Source: Ancylonema sp. (taxonomy: Eukaryota). From it: a DNA stretch of 64,000 nucleotides. The DNA is taken from NCBI GenBank assembly GCA_050230475.1, contig JBFLGF010000136.1:1-64000 (forward strand), given 5' to 3'. This document shows positions 1-64,000 of the stretch, in pieces. Numbering within the stretch: the stretch's first letter is position 1; each line of letters opens with the position of its first letter. A model generated the notes under the pieces. That model searched no databases. It was not told the DNA's origin and was given only the letters and a program-made list of their open reading frames with translations. The translations under genes were made by a program, and so were the position numbers.

Positions 1-386
1 CCAAAAAAAAAGAATGGTGAAAGACTACAGAAAGAAACTCAATTTCAAGACTAAATTAAGGGAGGGGGGTAAACACCACTTCCACCACTAGTCATCGAAC
101 AAGTAAACGTATCTTCTCCACATACTCTTGTTCAAAGATGTACACATCCATGTAGAGACAACAATCGACAACATCCCGCACACCTCGCTCTTCAATTGGC
201 TTTACTACTCTAGTTTCACATCGTTTCAAAGATAACAAACATAGATGATACAATCTACAAGTATGCAAATAATCAACTCACACGCCACACACCTGTACAC
301 AACCTTTTAGAAAAGAGTGTGCCAACATATCTACATGCTTACGTCTTTCCCGGTGATGTACCAGTTTATCATACTTATCAATAGAT

Positions 387-2503
387 TCATCGATTTCGTT
401 CCGGAATTTTTGGAACACTTTCGTCTGTAGAAACGTGTTCGTAAGAAACGGAGCTGTACTTGTTAATAGCCTCCAAAATCTTCTCCTTATCACGAGTCGG
501 AAACTTGGCTACAAGAACACCATCTCTATAGAAATAGAACAAGGGCACCACCTGCAAAGAAGACATTTCAAGTTGAAAGGCAAGTGAACACCAAATTCAG
601 TCTAGTTCCAATGGTTTAGGATAGTGAAAATCCTCGATTGCCTTCATTCTTATTATCCAAACCAGAAACTCATGACTTCCCAAACAACCTTGCGATACCC
701 AAAATGTCCACACATACATCGCACCTCTCCGGTTGGGAGGCATACATAGCATAACACAACATTGCCCTTTTTATCCAATTGACATGATCTCTCCCTGTAG
801 AGCCAACGTTGTGAGTCAGAATTATCAACATACCTTGATTCGAAATTCTTCCGCGAGCTCAGATTCCTCGTCATATTCATCCAAGACCTGTTCAACGAGA
901 GCAAAGACTGTTCAAAACGGTTGTTTCGCCAAGAGAGAGTAGACCGGGTTTCAGAATATGAAGGATTAGTTCAACTGTGATCCATGATTATATCCAACCC
1001 CGATTATGCCAGCTCCGTCGATGCCCTAATTGATGACCTAGAAACATGATCGAGCATCAAAATTCACCATCTATCACATCATGCTTCAAAACTGACTCAA
1101 GGGGCGGAAAATGATTCATTCAAGATGAATTACATTGTTTTCATATTTATTTGAGTGACAGAGAGTAGGAGTTCCACGCATTTGGCTTAACAAGGTTCAA
1201 TCCTACAATAAAATTTTGACCAACCACTCCACAAGTGCTGGAACCCTCTCCTTGAATGCGTATGGCCCCAGCCTCCTAGTGTGAGATCATTGCACTTCAT
1301 GCAACCTTTAGACTCCTCTTTTGCGTAAAGGAGATGCCCTTATAATAAACATACCACCAATCCCGATACAACTCCATTGCACTACCTTTATTGATGCTAC
1401 ATGAGAAGAATAGCAAAGTGAGGTATAGCGTAAGCTGATCTACAAGAGATGTGGATGTGCTCCTTTTACACAAGAAAAGTAAGACAATCCACAATTTCTG
1501 GCACCACTCTCTACCAATATCCCCCCATATCCCATGCATAAATTGCATGGGACCATATATTGTTTTAACCATGACTGCAACGACATTGCCACCTCACAAG
1601 GTAGAGGCATACTTGCGTCTACCCTTTGCCCTGCTTTACGTCCTTGACCCTTTCAGTTACCTACTTAATTACCTACTTCACCCTTGCTCTTAAAAAATAA
1701 TGTTGTTCGTTTCAATGTAAAGACAAGACAGATCACACAAATTAAGATCCAACGAGAGAAGTACGATAAATTGTCCTTGTTAGACATGGCTTCATATTAT
1801 CTGTCATTAAGTTGAGATTTCCAGGTAATCTTTCCAATGGTTTTTGGCAGAAACTCCTTCAATCCAAACCTTTCACAAGAGCTGATATTAAACTCACGTT
1901 GTGTTTAAGAAAGATGACCGGATGTTGTTTCTCTGCCTCTCCTCGGCAAAGCTTCGCAAACCCGTGCTCTATGTACTTGCAACTGCCGCAGGCGGTTTTG
2001 TAGAAATCCACAACAACCACAGCATTTCGTCGCCGGGCTGCTTCAAGCGCCTGCTCGAGCTCCTGCTTGGTCAAAATTTCGCGCACGCAGCCAACGTGGC
2101 AAACATCCTCACTGTCGTCTTCAATATCGTCTGGGACAGATTTCTCTGCCTTACTCCTGTCAATTTTGATTGCAGGTGACGACACAGGCCTGCGACTGTT
2201 AGACGACTGACGCATGTCCCCCTGACGAGAAATCGGCAAGGTATTCCGATTTCTTGTATGGATCACCTTGGAATCCCGCAAAGTGCACGTACTAGTAACT
2301 TGTCGTCCAAGCAAGACTACCTTTATGCTTTGCCCCTGTCGGGAAGGACATCGAGAAGAACGCACTTTCGGAAGATTCCACCCTATTCTACCACAGGTCC
2401 GGGTACACGAGGAGACGTGTGGACGCAGTTGTTCATCTAGAATGTCAGATGTCTCGAACAGGCAAAAGGATCGGGACACAGCGAATGCTCCGGCACTCAT
2501 CAT
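387..2503 (-). CDS. Chloroplast thioredoxin-like protein (atypical CGSC active site, TRX-like 4/Lilium-type). Exons 2503-1898, 887-834, 551-387
   Basis: Exon 1 has a transit-peptide-like N-terminus and VVVDFYKTACGSCKYIE...FLKHN. Phase-0 GT-AG introns join VLDEYDEESELAEEFRIK and VVPLFYFYRDGVLVAKFPTRDKEKILEAINKY...RNR*, completing a thioredoxin fold. Confidence 0.9.
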
Positions 2504-2795
2504 CCCCGGCAATCTACCTCTGCCTCAAATTTGCCACCAATATCTTACCGCCAAACAATCTGCTGGTCATGCAACGAACGTTGAGGGGGGTGAACGCAAC
2601 GCAACACAACGTTCACTTGGTGAAGAGGCTTTCGCTGAAAGGCCTTGTGATGTAGAGCCCTCGGATAATATCACCTCGATATCGTAAATCGTCAATCTAG
2701 ATCGAGCATAGATGGGTCAGCACCCAGGCGCAAGATTTGCGCGCGGCCCGCGTGCCGCGCCGGGACAATTTCAGTAATCGACTGAAATTTGACCA

Positions 2796-3010
2796 AGTAG
2801 TGAGTACTGACCATTTTGCACTGTAAGTAGTTCGATATAACGTCTTAACGTCTTAGGCCCTAAATTGAATACTGCCACGTTGTAACCGGTTCGCCAAACA
2901 CATTTCATGAATTCGGAAACATCCCCGCACCCCTGGGGTGTAGGAAGTACCCCCCCCCCCCCCGGGTAATAATAATATTATTTTAACGCCTATGGGTCAG
3001 CACCGTGCGC
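2796..3010. repeat. Dispersed copy of a ~180-bp repeat unit also present at 14195-14410
   Basis: Shared blocks AGTAGTGAG..CCATTTTG, TTGTAACCGGTTC..ATTTCATGA..GGAAACATCCC, GGTGTAGGAA(G/A)TACCCCC and AACGCCTATGGG. Confidence 0.7.
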
Positions 3011-3684
3011 GTTTTTTTCTGCGCGCGGCACGCGTGCGCGAGCGCACCCTTGCGGAACACGTGCGGGACGCGCACTTCAAAGACCCATCTATGTGATATA
3101 GTGACAGTTTTATAGACAGGGGGATTTAATGTCACGATATCGAATGCTAGGGCTGACACCACACACTGTATAATGACATTTGATAGGGCGAGAATAGGCA
3201 AATGTCACTGTATCGAGAGAAATTGAAATTCACGTCGATATTTTTAACAGAGGTGGCTCATCTAAACATCTTTTGTTTTAACATTCTCTCGCTATAGTAA
3301 AACTTGTCTACATGACTTATGTTGGAACCATAAAAAAAAATGAAATTATAGTGGTTATTAATTTACGTGTCAGATTTTGGCTAAAATTAATTCGGGCGGA
3401 ATATTATGCGTTAAAATAGACAGGTTATTAAGTTTCATTGTATAAATTTAGACACGTTTCAGTGTATAGTGACATCGCAATACAAAAATTTGTGAATTTT
3501 TGGTCACCATAACGTGTGTCAATGTAGTGATTGTCACTATGTGGAGTAGGTTTTTATATAGGATTATAAAAAGGGCAAAAAAAATGTCACTTTATCGCGA
3601 TTGTCACTGTATAGTGTGTCACTATATCAAGACTGCATTGTAGTACAATTCTCGCTATAGTGACGTGTAATAATGTTGTGTTAC

Positions 3685-3965
3685 TAGAGTGGGACCCAGC
3701 CGCCAGAATTCCTACGGTTGGTGATTGGAAAACCGCCAGCCGTCTCCAACCATTGTCCCACCGCTCCAACCGCCACCCAACCGTTCAACCGCCAGCCAAC
3801 AGCCAAATAAGAGCCCAACGGCCGGCAATCCGCCCAACTGCCGACGGTTAGACTCCTAAAAACGTGTAAGGAGTATCGCCGGATTGAACAATCGTTCAAT
3901 ACAGCGTCCCACCCCCCGATGCTGTCAATTCCCGTCGTTCGGTTGGCGATTGGTTACCCACGCTA
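3685..3965. mobile_element. hAT-like MITE, copy 1
   Basis: TIRs TAGAGTGGGACCCAGCCGCCA ... TGGCGATTGGTTACCCACGCTA. 8-bp TSD (T/C)GTGTTAC at 3677-3684 and 3966-3973. CAACC repeats inside. Confidence 0.75.
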
Positions 3966-4499
3966 CGTGTTACTGTAGTACACTTTATATAGAACCTGCG
4001 TTATAATAACCCAAAAAATATATACCCCTTCGGTTTCTAGAAATGGTTTTTGAAAATACATATATAAAGTATTGGTTCATTACTTATGAACCAACTTCTG
4101 ATTATCATAAGGAATGTTTTTTTCATGTTTTTTTAATTGTTTTTGATGTACCTAATAAAATGCATTTCGCCCGATAACTTATGAGGTAATGAAGTTTTCT
4201 TAATCATACCTCGACTCGCCGAACGAGTCTCGTGTGAGAGGCCAAGTCCGACATGGGCCAAGTCCGACTCGTCGAATTGGAAATATGTCACTAGAACCAA
4301 GGATGGAAATTTAGGCTTTAAAATGCTTTCCGAGGGGTTTTTAACTTGAAAACCTTAATGAGGGATTACCAGTTAAGTTGTTGAATTGCTAAGGTATACA
4401 TGTTTTTTGCACATTTTACATCTTCGAGCACAATGGTGCCCTTAAAATCTTGCCATTCCAAAGGATAAATGTGTTTGAGGCATATTTTTGAAACGATTA

Positions 4500-4690
4500 G
4501 TCCAAACGGAACTCACCACGTTTGTGGGAAACGAGTTATGCACGGGGACGGCCAAAATGTATGCAAACGCCGAATTTCAAACGCGTACGTACGTACGACG
4601 AAAGTTGCAAACGGCGTTTGCAAAACGTTCGCAAAACGTTTGCATTTGCAAACGTTCGAATCTGCAAACGTTTTGCAAACTTTTGCAGCG
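4500..4690. repeat. GCAAACG/CGTTTGC subterminal repeat cluster of a truncated DNA transposon
   Basis: More than 10 CAAACG/CGTTTG-type motifs in both orientations, resembling the ends of the 6795-7417 MITE. Confidence 0.5.
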
Positions 4691-4804
4691 TATTTCTTCA
4701 TTTTATATTTAGTACACTTCAAGTCACTGAAGTATGAAAGTTTGTAAAACTCGTCATCATTGGTTCATGACCATCGATAGAACGACTCCAAAAAATCGGC
4801 TGTT

Positions 4805-6150
4805 AAGTGTACTGTCCGATCCAAAAGCACTTTAGAGGTGGGAAGTTCAAAGCACTTGTATGGGAAGGAGTGTTGGTGGGCTATTCTGCAGAGAGTCCAG
4901 ACTATCGAGTATGGGACCAGGAGACCAGAAATGTTTTACAATATCGGGGGACCAGCTTTCAACGAGGAGGTAGAGCAAGAGTGGTGGAAGAAGGACTCGT
5001 CGATAAAACTAGTGATCCCCGATGAAGAAGGAGAGGAGGTGGAGTTCGACGATGACGCAATTGCTGAGGAAGTGCAGCCATCGACGCCTTCCATCGGATC
5101 ACGAGAGGGGAATCAGGACTTGTCGCCAACCCGGTCAGAAGGACAAGAAATTCCACGTAGAGGAGGAATAGGACCGTGGAAATACGTCAATGAGCCAAGA
5201 GTGAGAAACATCGGATGAGGGAGTCGGGGAGGAGAGAGCACAACTGCACCCCGGCGGAGTGAACGAGAAAATCTTGGGGTGCCACGTGAAAGACTTGGGA
5301 ACGCGATGATGCTGGCGATGATGTCTCCCAACCGAGACTCACCGGAGTCAATCCGAGAGGCACTAATGAGGAGCGACAGCCATACTTGGAAAGCAGCAAT
5401 CAACAGCGAACTTGAATCAATTGATGAAAATCGAGTTTTCACGATTGTAGACAGGCCCAAGAATGGAAAGAGTATAGTGGGGTCAAGGTGGGTGCTCAGA
5501 ATCAAGCGAGCGGTGGACAAGAAGGTGGACAAGTATAAAGCAAGACTAGTAGCAAAAGGCTTCACACAGAAGGAGGGGGTGAACTACACGGAGACCTTTG
5601 CACCAATCCTACGATTTGAGTCCCTCCGTGCTTTGATCGCCTATGCGGCGAGTGAGGGGTTGTACATGGAGCAAATGGATGTGTCGACAACATTTGTGTA
5701 TGCAGATATAGATGAGGCAAATCACATGGAGATCCGTGAGGGGATGGAGGGGTACGGAAGTAGAAAGGTCATGTTGCTCCACAAGAGCATCTACGGGCTG
5801 AAAGAGGCTTCGAGGCTGTGGAACGAGCACCTCGACAAGGTTTTTGGGGAGTTGGAATATCATCGACTCACCTCAGACTTCGGGGTGTACATTAAGGGAA
5901 AGGGGGAGAACAGAGTGTTAATGGGGGTGTACGTCGACGACATCACCATGTTGGCCAAGGTGATGCAGATAGAGAGTGGATTGAAAGGACATCGACAATT
6001 GGAGTTCAAAATGAAAGATCTGGGAGCTACAAACTTCATTATGGGCATGAAAATCCGACGGCATGAGAACGGTGATATCTTTTTAGTGCAAGAGAAGTAT
6101 GCAAGAGACATCTTGAGAAATGACAACATGTATGATAGCAAGGCACTAAG
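4805..6150 (+). pseudogene. Ty1/Copia pol fragment: integrase C-terminus and RT (first part)
   Basis: GVLVGYSAESPDYRVWD, WKAAINSELESI, YKARLVAKGFTQKEGVNYTETFAP, QMDVSTTF, SIYGLKEASRLW, VYVDDI, MKDLG. Ends at DSKALS. Confidence 0.92.
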
Positions 6151-6794
6151 TTGATGAATGTCCTTAGGTTCTGGCATGTCCCTAATGGCCGTAGTTTTTT
6201 CATCCTGAGGTGTGATACCTTCGGGGGTGAGTTTGTGTCCGAGAAAATCCATTTCCTTGGCAAATAACAAACATTTACCAGGGTGACACTTAAGTTTGTA
6301 CTGCCGAAGTCTGTTGAAGACTTGTTGGAGGTGCATGATGTGATCTTTGAATGTTTTTCTCCAATTGGTGATGTCGTCGATGTAACATCGTGCATTAGTA
6401 AGACCATTGAGGATAGCGTCCATAGTGCGCTAAAATAAAGGTGCTGCATTTTGTAGGCCATCGGGTACCACATTTCACTCCTAGAGTTTACGGTTAGCTC
6501 CCCAAAATGCGGTTTCTTATTGATCCTATTCCCTGATGGGGATCTGGTGATATCCTTGTCGCACGTCCATTTTGTTGAAGATCTTGGCGTCCTACATCTC
6601 AACAAAAATATCTTCGATTTTGGGTAAGGGATATCGATCCAATGTAGTGTGGTTGTTGATAAGCCGGTAGTCACCACATTGTCGAAAGTCTGTGTATTGT
6701 CCGTCTTCGTCCTTTTTGCGAACTACCACGAAGGCAGATGCATATTTGGTGTTGCCGGAGCTAGGCCGAATCATTCCAAGGTCATGAAGTTTTT

Positions 6795-7417
6795 CATAGT
6801 AGCATGCAAACGGGAAAAATCGGCCCATACGGCGTTTTCCATACGCGGACGTATGGCATACGCTCCATACGGCCAAAATTGTACTTGGAAAAAAAGTGCA
6901 CCCCTCAAAATTTCGGATTCGGGCCCGGCCAGGAAGTAATTTACGATGAGGAACTTTATCGAGTAAGAGTGAAGTAAGAGAGGATTTTTTGTAGGGAGAA
7001 AAAAATGATGATATTACTTAATATTGAAACATTTTTTCCCAATCAAATTCATTTTGTGGTTGAGAATTAGTTGATGGAAATCCATATGTTGAGTATGGAA
7101 CTTGGAAAAAAACATGTGGAGAAGAAGGGTGTAAAAGAAAAGAAAATAAAAAGCGGGAAATAATCTTAAAAAATATATACTTGCAAGGTAAAAGCTACGG
7201 AAATGGAAAATAAAAAAAATAAAAGAAGGGAAATTTCGAAAATGAAAGTTGTGTGGAAATAAATTGAAAAAAAAACAAAAAAAAAACAAGTGTACGGACG
7301 TATGGAAGTGTGCGGTTGGACCACAGTAGGGTGTTGCGTCCGTACGGCTAAAAGTGCCGTTTTGACGTTTGGGCGTTTTGCGTTTGCAAAACGCATACGC
7401 GTTTTGATGCTACTATG
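6795..7417. mobile_element. MITE with CATAG termini and 8-bp TSD (P-like or hAT) inserted in Gypsy RT
   Basis: TIRs CATAGTAGCATGCAAACG ... CGTTTTGATGCTACTATG. TSD AAGTTTTT at 6787-6794 and 7418-7425. Removing it restores ESNCEKLHDLGMIRP. Confidence 0.9.
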
Positions 7418-7984
7418 AAGTTTTTCGCAGTTGGATTCCAAAAAGTCCCATTATGTTTTACTGAGCTTGTGAGATCCTTGGAAAATAGATCTAGTGGTAT
7501 CGAGGGGTAACTCCATAGGTGTGTTGTTAGAAGTTACAAATTCATCAAGAATGAATGCGAAGCAATCTCGGTTGGATTCAAGCAATGCTAAAACTTTTGC
7601 CTTTTCTTTAGGGGTGAGATGGTCAACAATTTTCGATTCAAACTCTCTCTCCGTTGTGGTTAGTGGTAATTCTTCGGGAGGATAAAAAAGGTCATTCTCA
7701 ATCTCAGGTGAAGTACCTTCCGTAGCTGCAAGGAGTTGGGTTTCATAGGTGAAAAGAATGGCACCGTTCAAATATTTTTGTTGAGCAGGATCCACAATGA
7801 ATGTTGATTCATGGTTTTCGTAGAATTCTTGCTCCTTGGCGTCATAATACAGTGTATGATACTACTTGAGGGTATGATAGGTGCCCCCCCCCACCTCAAT
7901 GGTCTGAGAGGTTGGGTCTGTTTCCTAGCGAGGGTGCAATGAAATCGACAGAGGAAGGGTGTCAACATACGAGGGCAAATTGTG

Positions 7985-9000
7985 CGATGCCATAAGAATG
8001 CCGCCGAGCCATACTAACATGTTCTTGTCCATGGTGCGACCAATGAGTTGGCAGCGTGCACTGGTGGTGATGCCTGGTGCAGCTGTGTCTACATCCTCAA
8101 ATCCCATGAAGCAATCACGTTCCCATATATTGGGTGTCTCCCATTGTTCCGAATGCAGGTTGTATACCATACCCGGACCTGGTGATCCCTCCCGAAACCG
8201 GTATTGAAAGCTGCCAAGGTGAAAAACAATGGTAGGCATAGCTCTGCGTGGGTACCCAACCTTATCAACCAATGCACGGGGTGGTGTGTCATTGGTGGTG
8301 ACACTTGTGGGTCGATGGTTCAGGTCTATAATTTTGGCCAAGAGTTTCAATGGTGGAACCGCGGGAATTGCCAACTCCAAGATATGAGGTGGTATGAAAT
8401 TCGTTCAGAGACATCGTACTCGGTGAGCGTTAGTGCCAACACTGCATGCATCGACAACTGCCAAGTATCCGAGAAATGACTTGATGAGGACTATCGTGTC
8501 TTGAATTTCTTTTGGAAAGTCGTCGAAAGGGTAAGTGTTCTCTAAGACAAAGATGGGTGGGTTAGGCTGAATTCTGATCAGGTGGTTATTGCAACGGATC
8601 AGATCGAAGAAGTATGGGAATCGTTCGTCATTACATCCTTGTTGATTGCCTGCCTTGCTGACCATTTGGCACTCCCGCCCTGTAAAAATGAAATCGATCG
8701 GTCCTTTTTGTGCGATGAACCTGTCGAAATGAGCATTGGAAATCTGAGAAATGTCATGAGGAAATCTAGTGTCAAATCCTAGAATTGCACTGGACGGAAG
8801 TTGTCCAGGGTGTCGTGCTTGGATCTTGGGTAACAATGCGCGTGTCACTGCTCGAGCATCCATGTTGATGTCGTTGTTGATGTAGGTACCGCAATTATAG
8901 TCGGCGTTCATAATGATGGTCATACTTGCGCAACTAGTTCCCCCAAAAGGATCCCACACGTTAAGTCCTCGTTGCAAAGCTCCAGGGTTGAATCGGACAT
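7985..9000 (-). pseudogene. DNMT3/DRM-like C5 cytosine methyltransferase domain inside Gypsy pol
   Basis: Motif I NVWDPFGG; III PHDISQI; IV PIDFIFTGRECQMVSKAG (catalytic Cys kept); V DERFPYFFD; VI FVLENT; VIII AHRVRCL*TNF; IX ERDCFMGF; X RCQLIGRTMD. The two ORFs share a frame and are split by one TGA. Confidence 0.9.
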
Positions 9001-10043
9001 CGTACCGAGGGGTGATAGGAACCGCGTCTCGAATCGGTATTCTTTGCCATTCGGAGTGCTTTGGTGGAACGGGGTGTTTGCACACAATGTCTATGGCATT
9101 CTGAATCTTGATATTGCTTTCCAATCGACGTTTGTGAACTTTCGTGGTTGCATTTGGCTCATTTACTTGTGCCAGACTTTTGGTTACGGTGAAAAGCTTT
9201 AGCTTGTGTGTGGCTCTGATCTCAAAGTGTTTGCGAGTTGCGAGACAGTGAATGGTGTCAAATCCCATTTCTATGTCTTTGGGTCGTAAACCGGCAAAGT
9301 TGATGGATCAGGTGATGGTGTTTCGGAGGCAATACTATGCTCGTATCCTTCTTGTGCCACCATGACTTCGAAATGTGCAAGATTATCTTCATCCTCGTTG
9401 GTGGCGAACACGGTTTCGTCATCGTTCTTAATAAATGTGACCATGGTGGTGTATGTGGTGTCTGCTGAAACTCCCTGGTTCATGGCCACCCCAAAGGTAT
9501 CGAGTTCTGAGTTGCATTGAGCCCATGAGTGATGAAAGGAACGGACACCATTCTGTCACCTTTGATTTTAGTCTATTCGATAGTGGAATCTCTGTCCCCA
9601 ACTGTCGACAATCCCGCCGATGGGAACAATGAAAGAGTTGCCAAGAAGAATCGAGTACTTGTCTGAGGGTGACAAGATGAGGCGGACCGGAACAGTGGTT
9701 TTGAACTTGCCTTGTCCAATGGTGATCTTATAATCTCGTTTGGTTACACCCAATGATGTGTTGGCCTGGCCCGACGAGGTGATATATTCTTCGCCAGGAT
9801 CAAAATCTGCCTTAGTGATGCCGAGTTGTTTTGCTATGGTGACGCCGATCATGCAATCCCTGATCCAGTATCGAGCACCATATCTCCTGTTGGTTCGACT
9901 CCTTTGATGAAGAAGAGTTGTTTGTTTTTCTCAATCACAAGCACTTCCCAATTTGTGGTAACACGGGCGTCTGGCTCGACGAATGGTTTGCTGTTTTCAG
10001 GCCTGACTCTGGAGTGAATTGCCGCGCCTTGAGGGGGGGATAC

Positions 10044-10449
10044 TGTTAGGACCCTCGCTACAGTCACTAGGGCTCCCTAGCGAGGCTCCCACACTTAGCA
10101 CTAGAGCGCTACTAGCGCACTTTTCCCCATAGCGAGTTTTGTCCCTTTATAGTCATATGTGTGTCCTTAGCCCCTTTGTCCTTATATCGAGTGCCGACCC
10201 TTAGCTTTCCAGTTTGTTCTTATAGAGAGTTCTAGTTATCCCACTGGATGTCGACTTTCACTATAACTAGTCCATAAGAATGCCTTTGGAGATTCCTATT
10301 ATCAACTCATGTACTTGCACCTTGTGCCTACCATATCGACCCCGACCATTGATCATCGGCTCATTAGCCTCCATCCTATCGGCTCAATTCCGCCATTGCT
10401 TTGTTGCAACATAGATTGCTAGGAGTTCCATTCTATTCCACTCCTAACA
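10044..10449 (+). repeat. LTR preceded by a polypurine tract (family of 39454-39918 and 31202-31551)
   Basis: GAGGGGGGGATAC|TGTTAGGACCC ... CTCCTAACA (alternative end 10471). Reverse-complement homology to the solo LTR at 39454-39918. Confidence 0.8.
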
Positions 10450-11619
10450 CTCTACCTGTCCACTCCTAACAGGTACCGTGAGTTCCATTCTAGAATGCCA
10501 GCTTGTAGTTTTTGCCACTCTTCCTTGGTCATGTGATCTCGTGGGCAATCTTGCGAAATATGACCTGGTTGGAAGCAGTTGCTTCAAAATACGCACACGA
10601 TAATGGTCACGATAAATCAAGCGTTGCGGTGATAGAATGATTCACGAATTCAATAACGGGTGCAGACAATTCAAAGGGTGAATTGTCTGGCTGAGCTTGT
10701 AGCGAACTTGTAACGATTTCTGACGTCAGCAAAATGGCTAACAATCAAAGGCTTGCAAAGGTCACGATATTGTAAGAGTAACGATAATTTTGAATACGAC
10801 AGAATTTCACACAATGCGTATGCAAAACGGCACACGGCTTTACAGCTATTTGAGATGCGACAGCACGCACAAGCAAACAAGTAATTTTGCAAAAAATTAC
10901 GGCTGAATGAAGCGACGCGAAGCTTGCAAGAAATCACAAGGAATATCAAAGGCAAAACGGCACACTTGAGAGCGATAGTAAACGATTTCAAAATACCCGA
11001 ATTCACAGAGATTGCAACGATTGCAAAAGAGTTTGTTGAAATTCAGACAGCGTAAACTGACTCCGGAAGCTGGCAGTTAAAAAAGCGACTTTTTGCTTTA
11101 ATACAATCGACGCGGCTTTTCGCACGCGGAATATTCTAGATATTATCTTGATCTAAGACTGAAACCGAATATCGACTAGACAACTAATCTCGACTGTCTA
11201 TCTGGAGTTCTAGATTTTACAAGTGCGGCAGTTCACTAGCCAGGCTGGGTGACTGAAACTAACTCGGCGCACACTGGGAATCTTCTAACTCGTCGATACG
11301 AAAAAATACTCTGAATCGAAGTCTAAAAAGTGGTACACTAACTTTTCTAGACTTACTGAGTATTAAAAAAAAAACAAATCAAACGTCTGACTGATCGAAA
11401 CTCATATAACGACAGAGTTCGATATAACGATAAAAAACCGACAATTACCAAAATTGCTATTTTTAAAGCGGATCGACAATTAAAATGTCTTTTTTTTCCA
11501 ACGACCTCTAGCGGCATGACATAGGTAACTCCTCCCCCTCCAAATAATGGAACCCAAAGGGAAAAATATAATAAAGAAAGTAGTTCGGGAAGTACCCGGG
11601 CGCCCGTTGCTTCGCCTTG

Positions 11620-11870
11620 CCACGTATGGGAGGACTTCGTTCCATTCCTCCACATGGCCCTTAAGGGTCTTACGAAATGCTTTCTTCATTGTGTAGACCA
11701 TCCGTTCCGCGAGCCTATCAACCCGAGGGTACTCGAGAAGCCAGCCGATGGTCGATCTCGTGACGAGCTAGTTGGGTACGGAAGTGGCCCAGAAACTCCT
11801 TCCCACGGTCTATCGCCACCTCCGAATGTGGCTTGCAGCGGGAAAGCAACATATGCTGGTTAAGCGCAAT
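11620..11870 (-). pseudogene. Gypsy integrase core fragment
   Basis: LARHEIDHRLAS...LAERMVYTMKKAFRKTLKGHVEEWNEVLPYVA, similar to the integrase at 20476-20790. Confidence 0.75.
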
Positions 11871-13649
11871 CGATGTTGTCTTGAATGACTTGTTTAAGAT
11901 AAAGTTCAATGACGTGTGGTTTGACATAGGCTACTCAAAATGGCCATTAGTATAGCTCGGAGTGTCGGTCTCGAGATGATATGAAACTCGATAGCACATG
12001 TGCAGCTTCAGTGTCGACTATTGATCGTGGTGGGTTTAACTCATGTAATAAGAAGTCTCACCATGTAGGGTTGCGGATCGGGTCTATGCTGAGGTATCGA
12101 TATTCTCGCACTCTATCACAAATTTCATTCTTTCGGTGTTAATAACAATACTTGACGCCGAGGGCGAATATACAAAAAGAAAACAATCACTAAAATGTGG
12201 TGAAAATAATTGCAAGTAAAACAGAGTGACGCTAGTTGCATGCTACTAAGGTCGCCAGTCTTAAGTTAGATTTTCATTTGAAAGTAAGATTGTTTACGAG
12301 TAGTCGTTGAGAATGAATTGATGGGTTGTGAGAAAAAAAAAAAAAGTTGGCTCAGTGAAGAATGACAACAAAAATATTACGAATATAATTTTTTTATCGA
12401 CAAGTTAAGAACGATAGTTTTGACAACTTCCGAAATTCGCTAACGATGGTTGAGCAACAATTCAACATTCGTTAGTGCGCGAGTAAGGATAGCATCACCC
12501 AATCGTTGCGGAATTAACACAAATCGTACGGGCAAGATTCACAACAAGTTGGGAGTATTTGTGAGATTTTCTTCACGGCGCAATCTAACATCGGAAGGTG
12601 GAGATGTTATCAGTAAAAATGGCCCAGAACGATTTCGTTGAGCGATGCTAATCGAGAGGTTCGAACTAAATTTTTATCTTCGAACTAGAGTTGCATCGAC
12701 GGGATAGCTACCGACGGGCTCTATTCAATTTTGCTCTTTGTCTTTTATTCTTTCATGACAGGGATTTGTCCCTCGCTCTTCTGTCTCTTTACTGACAGGA
12801 ACTCAACTTTTGTCACTCTCTCGACAGGCATATTTATCGCGCTTCTGCCTCTCTTGGGGCAGGGACTTCCACAATATGATCCGGGCTATCGATGCACAGG
12901 ATACATAGGGAAATTACGTCAAGCATTCAACATGAGTGCNAGCGCTCCGAGAACATTACTTTGCAATGGGATCTTTCAAATACCAGATTTTGAATCGGTC
13001 TGTTTCTTGCGCATAGCAGCAGAGCCGCACAGCCGCGCAGCCGCGCAGTCGCATAGCCGCACACCAAAATGGGCAGCGGACAACCCAATAACAGTGGAAT
13101 ATCGTATGAAGGTACAAGTCTTTGTCGGAATAATAAATGCATCGATAGCTTTACCTCTTACTGGTGTTTTTCTAATTCCGGCGGAGATGGCGGAAGTCAC
13201 GATGATTGCAGCTTGTGCTTTCTACGAGGGACTAGCTGGAAAGCTGAAACTACGATAGAAGTCTATAGGCGCATTTCTTATGCAACATACAAATGAACAG
13301 CGCAGAGGCGTTTGGTGTATCATGGACTGCGAGCTTTAGTAATTTCCACTGGAATTACTATCCAGATATATGGAACTGTCGTAAGATTCTGACTTAGCTA
13401 CCTTGGAAGCTGGTGGCTGCTTGGGGAAGATCAGCACCGGTTAACCGCTCTAGGGGTTATGGACGAGGAGCCGCCTTCGAAGTCAGAGATGCATCGTACA
13501 GTTCCGTACACGCAAATTAGGCCTTCGGACCTAATTTGCCACCCCCCCGGCCAGTCGGTGACATGTGCTACGGGTTGCGCACCCCGCATCCCGCAGCCCA
13601 CTGGATTAAATCGAAGAAGGCCTTGTGCCGTGTCAAACCTCAGCCGTTG

Positions 13650-14030
13650 CACGTGATGTATGACGCGTGTCTTGTTCTACGTGTCACATAACACGTGGGC
13701 ATTACCACGTATCACTTTCTCCGTACCACGGCGAATTAAAAATTTTGCCACGTGTCAAGTATCACACTTAACGTGACACGTGTCCCTTTACGCATAATTC
13801 AATAGACATGGTTATTGTCACGTGTCGCTTTCTCCAGAATGGAATGCCATGTGTCATGTATGACGTGTCATGTGAAACGATGCCACGTGTCATGTATGAC
13901 GTGTCATATGATACGTGGAACAGAACACGTGGACCGTGTTACTTGACATGTGGTTTCGTTGGAATATGCCATGTGGCATGACATGTGTCAACGTGTCACG
14001 TGTATCGTGGCAAGTGTCATTTCACACGTA
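13650..14030. repeat. Dense (C)ACGTGT/CATGTG motif cluster
   Basis: About 20 ACGTG/CATGTG-type motifs, plus a tandem duplication ATGCCA(C/T)GTGTCATGTATGACGTGTCAT at 13843-13910. Confidence 0.7.
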
Positions 14031-14194
14031 TTGTTAGAGGGTATGCTCGATTCGCTACAGAATCTTCTTGTTTTTCGAAAAAAAATGTATCGGACGGACG
14101 CACTCGATCCAATAAACCGTCCACTTCCTATTTGTCGTCCGATTTCCAGTTCTTAGGTCGGCGTATGGGTCTAGCATGACGTCGGATAACATTC

Positions 14195-14410
14195 CTGAGG
14201 TGTAGGAAATACCCCCCCCTCCCCCAAGGGATAATTTATAATTTCAACGCCTATGGGCGCGCACCATGCACGAGATTTACGCACACGATTTGCGCAGTAG
14301 TGAGCACTTACCATTTTGTACTTGTAACCGGTTCAACACATATATTTCATGATTTTGGAAACATCCCGGTACCCACGAGGTGTAGGAAATACCCTCCCTC
14401 CCCCGGAAGT
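14195..14410. repeat. Partial tandem repeat with 180-bp period
   Basis: GAGGTGTAGGAAATACCC occurs at 14197 and 14377. Confidence 0.7.
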
Positions 14411-14711
14411 GGAAAAAAAGAAATGTCAAGAATATTAGAAGCAAAAATAAATAAAAAGTAGAGAAGTGAAGAAGTAGAGAAGTAAAAAATGCCAATCCAA
14501 GCAAAGAATAAAGACCAAATCAATTAATCGCATCTTTCACACGAAAAAACATATAAACCTAAAAACCCTAAAAAAACATTAAAAACGGACCCCCCCGCCT
14601 AAAAAAGGGGGGAAAAAATACTCTTTAATTAAAGAAATACTCTTTAATTTAAAACCACACAACAAAAAAAGAAAAGACCCAAGTTAGACGGCGTCAGCCG
14701 TTGCTAGTTTA

Positions 14712-17700
14712 CAATAACTATTCCACAAGCAAACCTCCTGTCGTACGGAAAATCATTTTTGCGGTGTAGCCTGATTCTGAGTATCGAGTGCAATTGGCCG
14801 ACCGAACGCTAAAAGTTTATGGGCCCACAGGCGGTCTAGGATTTCGGACGCCGTGGTGTCAGACTCTTATAGGTTCCACGCGATTCACTGTGCCAAGTCA
14901 CGGAACATAACGGTAAATTGCGCCTATGTTGTTAGGGCAATTTGGCTGGGAAATTTGCTGCACGTAATTGCGGATTGCGTGTGAGGGTTGTTGTTAGGGT
15001 CCAGTTGACTCGCTGCGGCCGTCTGAGAATGTGTGTGTGTTTCAACTGGTTTTGCTACTTGTAGTGGTTTTTTGCGCTTGTATTGCTAACGTGCTCACAG
15101 AATGGGGGACAAGAGTAACATCCCGCAGTTCAGTGGGGCCGCATATAAGGCGTGGGCGTTCAATATGCGATTTTGACTCATCGAGAAGAAGCTCCACAAG
15201 GTGGTCTTTGGGTTCAAGAGGAAGGCGAGAGAACCTCGACCTGCGGTTATCGTGCCTCTAACACAAGCAGATCTGAACCTTCTTGCTGATAATGCTGCTA
15301 GGATTGCTGAAAATTCTGCTCGTCAAATTCTCATCGATGCCAGGCAACTAGACTGTGATGCATGGGATGAACTTGACTCAACGGCTCAAGCGTATCTTGT
15401 TAAGTACCTTGGGTCGACAAAACAAACACAAGTTAGGAGGTGTGAGTATGCGTATGAAATTCGGGAGGCACTTGAGTCTCATTATGTGCTGCAAGGTGAC
15501 ATTGAAATTGCCAATGCTACTGCGAGGCTTTCAGCCATCATAATGTATGAAGCTCAAGAGTTGCTAGTTTATGTCCTTCGCTTGGAGGCACTACATGAAG
15601 AGCTCGATGACCTGGGAAAGCCGCTGACGCCATCGGAGCTAGCTACGTCGTTGCTGAACTCGTTGAACACGCGCTACAATCTACTGGTGGGATCGGTCAT
15701 GCTTTGGGCGACAACCGCTCTCAGCCACTACACGATTCCGCGCATCGTCTCGGCGCTGCAGCGAAACAACGTGCGTGAAGAAATCAACGAGCGCAAGTGT
15801 GGACACCCGGCTGGTGGCGAGCACCATGCGAATTTTGGGGGAGCCGGCGCTGGCCAGATTGGCAGGCCGCATAATGGAGGGGCGAGGGACATGCGCAACA
15901 TCCAGTGCCATGGGTGTCGGCAGTACGGGCACTACAAAGCGGATTGTCAGAGTGAAGGGCCGCAGCAGCCGGACATGAGAGTATGCCATAATTGCCATCA
16001 GTTTGGCCACCTGAGCCGCATCTGGACGAGGCCCCGGGACAACGGGCAACAGATCGGAGGTCGTCAACAACAGTATAGGGGAGGAGAGCGAGATCAGCAA
16101 GAGCAGAGAGAGCTGCAGTGTTCTTATTGCAAAAATCCAGGACACCTCAAGGACCGGTGTAGGTTTCGCAAGCAGGATGAGGAGGGATCCGCCAGATTGG
16201 CGGCGTGCGCAAGGGCTGAGTTTGGCCAGAATGCACTCGAGTTTAGTGAGCAGAATGCGGGGATGCTAAATTATGGGATGGCGGTGTTCGCGAGTGACAT
16301 GCCAGTAGTGAATGCGACGCTGGAGGGGAAGTTTTTGATTTTGGATTCTGCGGCAACGGATCATATCTTCTCAAGCCGTGAAGACTTCGAGCGATAGTCC
16401 ACCGTGGTGCCAGCCGGCAAGACGCACGTGCGCACGGCTTACGGGAAGGCCCATCCAGTACTTGGGGTAGGAATGGTGAGGGTGTTGTTGAAGAAAGGGG
16501 AGTTGGTGGAGGAGGTGATGGTGAATGCCCGTCACGTGCCCAGCTTGGGTCAATAGTTGGTGAGCACGGACTGCCTCAACAAACGTGGGGGGGTGGGATT
16601 CCAGCTTAGACAGTCTACTGGCAGCAGTTCAGGAGAAATAATGCCAGTTACACCAGAATCAGCCGATTTGTAATTGGAAAAATGCGTTAGTTAGCCACAT
16701 CATTTATCTACAGTTACCACAAGAAGTATATTGATTTGAATGAGCGATCTGGGAGTATTTATATTTTTACTGGACAGGGGTATTTTGGGCAGAAAGTTTG
16801 CTGTCATAATGTTAGTTTTGGTAGGGTCCCAATAAACAGGAGGTGCGACTTGAGAGGAGTTTTCGGATCCACCTGCCTTGCTTGGCAGGGGGTGAATGTG
16901 AGTTGGAACCAGTATGGAGGACTTCAAGACTTTCAAAAGCTGAGTCCTTTCCAACTTTAACCTTTTACTTGTTGAAAATGTGAAATATGTGAAAAAGTTG
17001 ACGTTTCAAAAATGTAACTTTGGTATGTTATCTTTGTTTGAAATGAAAATTAGCATGTAGATTTGTATTGCTGTGTTGAGTGTTGTCACAAAATCTCACG
17101 TTGTTTAGACATGTTTTCAAAAAGATGTGAAAAGTTCAAGTTTTCTGACTACACGGATGAAAAAGTGAGTTAGTGAAAAAATGAAAAATGTTTTATTTTT
17201 GTCACTAACTTGTGGTCTTTTTCTGTACGTTCAGGGCTTCGGCCCGAAAAACGAGTATGGAGCGGGATCGTGTGAATTTCAAGCGAGGATGATTTATGAT
17301 TTAGATAGGAGCCCCTAGTTTGCCTTAATGACTAGGGAAGACCAAACTACCCGGATACAATTTAGGGTAGTCCTCTTTTACACTTAGACAATTCCAATCA
17401 AGGCAATTTATCCGAGAGGGTGTGTTAGGAATTGTTCGGATAGGCGCCTACTTGACTTGATTGCCTAGTCCGGAATAATTGCCTAAGTCTTTTGTTGCAC
17501 GGAGCCGGGTACACTACACCCGGGCATCTGTCCGCCTTTGCACGTGTCCATATTTGTACGGCGTGTCAATCTCTTGCAGTCGTAAGTTATCAGAAGTCTC
17601 GTATCGTAAGTCGTCAGAACGACTCTAGGGCGGTGTCATCAATCCATCGACTAGAATGATTGGTGTTAGTTTACTCCGGCAAGTTGCCGTAGATCTTTGA

Positions 17701-17850
17701 TGTGACGCTAGTTTGTGATTGGCCAACGGTCGGACTTCCGACCGTCGGCAATAACTGTTCCACAAGCAAACCTCCTGTGGTACGGAAAAGCATCATTGCG
17801 TTGTAGCCTGATTCTGAGTATCGAGTGCAATTGGCCGACCGAACTGCTAT
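14712..17850 (+). mobile_element. Internally deleted Ty1/Copia element (partial 5' LTR, PBS, gag-PR, long 3' region, 3' LTR)
   Basis: 14712-14811 matches 17749-17849. PBS-like GTTTATGGGCCCA at 14815-14827. 3' LTR starts TGTTAGGAATTG at 17423 after GAGAGGGTG. No IN, RT or RH coding sequence. Confidence 0.8.
15201..16610 (+). pseudogene. Copia Gag (three zinc knuckles) and protease
   Basis: UBN2-like gag, then CHGCRQYGHYKADC, CHNCHQFGHLSRIW, CSYCKNPGHLKDRC, then protease LILDSAATDHI. Stop at 16397 with degenerate protease continuing. Confidence 0.88.
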
Positions 17851-18961
17851 TGACAAACATTGCAGATCTGTTATCATAATCAATTGCTTGCCGATTTAGA
17901 ACTATAGCGTCTTTTACTATATATTTGTGTTGTTCTTGCTGCTCATTGCCGTCGAGCAGCTTGTAACGTGTGATAACTTGCTAGCAGTGAGCAGTATAGC
18001 GAATAAAGCTCGAGAACTGCCTCGTCTGTGTGATTTTTCGCGGCAGTGATTAGTGCCGCGATTAAAGCAAGCATAACACTCTCAAATCCAGCGAAAGTTA
18101 TCTGAGTGCAACCCCGTGACTTGTCGGCAACCGTATTCAGAAGGTAAAGGTAAAAGTGCATTTTTTTCTTCCGAACTTTTTGCAATGACATAAGATCGTA
18201 TCTGTGCATTCGGAGGTAGTTGGAAAAATTGTTGTGCAGGCTTTGCGTGATTATCTGCCATTTTTTTTTAATATTCATCTGTGAAATTGTCATACCTACG
18301 AGCTGCTTTGTAAATTGTGAACATCATGCATCGTCATTGATGTGGAGCTTGCATAAGTTTGTTTTGACTACACTACTACCACGTTTCTGAGAAAATAGTT
18401 ACCTCATTGAGAACTGGAAAACCACAAAATACATCATCGAAAGCTCTGTGAGAGCTGGTACGGTTCATAATTGCCAACTGGCGGGTAGTTTATGCGAAAT
18501 AAAAGTTGTGGCCGCATAATTACTAGCCACTCAGTGAAAATATTACACAAGCCTTGCCCTATGAAGCAACAACCTAACGGTCCTCCCAGCCTCGATTTTG
18601 ACTTACTTGACACTACTCGATAAGTTCGACATCAGCTATTCCCGATAACAGACTACGGATTACATGACAGCTACGCGTTTCAATACAAACATTGTTATTA
18701 ACAAAAATAAAACGCACTACTTAGTGTCGAAAAATTAATACCAGGCATCTGCTCTACCAAGTACAAACTGCTTTCACGACTTTCTTTTGCTGCTGAACGC
18801 ACTAAGAACTGCTCATTAGAAACAATTGGACGTTTGAGATTTCTTAACTGTTTTACTTTTTGTCAATATTGCACAAATTAATAACAAACAAAAAAGATTG
18901 TTCGGCGCATAATACTTCGTAATCAATACGTCACCTAGGACTTAGACAAGTGTCAGTTTTT

Positions 18962-19229
18962 TAAGCTTTTGAGTGATATGACGTGCAATAGACTGGTGGA
19001 CGACAGATGAACCGTACGCAAAAGGATCTCTNATGCTTCACTCCGTCCCAATGCACTTTCCTTGGATTCTAACTGAAACTCCCCAAGCACCTCACGGCCT
19101 CCGCCATGTCCGGTCGCGTTCCTTGCGAGATATAGATGAGGCTTCCGATGGCTGCACGGTAGAGGACGTCTGCCATTTCTAGTTGCTCCTCCACCGTCGT
19201 TGGACGGTCCCCTTTTCCAAAACTACTTC
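18962..19229 (-). pseudogene. Copia RT continuation (19229-19033), N gap, and LTR end (18962-19031)
   Basis: GSSFGKGDRPTTVEEQLEMADVLYRAAIGSLIYISQGTRPDM. TAAGCTTTTGAGTGA..GAACCGTACGCAAAAGGATCTCT matches the LTR end at 47193-47266. Confidence 0.8.
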
Positions 19230-21330
19230 CTCTTTTCTTATTATTGCAAGTTTGTCCCTCAGTTTTCTTGCATTGCAGCACCCCTCAACGCCCTGCTCAA
19301 AGGCGATGTGACCTGGCATTGGTCCGAGACACAACAAAAGAGCTTCGACAAACTCAAGCAACACATTTATTCCGAACCAGTCCTTCGACGCCCCGACATG
19401 AATAAGGATCTTCTCATGGCCATTGACTGGAGTCAACACGGATTGGGAGCGGTCATCAGTTAGCTTGACGACGAAGGTAATGAGTATGCGGTCGCTTTCG
19501 CATCCAGAAGTTGCACTCCTGCAGAGAAAAACTACAGCGATTTTCATGGCGGATGTTTGGCAGTGATCTGGGAGTCCAACATTTTTGAAAATTCCTTTTT
19601 GGTCGTCCACTCACCCTTATCACTGACCACGCACCCTTAAAGTGGATCATGACAACTACCAAGCTGACGGGCAAGTTAGCTCGCTAGGCATTGTTGTTAC
19701 AAAAGTATGAGTTTGACGTGGTACACAGGGCGGGCATCCTCAACACTAATGCAGACGGCTGCTGTCGATGCCCATTACTAGAATCAACATCTCTTGAACA
19801 CAAAAATGACACATAGGGAGAAAAAACACCATGCGACCTCTTTCAACCACCGCCAATCGGGGCAATCTCATCCAGTTATTTCATTACCTATCACCAAGAC
19901 TCCGCACCCCAAGTGGAACCAACCTTCGACATTTGGGACGACAAACTAGTCATGCACCTTCTCAAGACCCATGCGCATGTTCCTAACCTAAGTGCCATCA
20001 AACGAGACAGAGTTTACCGCCGCGGACTGAAGTACAAATGGTTAGGTGGAAATTTGTACAAGAAATCTTCCTCGGGAAAATTGTTGCTCGTTCTTTCACC
20101 TCCTGAGCGCATGCCTCTCATCGACACCCTTCACACACGATACGGACACTTTGGAGTCAAACGTATCCTCCATGCTTTGCAAAAAAACTATTGGTGGCAT
20201 TGTATGTGTGACATGGTTATCCAGTTCATCCGTAATTGCAAAGCTTGCTCTCGTTCGAAAACTCATTTACGACAGGGCCGCAGACAACTTCAACCCTTGC
20301 CTATCCGAGGATTGTTTTACCGATGGGGCATTGATTACCGTGGTATTTTCCCATCAACCGCCAAAGGCAACAAGTACATTGTTGTGGTAGTGGACCATTT
20401 TAGCAAGTGGGCTAAATTCATGGCGGTACCTGATAAGAGCGCCAAATCCACTTCTGGTGCAGTTCTGACCACATCTTGGCACGTTTTGGAGCACCTGGAG
20501 AGTTCATTACAAACCAAGGCTCCGAATTCGAAGGCGCATTCAACACCCTTCTCAATCAACATTATATCACCCATCGCACTACCGGCAGAGAACATCCACA
20601 ATTTGATGGGCTGACCGAACGTTTGGTACAAACCCTCAAGTCTGCCCTGCGCAAAACCCTTCTTAACAGGCATCGACAGGATTGGGATCTGTACTTACCT
20701 TATACCGCGATGGGATACCGAATGACCAAACAAGCATCGACAGGGTACACCCCTTACCACCTGACCTATGGTCGTCACCCTTTGTTTTAGGCCAACATCC
20801 ACGACGCCGAACATTACTTCTTACACCTTGATAATAACCTCCCCAAGTTCCTTGAAGAACGAGGTAATTTGTACCGGGAAGTTATGCCGCTGGCCATGCG
20901 CAACCTTTCCATTGCCTAACCACGCGATCGACACCACTACTTCAAGATTCATGACCGCTATGATCGACCCAAGGCAAATTACCACCCTGGTGAATTTGTC
21001 TATGTCAAAAGGAAAACCAAAGGGTTCTTGGATATCGCAACCCATTCACAAATTCTGGAAATCACAAAAATCAGGCCTTCTGGGAACATTCAACTCCAAG
21101 GCCGAGACGGTCGCCGAATCTGGGAACAAATGACAAATATTTCCCCACCATCAGAGACAAAAACATTGATGTCAATCGGTTCAACACCTCTGACCCAACC
21201 TTTTGCAGAGAATGTGGGGACCGTAAGGACGGGAAAAAACACGGTCCTGTGTCACAATTGCAACCATGGATACCACATCTACTGCTTGTCACCACCCCTT
21301 ACTGCCATCCCGGAGGGGGAGTGGTTTTAA
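19230..21330 (+). pseudogene. Gypsy pol second half: RT thumb - RNase H - integrase - PHD finger
   Basis: LFSYYCKFVPQFSCIAAPLN; DWSQHGLGAVI; TDHAPLKW; HTRYGHFG..CKAC (H2C2); WGID..VVVDHFSKW; C-terminal CREC..LCHNCNHGYHIYCLSPPLTAIPEGEWF. Stops and frameshifts present. Confidence 0.92.
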
Positions 21331-21509
21331 CTTGAACATTAACCAACTATTACATATTTGGGAGGGCAGCAAACATCTTTGTTTTCCTCACACCTTGAAA
21401 CCACATGTCCTTCTACTCGGATCACCCTTGTTTATGTACAATATATCCTAACCTTGTTGCACATCATTTGTCCGTGTGTCCCAGCCTCCGACGTAGAGCT
21501 CTCTTAGCT

Positions 21510-22139
21510 GGGGGGGGGGAGTGAGATTTAGATGATGACCCGAAGTCCAATCCTGATGCTGCTCATCCAGACAAGTAGCCAAGTCATCAAGTATCATCCG
21601 TCATTTTCATCGACGAAGAAAAATACAAAAAGTCATGTTTTGCAGATTTTTCCAACATCTGTCGATTTCTTTGATTTTGAGAGATTTCGTCGACAGACTG
21701 TCTGCCGACTCCATATAGCACGTCACCTAACCTAGTGGACCGTGAGACACTCCACAAAGCGGATGGGCGTTTCGGGAAGGGAAGTGTTTGGTACTTCGAA
21801 ATCTTGCGACAACTCGGCACCGTGACAAGGCGAAGTTTCCGTAGGTGCGAGTAGAGGACTCGGATCAGCTCAAGCCAAAGATACAAGTGGGGGGGGACTT
21901 TCATGTTGGCAAAAAGACCAACAATAACGCATGTGTTCAGAGTGGTGCGAATGAAACGTACGGTAGTGGTGGAGTTGATGTGGCGGGATGGAGCGCGAAT
22001 TGGGGAGCTAACGAAGAAGGCCACTCCCTTGGATAGTATCGGTGGCGGATACTAGTACATAACTCAAGCGGTTCTAGAAGCACATGTAGAGCATTTCCGG
22101 GATTTCGGGAGGCGTGATAGTTGACGCTTTCATTCATCT
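21510..22139 (+). repeat. PPT and 3' LTR of the PHD-Gypsy element (cut at N gap)
   Basis: G-run plus AG at 21510-21521, then TGAG at 21522, 190 bp after the PHD. No second copy in the window to fix the end. Confidence 0.55.
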
Positions 22140-22140
22140 N

Positions 22141-23545
22141 AAGTTAGGCGAAAAAAAAAAAACTTAAGAAAAAATGTTTTTGTCTTTTTCACTTTTTCAA
22201 CTTTGCACTTTTACACATTCCAGTCTGGAAATTTCAAAATAGCATAACTTCAAAAATACCGAACCGATCAGCACCAAATTTTTACACAAGTTTTTAAACA
22301 TCTATGAAAACTTACACTATAAAAAATGTTGCAAACAGATAACTTTAAACTTGAGCAGATCTGCACTTTCTGATCTGTCCTTAAGTGTTTCTCAGGAGGT
22401 GTTAAGGCAAGAGTGTAACCTAGCTGGTTGGGCTGAAGTTGTTGTGCCCTCCTCAAGTGTACTTCTGCATGAAAAAACACAAAACACACCCCCTGCCAAC
22501 ATGCATGGCATTCGAAGCCTCCTAGAATAAAATAAAAGAAAAGACTGACACCCTCAGTATAACCGTCCAAAACCTAGACATTTGTTGTGTCTGTCCAATA
22601 AAACCTGTGGGAGAGCCTTGTTTAGCATATCTTCTGGTTGATTTACCCCTGCAAGGTACGCATACTTCAGTCTCTCAGTGCTCTGGCATTCCCTGACCCA
22701 ATAGTATACGACGTTAAAATGTTTGGCTTTCTGTCTTTGCACGGGGTTTTGGATCATGGAGAGGGCGGCTGTGCAATCTGTGTGGACAGTGATTTGGTTG
22801 GGAAACTTGAGTTCTTTCAGGGGTGACTTCAGATAACAGCATTCCTTAGATACACTACAGGCAGTGATGTATTCAGCCTCAGCAGTGCTCTGTGCAACGG
22901 TGGACTATTTCTGTGACTTCCAACTCAGTGCTGTCCCCCCCACCGTGGTGACCCATCCAGTGACTGACTTTCCTGTCATGCTGCAGTTGTTCCACGAAGC
23001 ATCGCAATAACCCTTGATTTCAAAATTGTATTTTCCCACATACGTCAGTCCGTGGTTGACAGTCCCTTTCAAGTATCTGAATAGCTGATGCAAAGCCCTT
23101 ATGTGCGCCACCCCAGGATTACTCATGTGTCTGGCCAGTACTCCCAATGCATATACGATGTCCATTCTGGTTTGTTTCCCACCTTTCCTCGAAAGTCTGT
23201 GATTTTTTCAGGGGTAGGGGGAAGGTTTGGTTCATCATCTTGCGTAAACTGTGTGCCAGGGGCGAGTGGAAGTTTATTCGGCTTACACTCGTCCATTCTG
23301 TACCGTTCAAGCACCCCGCTCAAGTAGTTCGGCTGTCCCAGTGTTAGCAGTCTTTGTGGTCTGTCTCTTTTCACTTCCGCCCCCAGGATATGGGTTAGAG
23401 AACCCAGATCCTTGACCTTGAACTTTTTACCTATGTCCCCCTTAATTGTTTTCACCACCATTGCGTTTGGACCTGTAATGACCTGATCATCAACATGAAT
23501 GCCTAGTATGATTCTGCTATTTCCCTCGCCTCTCATGTAGATGCA
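22141..23545 (-). mobile_element. Copia 3' fragment (RT/RNaseH and 3' UTR)
   Basis: IHVDDQVI, KDLG, GYCDASW..GKSVTGW, QRQKAKHF, DMLNKAL. Paralogous to 41780-43250. A nested LTR start (TGTTGGAATATT) follows at 23551. Confidence 0.88.
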
Positions 23546-23609
23546 AGTATTGTTGGAATATTTGGGTAGCCATACCTTATGCTTGCTAGTCCAAGTTGTA
23601 ACCGGTTAN

Positions 23610-25636
23610 ATCCACTTCAAAAGAGTCATCCATGACAACTGTTTACCGTCCTCCACACCATGCGGAGTGACGACTACTGGATCAAGGATCTCGCCTTCAC
23701 CACCCGGTTGCACTTACAACCTACCCAGTTCTCCAATCTCGGGCTCCAACGTTCATGGGATCAACGATCACGCCTATTCGGTTGTTGGTGAACAATCCAA
23801 CCTTGCTTACATTTCCAATGAAGAAGGCCCAAACATTACAAGAGGATTTCATCCGACGAGACCTGGAGCTTTCCCGTCCGAACCTCGCCAACACCAACGC
23901 GTTACAAACGGCGAAAGTACATAGTCTTAAGTTGGAGAAATCGCAACCTCAACTTTCGGCGATGCGAGAACCGGTGGTACGTGACCAGTCCTCGGTTCTA
24001 CCCGCGCTCCCCAAACGAGGCTATGAGGCATATCAGTTTACACCCGTCAAACTCATTTTGGATCCGGGAGCCACCAACACTATGATCGGTGGTTCCTATC
24101 ACAAATCATTGAGGATCGAGGACATCGCATCCATAAGCATGGTCAACTTCAGTTGTGGCTTCCACTTAAATCTTACACCCCTACAAGTGCAAAAGAGTTT
24201 GTACTCGCCTTCGGTGCCCATCATAGAATCTCGGGGGGGCATGCGATTCTCTACTTCATCTTACAATCCTTCGCTCTAAAACAAAGGCTCCATCAACAAT
24301 GTGCACACTTCTTGGATGGCACGGTCCATAGGTGGCAACTCAACCAATGTAGCGGTTGCCAAGCCCGTCGAACAACCACGAACGATTTACAAATCCTTAA
24401 TCGGTGGAGCACAAACCCTGATTCTGCCATTGGATCCAGCTCATACTTTTCTAAACGAGGTTTTGTATCCACGTGTGAACGCGCCGTCGACCCCTACGGC
24501 ATTTGATCTTCCAACCCTGCGCAACTTTATGCGTTGGAACCAAGTCCGCGGGCGACTTCCATTCAACGAGAATTTGGACCTCCCATCAAAGCGAGGAGCT
24601 CCACTTGTCTTCCAATCTCCTTGTTTTACCTTACATGAGAAGAAATTTGACACATAATTGTGTGTTGTCTACAACAACCCTCAAAAATCCATTGTCGTTA
24701 AAGACATCAATAGTGAAGATCGATCATTTCAATTCTACCACATTCGACATCACTGTTTTGGACATAGCCGCCCTTGTGCCAATGTTTCACGGCCACGAGG
24801 GATTTTTTCAAAGTGGTGTGTACCTCATCTTGGGCGGCAACTTCACTTTACTATCGTGGATAACAATCAGCCCCACGGTGTCCAAAAATATCGTCAACCT
24901 CGACAGGTCATGCCCCCGATCGATGCTTACAAAGACTTTCGAGCCAATAACTGGACATGGCGGCTCCAGCCCCTCCTTTGCAAACCTGGACTCTTTCATT
25001 TCTTGCCAATCCACAAATCAACAAGTGGCTCACGCCTTCCCAAGAAGAGGAAGATCGCAATCTGGAAATCATCATAGAGGACATGGTGAAACACCTTGCG
25101 GTATCTTCCAAGGACTTTCGGGAGTATCACCCGTTGGAGAAAGTTTTCCACTTTTGTATTGCACTTAGCTTTGGTGGATTGTCTATGAAAATCGTTCGCA
25201 CGCTGCCGCATCTAGGGAGAAGCATCAGTCACCCTTCCCACATCCATCTTGTATCCTACTTATCTTCGGAGTCCAAGCCTACAACTGTGTCACACGTGCG
25301 TGTTGGCATCAAATCAAAGCAGAAACCCGATCCCGCATCCACATATTCACGTGCGACTCCGCCTTTGAAGGTCAGTTAAAATTACATTTCTTATCCGATA
25401 ACATTGATGCTCGTTTATAATCATCGACTCCCGGTGGAAGCATCACCGACATCTTCACCAAACATTCTAGTTCATCGGATTTTGGGGGAAGTTCAGCATG
25501 ATTTCACAATTCCAACTTTTAGAAGTTGTTTTCCTTTCGCCTACACACTTTGCGGTGCGATTCCGAACGTGCTGCCTACATCTGCCTCATCGACCCAGAC
25601 GTGGACGCGTGACTTACTAGTCTCGGGGGGGGGAGT
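23610..25636 (+). mobile_element. Gypsy-like element: protease, unidentified degenerate ORF, PPT; no RT/IN
   Basis: LILDPGATNTMIG..FVLAFGAH resembles the proteases at ~9900 and ~30350. G-run PPT at 25625-25635. Confidence 0.55.
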
Positions 25637-27295
25637 CACAGCAGACGAGCCTTACATCGATGCCCGTTTACCCTATCGATACCATCTGGCACGTTAGCTC
25701 TCACGACGGATGAGATCGTTAGCATATTACCCCTAATATGTAATAAATATCTCCCTCATAATAAACACTTTCCGCGCCGCGCCCAAGTGTGAGTTCCGCC
25801 TCGCTACAACTTCCGCCCCGCTCGTCGATTTCCCGAGCTCCAAGTTGCTAGCCGGCGCCCCACACCATATTTGATTAGACCTTAATTTGACGTGTCACTT
25901 TGTAACTAGTCAGCAATCAACTTGTGATGACTTGTAATAATTATTGGCCGTCGATGAATATCCGACCCTTCAGATTGTATATAAGACATTTGTGCGCGCG
26001 ACGAATATTGAGTTTGATTTGTAGAATGACACGCGTCTAGCGTCGTCTCTTGAGATTTGATAAAACCTTTGTAATCGCACTCACAATTTAGTTTTCGCTG
26101 GATTTAACGCTAAAGATACTTGCACACCATCCTTGCCTCTCGTGTAACATGTATGTCGTGGAAAATTTTCTTTGCCTTGCATCCTGTGTGTTTTGTATTG
26201 CTTGCTATCGTTACTTGCACATCCGAGCTGTCGCTCATCGTGCACAGTATTGTTTACCCGTTGTCGCGCCTTACCATTTTTGCACACTTTTACACGAAGC
26301 AAGTCAGAGCTTTGCTTAGTGTGCAGACTCAACTCCTTTGTTGTAGATTACAAGCAACTCAGACTTACACATAAGTAACTGATTGCCGACCGATAGCTTG
26401 TCATAGTGAATGACATCGTGTGCTTATAACGGGTGTGTAACACCGTTATCAAGGAGTAGGAGCCTTTATGACGTGAATAATTAAGTTGCCGTTATAGCGG
26501 GACAAATGTTCTGCGAGCTTCTGTTAAAGTACGGAGATCACAAAGTCGCCGTCAGCCGCCTTTGTGAGGGTTGGATGTAATTGGTTCCCTAGGATTTCAT
26601 ATCTTGTCATAAGTCCTTAGCCGATAGCCACCAAGTTTAGCCAACAGAGTGCCGCTGTCACGCGTACGACCGCTGTTGTAAACTTTCGGGCCAACGCCGC
26701 TCTTCGAGCCCGTTGGTGCCCTCCTACTTGATGTCTAAGCTAGACACATTGTGTTCATTTTTCGGAAACTCTTCCCGGAACACTTTGTTAACTCGCACGT
26801 GTATTTTACTCATATCATTACTTTTTGCAGTGTAACGTGATTACTTGCTATTAGCTAGAAAACGAATTAGCCTTAGTGTGCGCCAGCTTCGCTGCGCATA
26901 TCGGCAACCATTGCATTTCCTTGCTTTGGATAGTAGCTTCCGAAAAGTGCCTATCTTCGGATCACAGCATCCTGCATATATTAGTAACATGAATGTCCTG
27001 GTCCCGGAATCATACCGGTAGATTGGCCAGAGGTTCGCCTCAAAGCACAAATTGGGGATTTCATTCACCAAATTTGGAGCAATCAGAAATTGATTTCGCT
27101 GACTATTAGCTAGATTTCAGCGCGCTCTACGAGGGCCTCACACGTGCAAATCAGATTCCGCGCGTTTTCCCTGAACTCGCAAAAGCCAACTCTACCGCAG
27201 AACTTCCCTTTCCTTCGGGTGAACAATTTGTACCCATTGCTGCCATCCCTGTTGGCGCTGTTTATCAATCAGACGATAGTGATAACGAGGCTGGC

Positions 27296-27950
27296 ATGGC
27301 GGACGCCCGTCCACCCAAGTATAACGGGGAGCTTGGCAAGCAACAAGATGCGTTCTTCGACCATTCGCGTACACATTTCCGTCGCATGTGTTTGCGAAAG
27401 GACCGGGTCCTACATTCTTTTGAAGGTTACGGACAATTGGAGTTTCTGGATATTGATCTGCGCGACTGTCTTGGCCCGGACGCGTTAGAAGTTGTGACTA
27501 CCTTTCTTCACGACGCTGTTCTCATTCCTCCAGCAGCCGGCCCTGAACGAGTCGCCGCACAAGCATTGGCAGCCGCGCGTACGGTCTGGCGAGATTTCCG
27601 GGCAAATTGGTTAGAAGCAGCCCGTGGAGCTAAGCCCACTGTTCCCGTCGCATCAGAGCCAGCGGACATGGAGGATTTCTTTGCTGTGCTTTCATGGCTA
27701 ATTGCGGGCAAGCGTATCGCGACTTGATGAACTACAGCCTCATGTCCGGAGACACAGTGCACAGCCAGTTTGTACGACTAGAGGCCCTTGCCAAACCTAC
27801 GGAAGACGGAAGCATGACGCAGCCAAGAGACAACGCGATTCGCTACTACTACTTCCTCCCTGAACCAGCCAAGTCAGTAATGAGACCAGATTACGAGAAG
27901 GAACAACATAAATCCCCTCGTCCTCAGTGTCATGCCTTAGGTTTACGACG
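27296..27950 (+). pseudogene. Putative Gypsy gag
   Basis: MADARPPKYNGE...YGQLEFLD; the KY(N/S)G..YGQLEFL pattern is shared with 35153-35566. Follows a presumed LTR/leader at 25637-27290. Confidence 0.5.
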
Positions 27951-27954
27951 TGAG

Positions 27955-29300
27955 TGTTGATGGTAAGTGCCCCCCTTTTAAGTATAAACTGTACAACAGG
28001 ATCGGGCTACAAATAACTTTCCGGCACTATGCGTATTATCACGATGTTCAATATACGGAGGGAATGATTTGTGGAACAATAATGAAACAGTGTCATCATC
28101 GGGATAGGTATACCCGACGATTGTACAACGGAAGGATCTGATCGGACACTTTTTCTACTAGCCGACGGTCGGAACTATTGCCGCTCACAACTTGACTACA
28201 CTCCGACACATTTTGACATAGAGAATCTAAGTCACCATGAGCAACAATGAGTCACACGCCGGACACCGCCGGTCGTGTGTATAGACAAAGGCGGTGGATG
28301 CCGGGGCAGAGTTGTACCCGACCCCACAAACTAGATACAAGGACAGAGCGCTTATCATGCATACAAGCACAACTAAGCTAACCGGACTGGGCACAATAAG
28401 TAAGGTTGCTTATCCGAAATACAATTTCTTGCACACCCCCTCGGATGGCAACGCCTTCATTGGTCTACTAGTTGTGCAACCGAGGACTACGCTTTTTAGT
28501 GCTCAAAGATCGAATCTTATAGCATGTCTTCCCTAAGTCAAAAGATAGACTAAGGGGCTCCTATCTACTAGAAAATCGGAACTCTCCGAACGAGTGTAGA
28601 GCTCCCGACGCTAACTTCTCGATCTTTGGCCTCCTTCACATACAAAAACATAACACTTTGTAAGTACAAATAGAAAAATTGCAAACTTTTTATTTTTTGA
28701 AACCAGGAAAATTTTGCAACTTGTAACTCACAAACTACTCATCCAAACAACTTCAAATTTTCGCACAAGTCTTAAAGATTTGATAAAAGAAAAACACATC
28801 AATTTTCACAACAATCTAACAAACCATGCAAAACTGAATCTGTAACTTTTTCACATGTGTCCTCAAGTGTAGAGTTGGAGTCAGCTTAAAGATGTCAGCT
28901 TGTTGGACTTCTGGATGCCCCCCCAAGCTGTCTTCAACTATCCACACCAATCTGGTGCACAATAGAACTAACCCCTTGCACAACAAAACTCACCCCCGGC
29001 AGGTGGATCCGAAATCCACACGTATCACCTCCTGTTTATTGACAAAAACGAACTGTTTGGCAGCAAATTGTCTGCCCAGAATAGTCGTGTCCACTAAAAG
29101 TGACATAACTGACCAAACACTTAGCCAAACAGTCTCATGTAATGCGCTGCACTCAGCCAAGTGTACCAGATATATATAGCCCCAGTTGTACAAGTTATCA
29201 AGCACACAAACATTCAGTTCTGCTGGGCTGCTGTCAGCAGACTCTCCATACTTCTATTGAATACCGTGCGGGACATTATACAACCAGCTCACTTATCCAA
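27955..29300 (-). mobile_element. Copia-family 3' LTR (~27955-28432) and 3' non-coding region
   Basis: CTTGCA|CACCCCCTCGGAT junction as at 41573 and 17411-17423. 28990-29100 is the reverse-complement homolog of 16770-16895. Confidence 0.65.
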
Positions 29301-30017
29301 ATCACCTCAAACTACATAAAATTTTAGTCAACCCTACCAAGCACTTGTCTAGCTTTACAGCTCAAAAAAATACCAAATACTCAGCCCAATGTAAAATATT
29401 TTGTGGAGTACTAGCATAAGACTGTGCAAACCTCTAAAATCCTGTGCAGACCTCTGCAGCTTTTTACCTTCACTCTATCTTCCACATACATATCTTGGGC
29501 AGGCAGGCCCCCTACCAAAAGAAAAATAACTTAAACCATTCACACACCCCCAAGCACCAGCTAGCACACCCCTCGACCACTACACCAGACCGCGCACATA
29601 GCAGCCATTAGGTCAGGTGGGGCGTAGGGTTGGGAAGTTAGTAGGTGTGGATTGTTTGCTATGACTCTTGTCCTGATCCTAGACCTATGCTCCCTCACTA
29701 ACACCTGCCCTTGGCACCCCCATACACCTTGCTATCACCTAGCAACTCTTCTAGGATCTCATATCATGTCTTCCTCCCTAATCACCCCCACGTTAACTTC
29801 AGGTTCATGGACTTAGGGGTTGGAAGAATGAATGGGGGACATATCTTGCCGCGCTCGTGTGGTGACAGTCGAGTCCGGCATGTTGCCGTAGACACACGTG
29901 CGGTGGCACGACGACGGTCAATAGTTCCGACCGTCGGNAAGCAAGGTACCTGAGGGAGAAAAAGATGAGACAGTTGTCCAACTGCGAGACAAACTGAGCT
30001 CAAGTAGTACAGAACGG

Positions 30018-31200
30018 TTGGGACCTTGGGCCTCGGAGCAGTTTGTATATATGCCAAGGAAGGAAACAACATTGGTAGCACCACGATTCAGTTGGGATGA
30101 GGCAGATGAGGATGCTATGTTCGTAGCAGACATCCAGACTCCTAGACCAGATTGGTACCAACAGTTTGTCCAGGCTCTAGGGTCCAGCCTGTCATACTTG
30201 AGTAGCGCTCTAGCTCAGAACCTGTTGGTGGACCCCAGCTTTACAGTCCCAGTTCCCCCTTCTTTGCACGACATCGTCATGTGGAAGCACACTACCATTC
30301 CCAATGCAGCTGGCGTCTTCACCATTGAAGGAAATGCGCCACAAGGGGAGTGCGTCTTGGACTCAGGTGCGAACTTTTTCATGATCGGTAAGACGGTGGC
30401 AGATACATTGGGATTGCAAGCCAAGGATTTGGATGAAGGAATAACGTACATGGTCGCCTCAGGTGCTTCGGCGAAGTGCAAAGGGGTAACAATGAAGAAG
30501 TTTTCTATTGGCCTCCTCCCAGGCACCCCAAATCAGGTCACAACACACTTGCATGTAGTGGTAGACAACGCTACCTCGTATGATGTATTAATAGGTGCTC
30601 ATTTTGTCAATCGGGTGACCGTGCTCATCAACTACCGAGATTCTTATTGGGAGGTATAACCACTCTGAGAAACCACAGGGAAGCGCAGGGTGCGCATACC
30701 TATTGACCTCTATGTGACTCCAGCCTAGCTGAGAGAGAAGAAGAATGCACGATTGCAAGGCTATGTGGGAGGACCATCCGACTTCTTCCCCAACGCAACC
30801 CGTGGGCAAGTGGAAGCGTTGCAGCGCCTGGCAGACTAATGGCACGCACGAGAGGACGAGGAGGAACGCACCCGCGAGGAGGAGTGGGCTCGCACTGTCC
30901 ATGATATCCTTACCACCTGGCTGCTTGCATCTCGTGCTTTGCATATACCCACTATGCAGTTAGCAGAGTTGAAAGAACATTTTGAGCTCATCCGAATGCA
31001 TGTGGTCAATTTGCGCAATTGGACAATGCAAAACTGTATGGGAAGCCGGGAGGGTCCAGAGTCTTTCATCTGGACTCACAGACAGCGTGTCTTGCGTACA
31101 ACCCTCCATTTCTATGAGCAGTTGCAGAGAGACATCGCCATAAAGGAAGCTGAAGCTGAGGATGAACGCCAAGCTTGGGGCATCATCCCTCTTGCCACAC
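30018..31200 (+). pseudogene. Gypsy-type protease followed by an unknown linker ORF
   Basis: ECVLDSGANFFMIGKTVADTLGL...YDVLIGAHF aligns by eye with the protease of the DNMT-Gypsy (9568-9900). Confidence 0.7.
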
Positions 31201-31201
31201 C

Positions 31202-31551
31202 TGTTAGGGGCGGATGCAAGGAGCCCCTAGCAAGCAAGTTGCAAAATGCACACAAGCACAAAGATGGCGAAATACCGGATAGGACAAGATGGCGTGAGCC
31301 GGATGGAATGGTTGGGGTGGAATCTTGAGCACTCACGAAGTGTGCAAGTACATGAGTTGATAGGAATGCTCTAGAGGCATTCCTATCGGCTAGATATAGG
31401 AAAGTCGGCCCTAGCCGACTTAGGAACAATGTGGGATAACTAAGTCAAGGGCGGCTAAGTACACAACAGAATCTGGCTAAAGGCACATCTGCCATGACTA
31501 AGGACACAACAGAATACTCCCTAGGGGCCAGGCGGCCGCTAGGGACACAAC
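31202..31551 (-). repeat. LTR copy truncated by a Copia insertion
   Basis: Highly similar to 39454-39804 (TGTTAGGGGCGGATGCAA...GCTAGGGACACAA). Confidence 0.85.
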
Positions 31552-31552
31552 T

Positions 31553-34510
31553 TGAAGGATCAGCCATAGTGGGCCAATCCCTTGCCTGCCGTACAGGTCT
31601 TAAATTCGCCGGCTCTCCGACTTCTCGTGAATTACATACAAATCCAAACTGTCCGTGACAAATGGCAAGACACTAATAGACTAGAATCCCACTGGAAACA
31701 AAAGCGATGATGGTATGAATTATTTGTCATGAAAACTCCGTAGAGTATATATTGAATTTACCTCACAAGCCGAGGACAAATCGGTTTAACCAACCGAAGC
31801 GTAGGTTGACTTAAGTCTACTCGCTAACGTCATTTCCCGTGAACACAATAATGTGACTATTCATATTCACCCCATTGGTGCACACTCAACTATGCAAATC
31901 TAGTGCAACTTAGTCCGGTACTAGAGTAAACCGGTACGAAGTCATAGTACTCGCTTCCGCGCCCATTGCGCCTAAGTGCAACCTACATAATTGTCGATTC
32001 ACATCCACATGCATATTGTATCGACTCACAACATAGACACACATGCACATTATAGTCACATCTCCGGTCCACGCTAATTCTACAATTATGACTATCGCCA
32101 CAACTCGGCATTTCCCTTGATTAAAGCACTAATTTACTTCATTCCCCCTCTCTTTACTCCAAGTCAAATGCCCGATGACCTTATGCTTTGTTTATTTTTG
32201 TTTTCTTCTCCTCCTCCTCCACAACATGTCCACTACATGTCTAGCACTCTACTCTCCTAGTGCTATCATACCCATAAGGCATTTTCCCTCTACAGCACTT
32301 CCACCCCTACGTGCTTCGTAAGTTGGTCCGCCGCCATTGCCTTGGTAGGCACAAAGTGCAACTCCACCTCTCCACTTTCCACCTTCTCCCTCACGTAATG
32401 GACGCCAATATGCTTGCTCCTCTTGTGGAAGACGGGGTTCTTGGCGATTTTCATAGCCGATTGATTATCACACAAGAGCAAGACTTTCTCACTCTCGATT
32501 CCCATCTCCCTTTGGTACATCCCCAAGTACACCCCCTCTTGAACCGCAAAAGACATCGCCATGTACTCCGACTCCGCTCCGTGGAGCTCAAAGCCACCAC
32601 CTCTTGGAGCTTGCTCCCCCACGAAATGGCCGCTCCCGCACTCATGAAGACATACCCCGAGCGCCCCCTCTTAGTCTCCATGTCACTCCCGTAGCTCGCG
32701 TCGGTGTAGCCCCACACCTCTACCTCCTCATCATTCCCGTAGAAGAGCCCCTTGTCAATTGTCCCCACCAAGTACCTCACTACCCTCTTCGCCGCCTCCC
32801 AATGCTTCACCCCCGGATTCTGGCAAAAACGGCTAAGTGTAGAAACCGCCATCGCAAGGTCGGGACGAGTCACCGCGAGATACATGAGACTCCCCACGAG
32901 GTTCCGGTAGGGGTAGCGCGCCATCTCTTTCTCCCCCTCCTCCGAGGTGGGGGAGTCTTCCACCCCTAAGCCACTCCCGACTCAAAGGGGGTGGACACCG
33001 CCTTCCCCCCCTCCAAGCCGTACTTCCTCACCAAATCCTCGACATACTTCCTTTGCCCGAGGAACACACCCCCGTCTACTCCCCGAGTGATCTCTATACC
33101 CAACAAGAAAACCGCACTCCCCAAGTCTTTCATCTTGAAGTTTTCACTAAGCCCCGCTATGACCTCCCCGAGAGACTTCACACTCTTCCACATAAGAAGG
33201 AGGTCGTCTACATATAGATAGATGAAGACCCTCAAGTCTCCTACCCCCACTACATACAACTCCGTGATCCGAGAAGAACCGCTCAAACACCCCATCGAAA
33301 GAAGCACCGCATCTATCGTCTGGTTCCACATCCTCTCGGTGCTTGCTTCAAGCCGTAGAGGCACTTCCACAAGCGCCACACTCTCCCCAACACACCGTAC
33401 CCTGGTGCCCCCTCCGGAATTTCCACCACACGTACACCTCTCCTCCTTTAAGTCCGCGTAGAGAAAGGCCGTGCTGACGTCCATCTGGTCGAAAACTCCC
33501 AATTGTCGCTTGCCCTGAAGGCTATGAGCGCCCGAATGCTTTCATGTCGGACTGTAGGAGCGAATGTCTCTTCATAGTCTACACCTTCCATCTGCTTGAA
33601 CCCCCGAGCGACTACCCTTGCCTTGAATTTTTCAACGTTCCCGTCTTGGTCCTTTTTGATGCGGAGCACCCATTTCATGCTAATGATCCGCTTGCCCTTG
33701 GGCCTCTCAACCTCCTCATACACATTATTCTCTCCTCTAAGCTCCCCAACTCAGTCTAAAGCTTCCCTCCATTCCTTTTGCTCAGGTCCTGCAAGTGCCT
33801 CAGCTACCGTGACAGGACAGACCAGGTCCACGGCTGCAGCGTAGGAGTCTTCGAACCGCAGCGGCGGGCCCCGTTGCCTGCCTGAGCGCCTGGGCTGCGA
33901 GCCCTGGCCTCCCTGCCCTGACCCCGTCGCTTGAGCTCGTGGCTCCGTACCCCCGGCACCTGAGCCCGTAAAAATCCCTTGGGAGCCCAGATCCCGTCGC
34001 AGAAACTGAAATCCCCCGTCGTCGTAGTCATCATCACCCGAATCTGCAGTTTCGTCGTCTTCCTCTTCGTCATCACTGTCATCACTGACTAGGCTGGGGG
34101 TATCATCATCATCGTCCTCGTCATCGTCGTCACCGTTCTCACCCCCACCTGCAGGAGGTTGGGCTCTCCGCCTGCAGGGGGATGGGGAGGGGGAGGGGGA
34201 GGGGGAGGGGTGGCCCGTCGCCGTCGCCTGCGCCGTCCATCTGCCGCCCAGTTCTGGGGGATCTCCACACGCTCTGCCACGTAGTCACCCTGCAGAAGCT
34301 GCTGCCTCCACCAGCCCTTCAACGTCTGCTTCACGAACTCCCCCCCGTTGTCAGTACGGAACCGCCCCACCCGATAACCAGATTCGCGCTCTACCACCGC
34401 TATCCACTCCTTCACCCTCAATTCGACATCAGATTTGTTCTTTAGCAAAATTACCCATGATTTCCTGCTATAATCGTCGATGAGAAAAAACACGTAGAAC
34501 TTCCCACCCC
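31553..34510 (-). mobile_element. Ty1/Copia (second family): 3' LTR 31553-31869, RNaseH, RT and integrase fragments
   Basis: LTR TGAA..TTCA; FFLIDDYSRKSWV..RTDNGGEF; FKARVVARGF; YVDDLL; GYTDASY; HKRSKHI. Indel-rich. Confidence 0.88.
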
Positions 34511-34511
34511 A

Positions 34512-34949
34512 GCTGCTTGCTAGTGTGCTTGCTAGTGTGCTAGTCCGGACTACCGGTTAGTTTAACCGGTAGGATTCCTAGGGTATGTTTATATTGAGGG
34601 GCCGGACTTATGCCCGGGCACCCGACTATGACGTGTCGATTGTGCCGTTTGTGGCACGTGTGGTCTAGATGGTTCCGGATCTAGACGTTATGTCTTGTCA
34701 GACTGTCCGGCGTGTGCCGTTGACATGATCTGTGTTGTTGTGTAATGATAGGCCGACGGTCCGCAGATACGACCGTCGGCACACTTTGTAGATTCTTGTT
34801 TTGGATGAGGCATCGTGGTATACCTACACGATGCCGACCATTCTAATAATTCTTCCAACACAATACTTGTCATTGATCATCTTTGAGAGACGAAGTTCCT
34901 TGTGAGATTCAACCACACGATCTCGCACACCTATCACGTATCAACGCTA
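34512..34949 (+). repeat. Copia LTR copy (family of 41187-41573)
   Basis: Reverse-complement homology to 41290-41550 (CTAGTCCGGACTACCGGTTAG...GAGGGGCCGGACTTATG). Ends CAACGCTA. Confidence 0.8.
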
Positions 34950-35566
34950 AAATTGGGTAGGGATAGGGAGAGGGGACAGCAGTTCGTAAGGCGCGTGGCG
35001 CACCGGCTTATTCCGGGCGCAGACGTCGCACGTGCGCACGTACGCCTCCACCGATTTTGACAAACCTGGTGGCCTGTGGCCTAGTGCGCAGCTGGTGGCC
35101 CCAAAAGTCCGGAGGTCAGCCGCATCAATAGCCAGCTGGCCTTTTTCCCATATTACACCCGGTAGATGTCACGCATGACCTCCATCACGATACCGATAGC
35201 TCGGCCCGGGTTATCTGGATCGGTGTGATCCAGTGATCGTCGATAATCGTCATGCACCAGCCGTGCCTCCCCCTCCAAGTATGGAGCAACGTCCTTTAGA
35301 AATTCTAGCTGTCCATACTCCCCACTCAAAAACTTCTGTGGATTTCTCTTAATGGCATCCCATTTGTCTTTTATTGTTTGAATAAATTGGCGGTGCACCA
35401 CGCCACCCCCTCCCGAATATTTATGCACAGCCATGGTGTTGTCCATCTCCGGGTCCTCCTCAAGTCCGACCAACTGTAATGAAAAGTAACCGGCTACTAG
35501 AGGTACCGGTGGCGCAAGATCCGGGGGTTGGTATAAAACTAGTTGGAGGTCAAGCAGTCCAGCCAC
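34950..35566 (-). pseudogene. Deleted Gypsy: gag fused to integrase zinc-binding fragment
   Basis: HKYSGGGG..YGQLEFLKD (gag-like), then PGLSKSVEAYVRTCDVCARNKPVRHAPYELLSPLPIP. Confidence 0.7.
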
Positions 35567-36659
35567 ACCCTGAGAATCAACAGATTCTTGTAGCCTTGCT
35601 GATCGTGACCGCGATCGCGATCTATGGCGCGCTCAATCACTACTAGCTTCTTCACCACCACTTCCCCCTACACTTGCTTCCCTTCGCACTAAGCGTTGAT
35701 TCTGATCACGAGACCAACCAGACATGAACGTCTTAACTTAGGAGAGTCCGAAAACTACCACCTTGGGTTATCAAAACGAGACTACGCGCTAAAAATCTTG
35801 CTCAAAATCTGGTTTTGACAGTTTTTCTAGCGCAGCGTTACGCCAGAGTAAACGTAACGGGCAAGATATCAAGCTCTGTCTCTAGGCGCGTCGAACGCAC
35901 TATCGTACACAGCAAATGATCATCACTACGATATATGGCATTCGCTCAACGATATCAGCCTTTAACATCGCCATAGCCAAAGCTCAACGCAATCACAAAA
36001 CGACACGTCAACGCTCTTGCCAAAGCTTAGGTGGTATGTACTCTGGCGTAATGCAGCCAGAGTGCTCCAGCATCAGAATACATAGTCCGAAAGTCCAACA
36101 AGGCACTTCCGACTCACTTGTACTATCCGTACGCTAGAATGTAATCTACATCGTACGCATGCGTCCGATCGAACGCATTCAGTCCAAGCATATCCTACCC
36201 TTAGCCGCAATCGAATACGATCACAATCGGCCAATCACAGTACTGCCAGCATGTCACTACATGGCCCCTCAACCCGGGAGTCGGGCACGGCCACGTTTCG
36301 CTGGGACGTCTGTGGCCGTTGTGACGTTTATGGCTTGATGGCCGCTATGTCGAACACAAATAATACGGGCGCGGAAGTCAATCCTGAATTCTATACTTCC
36401 GCCAAACTACTTCCGCCGTATCCCCGCTACAGCAATCGAATATCGATCGCTCTATCGAACAAATTAATATTTCGACGGGCCCCTGCGGGCTCCCGTCCGC
36501 TGCCGCTATATTGCGAACAAATAAATAACCCAGCCCCCAGTCGCCTACCGCCCTACTGCAAACTGCATGCTAGCGACGTCAACCGTACCCGGGTCAATAC
36601 CCGGCCGGGACCGTACGGCACACACGTGCCGCACGTGCGACTGGAATAAGTCTGACAAT

Positions 36660-36872
36660 GTCAAACGCTAGTGATCGATCTAGGTTCGATTATTCATTTA
36701 CTGCCACCGTGGCACGGAATTCGGAGATCGGTGGAGCTCTTATAAGTAGTACGAGGAGGCAGACCGTACAAATTCACATATTTCCGGTTGGGGATTTCGG
36801 AAAAGCCGTACAGTTCGCGTACATTTCTCCCCAGCCAAACTCGGCAAATCCTCAGTCCCATAAGCTATGCTC
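36660..36872. mobile_element. End of a Harbinger-like element (other copies 48025-48224 and inverted 40860-40907)
   Basis: ~200 bp nearly identical to 48025-48224. Terminus CCTCAGTCCCATAAGCTATGCTC is followed by TTA. Confidence 0.75.
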
Positions 36873-36875
36873 TTA

Positions 36876-37830
36876 GGGCATCTCTTATGACGAGTCACTT
36901 AACACTATTTTCGTTACGCTTAGCGAGGTAATCATTACCCTGTATTTAAGTGGGTTCCACTTAGCTTTCCTCTTAAACGGGGGTATCTCCGGCTTCGAAA
37001 TTAAGTGGAGCGGCGAGGACGCCACCCTTGTGGCCGTAAAAATGGTAACGCAAAACTGACTAAAATTTCCGTGCGGGAGCACATGTGCATCTGCCACGTC
37101 AGCCTGTTCGTTTTTCGTCGGCCTCTCGTTCTCCTCCTTCTGTCGGAGCTGCTTTCACGATTTACCTGCTCTTCGTCAATTCTTCTTCGATGTGACAGCG
37201 GAGATATACATATTGCTCGTACTTTCCATATATTTTTGAATAAGTTTACAAAAACCATTTTTAACGATTAACAAATGTACAGTACTGGAAATTGTAATAT
37301 AGCCGAAATGTCGCGCGAATGGTGATAGACGCTCGAAAGTATATCAATTTCTCTTTTTTTTTTTCCCAACAAGCGATCGCTTGCTTAAGAAATCGATCTG
37401 TGAAAATTTCAAAATTAATGGTAGAGAATCCACTCGACGCTAGCAAATCGTGTTGGCGACTCTGATGGTGAGGTCGGAGGGATTTCAGCCATGGTGTTGC
37501 CCTTGCTCCCTGTCTCTAGAATCCAGTGACGCGACAAACACGAACGATTGACTTCAGCTACGCGCTGCTATTGGCGCTGCTCAGTGTTCACGCATGTAGG
37601 CTACGCGGCCGTACGCGTGGGATTTTCCACTTAATGAGCAATTAAGCGAAAATTTGAAGTGGTCTGAAAATCCACTTAACACGGCGCCTCTTAAGCGGTT
37701 TAGTTTTCTGATATTTTATGGCTATAAGGGTTGGATTTTAACGCGAAATTGCTGAATGCTGACCCGCTTAGGGCGCAAATCCACTAAGCGGAACTAAAAC
37801 AGGTTAAGCGACTCGTCATAAGGGATGCCC
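36876..37830. mobile_element. PIF/Harbinger (Tourist-like) non-autonomous element
   Basis: 28-bp TIRs GGGCATC(T/C)CTTATGACGAGTC(A/G)CTTAAC (26/28). TSD TTA at 36873-36875 and 37831-37833. Confidence 0.9.
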
Positions 37831-37919
37831 TTAGAGCCCTCGAATAATATCTCCTAGATATCGTAACCCTCAATCTTGTACAACTCTCGCTATAGTGACG
37901 AGTAATCATGCCGTGTTAC

Positions 37920-38186
37920 TAGGGTGGGACCCAACCGCCAGAATCCCTACAGTTGGCGGTTGGAAAACCGCCAACCGTCTCCAACCATTGTCCCACCGCT
38001 CCAACCATCACCCGACCGTTCAACCGCCATCCAACCCCCAAACAAGCCAATCCGCCCAACTGCCGACGGGTGGACTGCTAAAAACGTGTAAGCAGGATCG
38101 CCGGATTGACAATCGTTCAGTACACCGTCCCACCGTCCGATGCCGTCGATTCCCGTCGTGCGGTTGGCGGTTGGTTTCCCACGCTA
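37920..38186. mobile_element. hAT-like MITE, copy 2
   Basis: TIRs TAGGGTGGGACCCAACCGCCA ... TGGCGGTTGGTTTCCCACGCTA. TSD CGTGTTA(C/T). Confidence 0.8.
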
Positions 38187-38197
38187 CGTGTTATTGT

Positions 38198-38430
38198 TAG
38201 GGTGCGGGGAGCCCGGAGCCCAATGAGCCCGGAGCCCACAAGATCCGGGCTCATTGAGCCCGGAGCCCAAAGGTTGGAAAAATCCTAGCCCAAGGAGCCC
38301 AGATCGGAGCTCAAAGAGGCTGGAGCCCGGATCGGAGCCCGGAGCTCGGAGCTCGGAGCCCAAAACTATTGGGCTCGTTTGGGCTCATCTGGGCTCATTT
38401 GGACCCATTTGGGCTCGTTTGGGAGCGAAA
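38198..38430. mobile_element. Left end of a hAT-like element with GAGCCC/GGGCTC subterminal repeats
   Basis: Begins TAGGGTG, followed by about 15 GAGCCC/GGGCTC/GAGCTC motifs. Confidence 0.6.
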
Positions 38431-39453
38431 TCAATAACTAGGAAAAAAAGGTTGAGGGTCTAAGTGACTCACGATGTATGTTTCTATGCCGCCGACTCAT
38501 TGCTTCAGTGATGACTTCATTGTTCAGTTTGTGACCAACGATCTATCGATCATACGATTTATTTGTACAGCAATACATCATCACTGACGTTCGCTATTTT
38601 TGTTGTGCTGCCCAAAAATATTTGTGTGTGAGCTGTAGACAATTAGGGAGCAGACATGGTCGACAAAAACATAGATCCGGAGCTTGCCGACGGTTTGCTT
38701 GCAAGAAGCAGAGGATAGTCTAAAGGAAAAACAGGACCTACAAAACGAGCAAAAGGAGTAGATGTATATAAAATACTCGTGGAAATATCATTTCCGCCAA
38801 CGTCCTAGACTTGATAAGAAGACAGATCACGAGAAAGCTAATTCACGGTCTATCAAGCAGTTTGTTTGCAATGCGTAACCGGACGATGACGTCGACGAAA
38901 GCGATGCCACATCTTTTATGGGGGAGAAGCGTCCATTAAAAGAGGTCTTCATGTCTAATTTAGGTGCTATGGAGTTCACCGAATTTTACCTCTCATATTG
39001 AATTATATTTATTGAGCTCTATTGGAAGTAGACTAAGTAGTCTTAGTAGCCTCAAACGCTAGGAGTTGGTGCAATATTTGGTGTGATATATATGTATTTC
39101 ACACGATTGATCAATATAAATGTTTTGTATCACTTTCACTCACTTGTCACATATATGTGCCGGAAAGATATTTGGTTCCAGAGGCACGCACTCTATCTTG
39201 TTTTTTTCTAAATATTGTTCGTTAGGGAAATAGTAAACGCTCCTATGCAGTCTCGAACATCAATGGAAACATGAAGATGGAAAATGAAAGATAACTACCA
39301 TGCCAATCACTCCTAGTGATCCAAGTGCACATGATAAGTAATGTAGTACACAAATATGACTTTGAAGTTGTCAACCTCACGGAAAACACTTAGGATTTTT
39401 TCAATTCTCAATTATAAATGATCAATAGTATGATGAAGATGGTGTGCTATTAG

Positions 39454-39918
39454 TGTTAGGGGCGGATGCAAAGGCGTCTTGAGTAAGCAAGTTGCAAAAT
39501 GCACACAAGCAACAAGATGGCGAAAGGCCGGATAGGACAAGATGGCGTGGGCCGGATGGAATGGTTGTGTTGTAATAATGACAACTCAAGATGGGTGCAA
39601 TTACATGAGTTGATAGGAATGTTCTAGAGGCATTCCTATCGGCTAGATATAGGAAAGTCGGCCCTAGCCGACTCTAGGAACAATGTGGGATATCTAACTC
39701 AAAGTCGGCTAAGTACACAACAGAATCAGGCTAAAGGCACAATTTCCATGGCTAAGGACACAACAGAATCTTCCCCAGGGCCAGGTGGCCGCTAGGGACA
39801 CAAGTCTCACTATGAAGGGGGAAAACTCGCTATAGGGAAATATGCTCTAGTAGCGATCTAGCGCTAAGTGTGGGGACCCCGCTAGGGATCCCTAGTGACT
39901 GTAACGAGGGTCCTAACA
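39454..39918 (-). repeat. Solo LTR with 5-bp TSD
   Basis: TGTTAGG...CCTAACA flanked by ATTAG at 39449-39453 and 39919-39923. Confidence 0.92.
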
Positions 39919-40686
39919 ATTAGCTACCCGTATTGGACTACATACCTCGTCACTAGGGACCTTGCGGAGTGATTTACTTTTCTTAATCCCTAATCACAGA
40001 GCCCGTCACCGTCTAGTCACCCAATCTTCGACCCGAACCTTGCCGCTGGCCTGCTGGTGGTATCCCCCTAGCTGAAATCGTTCTGACATCACACGCTCAG
40101 ACGCTGACACGATTTGCCCGCCCTCAATGCCTTCTTCTCCGTTTATTTTGAAAATATATAGAGATCGATAGCCCTAGCAAGCAATTACCCTCTGTCAAAA
40201 AATCAGGGAAAAAAATGTGGTTTTCCGTAGTCTTTCACTAGTCGCGCGTTTTTGGGGGTCATGTTACTATTTTTAACACTGTAAAAGATTGGAATGACAA
40301 AAAAAAAAAAAAAAAAAAAAATCTGAAAGGTATGACATTTACGCTTTATATGAATATCTCCGCTTTAAATTTGGTTTTGAATCAATGTAGGGCGGATAAA
40401 TCGTAGACTGATGGCCGGTTCTGAGAGGAACGAACGCTAGGTGACGCGAGGAGCAGGTGGAGGAGGAGACAACCAGCCGGGGTTCTGAGTTTCGCTGATG
40501 TGGCATTCGATTGATCGGCTGCTGTCTGTACATTATAATATTTTAAGTTAGACGGCCATAATAAAATTTTCAATCTAACATGCGAGATACGAGTTAGAAT
40601 TCGGCCGCTTTGGGGTCATTTTGAACCCGAAAGTACACCCTTAGTCGGGTCTAGTTAGTCTGCCATAAGATATGCTCTAACTTAGA

Positions 40687-40751
40687 AAGTAGTCCGACCA
40701 TAGTTGACGCTCTTAGAGCCTCTAAGAGCATCAACTATGGTCGGACTACTT
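40687..40751. repeat. 65-bp near-perfect palindrome (back-to-back Harbinger-like ends)
   Basis: AAGTAGTCCGACCATAGTTGACGCTCTTAGAG-C-CTCTAAGAGCATCAACTATGGTCGGACTACTT, one mismatch. Confidence 0.85.
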
Positions 40752-40918
40752 ATGAAGGACAACTCGACGAGTAGTCCACTTTAACCGCCCGAGTTGTCCT
40801 CGCGGACTAGCTGCCATTGGGGCATTGGCTCGCCAAATTTTGTCGCCGCACTATGGTCAGAGCATAGCTTATGGGACTGAGGATTCGTCGACTTTGGTTG
40901 GGGAGACCCCCTAAATTA

Positions 40919-43900
40919 CCGTACTTGGCACCGTAAATGATTTTTAATGAATTATTGAAACCCGAAAGTAATCATTTATATTAATACCTATGAGGTCCGA
41001 ATCATCAACAAGAAATCATTGATATTAATACCACTTCTGGATTTGTTTTGAATTTTGTATGTAGGCTTCAAGAAATCATTGCTAAAAATCATCAATTATA
41101 ACTACCGGATTCCCGGAATCTTTATTAAAAATCATTAACAAAGTAATTCGTTTTGAAAAAACAGAAATCATTTACGGTGCCCAGTTTAAGCTTTTTAGTG
41201 AATAGACGTGCAGAAGATTTGGTGGGCGACGAAACGAACCGTACGAAAAATGATCTCTATCACTGATGATCAACGAGACAGGATTTGGTGTGCCGACGGT
41301 CGGTACAATTGACCGTCGGCCTATCGCTGAGTGACAACTCATCTCGTGTCAACGGCACATGCCGGACACTCTGACATGACTAAATCAAACCAATCAAGAA
41401 CCATCTAGACCACACGTGCCAATAACGACTCTAAGTCGTCGTCAACAGATCAGGTGCCCGGACATAAGTCCGGCCCCTCAATATAAGCACACCCTAGGAA
41501 TCCTACCGGCTACACTAACCGGTAGTCCGGACTAGCACACTAGCAAACATGGCTATCCGATATAATTCCTACAAACCCCCTCGGATGCCATGCCAAGTTT
41601 GGCATTGAGTCAGCACCAAGGGACTACCCTATCTACAGCTAAGTCATGGCGAAACCATTGCATAGCCCATGGGATAGTAAGGTCTTCCCTAGGCATACAA
41701 GCGTGCTAGGGGGCCCTATATAAAAAACACAGCCGATCGGAAGCCGATCGGAACTCCAGAAGTCGATAGCTCCAGATCCTTAGTCTTTTTTCGGGCCGAA
41801 GCCCTGAACATGGCAATACAAAAATGACCAAAAAAGTCAACTTTCTACTTAAGAAAAATATTTTTAACTTTTTCAACTGCAATTTTCAACCGAATAACTT
41901 TCCAGAAATATTTCAAAACATCATAACTTTCTCAAAACTTTACCAAATCAACTGAAATTTTGACACAACATTTTTAACACATATGAAAACACACACTGTA
42001 GAATTCATGAACAACTGACAACTCTAAATGCAAGCAGATCTGCACTTTTTCAGGTGTCCTTAAGTGTTTTCAGGGCAGAAAAAAGAGTGTGACTTAGCTG
42101 GATAGACGAGCGTTGTTGAGCCCTCCACAGGTGCATTCTGCAAGAAGAAAACAGAACATACACCCCCTGCCAAACATAGCATGGCAGCCGAAACCTCCTA
42201 TAAATTAATGTGACACCCCCACTTCAGTATAACCTCCCAAAACTTATAGACTTTCCGTGTCTGTCAAGCAAGACCTGTGGAAGAGCCTTAGTGAACATAT
42301 CGGCTGGTTGATTGGCCCCTGCCAGATGCACATACTTCAGCGTGCCAGTTCTGTGACACTCCCTCACCCAGTGGGACACCACATTGAAATGCTTGGCTTT
42401 CTGGCGCTGGACTGGGTTCTGGATCATTGAGAGTGCGGCTGTTGAGTCACTGTAAACTGTAATTTCATTAGGGAGTTTGAGCTCATGCAGGAGCGACTTC
42501 AGGTAACAGTATTCCTTAGACACACTACAGGCAGCAATATATTCAGCCTCTGCTGTACTCTGTGCCTGTAGACTATTTCTGTGACTTCCAACGCTCAAAG
42601 CAGTTCCCCCAACAGTAGTGACCCACCCTGTGACCGACTTCCCAGTCATACTGCAGCTGTTCCAACTAGCATCACAGTACCCCCTGATCTCCTCTAACCT
42701 CTTCTGCCTCACGTAGCATATTTCGTGATCCACTGTTCCCCTTAAATATCTGAACAGTTGGTGTAAGGCTTTGATGTGAGCAGTCCCAGGATTCCCCATG
42801 TGTTTTTCCAGTACCCCCAGTGCATGTGCAATATCCGGTCTGGTGTGTTTCGTTGCATAAATGAGTGACCCAATTTTTCCCCGGAATTCAGTTATCTGTT
42901 CAGGTGTAGGGGGAGTTAGAGGTTCATCCTCTTCGTGAAATGTCAGCCCAAGTGGTAAGGGTAGTTTGATAGGGTTACAGTTTGCCATCCCAAAACGTTT
43001 CAAAACTTGTCTTATGAACCCTCCCTGATGCAATGTGAGCACCCCCTGTTGTGTGTCCCTTTTCACTTCCACCCCCAGGATATGGGTTAGGGCCCCAAGA
43101 TCCTTCATTTTAAATTTCCCGTACACTTCCTGTTTGAATGCTTTAATGACCAACTATCAGTTTGGACCAACTATCACTTGATCATCTATATTGATCCCCA
43201 CTTTGATTCGTGAGTGTCCTATCCCCCTGGTGTATATGCATGTGTCCATGACGCACTGTTTGAACCCTATACTAAGCATGAAGGCTGTGAACATCTCACC
43301 CCAAACCTTGCTACTTTGTTTCAGTCCGTACAATGTCCCCCTCATTCTCAAAACTTTTCCCTCAGCCCCTCCCACAATCTCCATGAACGGTGGAATTTTC
43401 ATATATACTTCTTTCGTCAGTCTTCCGTGCAAGAAAGCAGTTACCACGTCCATTTGTTCAATTTCCCAACCCTCCTGATTCGCGATAGCTAGTAGAAGAG
43501 AGATAGATGTACTATCTACTACAGGTGCGAATATTTCCTTACAATCCACTCTTTCTTGTTGTAAGAAACCCTGGGCGACCAGTTTGACTTTATATCTTTC
43601 AAGGGCTCCCATGGGTGTGTATTTGATTTTGAATACATATTTACACCCCACAGCCCTTTTACCTGGCGGAAGTTTACACACCTCGAAGGTGTTGAAGTCC
43701 CCCAAGCTTTTTAGCTCCTCCTTGATGGCAGCTAACCACTGATCCCAGTCTGGCCTTGTCATGGCCTGGTTCAGCGTCAAAGGGTCGGAGGAGTCAGCAG
43801 ACATGCCCACCATGCAGAATCCAGGGTCAGAGGGGCCGTTGAAGCCTGTGAAGAAGCACGTTGCCTCCCACTCCTCGTCTTGAATAGCTGCTTCCAGCGC

Positions 43901-46900
43901 CTGGTCATCGAACTCCTCCCCATCATATCACAGTGTGTCCCCATACTGGGCAAAGTTGGCTCTCCGTCTGGCCATCACCCTATCAGCTATGCTGCCTGGC
44001 TCCCCCACCTCTGGGTTCGCACCCCTTCCTTGCATCTCCTCCTCCCCTGCGTCTCCACCTCCTGCATTGTTGATCCCAAACTGGCTATCAGAGAGCTCAA
44101 TCGCAATGATGGGGACCTCAGCAGCTTGTGGCTGGAAGTCGTCGTGCTGAAGATTGTTGGCAGCTGCTCGCGGTGGGGCTGCTGGAGCTGCTGGCGCTGG
44201 CATTGGTGGCACGACTGCTGGCATGATGGGGGGAGCTGATGTTGCTGGCACAACTGCTGCTGCTGGTTCATCTTCGGTGTCGGGGAACAGATAGAAGAAG
44301 TGTTTTTCTGCTGTAGCCTCAACCTGGGGAGCCCTCCCCCCCATCAGTTTCGGGCACCCCGGCACCTCCTCGAAGAACCGCACGTCCGTGCGTGCTATCA
44401 CCCCCACCCTATGAGGGTCGAACACGTTGTAACCTGCACTCCCCGCAACCATCCCCAGAAACACACCAAAACAAGTGCGAGGGGAAAACTTGTCCCCTTG
44501 CCTGTTCTTTTCTGCCCCAACTTTTAAATATTGCACCAGACACCCAAAGTTATGACTTTTGTTCATTTTTAACATCTTTCCCTCCGAGACTTCAATGGGT
44601 ATTTTGCCAGCGAGCGACTTAGTTGGTGTTCTGTTTCTCAACCAGTTTGCATGCAAGAGTGCGACATCCCAATAAGACTTCGGTGAACCTGACCAAATCA
44701 GTATGCAACGCATCTTTTCTATCAAAGTTTTGTTCAGTCTCTCACATATGCCATTCTGCTCAGGACTGTATGCATCTATGGTTTGTTTATCAATACTCTT
44801 CCCCCCACAGTAGTTCATCCAGTCTTGAGACACATACTCCCCACCCTTGTCTGTCTTGATAGACTGTAGTGGCAACCCTGACTGTACCTCGAGCAACTGT
44901 CTAGTGACCTTTGCTCGGTCTCAATGCTTCATCTTTTGTTTTCAGTAGATTGACAAATGACAGACGTGTGGACACCTCAATTCTTGTCTTTGCATATGTG
45001 AAACCTCCATTAGCAGACCTAATAGAAAGAGGTCCAATCAGATCCAAGTGAATGCGTCCCATCTTGGGGCATGTCCCCAGATCTTCGCTGGCCTTGGCGT
45101 GACTGAACTGACTCATTTTTTCCTGACAGCAAACTTGACAACCCTTGACCTCAGCTAATTCATCTGAACTTAACTTAGGGATGTCCCCACGTCTGACAAA
45201 ATCTGACATTACATCAGCACTAGGGTGACCCAGTTTGTGATGCCAGATCATGCTTGTGGATAAGTTTGTTGTGGTATTGTGAGACCCAGGCATGATGATG
45301 GTAGCAGCTAGCAAAGTGAGACCACTAGGCTATTCAACCACATCTGCCCATTTCACATTCCCCTTTTTCAATTCTGGACCCGTGGGCAACTGTAAGAAGC
45401 TCAGCCCACCTCTTTTTACGAGGCATGATGTCGACACGAGGGTGCAGGCAAAGGTAGGGACGTGGATCGAGTTGAGAGGCTGCACGAAGAACGAGCTGCC
45501 GTTTTTGACTCGGATGTGCACGAAACCCGTGCGTGCCACCTTGTGCGATGAGCCGTCAGCAGTGGTGATGAAGGCTCTTTGCGTGCTCAGGGTCGGGATG
45601 TACTCGACGAAATGTTCACGCTCGGTGAAGATCTGGTCAGTAGCCCCTGAATCCAGGAGAAGAGACTCTTTGTGAGAACCAGCAAACAAAGCTCGGGCAA
45701 CATCAAATGAGAATGCACCAAAAGCAAGATAATCCACATTGGCATCGAAAGGTGTGTCAACAAAGCGAGCAAGTCTAGCCTCTGGTGCTTCAGCCTTTCG
45801 AGAAGCCTTTGGGTTCATCAATGCCATATCAGATGCTCGATGCACGTTTTCTACATTTGTCAATTGAATGCCCAAGATTGTTGCAATATCTGCACTTGAT
45901 CTTCCCCCCTGAATTTCCTTGATGTGCGTGTCCGACATTCGCAGCTGCTGGCGATGCTGCAGGGCACTCAGCAGCTCTATGGCCTGCTTGGTGGCACCTG
46001 TGGCATTTCCAAGCTCCGGCATGGCCTCCGCCAACGGGCTGGTGAAGAACAGTTTGCCCTGATGTGGCCGAATTGGTAGCAGTTGAAGCATTCGACGCCA
46101 CCACACGTCTCTGCGACCAGCTCCAGTCGCACCACCAGATATGCTGCTACCTCCAGCTCCGTTTCCCCCCCCAGGTCCACCTTAATGCGCTTGGTGACCT
46201 CCAGGCAGCGCCCCCCTTTTACGCTCATTCAGCTCCTTCCTCACGTCGTCGCGCAGCAGCGCACTCACGCTGTGGGGAATCGTGAAGAGGTGTGGTGACG
46301 ACTCGGACCACGGCTCAGCGTTGAGACCATCGGGTTGTAATGCGTGTTGTGTCAAGAGTTCAGCAGGTTGATCGCCTGCTTCGTCGGAGATACTGGCGCC
46401 CCCAAATTCTTCAGATCCTGGTGCAGCTGCTGAAGACGCTTGACGTATACGTCGTTGAGGTCTTCCGCCTCTGTCTGTATGATCGCGCTCAGCAGTGCTT
46501 CCGTATTTGCGATCTCGATCGCACCCTGCACCTGGCCTGAATGTCCTCAGGGCATCCCACATTCCGGCAGCTGTGTCGTGCAGTCCGTGACGTGCGTCAG
46601 CTCCGAAGGACCTAGGTGCTTCACAATGTACGACATAGCAGCCAGATTGTTCTTCATCCCATTTCTCCAGCCCAGCAGCTGCTGGAAAATCTGCTGCTGT
46701 CTGACCAATATTTCTCGACATCCACGTCGATCCCCTTGGCGGCAAATTGCAGCTCGTTGTCAGGTGTCAATGGAAGGATAAAACGTCTGGGCGACACTTT
46801 CTCGCGGCAAACTGTCCCAATCCATCACCAAACGATGCAGTTTCTTGTCCGCCAGCCCATACTTGACCTTGAAGGCCCATCCTGTATAATCAGCTCCAGT

Positions 46901-47670
46901 AAATTGAGGGATTTGCGACCTATCCGACATTGTGGCAGCTATTGTTTAGGATTTCACAAAATTTCTCGCTGAGCTCGAGTTCTCAGTGCAATTCCTGCAC
47001 TGCAGCACTCAGCTCAAAAACTTGCAGCGCAATGTCAAAATTATGTGCAGCACTTAACAACTACGAATATATTTGCGCTCACAGGCAGAATATACCGTTC
47101 ACAGAGATTACCGCAGCGAAATCGCGTGGAGCCTTCTTTAGTTTTTAACCAACACGGCGTCTGAACTAGAACGCACGTGGGCCCAGAACCTATAAGCTTT
47201 TGAGTGATTAGACGTGCCGGAATAATTAGGTGGGCGACAAAACGAACCGTACGCAAAAGGATCTCTATCATCACTGATGATCAACGAGACAGGAGTTGTG
47301 TGTGTGGAACGAATTATTAGTGTGATTGCATCAGGGATGGTAATACCCGATGCGCTTTACAGATTGTTGTGTGCCGACGGTCGGCACAATTGACCGGCCT
47401 ATCCATTGACGACAGCTCTTCTACATGTCAACCGGCACATGCCGGAGGACATTTCTGACACGACTAAACAAGCCACTCACGACGCGTCTACCAAATAACG
47501 TCTCTAAGCGTCGGAAACATGTCAGGTGCCCGGGCACAAACTTGCCCGGCCCCGCATACAGGCACATCTAGAATATTGCTCCCGGCCGGCCGGTTAGAGG
47601 ACTAGCAAGCATAACATATGGCTATCCAAAATATTCTAACAACTACAGGTGCGAATATTTCCCAGTACGG
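40919..47670. mobile_element. Tc1/mariner-like MITE (40919-41185 plus 47662-47670) split by a Copia insertion in its right TIR
   Basis: TA|CCGTACTTGGCACCGTAAATGATT ... AATCATTTACGGTGCCCAGT [Copia] CCAGTACGG|TA. AAATCATT repeats inside. Confidence 0.75.
41187..47641 (-). mobile_element. Near full-length Ty1/Copia retrotransposon (LTRs 47193-47641 and 41187-41573)
   Basis: PBS GGTTCTGGGCCCA (47190-47178); gag with three knuckles; PR LLLDSGATDQI; WHHKLGHP; IN KTDKGGEY..PEQNGICERLN; RT and RNaseH (43813-42224). TSD CCAGT. Confidence 0.93.
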
Positions 47671-48224
47671 TAATCGAATCCCCAACCAACATGAAAATAA
47701 ATCGTCAAATCGCTGCTTATCGGAACCAAAGTGATTTGAGAATCCAATTTGAAAATCGTCAAAAGGATTTTCCTAAGAATTTGGGGCATGAATTCTCAAG
47801 AAAATCAATCCGAGGATTTCCCGTGGGGATTTGTCAGCCAATCACAGCAGAGCGACCATTCGAAAAAGGACGCTGTCCGTACGCCAAAATTTAAGTTACA
47901 CAACTCCCGCAGCCAATAGGACACATCTATTCCCGCGAGTATCTACACAATCTAAGCAACTTCGTGTGTGACGCGTTGGATGCCGTATATCGGCCCGGAA
48001 GGTTATTTTGCACCGTTGATATGTAAAACGCTAATGATTGATCAGGTTCGATAATTCATTTACTGCCACCGTGGCACGGAATTCAGAGATCGGCGGAGCT
48101 CTCGTAAGTAGTACGAGGAGGCAGACCGTACAAATTCACATATTTCCGGTTGGGGATTTCGGAAAAGCCGTACAATTCGCGTACATTTCTCCCCAACCAA
48201 ACTCGGCGAATCCTCAGTCCCATA

Positions 48225-48440
48225 CCGTACCAGCCAGAGATAATGCGCCAAAAAATCGGAAAATTAATCATTAATAGTAGGCTCCAAACAGTTGCGCCAA
48301 CCAAATTTGAATTGATTGGTACGCGCCAAGAGTGTGCGCCAGGCAAATTTTAATTACTAAAAATGATCCAAAAAATAGTTGCGCCAAGTGTTTTCCTTAT
48401 TAATTTATATGATCCAATCCAACTTGCGCCGTTATATAGG
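48225..48440. mobile_element. Mariner-like MITE end (TA|CCGTA) with GCGCCA repeats
   Basis: Interrupts the Harbinger-like end at CCCATA|CCGTACC. Several TGCGCCAA motifs. Confidence 0.45.
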
Positions 48441-48629
48441 GACATGCGGGAGCTTTCAAACCTTGGGTTCTCGGCTCCTCGATCCAGCGACCTTTCAAAC
48501 TCGGCCAAAGACCGCTTTCCGTACACGAGTCCGGAGTTCCACAGCTCAAAACCCGGGGGTGTGGAGCTATTCTTCGTTACAAGCACCCTCTCGACATATA
48601 AATTATTGAAATTTGATTTTCGATGGGAG

Positions 48630-49090
48630 TGTTAGGATTTGAAGTATCGGATAGGCATACCTTGTTTGGCCTAGTCCAGACTTAGTCTAAATGCAGTTCA
48701 TCATATTAGGCATCAAGTCCTATTGTCTAGTTTAAGGAGCCGGATACACTACACCCGGGCATCCAATCGCTATTGTATAGGCGCACCCGGCGGTGTGCCA
48801 CAATTATTGTCGTTGCGAGTTAGATGCATGATTGTCGGAATGCATCCAGGGCGATGTCATGTCATGATAGGCTAGATCATGGTTAACGATTTAGTCCGGC
48901 GATAATGCGATGAACTTTATGTGTAGCGATCATTTGATTGGGCGGCGGTCGTCAATAGTTCCGACCGCCGACCGCTAGACTTGAGATTCGCCATGTACGA
49001 TCGTCGGGGTATACCAACCCGACGATTTTTAGGGATGTTACGTGATCGGTGTGCAAGGCAGTGTGATTCTTTCCGTACAAGGAACTTACG
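48630..49090 (+). repeat. Copia LTR copy (family of 17423-17850)
   Basis: TGTTAGGA..TCGGATAGGC..GGAGCCGG(A/G)TACACTACACCCGGGCATC shared with 17423-17530. Confidence 0.7.
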
Positions 49091-49144
49091 TCTCTCAGAA
49101 ATGAACAATGACAAAGTGTTGAGTTGGAAGAATAATCTTGAATC

Positions 49145-50325
49145 CCCTTAAATATCTGAACACTTGGTGTAAGGCCTTGATGTGAGCAGTCCCAGGATTA
49201 CCCATGTGTTTTACCAGTACCCCCAGTGCATGTGCAATATCCGGTCTGGTTTGTTTCATTGCATAAATGATTGACCCAATTTTTCCCCGGAATTATGTTA
49301 TCTGTTCAGGTGTAGGGGGAGTAAGAGGTTCATCCTCTTCGTGAAATGTCAGCCCAAGTGGTAAGGGTAGTTTGATAGGGTTACAGTTTGCCATCCCAAA
49401 ACGTTTCAAAACTTGTCTTATGAACCCTCCCTGATGCAATGTGAGCACCCCCTGTTGTGTGTCCCTTTTCACTTCCACCCCCAGGATATGGGTTAGGGCC
49501 CCAAGATCCTTCATTTTAAATTTCCCGTACACTTCCTGTTTGAATGCTTTAATGACCAACTATCAGTTTGGACCAACTATCACTTGATCATCTATATTGA
49601 TCCCCACTTTGATTCGTGAGTGTCCTATCCCCCTGGTGTATATGCATGTGTCCATGACGCACTGTTTGAACCCTATACTAAGCATGAAGGCTGTGAACAT
49701 CTCACCCCAAACCTTGCTACTTTGTTTCAGTCCGTACAATGTCCCCCTCATTCTCAAACTTTTCCATCAGCCCCTCCCACAATCTCCATGAACGGTGGAA
49801 TCTTCATATATACTTCTTTCGTCAGTCTTCCGTGCAAGAAAGCAGTTACCACGTCCATTTGTTCAATTTCCCAACCCTCCTGATTCGCGATAGCTAGTAG
49901 AAGAGAGATAGAGGTACTATCTACTACAGGTGCGAATATTTCCTTACAATCCACTCTTTCTTGTTGTAAGAAACCCTGGGCGACGAGTTTGACTTTATAT
50001 CTTTCAAGGGCTCCCATGGGTGTGTATTTGATTTTGAATACATATTTACACCCCACAGCCCTTTTACCTGGCGGAAGTTTACACACCTCGAAGGTGTTGA
50101 AGTCCCCCAAGCTTTTTAGCTCCTCCTTGATGGCAGCTAACCACTGATCCCAGTCTGGCCTTGTCATGGCCTGGTTCAGCGTCAAAGGGTCGGAGGAGTC
50201 AGCAGACATGCCCACCATGCAGAATCCAGGGTCAGAGGGGCCGTTGAAGCCTGTGAAGAAGCACGTTGCCTCCCACTCCTCGTCTTGAATAGCTGCTTCC
50301 AGCGTCGAACTCCTCCCCATCATAT
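49145..50325 (-). pseudogene. Near-identical duplicate of Copia RT segment 42738-43927
   Basis: Almost base-for-base match, including the same TGA-TAG double stop after VIVGPN. Confidence 0.9.
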
Positions 50326-52125
50326 TGAAGGATCAGCCATAGTGGGCCAATCCCTTGCCTGCCGTACAGGTCTTAAATTCGCCGGCTCTCCGAACTCTCG
50401 TGAATTACATGCAAAGCCAAACTGTCCGTGACAAATGGCAAGACACCAATAAACTAGAATCCCACTGGAAACAAAAGCGATGATGGTATGAATTATTTGT
50501 TATGAAAACTCCGTAGAGAATATATTGAATTTGCCTCACAAGCCGAGGACAAATCGGTTTATTCAACCGAAGCGTAGGTTGACTTAAGTCTACTCGCTAA
50601 CGTCATTTCCCGTGAACACAATAATGTGACTATTCATATTCACCCCATTGGTGCACACTCAACTATGCAAATCTAGTGCAACTTAGTCCGGTACTAGAGT
50701 AAACCGGTACGAAGTCATAGTACTCGCTTCCGCGCCCATTGCGCCTAAGTGCAACCTACATAATTGTCGATTCACATCCTCATGCATATTGTATCGACTC
50801 ACAACATAGACACAGATGCACAGTATAGTCACATCTCCGGTCCACGCTAATTCTTCAATTATTACTATCGCCACAATTCGGCATTTCCCTTGATTAAAGC
50901 ACTAATTTACTTCATTCCCCCTCTCTTTACTACAAGTCAAATGCCCGATGACCCTATGCTTTGTTTATTTTGTGTTCTTCTCCTCCTCCTCCAGAACATG
51001 TCCACTACATGTCTAGCACTCTACTCTTCTAGTGCTATCATACCCCATAAGGCATTTTCCCTCTACAGCACTTTCACCCCTACGTGCTTCGTAAGTTGTT
51101 CCGCCGCCATTGACTTGGTAGGCACAAAGTGCAACTCCACCTCTCCACTCTCCACCTTCTCCCTCACGTAATGAAACTTGATGCCAATATGCTTGCTCCT
51201 CTTGTGGAAGACGGGTTCTTGGCGATTTTCATAGCCGATTGATTATCACACAAGAGCAAGACTTTCTCACTCTCGATTCCCATCTCCCTTTGGTACATCC
51301 CCAAGTACACCCCCTCTTGAACCGCAAAAGACATCGCCATGTACTCCGACTCCGCTCCGTGCCGTGGAGCTCAAAGCCACCACCTCTTGGAGCTTGCTCC
51401 CCCACGAAATCGCCACTCCCGCACTCATGAAGACATACCCCGAGCGCCCCCTCTTAGTCTCCATGTCACTCCCGTAGCTCGCGTCGGTGTAGCCCCACAC
51501 CTCTACCTCCTCATCATTCCCGTAGAAGAGCCCCTTGTCAATTGTCCCCACCAAGTACCTCACTACCCTCTTCGCCGCCTCCCAATGCTTCACCCCCGGA
51601 TTCTGGCAAAAACGGCTAAGTGTAGAAACCGCCATCGCAAGGTCGGGACGAGTCCACACCGCGAGATACATGAGACTCCTCACGAGGTTCCGGTAGGGGT
51701 AGCGCGCCATCTCTTTCTCCCCCTCCTCCGAGGTGGGGGAGTCTTCCACCCCTAAGACCACTCCCGACTCAAAGGGGGTGGACACCGCCTTCCCCCCCTC
51801 CAAGCCGTACTTCCTCACCAAATCCTCGACATATCTTCCATTGCCCGAGGAACACCCCCCCGTCTACGCCCCGAGTGATCTCTATCCCCAACACGAAAAC
51901 CGCACTCCCCAAGTCTTTCATCTTGAAGTTGTCACTAGGCCCCGCTTTGACCTCCCCGAGAGACTTCACACTCTTCCACATAAGAAGGAGGTCGTCTACA
52001 TATAGATAGATGAAGACCCTCAAGTCTCCTACCCCCACTACATACATCCGTGATCCGAGAAGAACCGCTCAAACCATCGAAAGAAGCACACCGCATCTAT
52101 CGTCTGGTTCCACATCCTCTCGGCG
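50326..52125 (-). mobile_element. Second copy of the 31553 Copia (3' LTR 50326-50642, RNaseH/RT)
   Basis: Highly similar to 31553-33345, with the same LTR boundary TGAAGGATCAGCC. Confidence 0.9.
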
Positions 52126-52676
52126 CTTGCTTTATAATTATGCTCAGCCCGATGATTTACGCAAACTTCTGAGCATATTTTGGGAAAATTAGCGACAAGA
52201 TATGCGTAAATCAACCGGCAGAATGTCCTGAGCATAATTATTCTGATATGCGCAGGCCGTAACGTTCGCCATTTTGGATGATTTGAGCATATTAATGGCA
52301 GAAGTCGAAAATCAGGATGATATGCGAGGCCGTAGCGGATGCTCTAACAAGTGTCAGCTCGGAATGCGTGGCTCATGAGCGAATAATCTTGCGCTCGCCG
52401 ATTCTTGCGGCTGAAATTGCGACACTCCGAGATTTACCGGTACAAGCATTGTCCGAAACGCGACTTGTGGGTTGCGTTATAACGACTCTGGTCGGGCTTC
52501 GTTGCACCGACCAGGGTACGTCGGTTGCCGTCTCAAAATGCTATCACGTGGGTCTGCATGCCCCGGTACGGTTACCCCAGCAGTCCACGCAGCAGACGCT
52601 ACCGTAGTAGCGTCTGGCTGGTAAAAGGCGCAGCGGCCTCGCTGCGGCCATTATTACTGTACTTGAACTGTCCACC

Positions 52677-54013
52677 ATGACTGTCGCAAGCGAGCCTTCT
52701 ATCGACGTTGTCGACCTGTCTCTTCCTGCGGCTCAAGCAGCTGCGGCCCTTCGGAAGGTGAGGGATGGGTATCAAGTTGCATGTGATTCAGCCGTCCCCA
52801 AATTTTCGGCACCAGATTAGAGTGCACAATTTAATTCCAAACGCTTACGAAAATTTGTCCTTCGTCTTCCATACATTCTACATTCAATTCAGAAATGCTA
52901 TAACGCAAGAATCACCAGCACCCGACTCCCCACAGGCCTGCGAGGAGGTCGGATTCTTCTATCTCGTAAACCATGGGATCGAAGAAAGTCTGATCTCCGA
53001 AGTCTTTTCCCAAAGCAAAAAGTTTTTCGATCAGCCCCTAGTGGAGAAGCTGCGTGTCGAGCAGGACGGCAACAACCGCGGGTACACCGCCTTCGAGGAA
53101 GAGACCCTCGACCCTGACCACCAGTCGCGAGGGGACACCAAGGAGGGGTACTACGTCGGAACTGAAATCCCTCTTACCGATCCGAGGGCTGCCAAGCCGC
53201 TGCACGGCCCCAACCAATGGCCAGCCGAAGGTACCGCCCATCCCCGCCACAACCTCTCTTGTGGAAGTCTGATGTCACGTGTCTCCGTATGCACAGATTT
53301 TTTGCCAAGGTGGCGTGAGACCATGATGACGTATCACGGCGAGGCCATCACTTTGACCCATAAGCTTGCCGAGATCCTCGCCCTCGCTTTGGACCTCCCC
53401 CCCGACTTCTTTCGTCGTCCCGGCTTCTTTGACGACCCCATCGTTTCTCTCCGCCCCCTCCACTACGCCCCCGTGGTGTCCAACCCGGAGGAGGGCGTGT
53501 TTGGGGCAGGGGCCCATTCCGACTACGGCATCTTCACATACCTCGTCACCGACACGGTGGGCGGATTGCAGATTTGTCGCGACAAAAGCGCGGACCCCCA
53601 AGTGTGGGAAGCGGTGGAGCCACGGGAAGGGTAGGGGGCCGTCCCATGCCGTCCTCGCTCGTTGTAAAGAAAACTGAAGCTGATGTCCGGCGGGGATGGG
53701 GGTGAATGGGTGAGCGGGTGGGTGGTTTAGGGCCCTCATCGTTAACCTCGGCGACATGCTTGAGCGATGGACCAACGGAAGATTCAAGTCGACTTTACAT
53801 CGCGTGGTTACGCGAGGCCAGGAACGGTACTCGGTGCCCGTGTTTGTGGAGCCCAATTTCGATTGTGTGGTGAACTGCCTCCCTACTTGCTGCTCGGAGG
53901 AGAACCCACCCAAGTACACCCCGATCACGTGTGGGGAGTACTTGTTGGGTCGCTACAATGCCACACACGCACACTTTGTGGAGCACGGGCAACAAGAAGT
54001 TGCGGGAGCGTGA
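52677..54013 (+). CDS. 2-oxoglutarate/Fe(II)-dependent dioxygenase (DIOX_N plus 2OG-FeII_Oxy). Exons 52677-52757, 52936-53230, 53297-53630, 53731-54013
   Basis: IDVVDLS..ACEEVGFFYLVNHGI, HGPNQWP, GAGAHSDYG, LIVNLGDMLERWTNGRFKSTLHRV, RYS. Splice phases are consistent. Confidence 0.93.
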
Positions 54014-54349
54014 TGGGATGGTTGGAACGAGTTGACATGTTGTGATGATTTGAGGTTGTGGTTTTATCCGATGAGAATTTCGGGAACAAAAAAGGACAAT
54101 TTGAATCACATGCGATGTATCCCAAAGGAGGATAATGATGGCGTAAATGACGGCTATTGCACTTAGGGGTGCAATATCACTCTTAGAAGATGACGTAGAA
54201 GTTCGACCTACTTGTGGGTTGAATCATAGTGGCGAAGCGCATGCTTTCCACACTGCTGCCCCGTTTGTTTATTCTCCACGCCCTCGTTTTAAAGTACCCG
54301 CCCAAACCATCATCACGAAAGTAACATGTTAAAGTATTATTCATGGATG

Positions 54350-55150
54350 AACCAACTTCATCTCCGAATTGTTACTTCCAAACAATGGTTTCCGCCTGTG
54401 GAGCAAAGTTGCACTAAACAACGGATGGTATCGTGATCAATGGTGACTTGATTTGCGCAGCAAAGGAATGTCGCATCTTGAGGATTCTTTGAGGATGGTA
54501 ATGTAAGGAAAAAACAAAACTTTGTTGCACCCAAATCACATCACCGGATAACATGAGGCGCCTAAGACCACAAGAGTCGACCCTGCTAAAGACGTATCTT
54601 CTTTTTGACATTGTTCCTACAATCAGTGGCAACCACCAACTTTGGGCCATGTGGTTGTTCACCACCCTCGCAACGTACTTCGCTCTATTGACCAATGTGT
54701 CGAAACCGTCTTCCAAGATACTTCCGAATTGTAGTAATTCCAAGGCCCTCTAGAAGCAAGGGTAAGCGCAACCATTTCAGGCGAGAGTAGAAACTCTCGA
54801 CACCATGATCATTCAGGAAGGCTAGAACTTAGGGTCACCCCTCCAATCCCATCATTGAAGGCGCATAAATCCAATCCTTGCAACTCCTATTATTTCGAAA
54901 TGGAATTCTTGCATGTTGTACTTTGGTTGAGTCCTAGTTGCGCCGCGGATGTTTTAAAATATTATCTTGATGACATAGTTGGTGTGAGTGCCTTCTTCTG
55001 CCATCGATGCAAGAATAAAGCACTACTCTCTCTGAAAACTCTTGAAACGACAGATCACGTCATTACAAGCGTGGACACAGCAAAAGTGTAAGCTTGAAGT
55101 AGAGAAGTCTGATTACAGAATTCTGCATGCAAGGCTAGACCTTGTACAAT
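54350..55150 (-). pseudogene. Possible degenerate LINE remnant
   Basis: One frame reads YSRLKWLRLPLLLEGLGI, resembling the post-RT W..P...GGLGI motif of L1/Tx1 LINEs. Otherwise decayed. Confidence 0.3.
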
Positions 55151-56633
55151 CGATTCTGGTTCGTGCCCCCTCCTAGTCAAAGGATCTCTACCGATCGAAC
55201 TAATGAGTCAACACCAATCATATTCTAGTATTGTGCCAAGTCACCTACTCTTATCGACATGTCTGCCACGTCTGCCAAGTAACATCACAATCATATCGAC
55301 GGGCAAAACGACAAAATCGAGAAAGCTAAACTTAAGCCCTAAATATAAAGATAAAAGTTCACAGACCCTAAAAACTGACAGTTGGGCCCTATCAATCTCG
55401 CAATCTCCGATCCAGCACCTACCGGATCGGGGGCGCCGATCGTAGATGATTTCCGATCGGGCGCCCATCCAAATCGACTCCGATTCGGCCCCGATCCGGA
55501 TCGAGGATCCGGCGGGACTGGGCCCAACAATGCTAGTTTGGAACAACAAGTCAAGCCAAGGACGTTCATATATAGCATGCCGTTTGTTTTAGAAACATGT
55601 CAAGTTCATAAAAATACCGATAGAATACCTCCAAACCGTCTAGCCGCTGTGATCTCGTCGAATTGCCCGGAATCATTTCGGACACAAAACCGAATCCGGA
55701 ACCAAAACATAGCCGAACCCGAAACCCAAAAAACAACGATGGGCTTTCAAACAGTGTAGGACAATCATGGCTGCAATCGACCGAAGAATTGCACAATGTT
55801 GTTGGAGGACGACAACTACTCATAAAAATTTCTAGCTTTATGGTTGAATACATACATGTGCCGATCGCAACCCCATATCCGCCTCTCTTCATGAAACCCG
55901 ATGCATCATTGAAGAACAAATTCACGTGAATCATAGAGAGAACTATCGATGTTCAACACTTCATAATCTACGAGCCATAAGACCTATTCATATTGTCCTC
56001 TTAGTCACGTAATGCTCACTTCTGAACGACCAAAAAAAAAGTCAATATGTAAGGTATGAAGCAAACGTTGAAATAAACACAAGAAGAAACAATGCAGAGA
56101 ATTGACGTGAAATATTGTATCCTTGATTTTCCCTACGAGGCTCTCGACCCCTTCCGATCCATTCAGTCCGATTTGTACAATGGAAAGGCAGTCCCATCAG
56201 TGCACGAACAGTACAATCTCGACGATTGTCCACGACAAGAAACGACGCGTGACTCCACGGCTTTGTCCCCCCATTCAACACGGAACACTGTACAGGGGTG
56301 CCTCCAACTCCTTTGAGGTGAATTCGTACCCGACCCGAGGTGTGCACAACACAAGGCATATGTACAAAAGGGGGATGGAAGCTCCCATAACACATGGAGC
56401 CGTGAGGACACTCTTCACGTCCATTTCTCACGCCGTGTCCACACGCACCGACGATTCGTTTTGAAGCATTGCGTTGCGACCTGAGTGGTCGGTGGCGACC
56501 AACTTCAAACTTCGGTCACTCTTTCGCGGCACAGTGAGAGAGTCAACTCTGTGGTCAACTATGTGTGACTGTGTGAGAAGAGCCAAGTGACACTCTTTGG
56601 CGGATGGTTGAAGTCAAGACGATATCAACATTG

Positions 56634-57836
56634 TTAAAATTGTCCGGCTCGAATGTCTCTGTCTAACCGCTCCGCATTCAGTGTCCCTGGGAGCTCTTCG
56701 AAGTTGGGGTTGAAAATGGAGTAGGCACTGCAGTGGAAAATGGGGTAGGATGGAGGGGATTCGATATCCAATGCGGCAAGGCTGATGGCTATCGATAAGG
56801 AAATACTATGTTCGAAACAAGGGACTGTAAGGCGATTTTGTGTGCTTGTTTAAGTACACGTTTTATCGTCTAGGAGGACGAAGAGAGGTGGCCATCTTGG
56901 TTGATTTCTGTGATCCAAGGCGGGAAGGTAGAACGAGTACCTCGCCTCTCCTGCTTCTCTCTTCCCCAAGTTGAGTAAGATGACAGCGAAGCAGGACACG
57001 AGAATCTGCACACCACTTCCCATGTCATTTTCTTCCTTCCTTACTTCCTGGACTTTTTCAGCACGCGCGCGCCCTGTGGCCTTACATAGAGCGGCCCCAG
57101 TTCCCAATAATGTGCCAGAGGCGCCGCCAGGAACCATGTGAGGAGGAGGCACCACGTGCGAAGGCGCAGCCAGAAGACGGCCACCAAGAGGTAATCCGGC
57201 ACGTGCAGGCGATGCTTCAGGAGGTGGGCGAGCTGCCTCTCCACCCACGTGGCAGAGGAGGGCAACTCAAAGACCTGGAAGGGCCACGTCAGCGATGGGA
57301 TTGGGATAGAAATAAACACTTCTGTCCTGTCTGTGTGCTCCACGACCTCTGTCAATAAATACAGCATGTACTCTGATGTGAGTGGGGATGTGCCACGTGT
57401 TATCAATCGAAGCTCACCAGTTCCTCCTCCGCTTGGTCGTCCGTGCGCGGAGGGGGCGGTGGCCGCGGAGGGGTGACCATCGCAATGACCGTATCTGAAG
57501 CCAACCCAAGCAGACAAGTCGAACATAAGATCCAGCCTGAGTGACGTGGATGTGTGAGTTCCTTACCGCCATCCTTCAACGAAGCGGTCTCGTTGCTGTC
57601 CAACGAAACGACTTTTCCGTGAAGCACGACCTTCAGTTTCTCGGCGGGCAACCCCGTGAACTCAGCGATACGTGCACGGAGAGCGGCGCTCTGCGTAGCG
57701 ATTAGAAGAAGAGTGAATGAGCATCGTGCCTCAAAACGGCTAAAGGGCTACCTTTGTTCCTTACCGTGATGCCTTGCGCCACTTCCAACTGCTTCGCTTT
57801 CGCGCTGCCCACCGTCTTCACGACAATCAAAATCAT
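56634..57836 (-). CDS. Ubiquitin-like plus SAYSvFN-domain membrane protein (SAYSD1-like). Exons 57836-57765, 57690-57567, 57494-57418, 57274-57086, 57005-56941, 56727-56634
   Basis: UBL-like LRARIAEFTGLPAEKLKVVLHGK, hydrophobic segment, then GEASAYSIFNPNFEELPGTLNAERLDRDIRAGQF*. All phases fit; start codon tentative. Confidence 0.85.
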
Positions 57837-58624
57837 CTCGTGCCCTGCCGTACACTCACTGCGCAACCAGGAGGCTTCCCTGGGCACCTCTCCGGTTCCA
57901 TCCCGCAACCATTCCTCGCCACGGATGACGTAGAGGCACAGCACTCGCCACGGAACTCACCACGGACGAGAACCATTATGGCGCATACCGGAAGTAGCTT
58001 TGCGCCTCCATGCGCCACTCATGTAGTTGTAACCGGATGGCGCAACTCATTTTGGGCGGTTTGGCTCCACGAAGTTGCATCGCAGCTACTGAAGCATTAT
58101 CGAAGGTGGGCCTGGAAATTCCGCGACAGTACACTGGAAGCTGCAGTTGCTTACATGTCACCCGACAGTGCCCTACCACGCCATGTGATTGCGAAAGGCG
58201 ACAAACGATTCAGCACGGTTTGCAATCATTTTAGCTACTGGAAAAGTAGTGTACCTGTACAAAATGCAGCCCAAGTAGGTCTACGTGTTCTCTACGTGGA
58301 AGGCATCCATGTCTCCGGGGAAGCCACAGCAATGTTCTTTCTGTACGTTCTTGTCGTTCACGTCCGTTTACTGTACTATGCCGGATATTTTTGGACCTCG
58401 AGAAACGTCGGTGCGACTTGTTACCGAATGGCGGTCAGTCGATTCCGATGGCGGCCAGTTTGGAATCCACTCGCTGTATCCAGCCTCTGCGTACTGCCCC
58501 ACCATTACAGCAAGAAAAGAGGCTCCCAGACTTCAAACGTGACCTGCCATTGCACCTGACCGGTTTGTAAAACATATTGACAACTTCAGTGCGCTTGCAC
58601 GACTTCCCATCCGCCCCTCCTCTG

Positions 58625-59280
58625 ATGGGACGCACTGTGGCTGTCCTGGTGGATGAGCGGTGGTCCTGTGGAGATGCGGCATTCAATTGCGCCATTCGGA
58701 ACCACCTTTCGCCTTCCTCAGAGGACGACCGCCTTCTCGTCTTCTACTGCCGACCAGAAGATGTGACAGGTCAACACCACCTCGTCACTTTAATAAAATT
58801 CGTACTTGGCAGTTACAACTCCGTTGTACGTCCACAATTCCGCGTCCACTGACGTTAATCCTCCCCCTCGATTCGCTCCCCCCAGCCGACATTCGCCTCA
58901 CCTCCCCCCAGCAAGTCCAGCACTTCTACCTCATAGTTAAGCCGCTGGAGGAGCTCCATCGCCGCCTCTCTGCTCGCACCCGTTGGCGGTTCGCGGACAA
59001 ACTCGCAACCGACCACGGGGCGTCGCGGTGGTCCTTGCGCGTGCTCGAGATTCAGGGCTGCGCGGTGCCAGCTGTCGTGGCTGCCTGTGAGGAGCACGGG
59101 GTGGATGTGCTGGTGGTGGGGTCGAGGGGGGGCGGGAGGCTATGGCGACTCCTCTTCAGTGTAGCCGAGGCCATTCAGAAGCGTGCCACGTGTACCGTGG
59201 AAGTGGTGATTGTGGAGGGCAGATTGAAGCGGAACAAGGAGAATCAGATTGTGCCTTGTGTATGGGTGGACGCAGAGTAG
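58625..59280 (+). CDS. Universal stress protein (USP/UspA-like) domain protein. Exons 58625-58769, 58886-59280
   Basis: MGRTVAVLVDE..AFNCAI N-terminus; VDVLVVGSRG...SVAEAIQKRATCTVEVV C-terminus; phase-1 GT-AG intron. Confidence 0.78.
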
Positions 59281-59804
59281 ATATGGGTGGACAGCAGAGT
59301 AGATATGCTTCATAGGTGTACCCCCCCGCGCGCCCTATTCAAGAAGTAAGGAAGTACCTATTTTGTAGTTATTTCAGCCTTTGTACACTCTTGTACAGCC
59401 GTATAATGATCTGTGCATAGTATTTGTATTCATTGTAGCGTGACGTGCCTATCAGGGCCCATCTCAATAGCTCTTTGGTGAAGCAAGTAGGCCAATGATT
59501 TTGATTGTCGCAGGCAGGAGATTGAATTGAGCAAAAAAATTGATTGTGTATAATTAAAGATCATGTCCCTTTGTGTCAAACTCTTTTCGCCTCGTCTACG
59601 CAATAATGCACGAGGCTACCCGCACTTGAGTGCTCATTTTTCGCCAAAACCTTGCCATTGTCCCTCCACATTGTACAAAGTCCACTGCGTGCACAAAAAA
59701 GTATGCAACCAAACCCCGAGCAGACATTCTGAACAACACACTCGTGTGAAACCGGATCCCTCCTCTACATCTCCCACCGAAAGCCGCCCTCTGCCCCCTC
59801 CTCC

Positions 59805-61406
59805 TCACAAGTCCGCCTCTCCCTTCCCTTTCACGAACACCTGTGCCCCCCTCATCCCGTTCCAGAACGCTTTCGCCCCCATGGCCTTCTTGCTCACGGG
59901 CTGCAATTCCACCACCTCCACCACCGACCCGTCCTCACACACCAACTGGAGACAATCCCCACCGCTCCACCGCACACCCACCTCACACCCCAGCTCCGCG
60001 GGGGGCTCCCCCACCCCATGGCCCACGCGGGTGGTCAGCAGTTTCACGACCACTTCCTTCTCCCCCCCCCCCTCCTCCCTCACGACCAGATTCAGTCTGG
60101 TTCCGGGCCACCCAGCAAAGGCACGCACCTGACACAGAAACGGGAAAGACATACGGTAAGGTGCGGAATAACCCCCCCCCCCCCCCTCAACCCTGCGTCT
60201 GCTCCCCACCTTGTTGTGCACAATCGCGGCCGAGGGTAGGGAGGTCAACAGACCCTCCTCTGCACGCACCTTGGCAGCGTGGGTTGCCGCTGCCTCCTCC
60301 TGAGGAGTAGCAGTGGGGGCAGCCGACCCATCCAGGATGGCGGGGAGGTGGGACAGGAGGAGGGAGGTGCCTATGTCGAAGAGGTGGTGCAAGAGGTGGG
60401 GAGCATTGATGGAGTCGTCCACCTCTGTCATCTCCTGCGCAAGGATGGGTCCAGCGTCCATGGAGCGAACCGTGAAGGCAAGGGAGACACCCGATTCGCG
60501 CACGCCATCCTGAGGCCACCCTACCACCAACCACCCTCGTTTGTTGAGAGACACTCCATCCCCCCCTGTGTAAAGTGTGGACCCCTCACCTCCAGCGCCC
60601 TTTGCACAGGCGAGGCCCCTCTGTATAGGGGCAGCAGGCTGGGGTGGATGTTCACTGTGCCTCTACGAGGAATGGCGAGTAATTTGTTGGGAAGCACATT
60701 GCCATAAGCGGCGGTGACACAGACGTCAGGGGCCAGCTGTGCTAGGGTGGCAAGAAACGCCTCCTGGGGAGAAGGTGGGAAGGAGGGTCCGACCTCAGCT
60801 GGTTGGAAGCAGTGGACAGTGGACAGTGGCAAGAGAGAGGGCACTCACGTCTTTGGCGGAGTCGGGTGTCAGGATTCGGTTTGGAGGAAAGCCGCGGTCG
60901 GCAGCCAGTTGAGCCACGGGGGTGGGGGTCAAGTCCTGAGCGCGCCGCCCCCGACCGCGACTCGACGGGGGTTGGCTCACCACTGCGGACACCTGGAAGG
61001 GTGGGAGAGCGTAAGATATCATGCAGCCGGGTATAGCATGGCAGAGGGGGCGGATTTGGCCTGCCTGGAAGCTTGAGGATGGCTGCTCTGACGCATCAAG
61101 TAAACGGGCCAAAACCGAAGCAGCAACCTGGGGTGAACTGGCCACGTCGCTCTTGCTCGCGTCAGCTGAGCGGGATCGTAGACGATCCTGAATGCATCGA
61201 AAGATAGGAAAGCTGCGAGGGAAGCAGGGTTGTCACACCTCGGGTGTTCCTAAATATACGAGGCTGCTTTTCGCCGGAGTAGCAGCCGTCGTACTCTGAC
61301 ATCGAATCCTGATTGTCCTCGACCTCCATGCGACGTGATCCCTCCGAGACGAAGACAGAAATCTAAACCTGAGAACCGATGCAGTAGCGATTGGAACCGC
61401 TATCAT
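59805..61406 (-). CDS. FMT: Organellar methionyl-tRNA formyltransferase. Exons 61406-61239, 61127-61065, 60992-60849, 60763-60590, 60509-60210, 60128-59805
   Basis: [68 protein letters not shown]. Targeting-peptide-like N-terminus. Confidence 0.92.
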
Positions 61407-62007
61407 CGAATTGAAAATTGACGTCGAATATCTGCACCGAGCAGGAGACTAGGCTAGCTGTACTTCACAACAGAGACGTCCGATACCTTTTTTACCAGTC
61501 GTGGACTGAAGTGGTCACTCTAATTCCACGACTTCCGTTACTGGAAACAACTGTGCGAAGGCTTGCCTACAGGTCTCTGGCAGAGAATAGAGAGCTGTGC
61601 TGAACTGGCGCATTTAAGTGTCGTGGAAAATACCCTTAAATTCAGGGCCTAAATCGACACATTTAGGCAACCCGTCTGAAAGGTTCAGGATTCAAATTAC
61701 GTTGAAACGGGGGAGGTGACAGCTGGATCCCAGCCCGGCTTGCGATCCGATTCCCAGCCCCACAATTTGAGCCAGCCGTCAGAGGGGATCCACCCAACCA
61801 CGCCTTCCCCACCACACAAGTCAGCATGCCGCCCAAGCTAGGAGGCTCTCTCGTCTGACGGGATGCACACTGCCACCCCCACAGCAGAGTGAACAGCAGG
61901 GGGGGTTTCCTTCATCTGCTCTAGCTCCTCGTAACGAGATAGACACAGACGCAGAATCCGCTGCAGACGGACTTCGATCGACCGACTGCCATCGATACCC
62001 CTGGACG

Positions 62008-64000
62008 ATGGCCGTGAGTTTTTTTCAGCTCGCTTCTCGCAAATGTGGAGTCTTTTTTTCATTTTGGTCACTTATTTCTATTTTTTATTTTTTTGTGACT
62101 GAAATCACCCGCACCGCTGAGGGATTGCAGGACATACGGAAATTCTTTACGCCCAAAGCGGCGAAATCTGGTACTCCGGTACTGGCCTCGCAGCCCCCTT
62201 CATTGAAAGCAACCCCGAGTGCCAAGGTCGCGGCTCCTATTCTGAAGAAACATACAGAATCTCCAGCGAAATCCAAGAAGCCGACCCCGGTTGTGCCAGT
62301 AAAGCGACCGCAAGCACGGTCGGGCCGCAAGAACGGTCGAGCCAAGGCGGAGGACGAGGATTACGAGGTTGGAGACGAGGCCGATGAGGAGGAGGAGTGG
62401 GGCGGCAAAGACGGGGAGGCTGAGGAGGAGGAGGAGGAGAACTCCGAGGAGGACGAGCCTGCTGCTAAGAAAGTTCGGCAGACCGGGGGCGGACGCGGAC
62501 GGGGGAAAGGCAAGGGGAACGTGATGACTGTCACCGCCAACGTACCCGCACCCGCTGCCAAGGCGCCCGCCACGGCCGGCAAGGGGAAAGGGCGAGGGCG
62601 GGGGGGCGGGGGCGGAGGGGGCTGGGGCGGTTTCATGCAAGAGCGGGCCGCGCCTCCGCACAAGGGCGAGAAGGAGGTGCCACGTGGCCCCGAGGACGCC
62701 CTCCAAGGCCTCACCATCGTCATCAGCGGCGCGCTCGACAGCCTCGAGAGGGAGGAGGCGGAGGAGTTGATCAAGACGCACGGGGGACGGGTAACCGGAT
62801 CCATCAGCAAAAAAACATCCTACCTGCTGGCAGACGAAGACGTGGGGGGGTCCAAGTCACGCAAAGCCAAAGAGATCGGTGTGCCTTTCCTCACAGAAGA
62901 CGGGCTCTTCGCCCTCATCAACGAAAAGGCAGCCGCCCATCTGACATGGAAGCCCCCGCCCCCCACCCCCCAACCCGCACCCGCCCCTGCCCCCAAACGG
63001 AAAGCAGAATCCAGCCCTGCAGGGGAGCCGTCCTCATCCAAACAGAAAGTGGGGGCAGATGGCGCCCCCGCCCCTGCCAGTGAGGTCTGGGCTGCGAAAT
63101 ACGCCCCTCGCTCCCTGGACGAAGTGGTTGCCAACCCCTCCCTCTTAAACCAGATGCGTTCCTGGCTAAAGCAATGGGAAAACGGTGTGCCCTCCAAGAA
63201 AGCCCTCCTCCTCAGCGGCCCCCCCGGCATCGGCAAGACCACCAGTGCACGCCTGTCCTGTCGCGAGGCCGGGCTTCAGGCGCTGGAGGTGAACGCCAGC
63301 GACACGCGTGGCAAGGCCAGCTCCAAGGTTGGGGAGGGGTTGGGTGGCAAGCTGGCGAACGTGGTGAAGGAGATGGTGACCAACTCCGCCCTGAGGAAAG
63401 AGAGGGGCCGCCCCTGTCTCATCATGGACGAAGTGGACGGTATGTCGGGGGGGGACCGTGGAGGGGTGACGGACCTCATTGCCTCCATCAAGGCCTCCAC
63501 CATCCCGATCATCGCCATCTGTAACGACCGCTACGACCGCAAGCTTCAGTCGTTGGTGAACCACTGCTTGGCGCTCAACTTCAGGAAACCAACGAAGCAA
63601 CAGGTGGGGGACAAGGGGGGAACTAATGACTAGGGTTATTAGGGTTAATGGGGTGACTAGGGTTATAAAGGTGACTAGGTTTATTAAGGTGACTAGGGTT
63701 ATTAGGGTTTCTAGGGTTATTATTGACGTCTTGGGGGGGGATGTGCAGATGGCAAAGCGGCTACGCCAGGTGGCATCAGAGGAGGGGCTGGAGGTGGCAG
63801 ATGTAAGGATGGGGGCTAGGGGCTGGCGGCTCAGGGATAAAGGTTGGCGTTTGGGGTCTTACACCCTCTCATCCTCTTCCCCCCCCCCCCCCCCTGTCAG
63901 AGTGGTCTTGAGGAGTTAGGGGAGCGCGTGAACGGCGACATGCGCATGGCCATGAACCAACTCGAGTACATGGCCATCAGATCGCGCCACCTGTCCGTCG
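62008..64000 (+). CDS. RFC1: Replication factor C subunit 1 (BRCT plus AAA+), 3'-truncated. Exons 62008-62013, 62131-63603, 63749-63802, 63901 onward
   Basis: MA|DIRKFF; BRCT LQGLTIVISGALDSLEREEA..GSISKKTSYL; WAAKYAP; GPPGIGKTT; EVNASD; IMDEVDGMSGGDRGG; NGDMRMAMNQL. Confidence 0.95.
63625..63725 (+). repeat. Intronic minisatellite of TAGGGTT-containing 9/18-bp units
   Basis: Repeated GTGACTAGGGTTATTAGG-like units in an RFC1 intron. Confidence 0.7.

Follow-up and report, generated by a model that had tools for sequence, protein, structure and literature searches.

A decayed Ty3/Gypsy retrotransposon copy in Ancylonema sp. with a DNMT3-type cytosine methyltransferase domain between protease and reverse transcriptase

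The capture of a DNA methyltransferase (DNMT) by a Gypsy retrotransposon has been described in Klebsormidium nitens, where the element is called KnitGypsy-Dnmt3 or Gypsy-DNMT3 (de Mendoza et al. 2018, PMC5890265), and the Gypsy-DNMT3 of this species has been named again in a preprint (bioRxiv 10.64898/2026.05.21.726589). According to PMC5890265, the K. nitens element has a DIRS-like repeat arrangement (A-coding-B-A-B), and its enzyme produced no methylation in yeast, a result that the authors call inconclusive; in the peer-review file they place DNMT and reverse transcriptase (RT) in one open reading frame (ORF). A C5 methyltransferase is carried likewise by the retrotransposons SymbioDIRS-Dnmt3, SymbioLINE-Dnmt and the EpiLTRs, which share this trait with the element studied here. 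The first two, however, belong to the DIRS and LINE classes instead of Gypsy, with the SymbioDIRS enzymes performing de novo CG methylation in yeast (PMC5890265), and the EpiLTR DNMTs are sister to DNMT4 and accompanied by DAM and a chromodomain (bioRxiv 10.64898/2026.05.21.726589). In the literature searched, Gypsy-DNMT3 was found for Klebsormidium or "streptophytes" only.

The window, i.e. the whole stretch of 64,000 nucleotides of Ancylonema sp. DNA analysed here (contig JBFLGF010000136.1), carries on its minus strand, in this order, a zinc knuckle, a protease, a full C5-methyltransferase (8974-7988) and an RT, within the following features:

10700..11563, minus strand: likely LTR or leader, high-copy and non-coding; a purine tract starts near 11540; limits uncertain
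10542..10580, minus strand: remnant of a Gag CCHC zinc knuckle (NCFQPGHISQDCP), aligning with the Pfam zf-CCHC knuckles of relatives P0085, P0094 and P0222
10022..10492, plus strand: very-high-copy foreign insert between zinc knuckle and protease, a purine tract followed by an LTR-like segment
9571..9960, minus strand: aspartic protease, frameshifted after DTG (9872-9864); blastp matches to P0028 (E 1e-10) and P0026, similarity to P0088
9014..9570, minus strand: protease-DNMT linker with stops and frameshifts, from frame reading of the window
7988..8974, minus strand: DNMT3-type C5 cytosine methyltransferase, motifs I-X, by PF00145, family profile and predicted fold; premature stop at 8407
7925..7927, minus strand: in-frame stop, 37 residues past the glycine of motif X, at which ORF1 likely ends naturally
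7426..7924, minus strand: spacer and pre-RT region containing the glycine run of the family, with additional stops at 7864 and 7453
6795..7417, no strand assigned: MITE-like insertion of 623 bp between spacer and RT, bounded by terminal inverted repeats (CATAGTAGCAT); its target duplication is 8 bp long (AAAAACTT)
6142..6794, minus strand: Ty3/Gypsy RT (RVT_1, 82.1 bits), YIDD at 6384-6373; interrupted by six stops and truncated at about 6140

The Gypsy identity proposed in an earlier note on this DNA is borne out by the Gypsy-type RT with a protease upstream and by the PR-RT-RH-INT order (protease, RT, RNase H, integrase) read in relatives. The RT is 54-60% identical to its nearest RTs, and the RT of relative P0029 has the Ty3 enzyme as its closest match in the PDB. 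The window protease gave no Pfam match of its own and was assigned because it resembles those of P0028, P0026 and P0088, which are Pfam-positive; the zinc-knuckle alignments are weak (E 0.008-0.5). Residues 243-858 of P0028 match window positions 9154-7418 by tblastn, the colinearity extending over P0028 residues 243-1085. The high-copy stretch at 10700-11563 may also be part of the element; the contig depth summed in run X1, which is not copy number, is about 7,300-10,900 over 10722-11577 and 21-28 over 11578-12200. No tRNA-type primer site was found, and neither paired LTRs or a matching repeat, nor a second DNMT remnant, nor tRNA genes were found within the 64-kb window. 

As the earlier note had also held, this copy is dead, being broken by stops and frameshifts, interrupted by the 623-bp MITE and the LTR-like insert, and deprived of its 3' end; 7 of 34 highly conserved DNMT positions are altered. 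RNase H, integrase and PHD finger are all absent, and a Copia RVT_2 domain (5219-6154, plus strand) abuts the RT where the Gypsy copy is truncated, at about 6140. The MITE-like insertion is presumably hAT-like, judging by the length of its target duplication. The LTR-like segment ends in TGTTAGG...CCTAACA (10044-10471), and its insert matches window positions 39791-39918 at 85%. Contigs of other copies skip the MITE (joints 6794-7493 and 6792-7431) and lack the LTR-like insert, 10020 being joined to 10493 with 26-28 letters between. Both inserts, the Copia truncation and the stop at 7927 are features beyond those of the earlier note.

The essentially complete motif set that had been noticed from the letters could be placed in full, on one strand, in a single frame, in canonical order and with no intron: motif I DPFGG (8953-8939), the motif II acidic residue (8878-8864), motif IV GRECQ (8680-8666), motif VI LENT (8545-8534), motif VIII AHRVR (8428-8414), motif IX (8122-8099) and motif X RCQLIGR (8056-8036). 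The domain scores 29.4 bits against PF00145 (curated cut-off 22), and its limits come from a profile of 128 family domains that includes the window's own. Against the PDB, a profile gave 52-67 bits for DNMT3, 40-48 for DRM, 34-40 for HhaI, 28-34 for DNMT2 and 13 for DNMT1; a single-sequence search with the domain retrieved weak HhaI matches only. A structure predicted from a 70-row alignment reached a pLDDT of 94.2 (31.6 with a 6-row alignment). Its Foldseek matches were all DNMT3 except the last (HhaI) among the 31 shown, and the predicted model superimposes on DNMT3A with Z 26.9 and an rmsd of 2.8 over 273 residues. Profile, predicted fold and unrearranged motif order thus identify the domain as putatively of DNMT3 type. 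Of the "DNMT3/DRM-like" label given before, only the first half stands: a DRM would have motifs VI-X before I-V, and the profile searched against the PDB matches only the C-terminal part of DRM2. Human DNMT3A/B, mouse DNMT3C and moss PpDNMT3b are the best profile and fold matches, the motif X Gly-Arg and the segment after motif VIII being aligned with them. Unlike these host enzymes, to which it is 17-19% identical by structure, the window domain is about 60 residues longer, lacks PWWP, ADD and DUF3444 and sits inside a retroelement.

Across the family, overall identity among domains is about 30%, and the catalytic residues are near-invariant: the catalytic Cys is kept in all 131 aligned rows having a residue there, the motif VI Glu in 145/146, the motif VIII arginines in 147/149 and 149/150, the motif I Gly in 102/102 and the motif II acidic residue in 114/115. 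Such conservation of the protein speaks only indirectly for purifying selection on the DNMT. The Glu-Cys that had been remarked on in motif IV of the window, in place of Pro-Cys, occurs in 78 of the 131 active sites. It is the commonest family state, and we therefore rejected decay of the window copy as its origin. No description of Glu-Cys active sites in this family was found in the literature searched.

The closest comparison is the partial K. nitens protein GAQ93235.1, probably one of the Gypsy-DNMT3 elements of PMC5890265, whose order of zinc knuckle, protease and DNMT is that of the window. As in KnitGypsy-Dnmt3, an intronless, unrearranged DNMT3-type domain lies in a Gypsy coding region; the two domains are, however, only 28% identical (328 columns), with Pro-Cys in K. 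nitens and Glu-Cys here. Judged from sequence, the window element can be placed in the published Gypsy-DNMT3 kind, and its architecture does not appear to be new. The earlier note was thus right that the concept of capture was known, and its suggestion that the full architecture might be new does not hold, given the Gag-protease-DNMT order of the K. nitens protein.

The relatives support the DNMT as a family-level Gypsy trait inherited together with the RT, as the earlier note had supposed in preference to a one-off insertion, and we are highly confident that they form a Gypsy lineage bearing a DNMT3-type enzyme. PF00145 occurs in the same open protein in 5 of 33 RT relatives; open relatives show the order Gag-PR-DNMT-RT-RH-INT-PHD (PR-DNMT-RT-RH-INT-PHD in P0026 and P0028). 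Another 26 of the 33 show no DNMT; because their ORFs start at or just before the RT, loss of the domain would look the same as a split ORF. RT and DNMT trees, built without host DNMT3 sequences, give the window the same three nearest open relatives (support 99 each), and in the DNMT tree K. nitens GAQ93235.1 lies on the same side as the window, as do two proteins from Closterium. The correlation between RT and DNMT identities (rho 0.55, 42 rows) speaks for co-inheritance only, since kin share similarity. Contigs of diverged copies, from two runs that are one sample, perhaps the source, and hence no independent support, cover the DNMT, one of them linking the end of the domain with the spacer (7748-8282, 79 other letters). 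Among the data sets containing this DNA no RNA run was listed, which does not bear on expression, and run X3, with only a small share of it, was left aside. A HMMER profile search with the family domain retrieved 811 representative proteins, a set that we did not find described in the literature searched. Word-index searches with the window DNMT were insensitive (one find among 1379 candidates of similar length, none among 2114 longer ones), the polyproteins being found with the RT query and HMMER, and scans of viral and metagenome contigs yielded no locus. Beside the window's type-A relatives stands a type-B layout, RT-RH-DNMT-INT-PHD, represented among others by KAF8056149.1 of the chlorophyte Scenedesmus sp. 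PABB004. It shares the DNMT family and the PHD-tipped integrase but places the DNMT after RNase H and ahead of integrase, forms a separate branch in both RT (support 80) and DNMT (support 99) trees, and was not found described in the literature searched.

The earlier note had placed the enzyme within one continuous pol, a view that probably does not hold for the window's sub-branch, where the DNMT would end the Gag-protease ORF. DNMT and RT are in the same frame once a 631-bp insert is discounted, and by protein comparison the sister copy P0121 (83% identical) ends at the residue matching the stop at 7927, which suggests that this stop is natural. In the P0001 cluster, one end point is common to all ten members, which contain it or terminate there, nine of them with it as their last residue; on the type-A side, 13 of 33 proteins terminate within 45 aa. 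The nearest long relatives P0026, P0028 and P0029, on the other hand, are continuous through DNMT and RT. The shared stop likely separates DNMT from RT in the window's branch, in contrast to the single ORF of the K. nitens element; no description of such a stop directly after the DNMT was found in the literature searched.

Taken as a whole, we consider it probable that the window holds a dead, truncated Ty3/Gypsy copy with a DNMT3-type enzyme between protease and RT, which active copies would package and use for cytosine methylation of their new cDNA or insertion; for this methylation in cis, taken by itself, the chances seem about even. The enzyme would be freed by the element's own protease and, from its likely place at the end of the Gag-protease ORF, could be made at near-Gag output, RT-RH-INT-PHD following through readthrough, splicing or re-initiation. 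By analogy with the DNMT3 enzymes of animals and moss and with those of Symbiodinium DIRS elements, it would methylate de novo, probably at CG, so that a new copy might already be marked on arrival, and the PHD finger would direct integration according to chromatin state.

The conserved domain could instead function mainly in binding DNA or RNA, or in decoying host methylation factors, and transfer few methyl groups or none. The replacement of Pro by Glu ahead of the catalytic Cys in most active sites would fit this, as would the inactivity of the K. nitens enzyme in yeast, inconclusive to its authors (PMC5890265). A CpG observed/expected ratio of 0.82 in the DNMT, against 0.87 in the window and 0.42-0.79 in three Copia stretches, shows no depletion and hence no self-methylation footprint. 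Dead enzymes of the DNMT3L type, however, lose the very catalytic residues that are near-invariant here, and we regard such a role as unlikely. 

Still less likely is an enzyme acting in trans on host chromatin or restraining its own element, with the DNMT kept under selection after the death of the RT in non-autonomous or host-used copies. Gag-PR-DNMT ORFs that stop without an RT occur (P0108, P0218), and stops are fewer in the window's DNMT frame (1 among 460 codons, with 32 one-step codons surviving) than in its RT (6 among 215 codons, 17 surviving; Fisher p=0.015, a post hoc comparison). The same DNMT, however, contains the stop at 8407 besides its altered conserved positions, linker and protease upstream are frameshifted, and the RT stops at 6528 and 6475 read otherwise in all aligned contigs, so that other copies are not broken at those sites. 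A single insertion of a processed host gene (DNMT3 or DRM) into an ordinary Gypsy element might be argued from the intronless domain and from trees without host DNMT3, but it is largely refuted by open polyproteins of identical order and is highly improbable given the congruent trees, the diverged copies covering the domain and the unrearranged motifs. DUF3444, a mark of host DNMT3 in non-flowering plants (PMC6453930), was moreover found in no scanned protein. 

Beyond the favoured reading of packaging and methylation in cis, we offer a more tentative scenario, itself rather doubtful: a single capture of a DNMT3, dating from before chlorophytes and streptophytes diverged, may have founded a large unnamed Gypsy lineage in which a writer of cytosine methylation is combined with a reader, the PHD finger. 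The enzyme would have moved in the coding region (before RT in the streptophyte type, between RNase H and integrase in the chlorophyte type), acquired a Glu-Cys active site and, in the window's branch, become the last part of the Gag ORF, being loaded in bulk into particles to methylate new cDNA. The window element is fossil and its kind already published, and the wider family matters more: one profile search yielded its 811 representative proteins, with Closterium and a chlorophyte among the named members and two layouts. Many members retain open frames and intact catalytic residues, thus offering natural enzymes for testing. A working Glu-Cys active site, if shown, would bear on how strict the Pro-Cys requirement is, and such enzymes could settle the question raised in 2018 about the activity, sequence context and target DNA of a Gypsy-borne DNMT3.

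Our reading confirmed that a Gypsy element with its own C5-methyltransferase (DNMT) is a real feature of the window. On the minus strand, from ~10580 to 6140, it runs in the order zinc knuckle, protease, linker, C5-methyltransferase, spacer and reverse transcriptase (RT), and the methyltransferase scored 29.4 bits against PF00145 (cut-off 22). The placement on one strand between pol protease and RT is as the earlier note had proposed. The RT matched RVT_1 with 82.1 bits; the protease has no Pfam match of its own and can be aligned with the proteases of related elements. The DNMT occupies one frame (9307-7928, minus) with a sole premature stop at 8407. Between spacer and RT lies a MITE-like 623-bp insert (7417-6795), which has inverted repeats at its ends, is flanked by an 8-bp target duplication and is absent from the other copies represented in contigs, and without it DNMT, spacer and RT all share one frame. 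An LTR-like, very-high-copy insert also parts the knuckle from the protease, both sides of which are joined in contigs of other copies. This copy is dead, as had been claimed: besides these insertions, protease and linker are frameshifted, there are six stops in the RT and three in the spacer stretch (7927 included), and the element has lost its end at ~6140, where it abuts a plus-strand Copia RT.

The enzyme had been described as DNMT3/DRM-like, of which the DNMT3 part holds and DRM ranks lower. Among the best 60 of 67 PDB matches of a nine-row profile, DNMT3A/B/C came first (52-67 bits), followed by DRM (40-48), HhaI (34-40), DNMT2 (28-34) and DNMT1 (13). A structure predicted from a 70-row alignment (pLDDT 94.2, pTM 0.91) also retrieved DNMT3 on top with Foldseek and VIA-align (Z 26.9, rmsd 2.8 over 273 residues; Z 23.1 vs HhaI and 21.6 vs DNMT1), and the Atlas placed the related protein P0008 with PF00145 clusters at 0.95, PF00145 being present in 18-46% of cluster members. 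Motifs I, II, VI and VIII are near-invariant in the alignment of relatives, and the catalytic Cys is found in all 131 rows having a residue there, preceded by Glu in 78 and by Pro in 39. Of 34 conserved positions, 7 are altered in the window copy, one of them being a stop, and motif IV of this copy has Arg where Trp stands in 106 of the 131 rows.

The methyltransferase is a trait of the family rather than a one-off insertion. An RT query gave 33 matches among 187 candidates, five of them with PF00145 and two more with DNMT pieces upstream of the RT; P0026 and P0028 share the window's order and extend it (protease-DNMT-RT-RNase H-integrase-PHD finger). Diverged contigs add to this, a single one from sequencing run X1 spanning the DNMT end and spacer. 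Summed X1 contig depth, which gives no copy number, was ~280-970 over protease, DNMT and RT and 21-28 over the flank 11578-12200; X1 and X2 are one sample. A HMMER search with the DNMT profile retrieved 811 representatives at E <=0.001 (420 at 1e-10, 50 at 1e-30). Among 150 of these, home-made domain profiles placed the DNMT after the protease or before the RT in 13 (type A, the window's layout) and after the RNase H or before the integrase in 68 (type B), and they recognised nothing but the DNMT in 69, three of the last being, by eye, protease-DNMT or Gag-protease-DNMT ORFs without RT. Type B polyproteins, where the DNMT sits between RNase H and integrase, include P0180, P0243 (Scenedesmus sp. 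PABB004) and 67 further proteins among P0081-P0230. Organism names, available for four of ten DNMT relatives, were K. nitens (type A, partial), two Closterium (type A) and Scenedesmus (type B); a second set of ten yielded one Coleochaete scutata protein (RT-RNase H-integrase-PHD) whose ORF has no DNMT. All named relatives are green algae, and the host is probably a green alga or plant. P0065 (CAA9586175.1), an RT-RNase H-integrase-PHD protein of the same lineage, is entered in the database as uncultured cyanobacterium and probably represents eukaryotic sequence that ended up in a metagenome bin.

Of 157 rows, 128 entered a DNMT tree, the other 29 being shorter than 230 aa. In this tree 18 type A and 65 type B rows part with one change (support 98), and the window groups with P0008 (99) and with P0026/28/29 (98). 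The 42 rows with both domains show the same split in the RT (80) and DNMT (99) trees, with identical nearest relatives; these quick, unrooted trees, built without host DNMTs, are compatible with one capture as well as with two. A separate RT tree flagged the window branch as long.

A two-ORF form is suggested for the window's branch by the sequences of its relatives: P0121 (83% identical) ends at the very residue that precedes the stop at 7927, members of the P0001 cluster share one end position, and many of the nearest RT proteins start just before the RT. Ends within 45 residues after motif X occur in 13 of 33 type-A-side proteins vs 6 of 102 others, rows that are related and in some cases perhaps cut by contig ends. 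At the site of the 8407 stop, P0081 (80% identical) has an open frame. The fused form is seen nearby, in P0026, P0028 and P0029.

Further features of the window are as follows.

1862-2524, minus: thioredoxin with CGSC site, host gene
5219-6154, plus: Copia remnant
11564-12032, minus: integrase fragment of a relative, low contig depth
15177-16397, plus: Copia remnant
19188-21324, plus: frameshifted fragment from the element's own Gypsy lineage, covering RNase H-integrase-PHD, 41-47% to P0026 and P0028
27110-30659, plus: possible Gag ORF and protease (Pfam Asp_protease_2) related to the Gypsy-DNMT3 family
31552-34284, minus: Copia remnant
42224-46766, minus: Copia remnant
49143-52132, minus: Copia remnant
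52680-53950, plus: 2OG-Fe(II) oxygenase with short introns, host gene
58657-59280, plus: USP, host gene
59805-60662, minus: formyltransferase, host gene
61771-63633, plus: RFC1-like, BRCT and AAA domains, very long exon, host gene

The 19188-21324 fragment is a separate copy, opposite in orientation to the element. The 11564-12032 fragment abuts a purine tract and high-copy stretch upstream of the element, with which it may form a tandem, nested or split-repeat arrangement. In 27110-30659, the Gag-like ORF had no Pfam match and no DNMT remnant was found after the protease. Two Copia blocks occur twice (31552-33348 with 50325-52132; 42737-43928 with 49143-50325), their copies being 96% and 98% identical. 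A short palindromic stretch at 4616-4687 resembles the ends of the 7417-6795 insert and is possibly another MITE. The host genes are intron-poor in style, and those for thioredoxin, the RFC1-like protein, the 2OG oxygenase and the formyltransferase appear plant-like.

As to function, the enzyme would most likely travel with the particle, be freed by the protease and methylate cytosines of the new DNA copy, and the PHD finger of the relatives would read chromatin at the target. Against this count the absence of CpG depletion in the window copy, the Glu-Cys in place of Pro-Cys, and the K. nitens enzyme, which showed no activity in yeast (PMC5890265), a result from which its authors draw no firm conclusion. 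Stops are fewer in the DNMT frame than in the RT (p=0.015, post hoc).

Our literature search, with subscription papers mostly outside its reach, found no description of the type B layout, the Glu-Cys active site of Gypsy DNMTs, the split-ORF form or the Closterium and Scenedesmus members. The figures and supplement of PMC5890265 may cover the domain order, motif alignment and further species called unreported here; the accessible part of PMC6317226 mentions neither methyltransferase nor PHD. The window element itself belongs to the known Gypsy-DNMT3 kind, and it is the wider family picture that is the more surprising.
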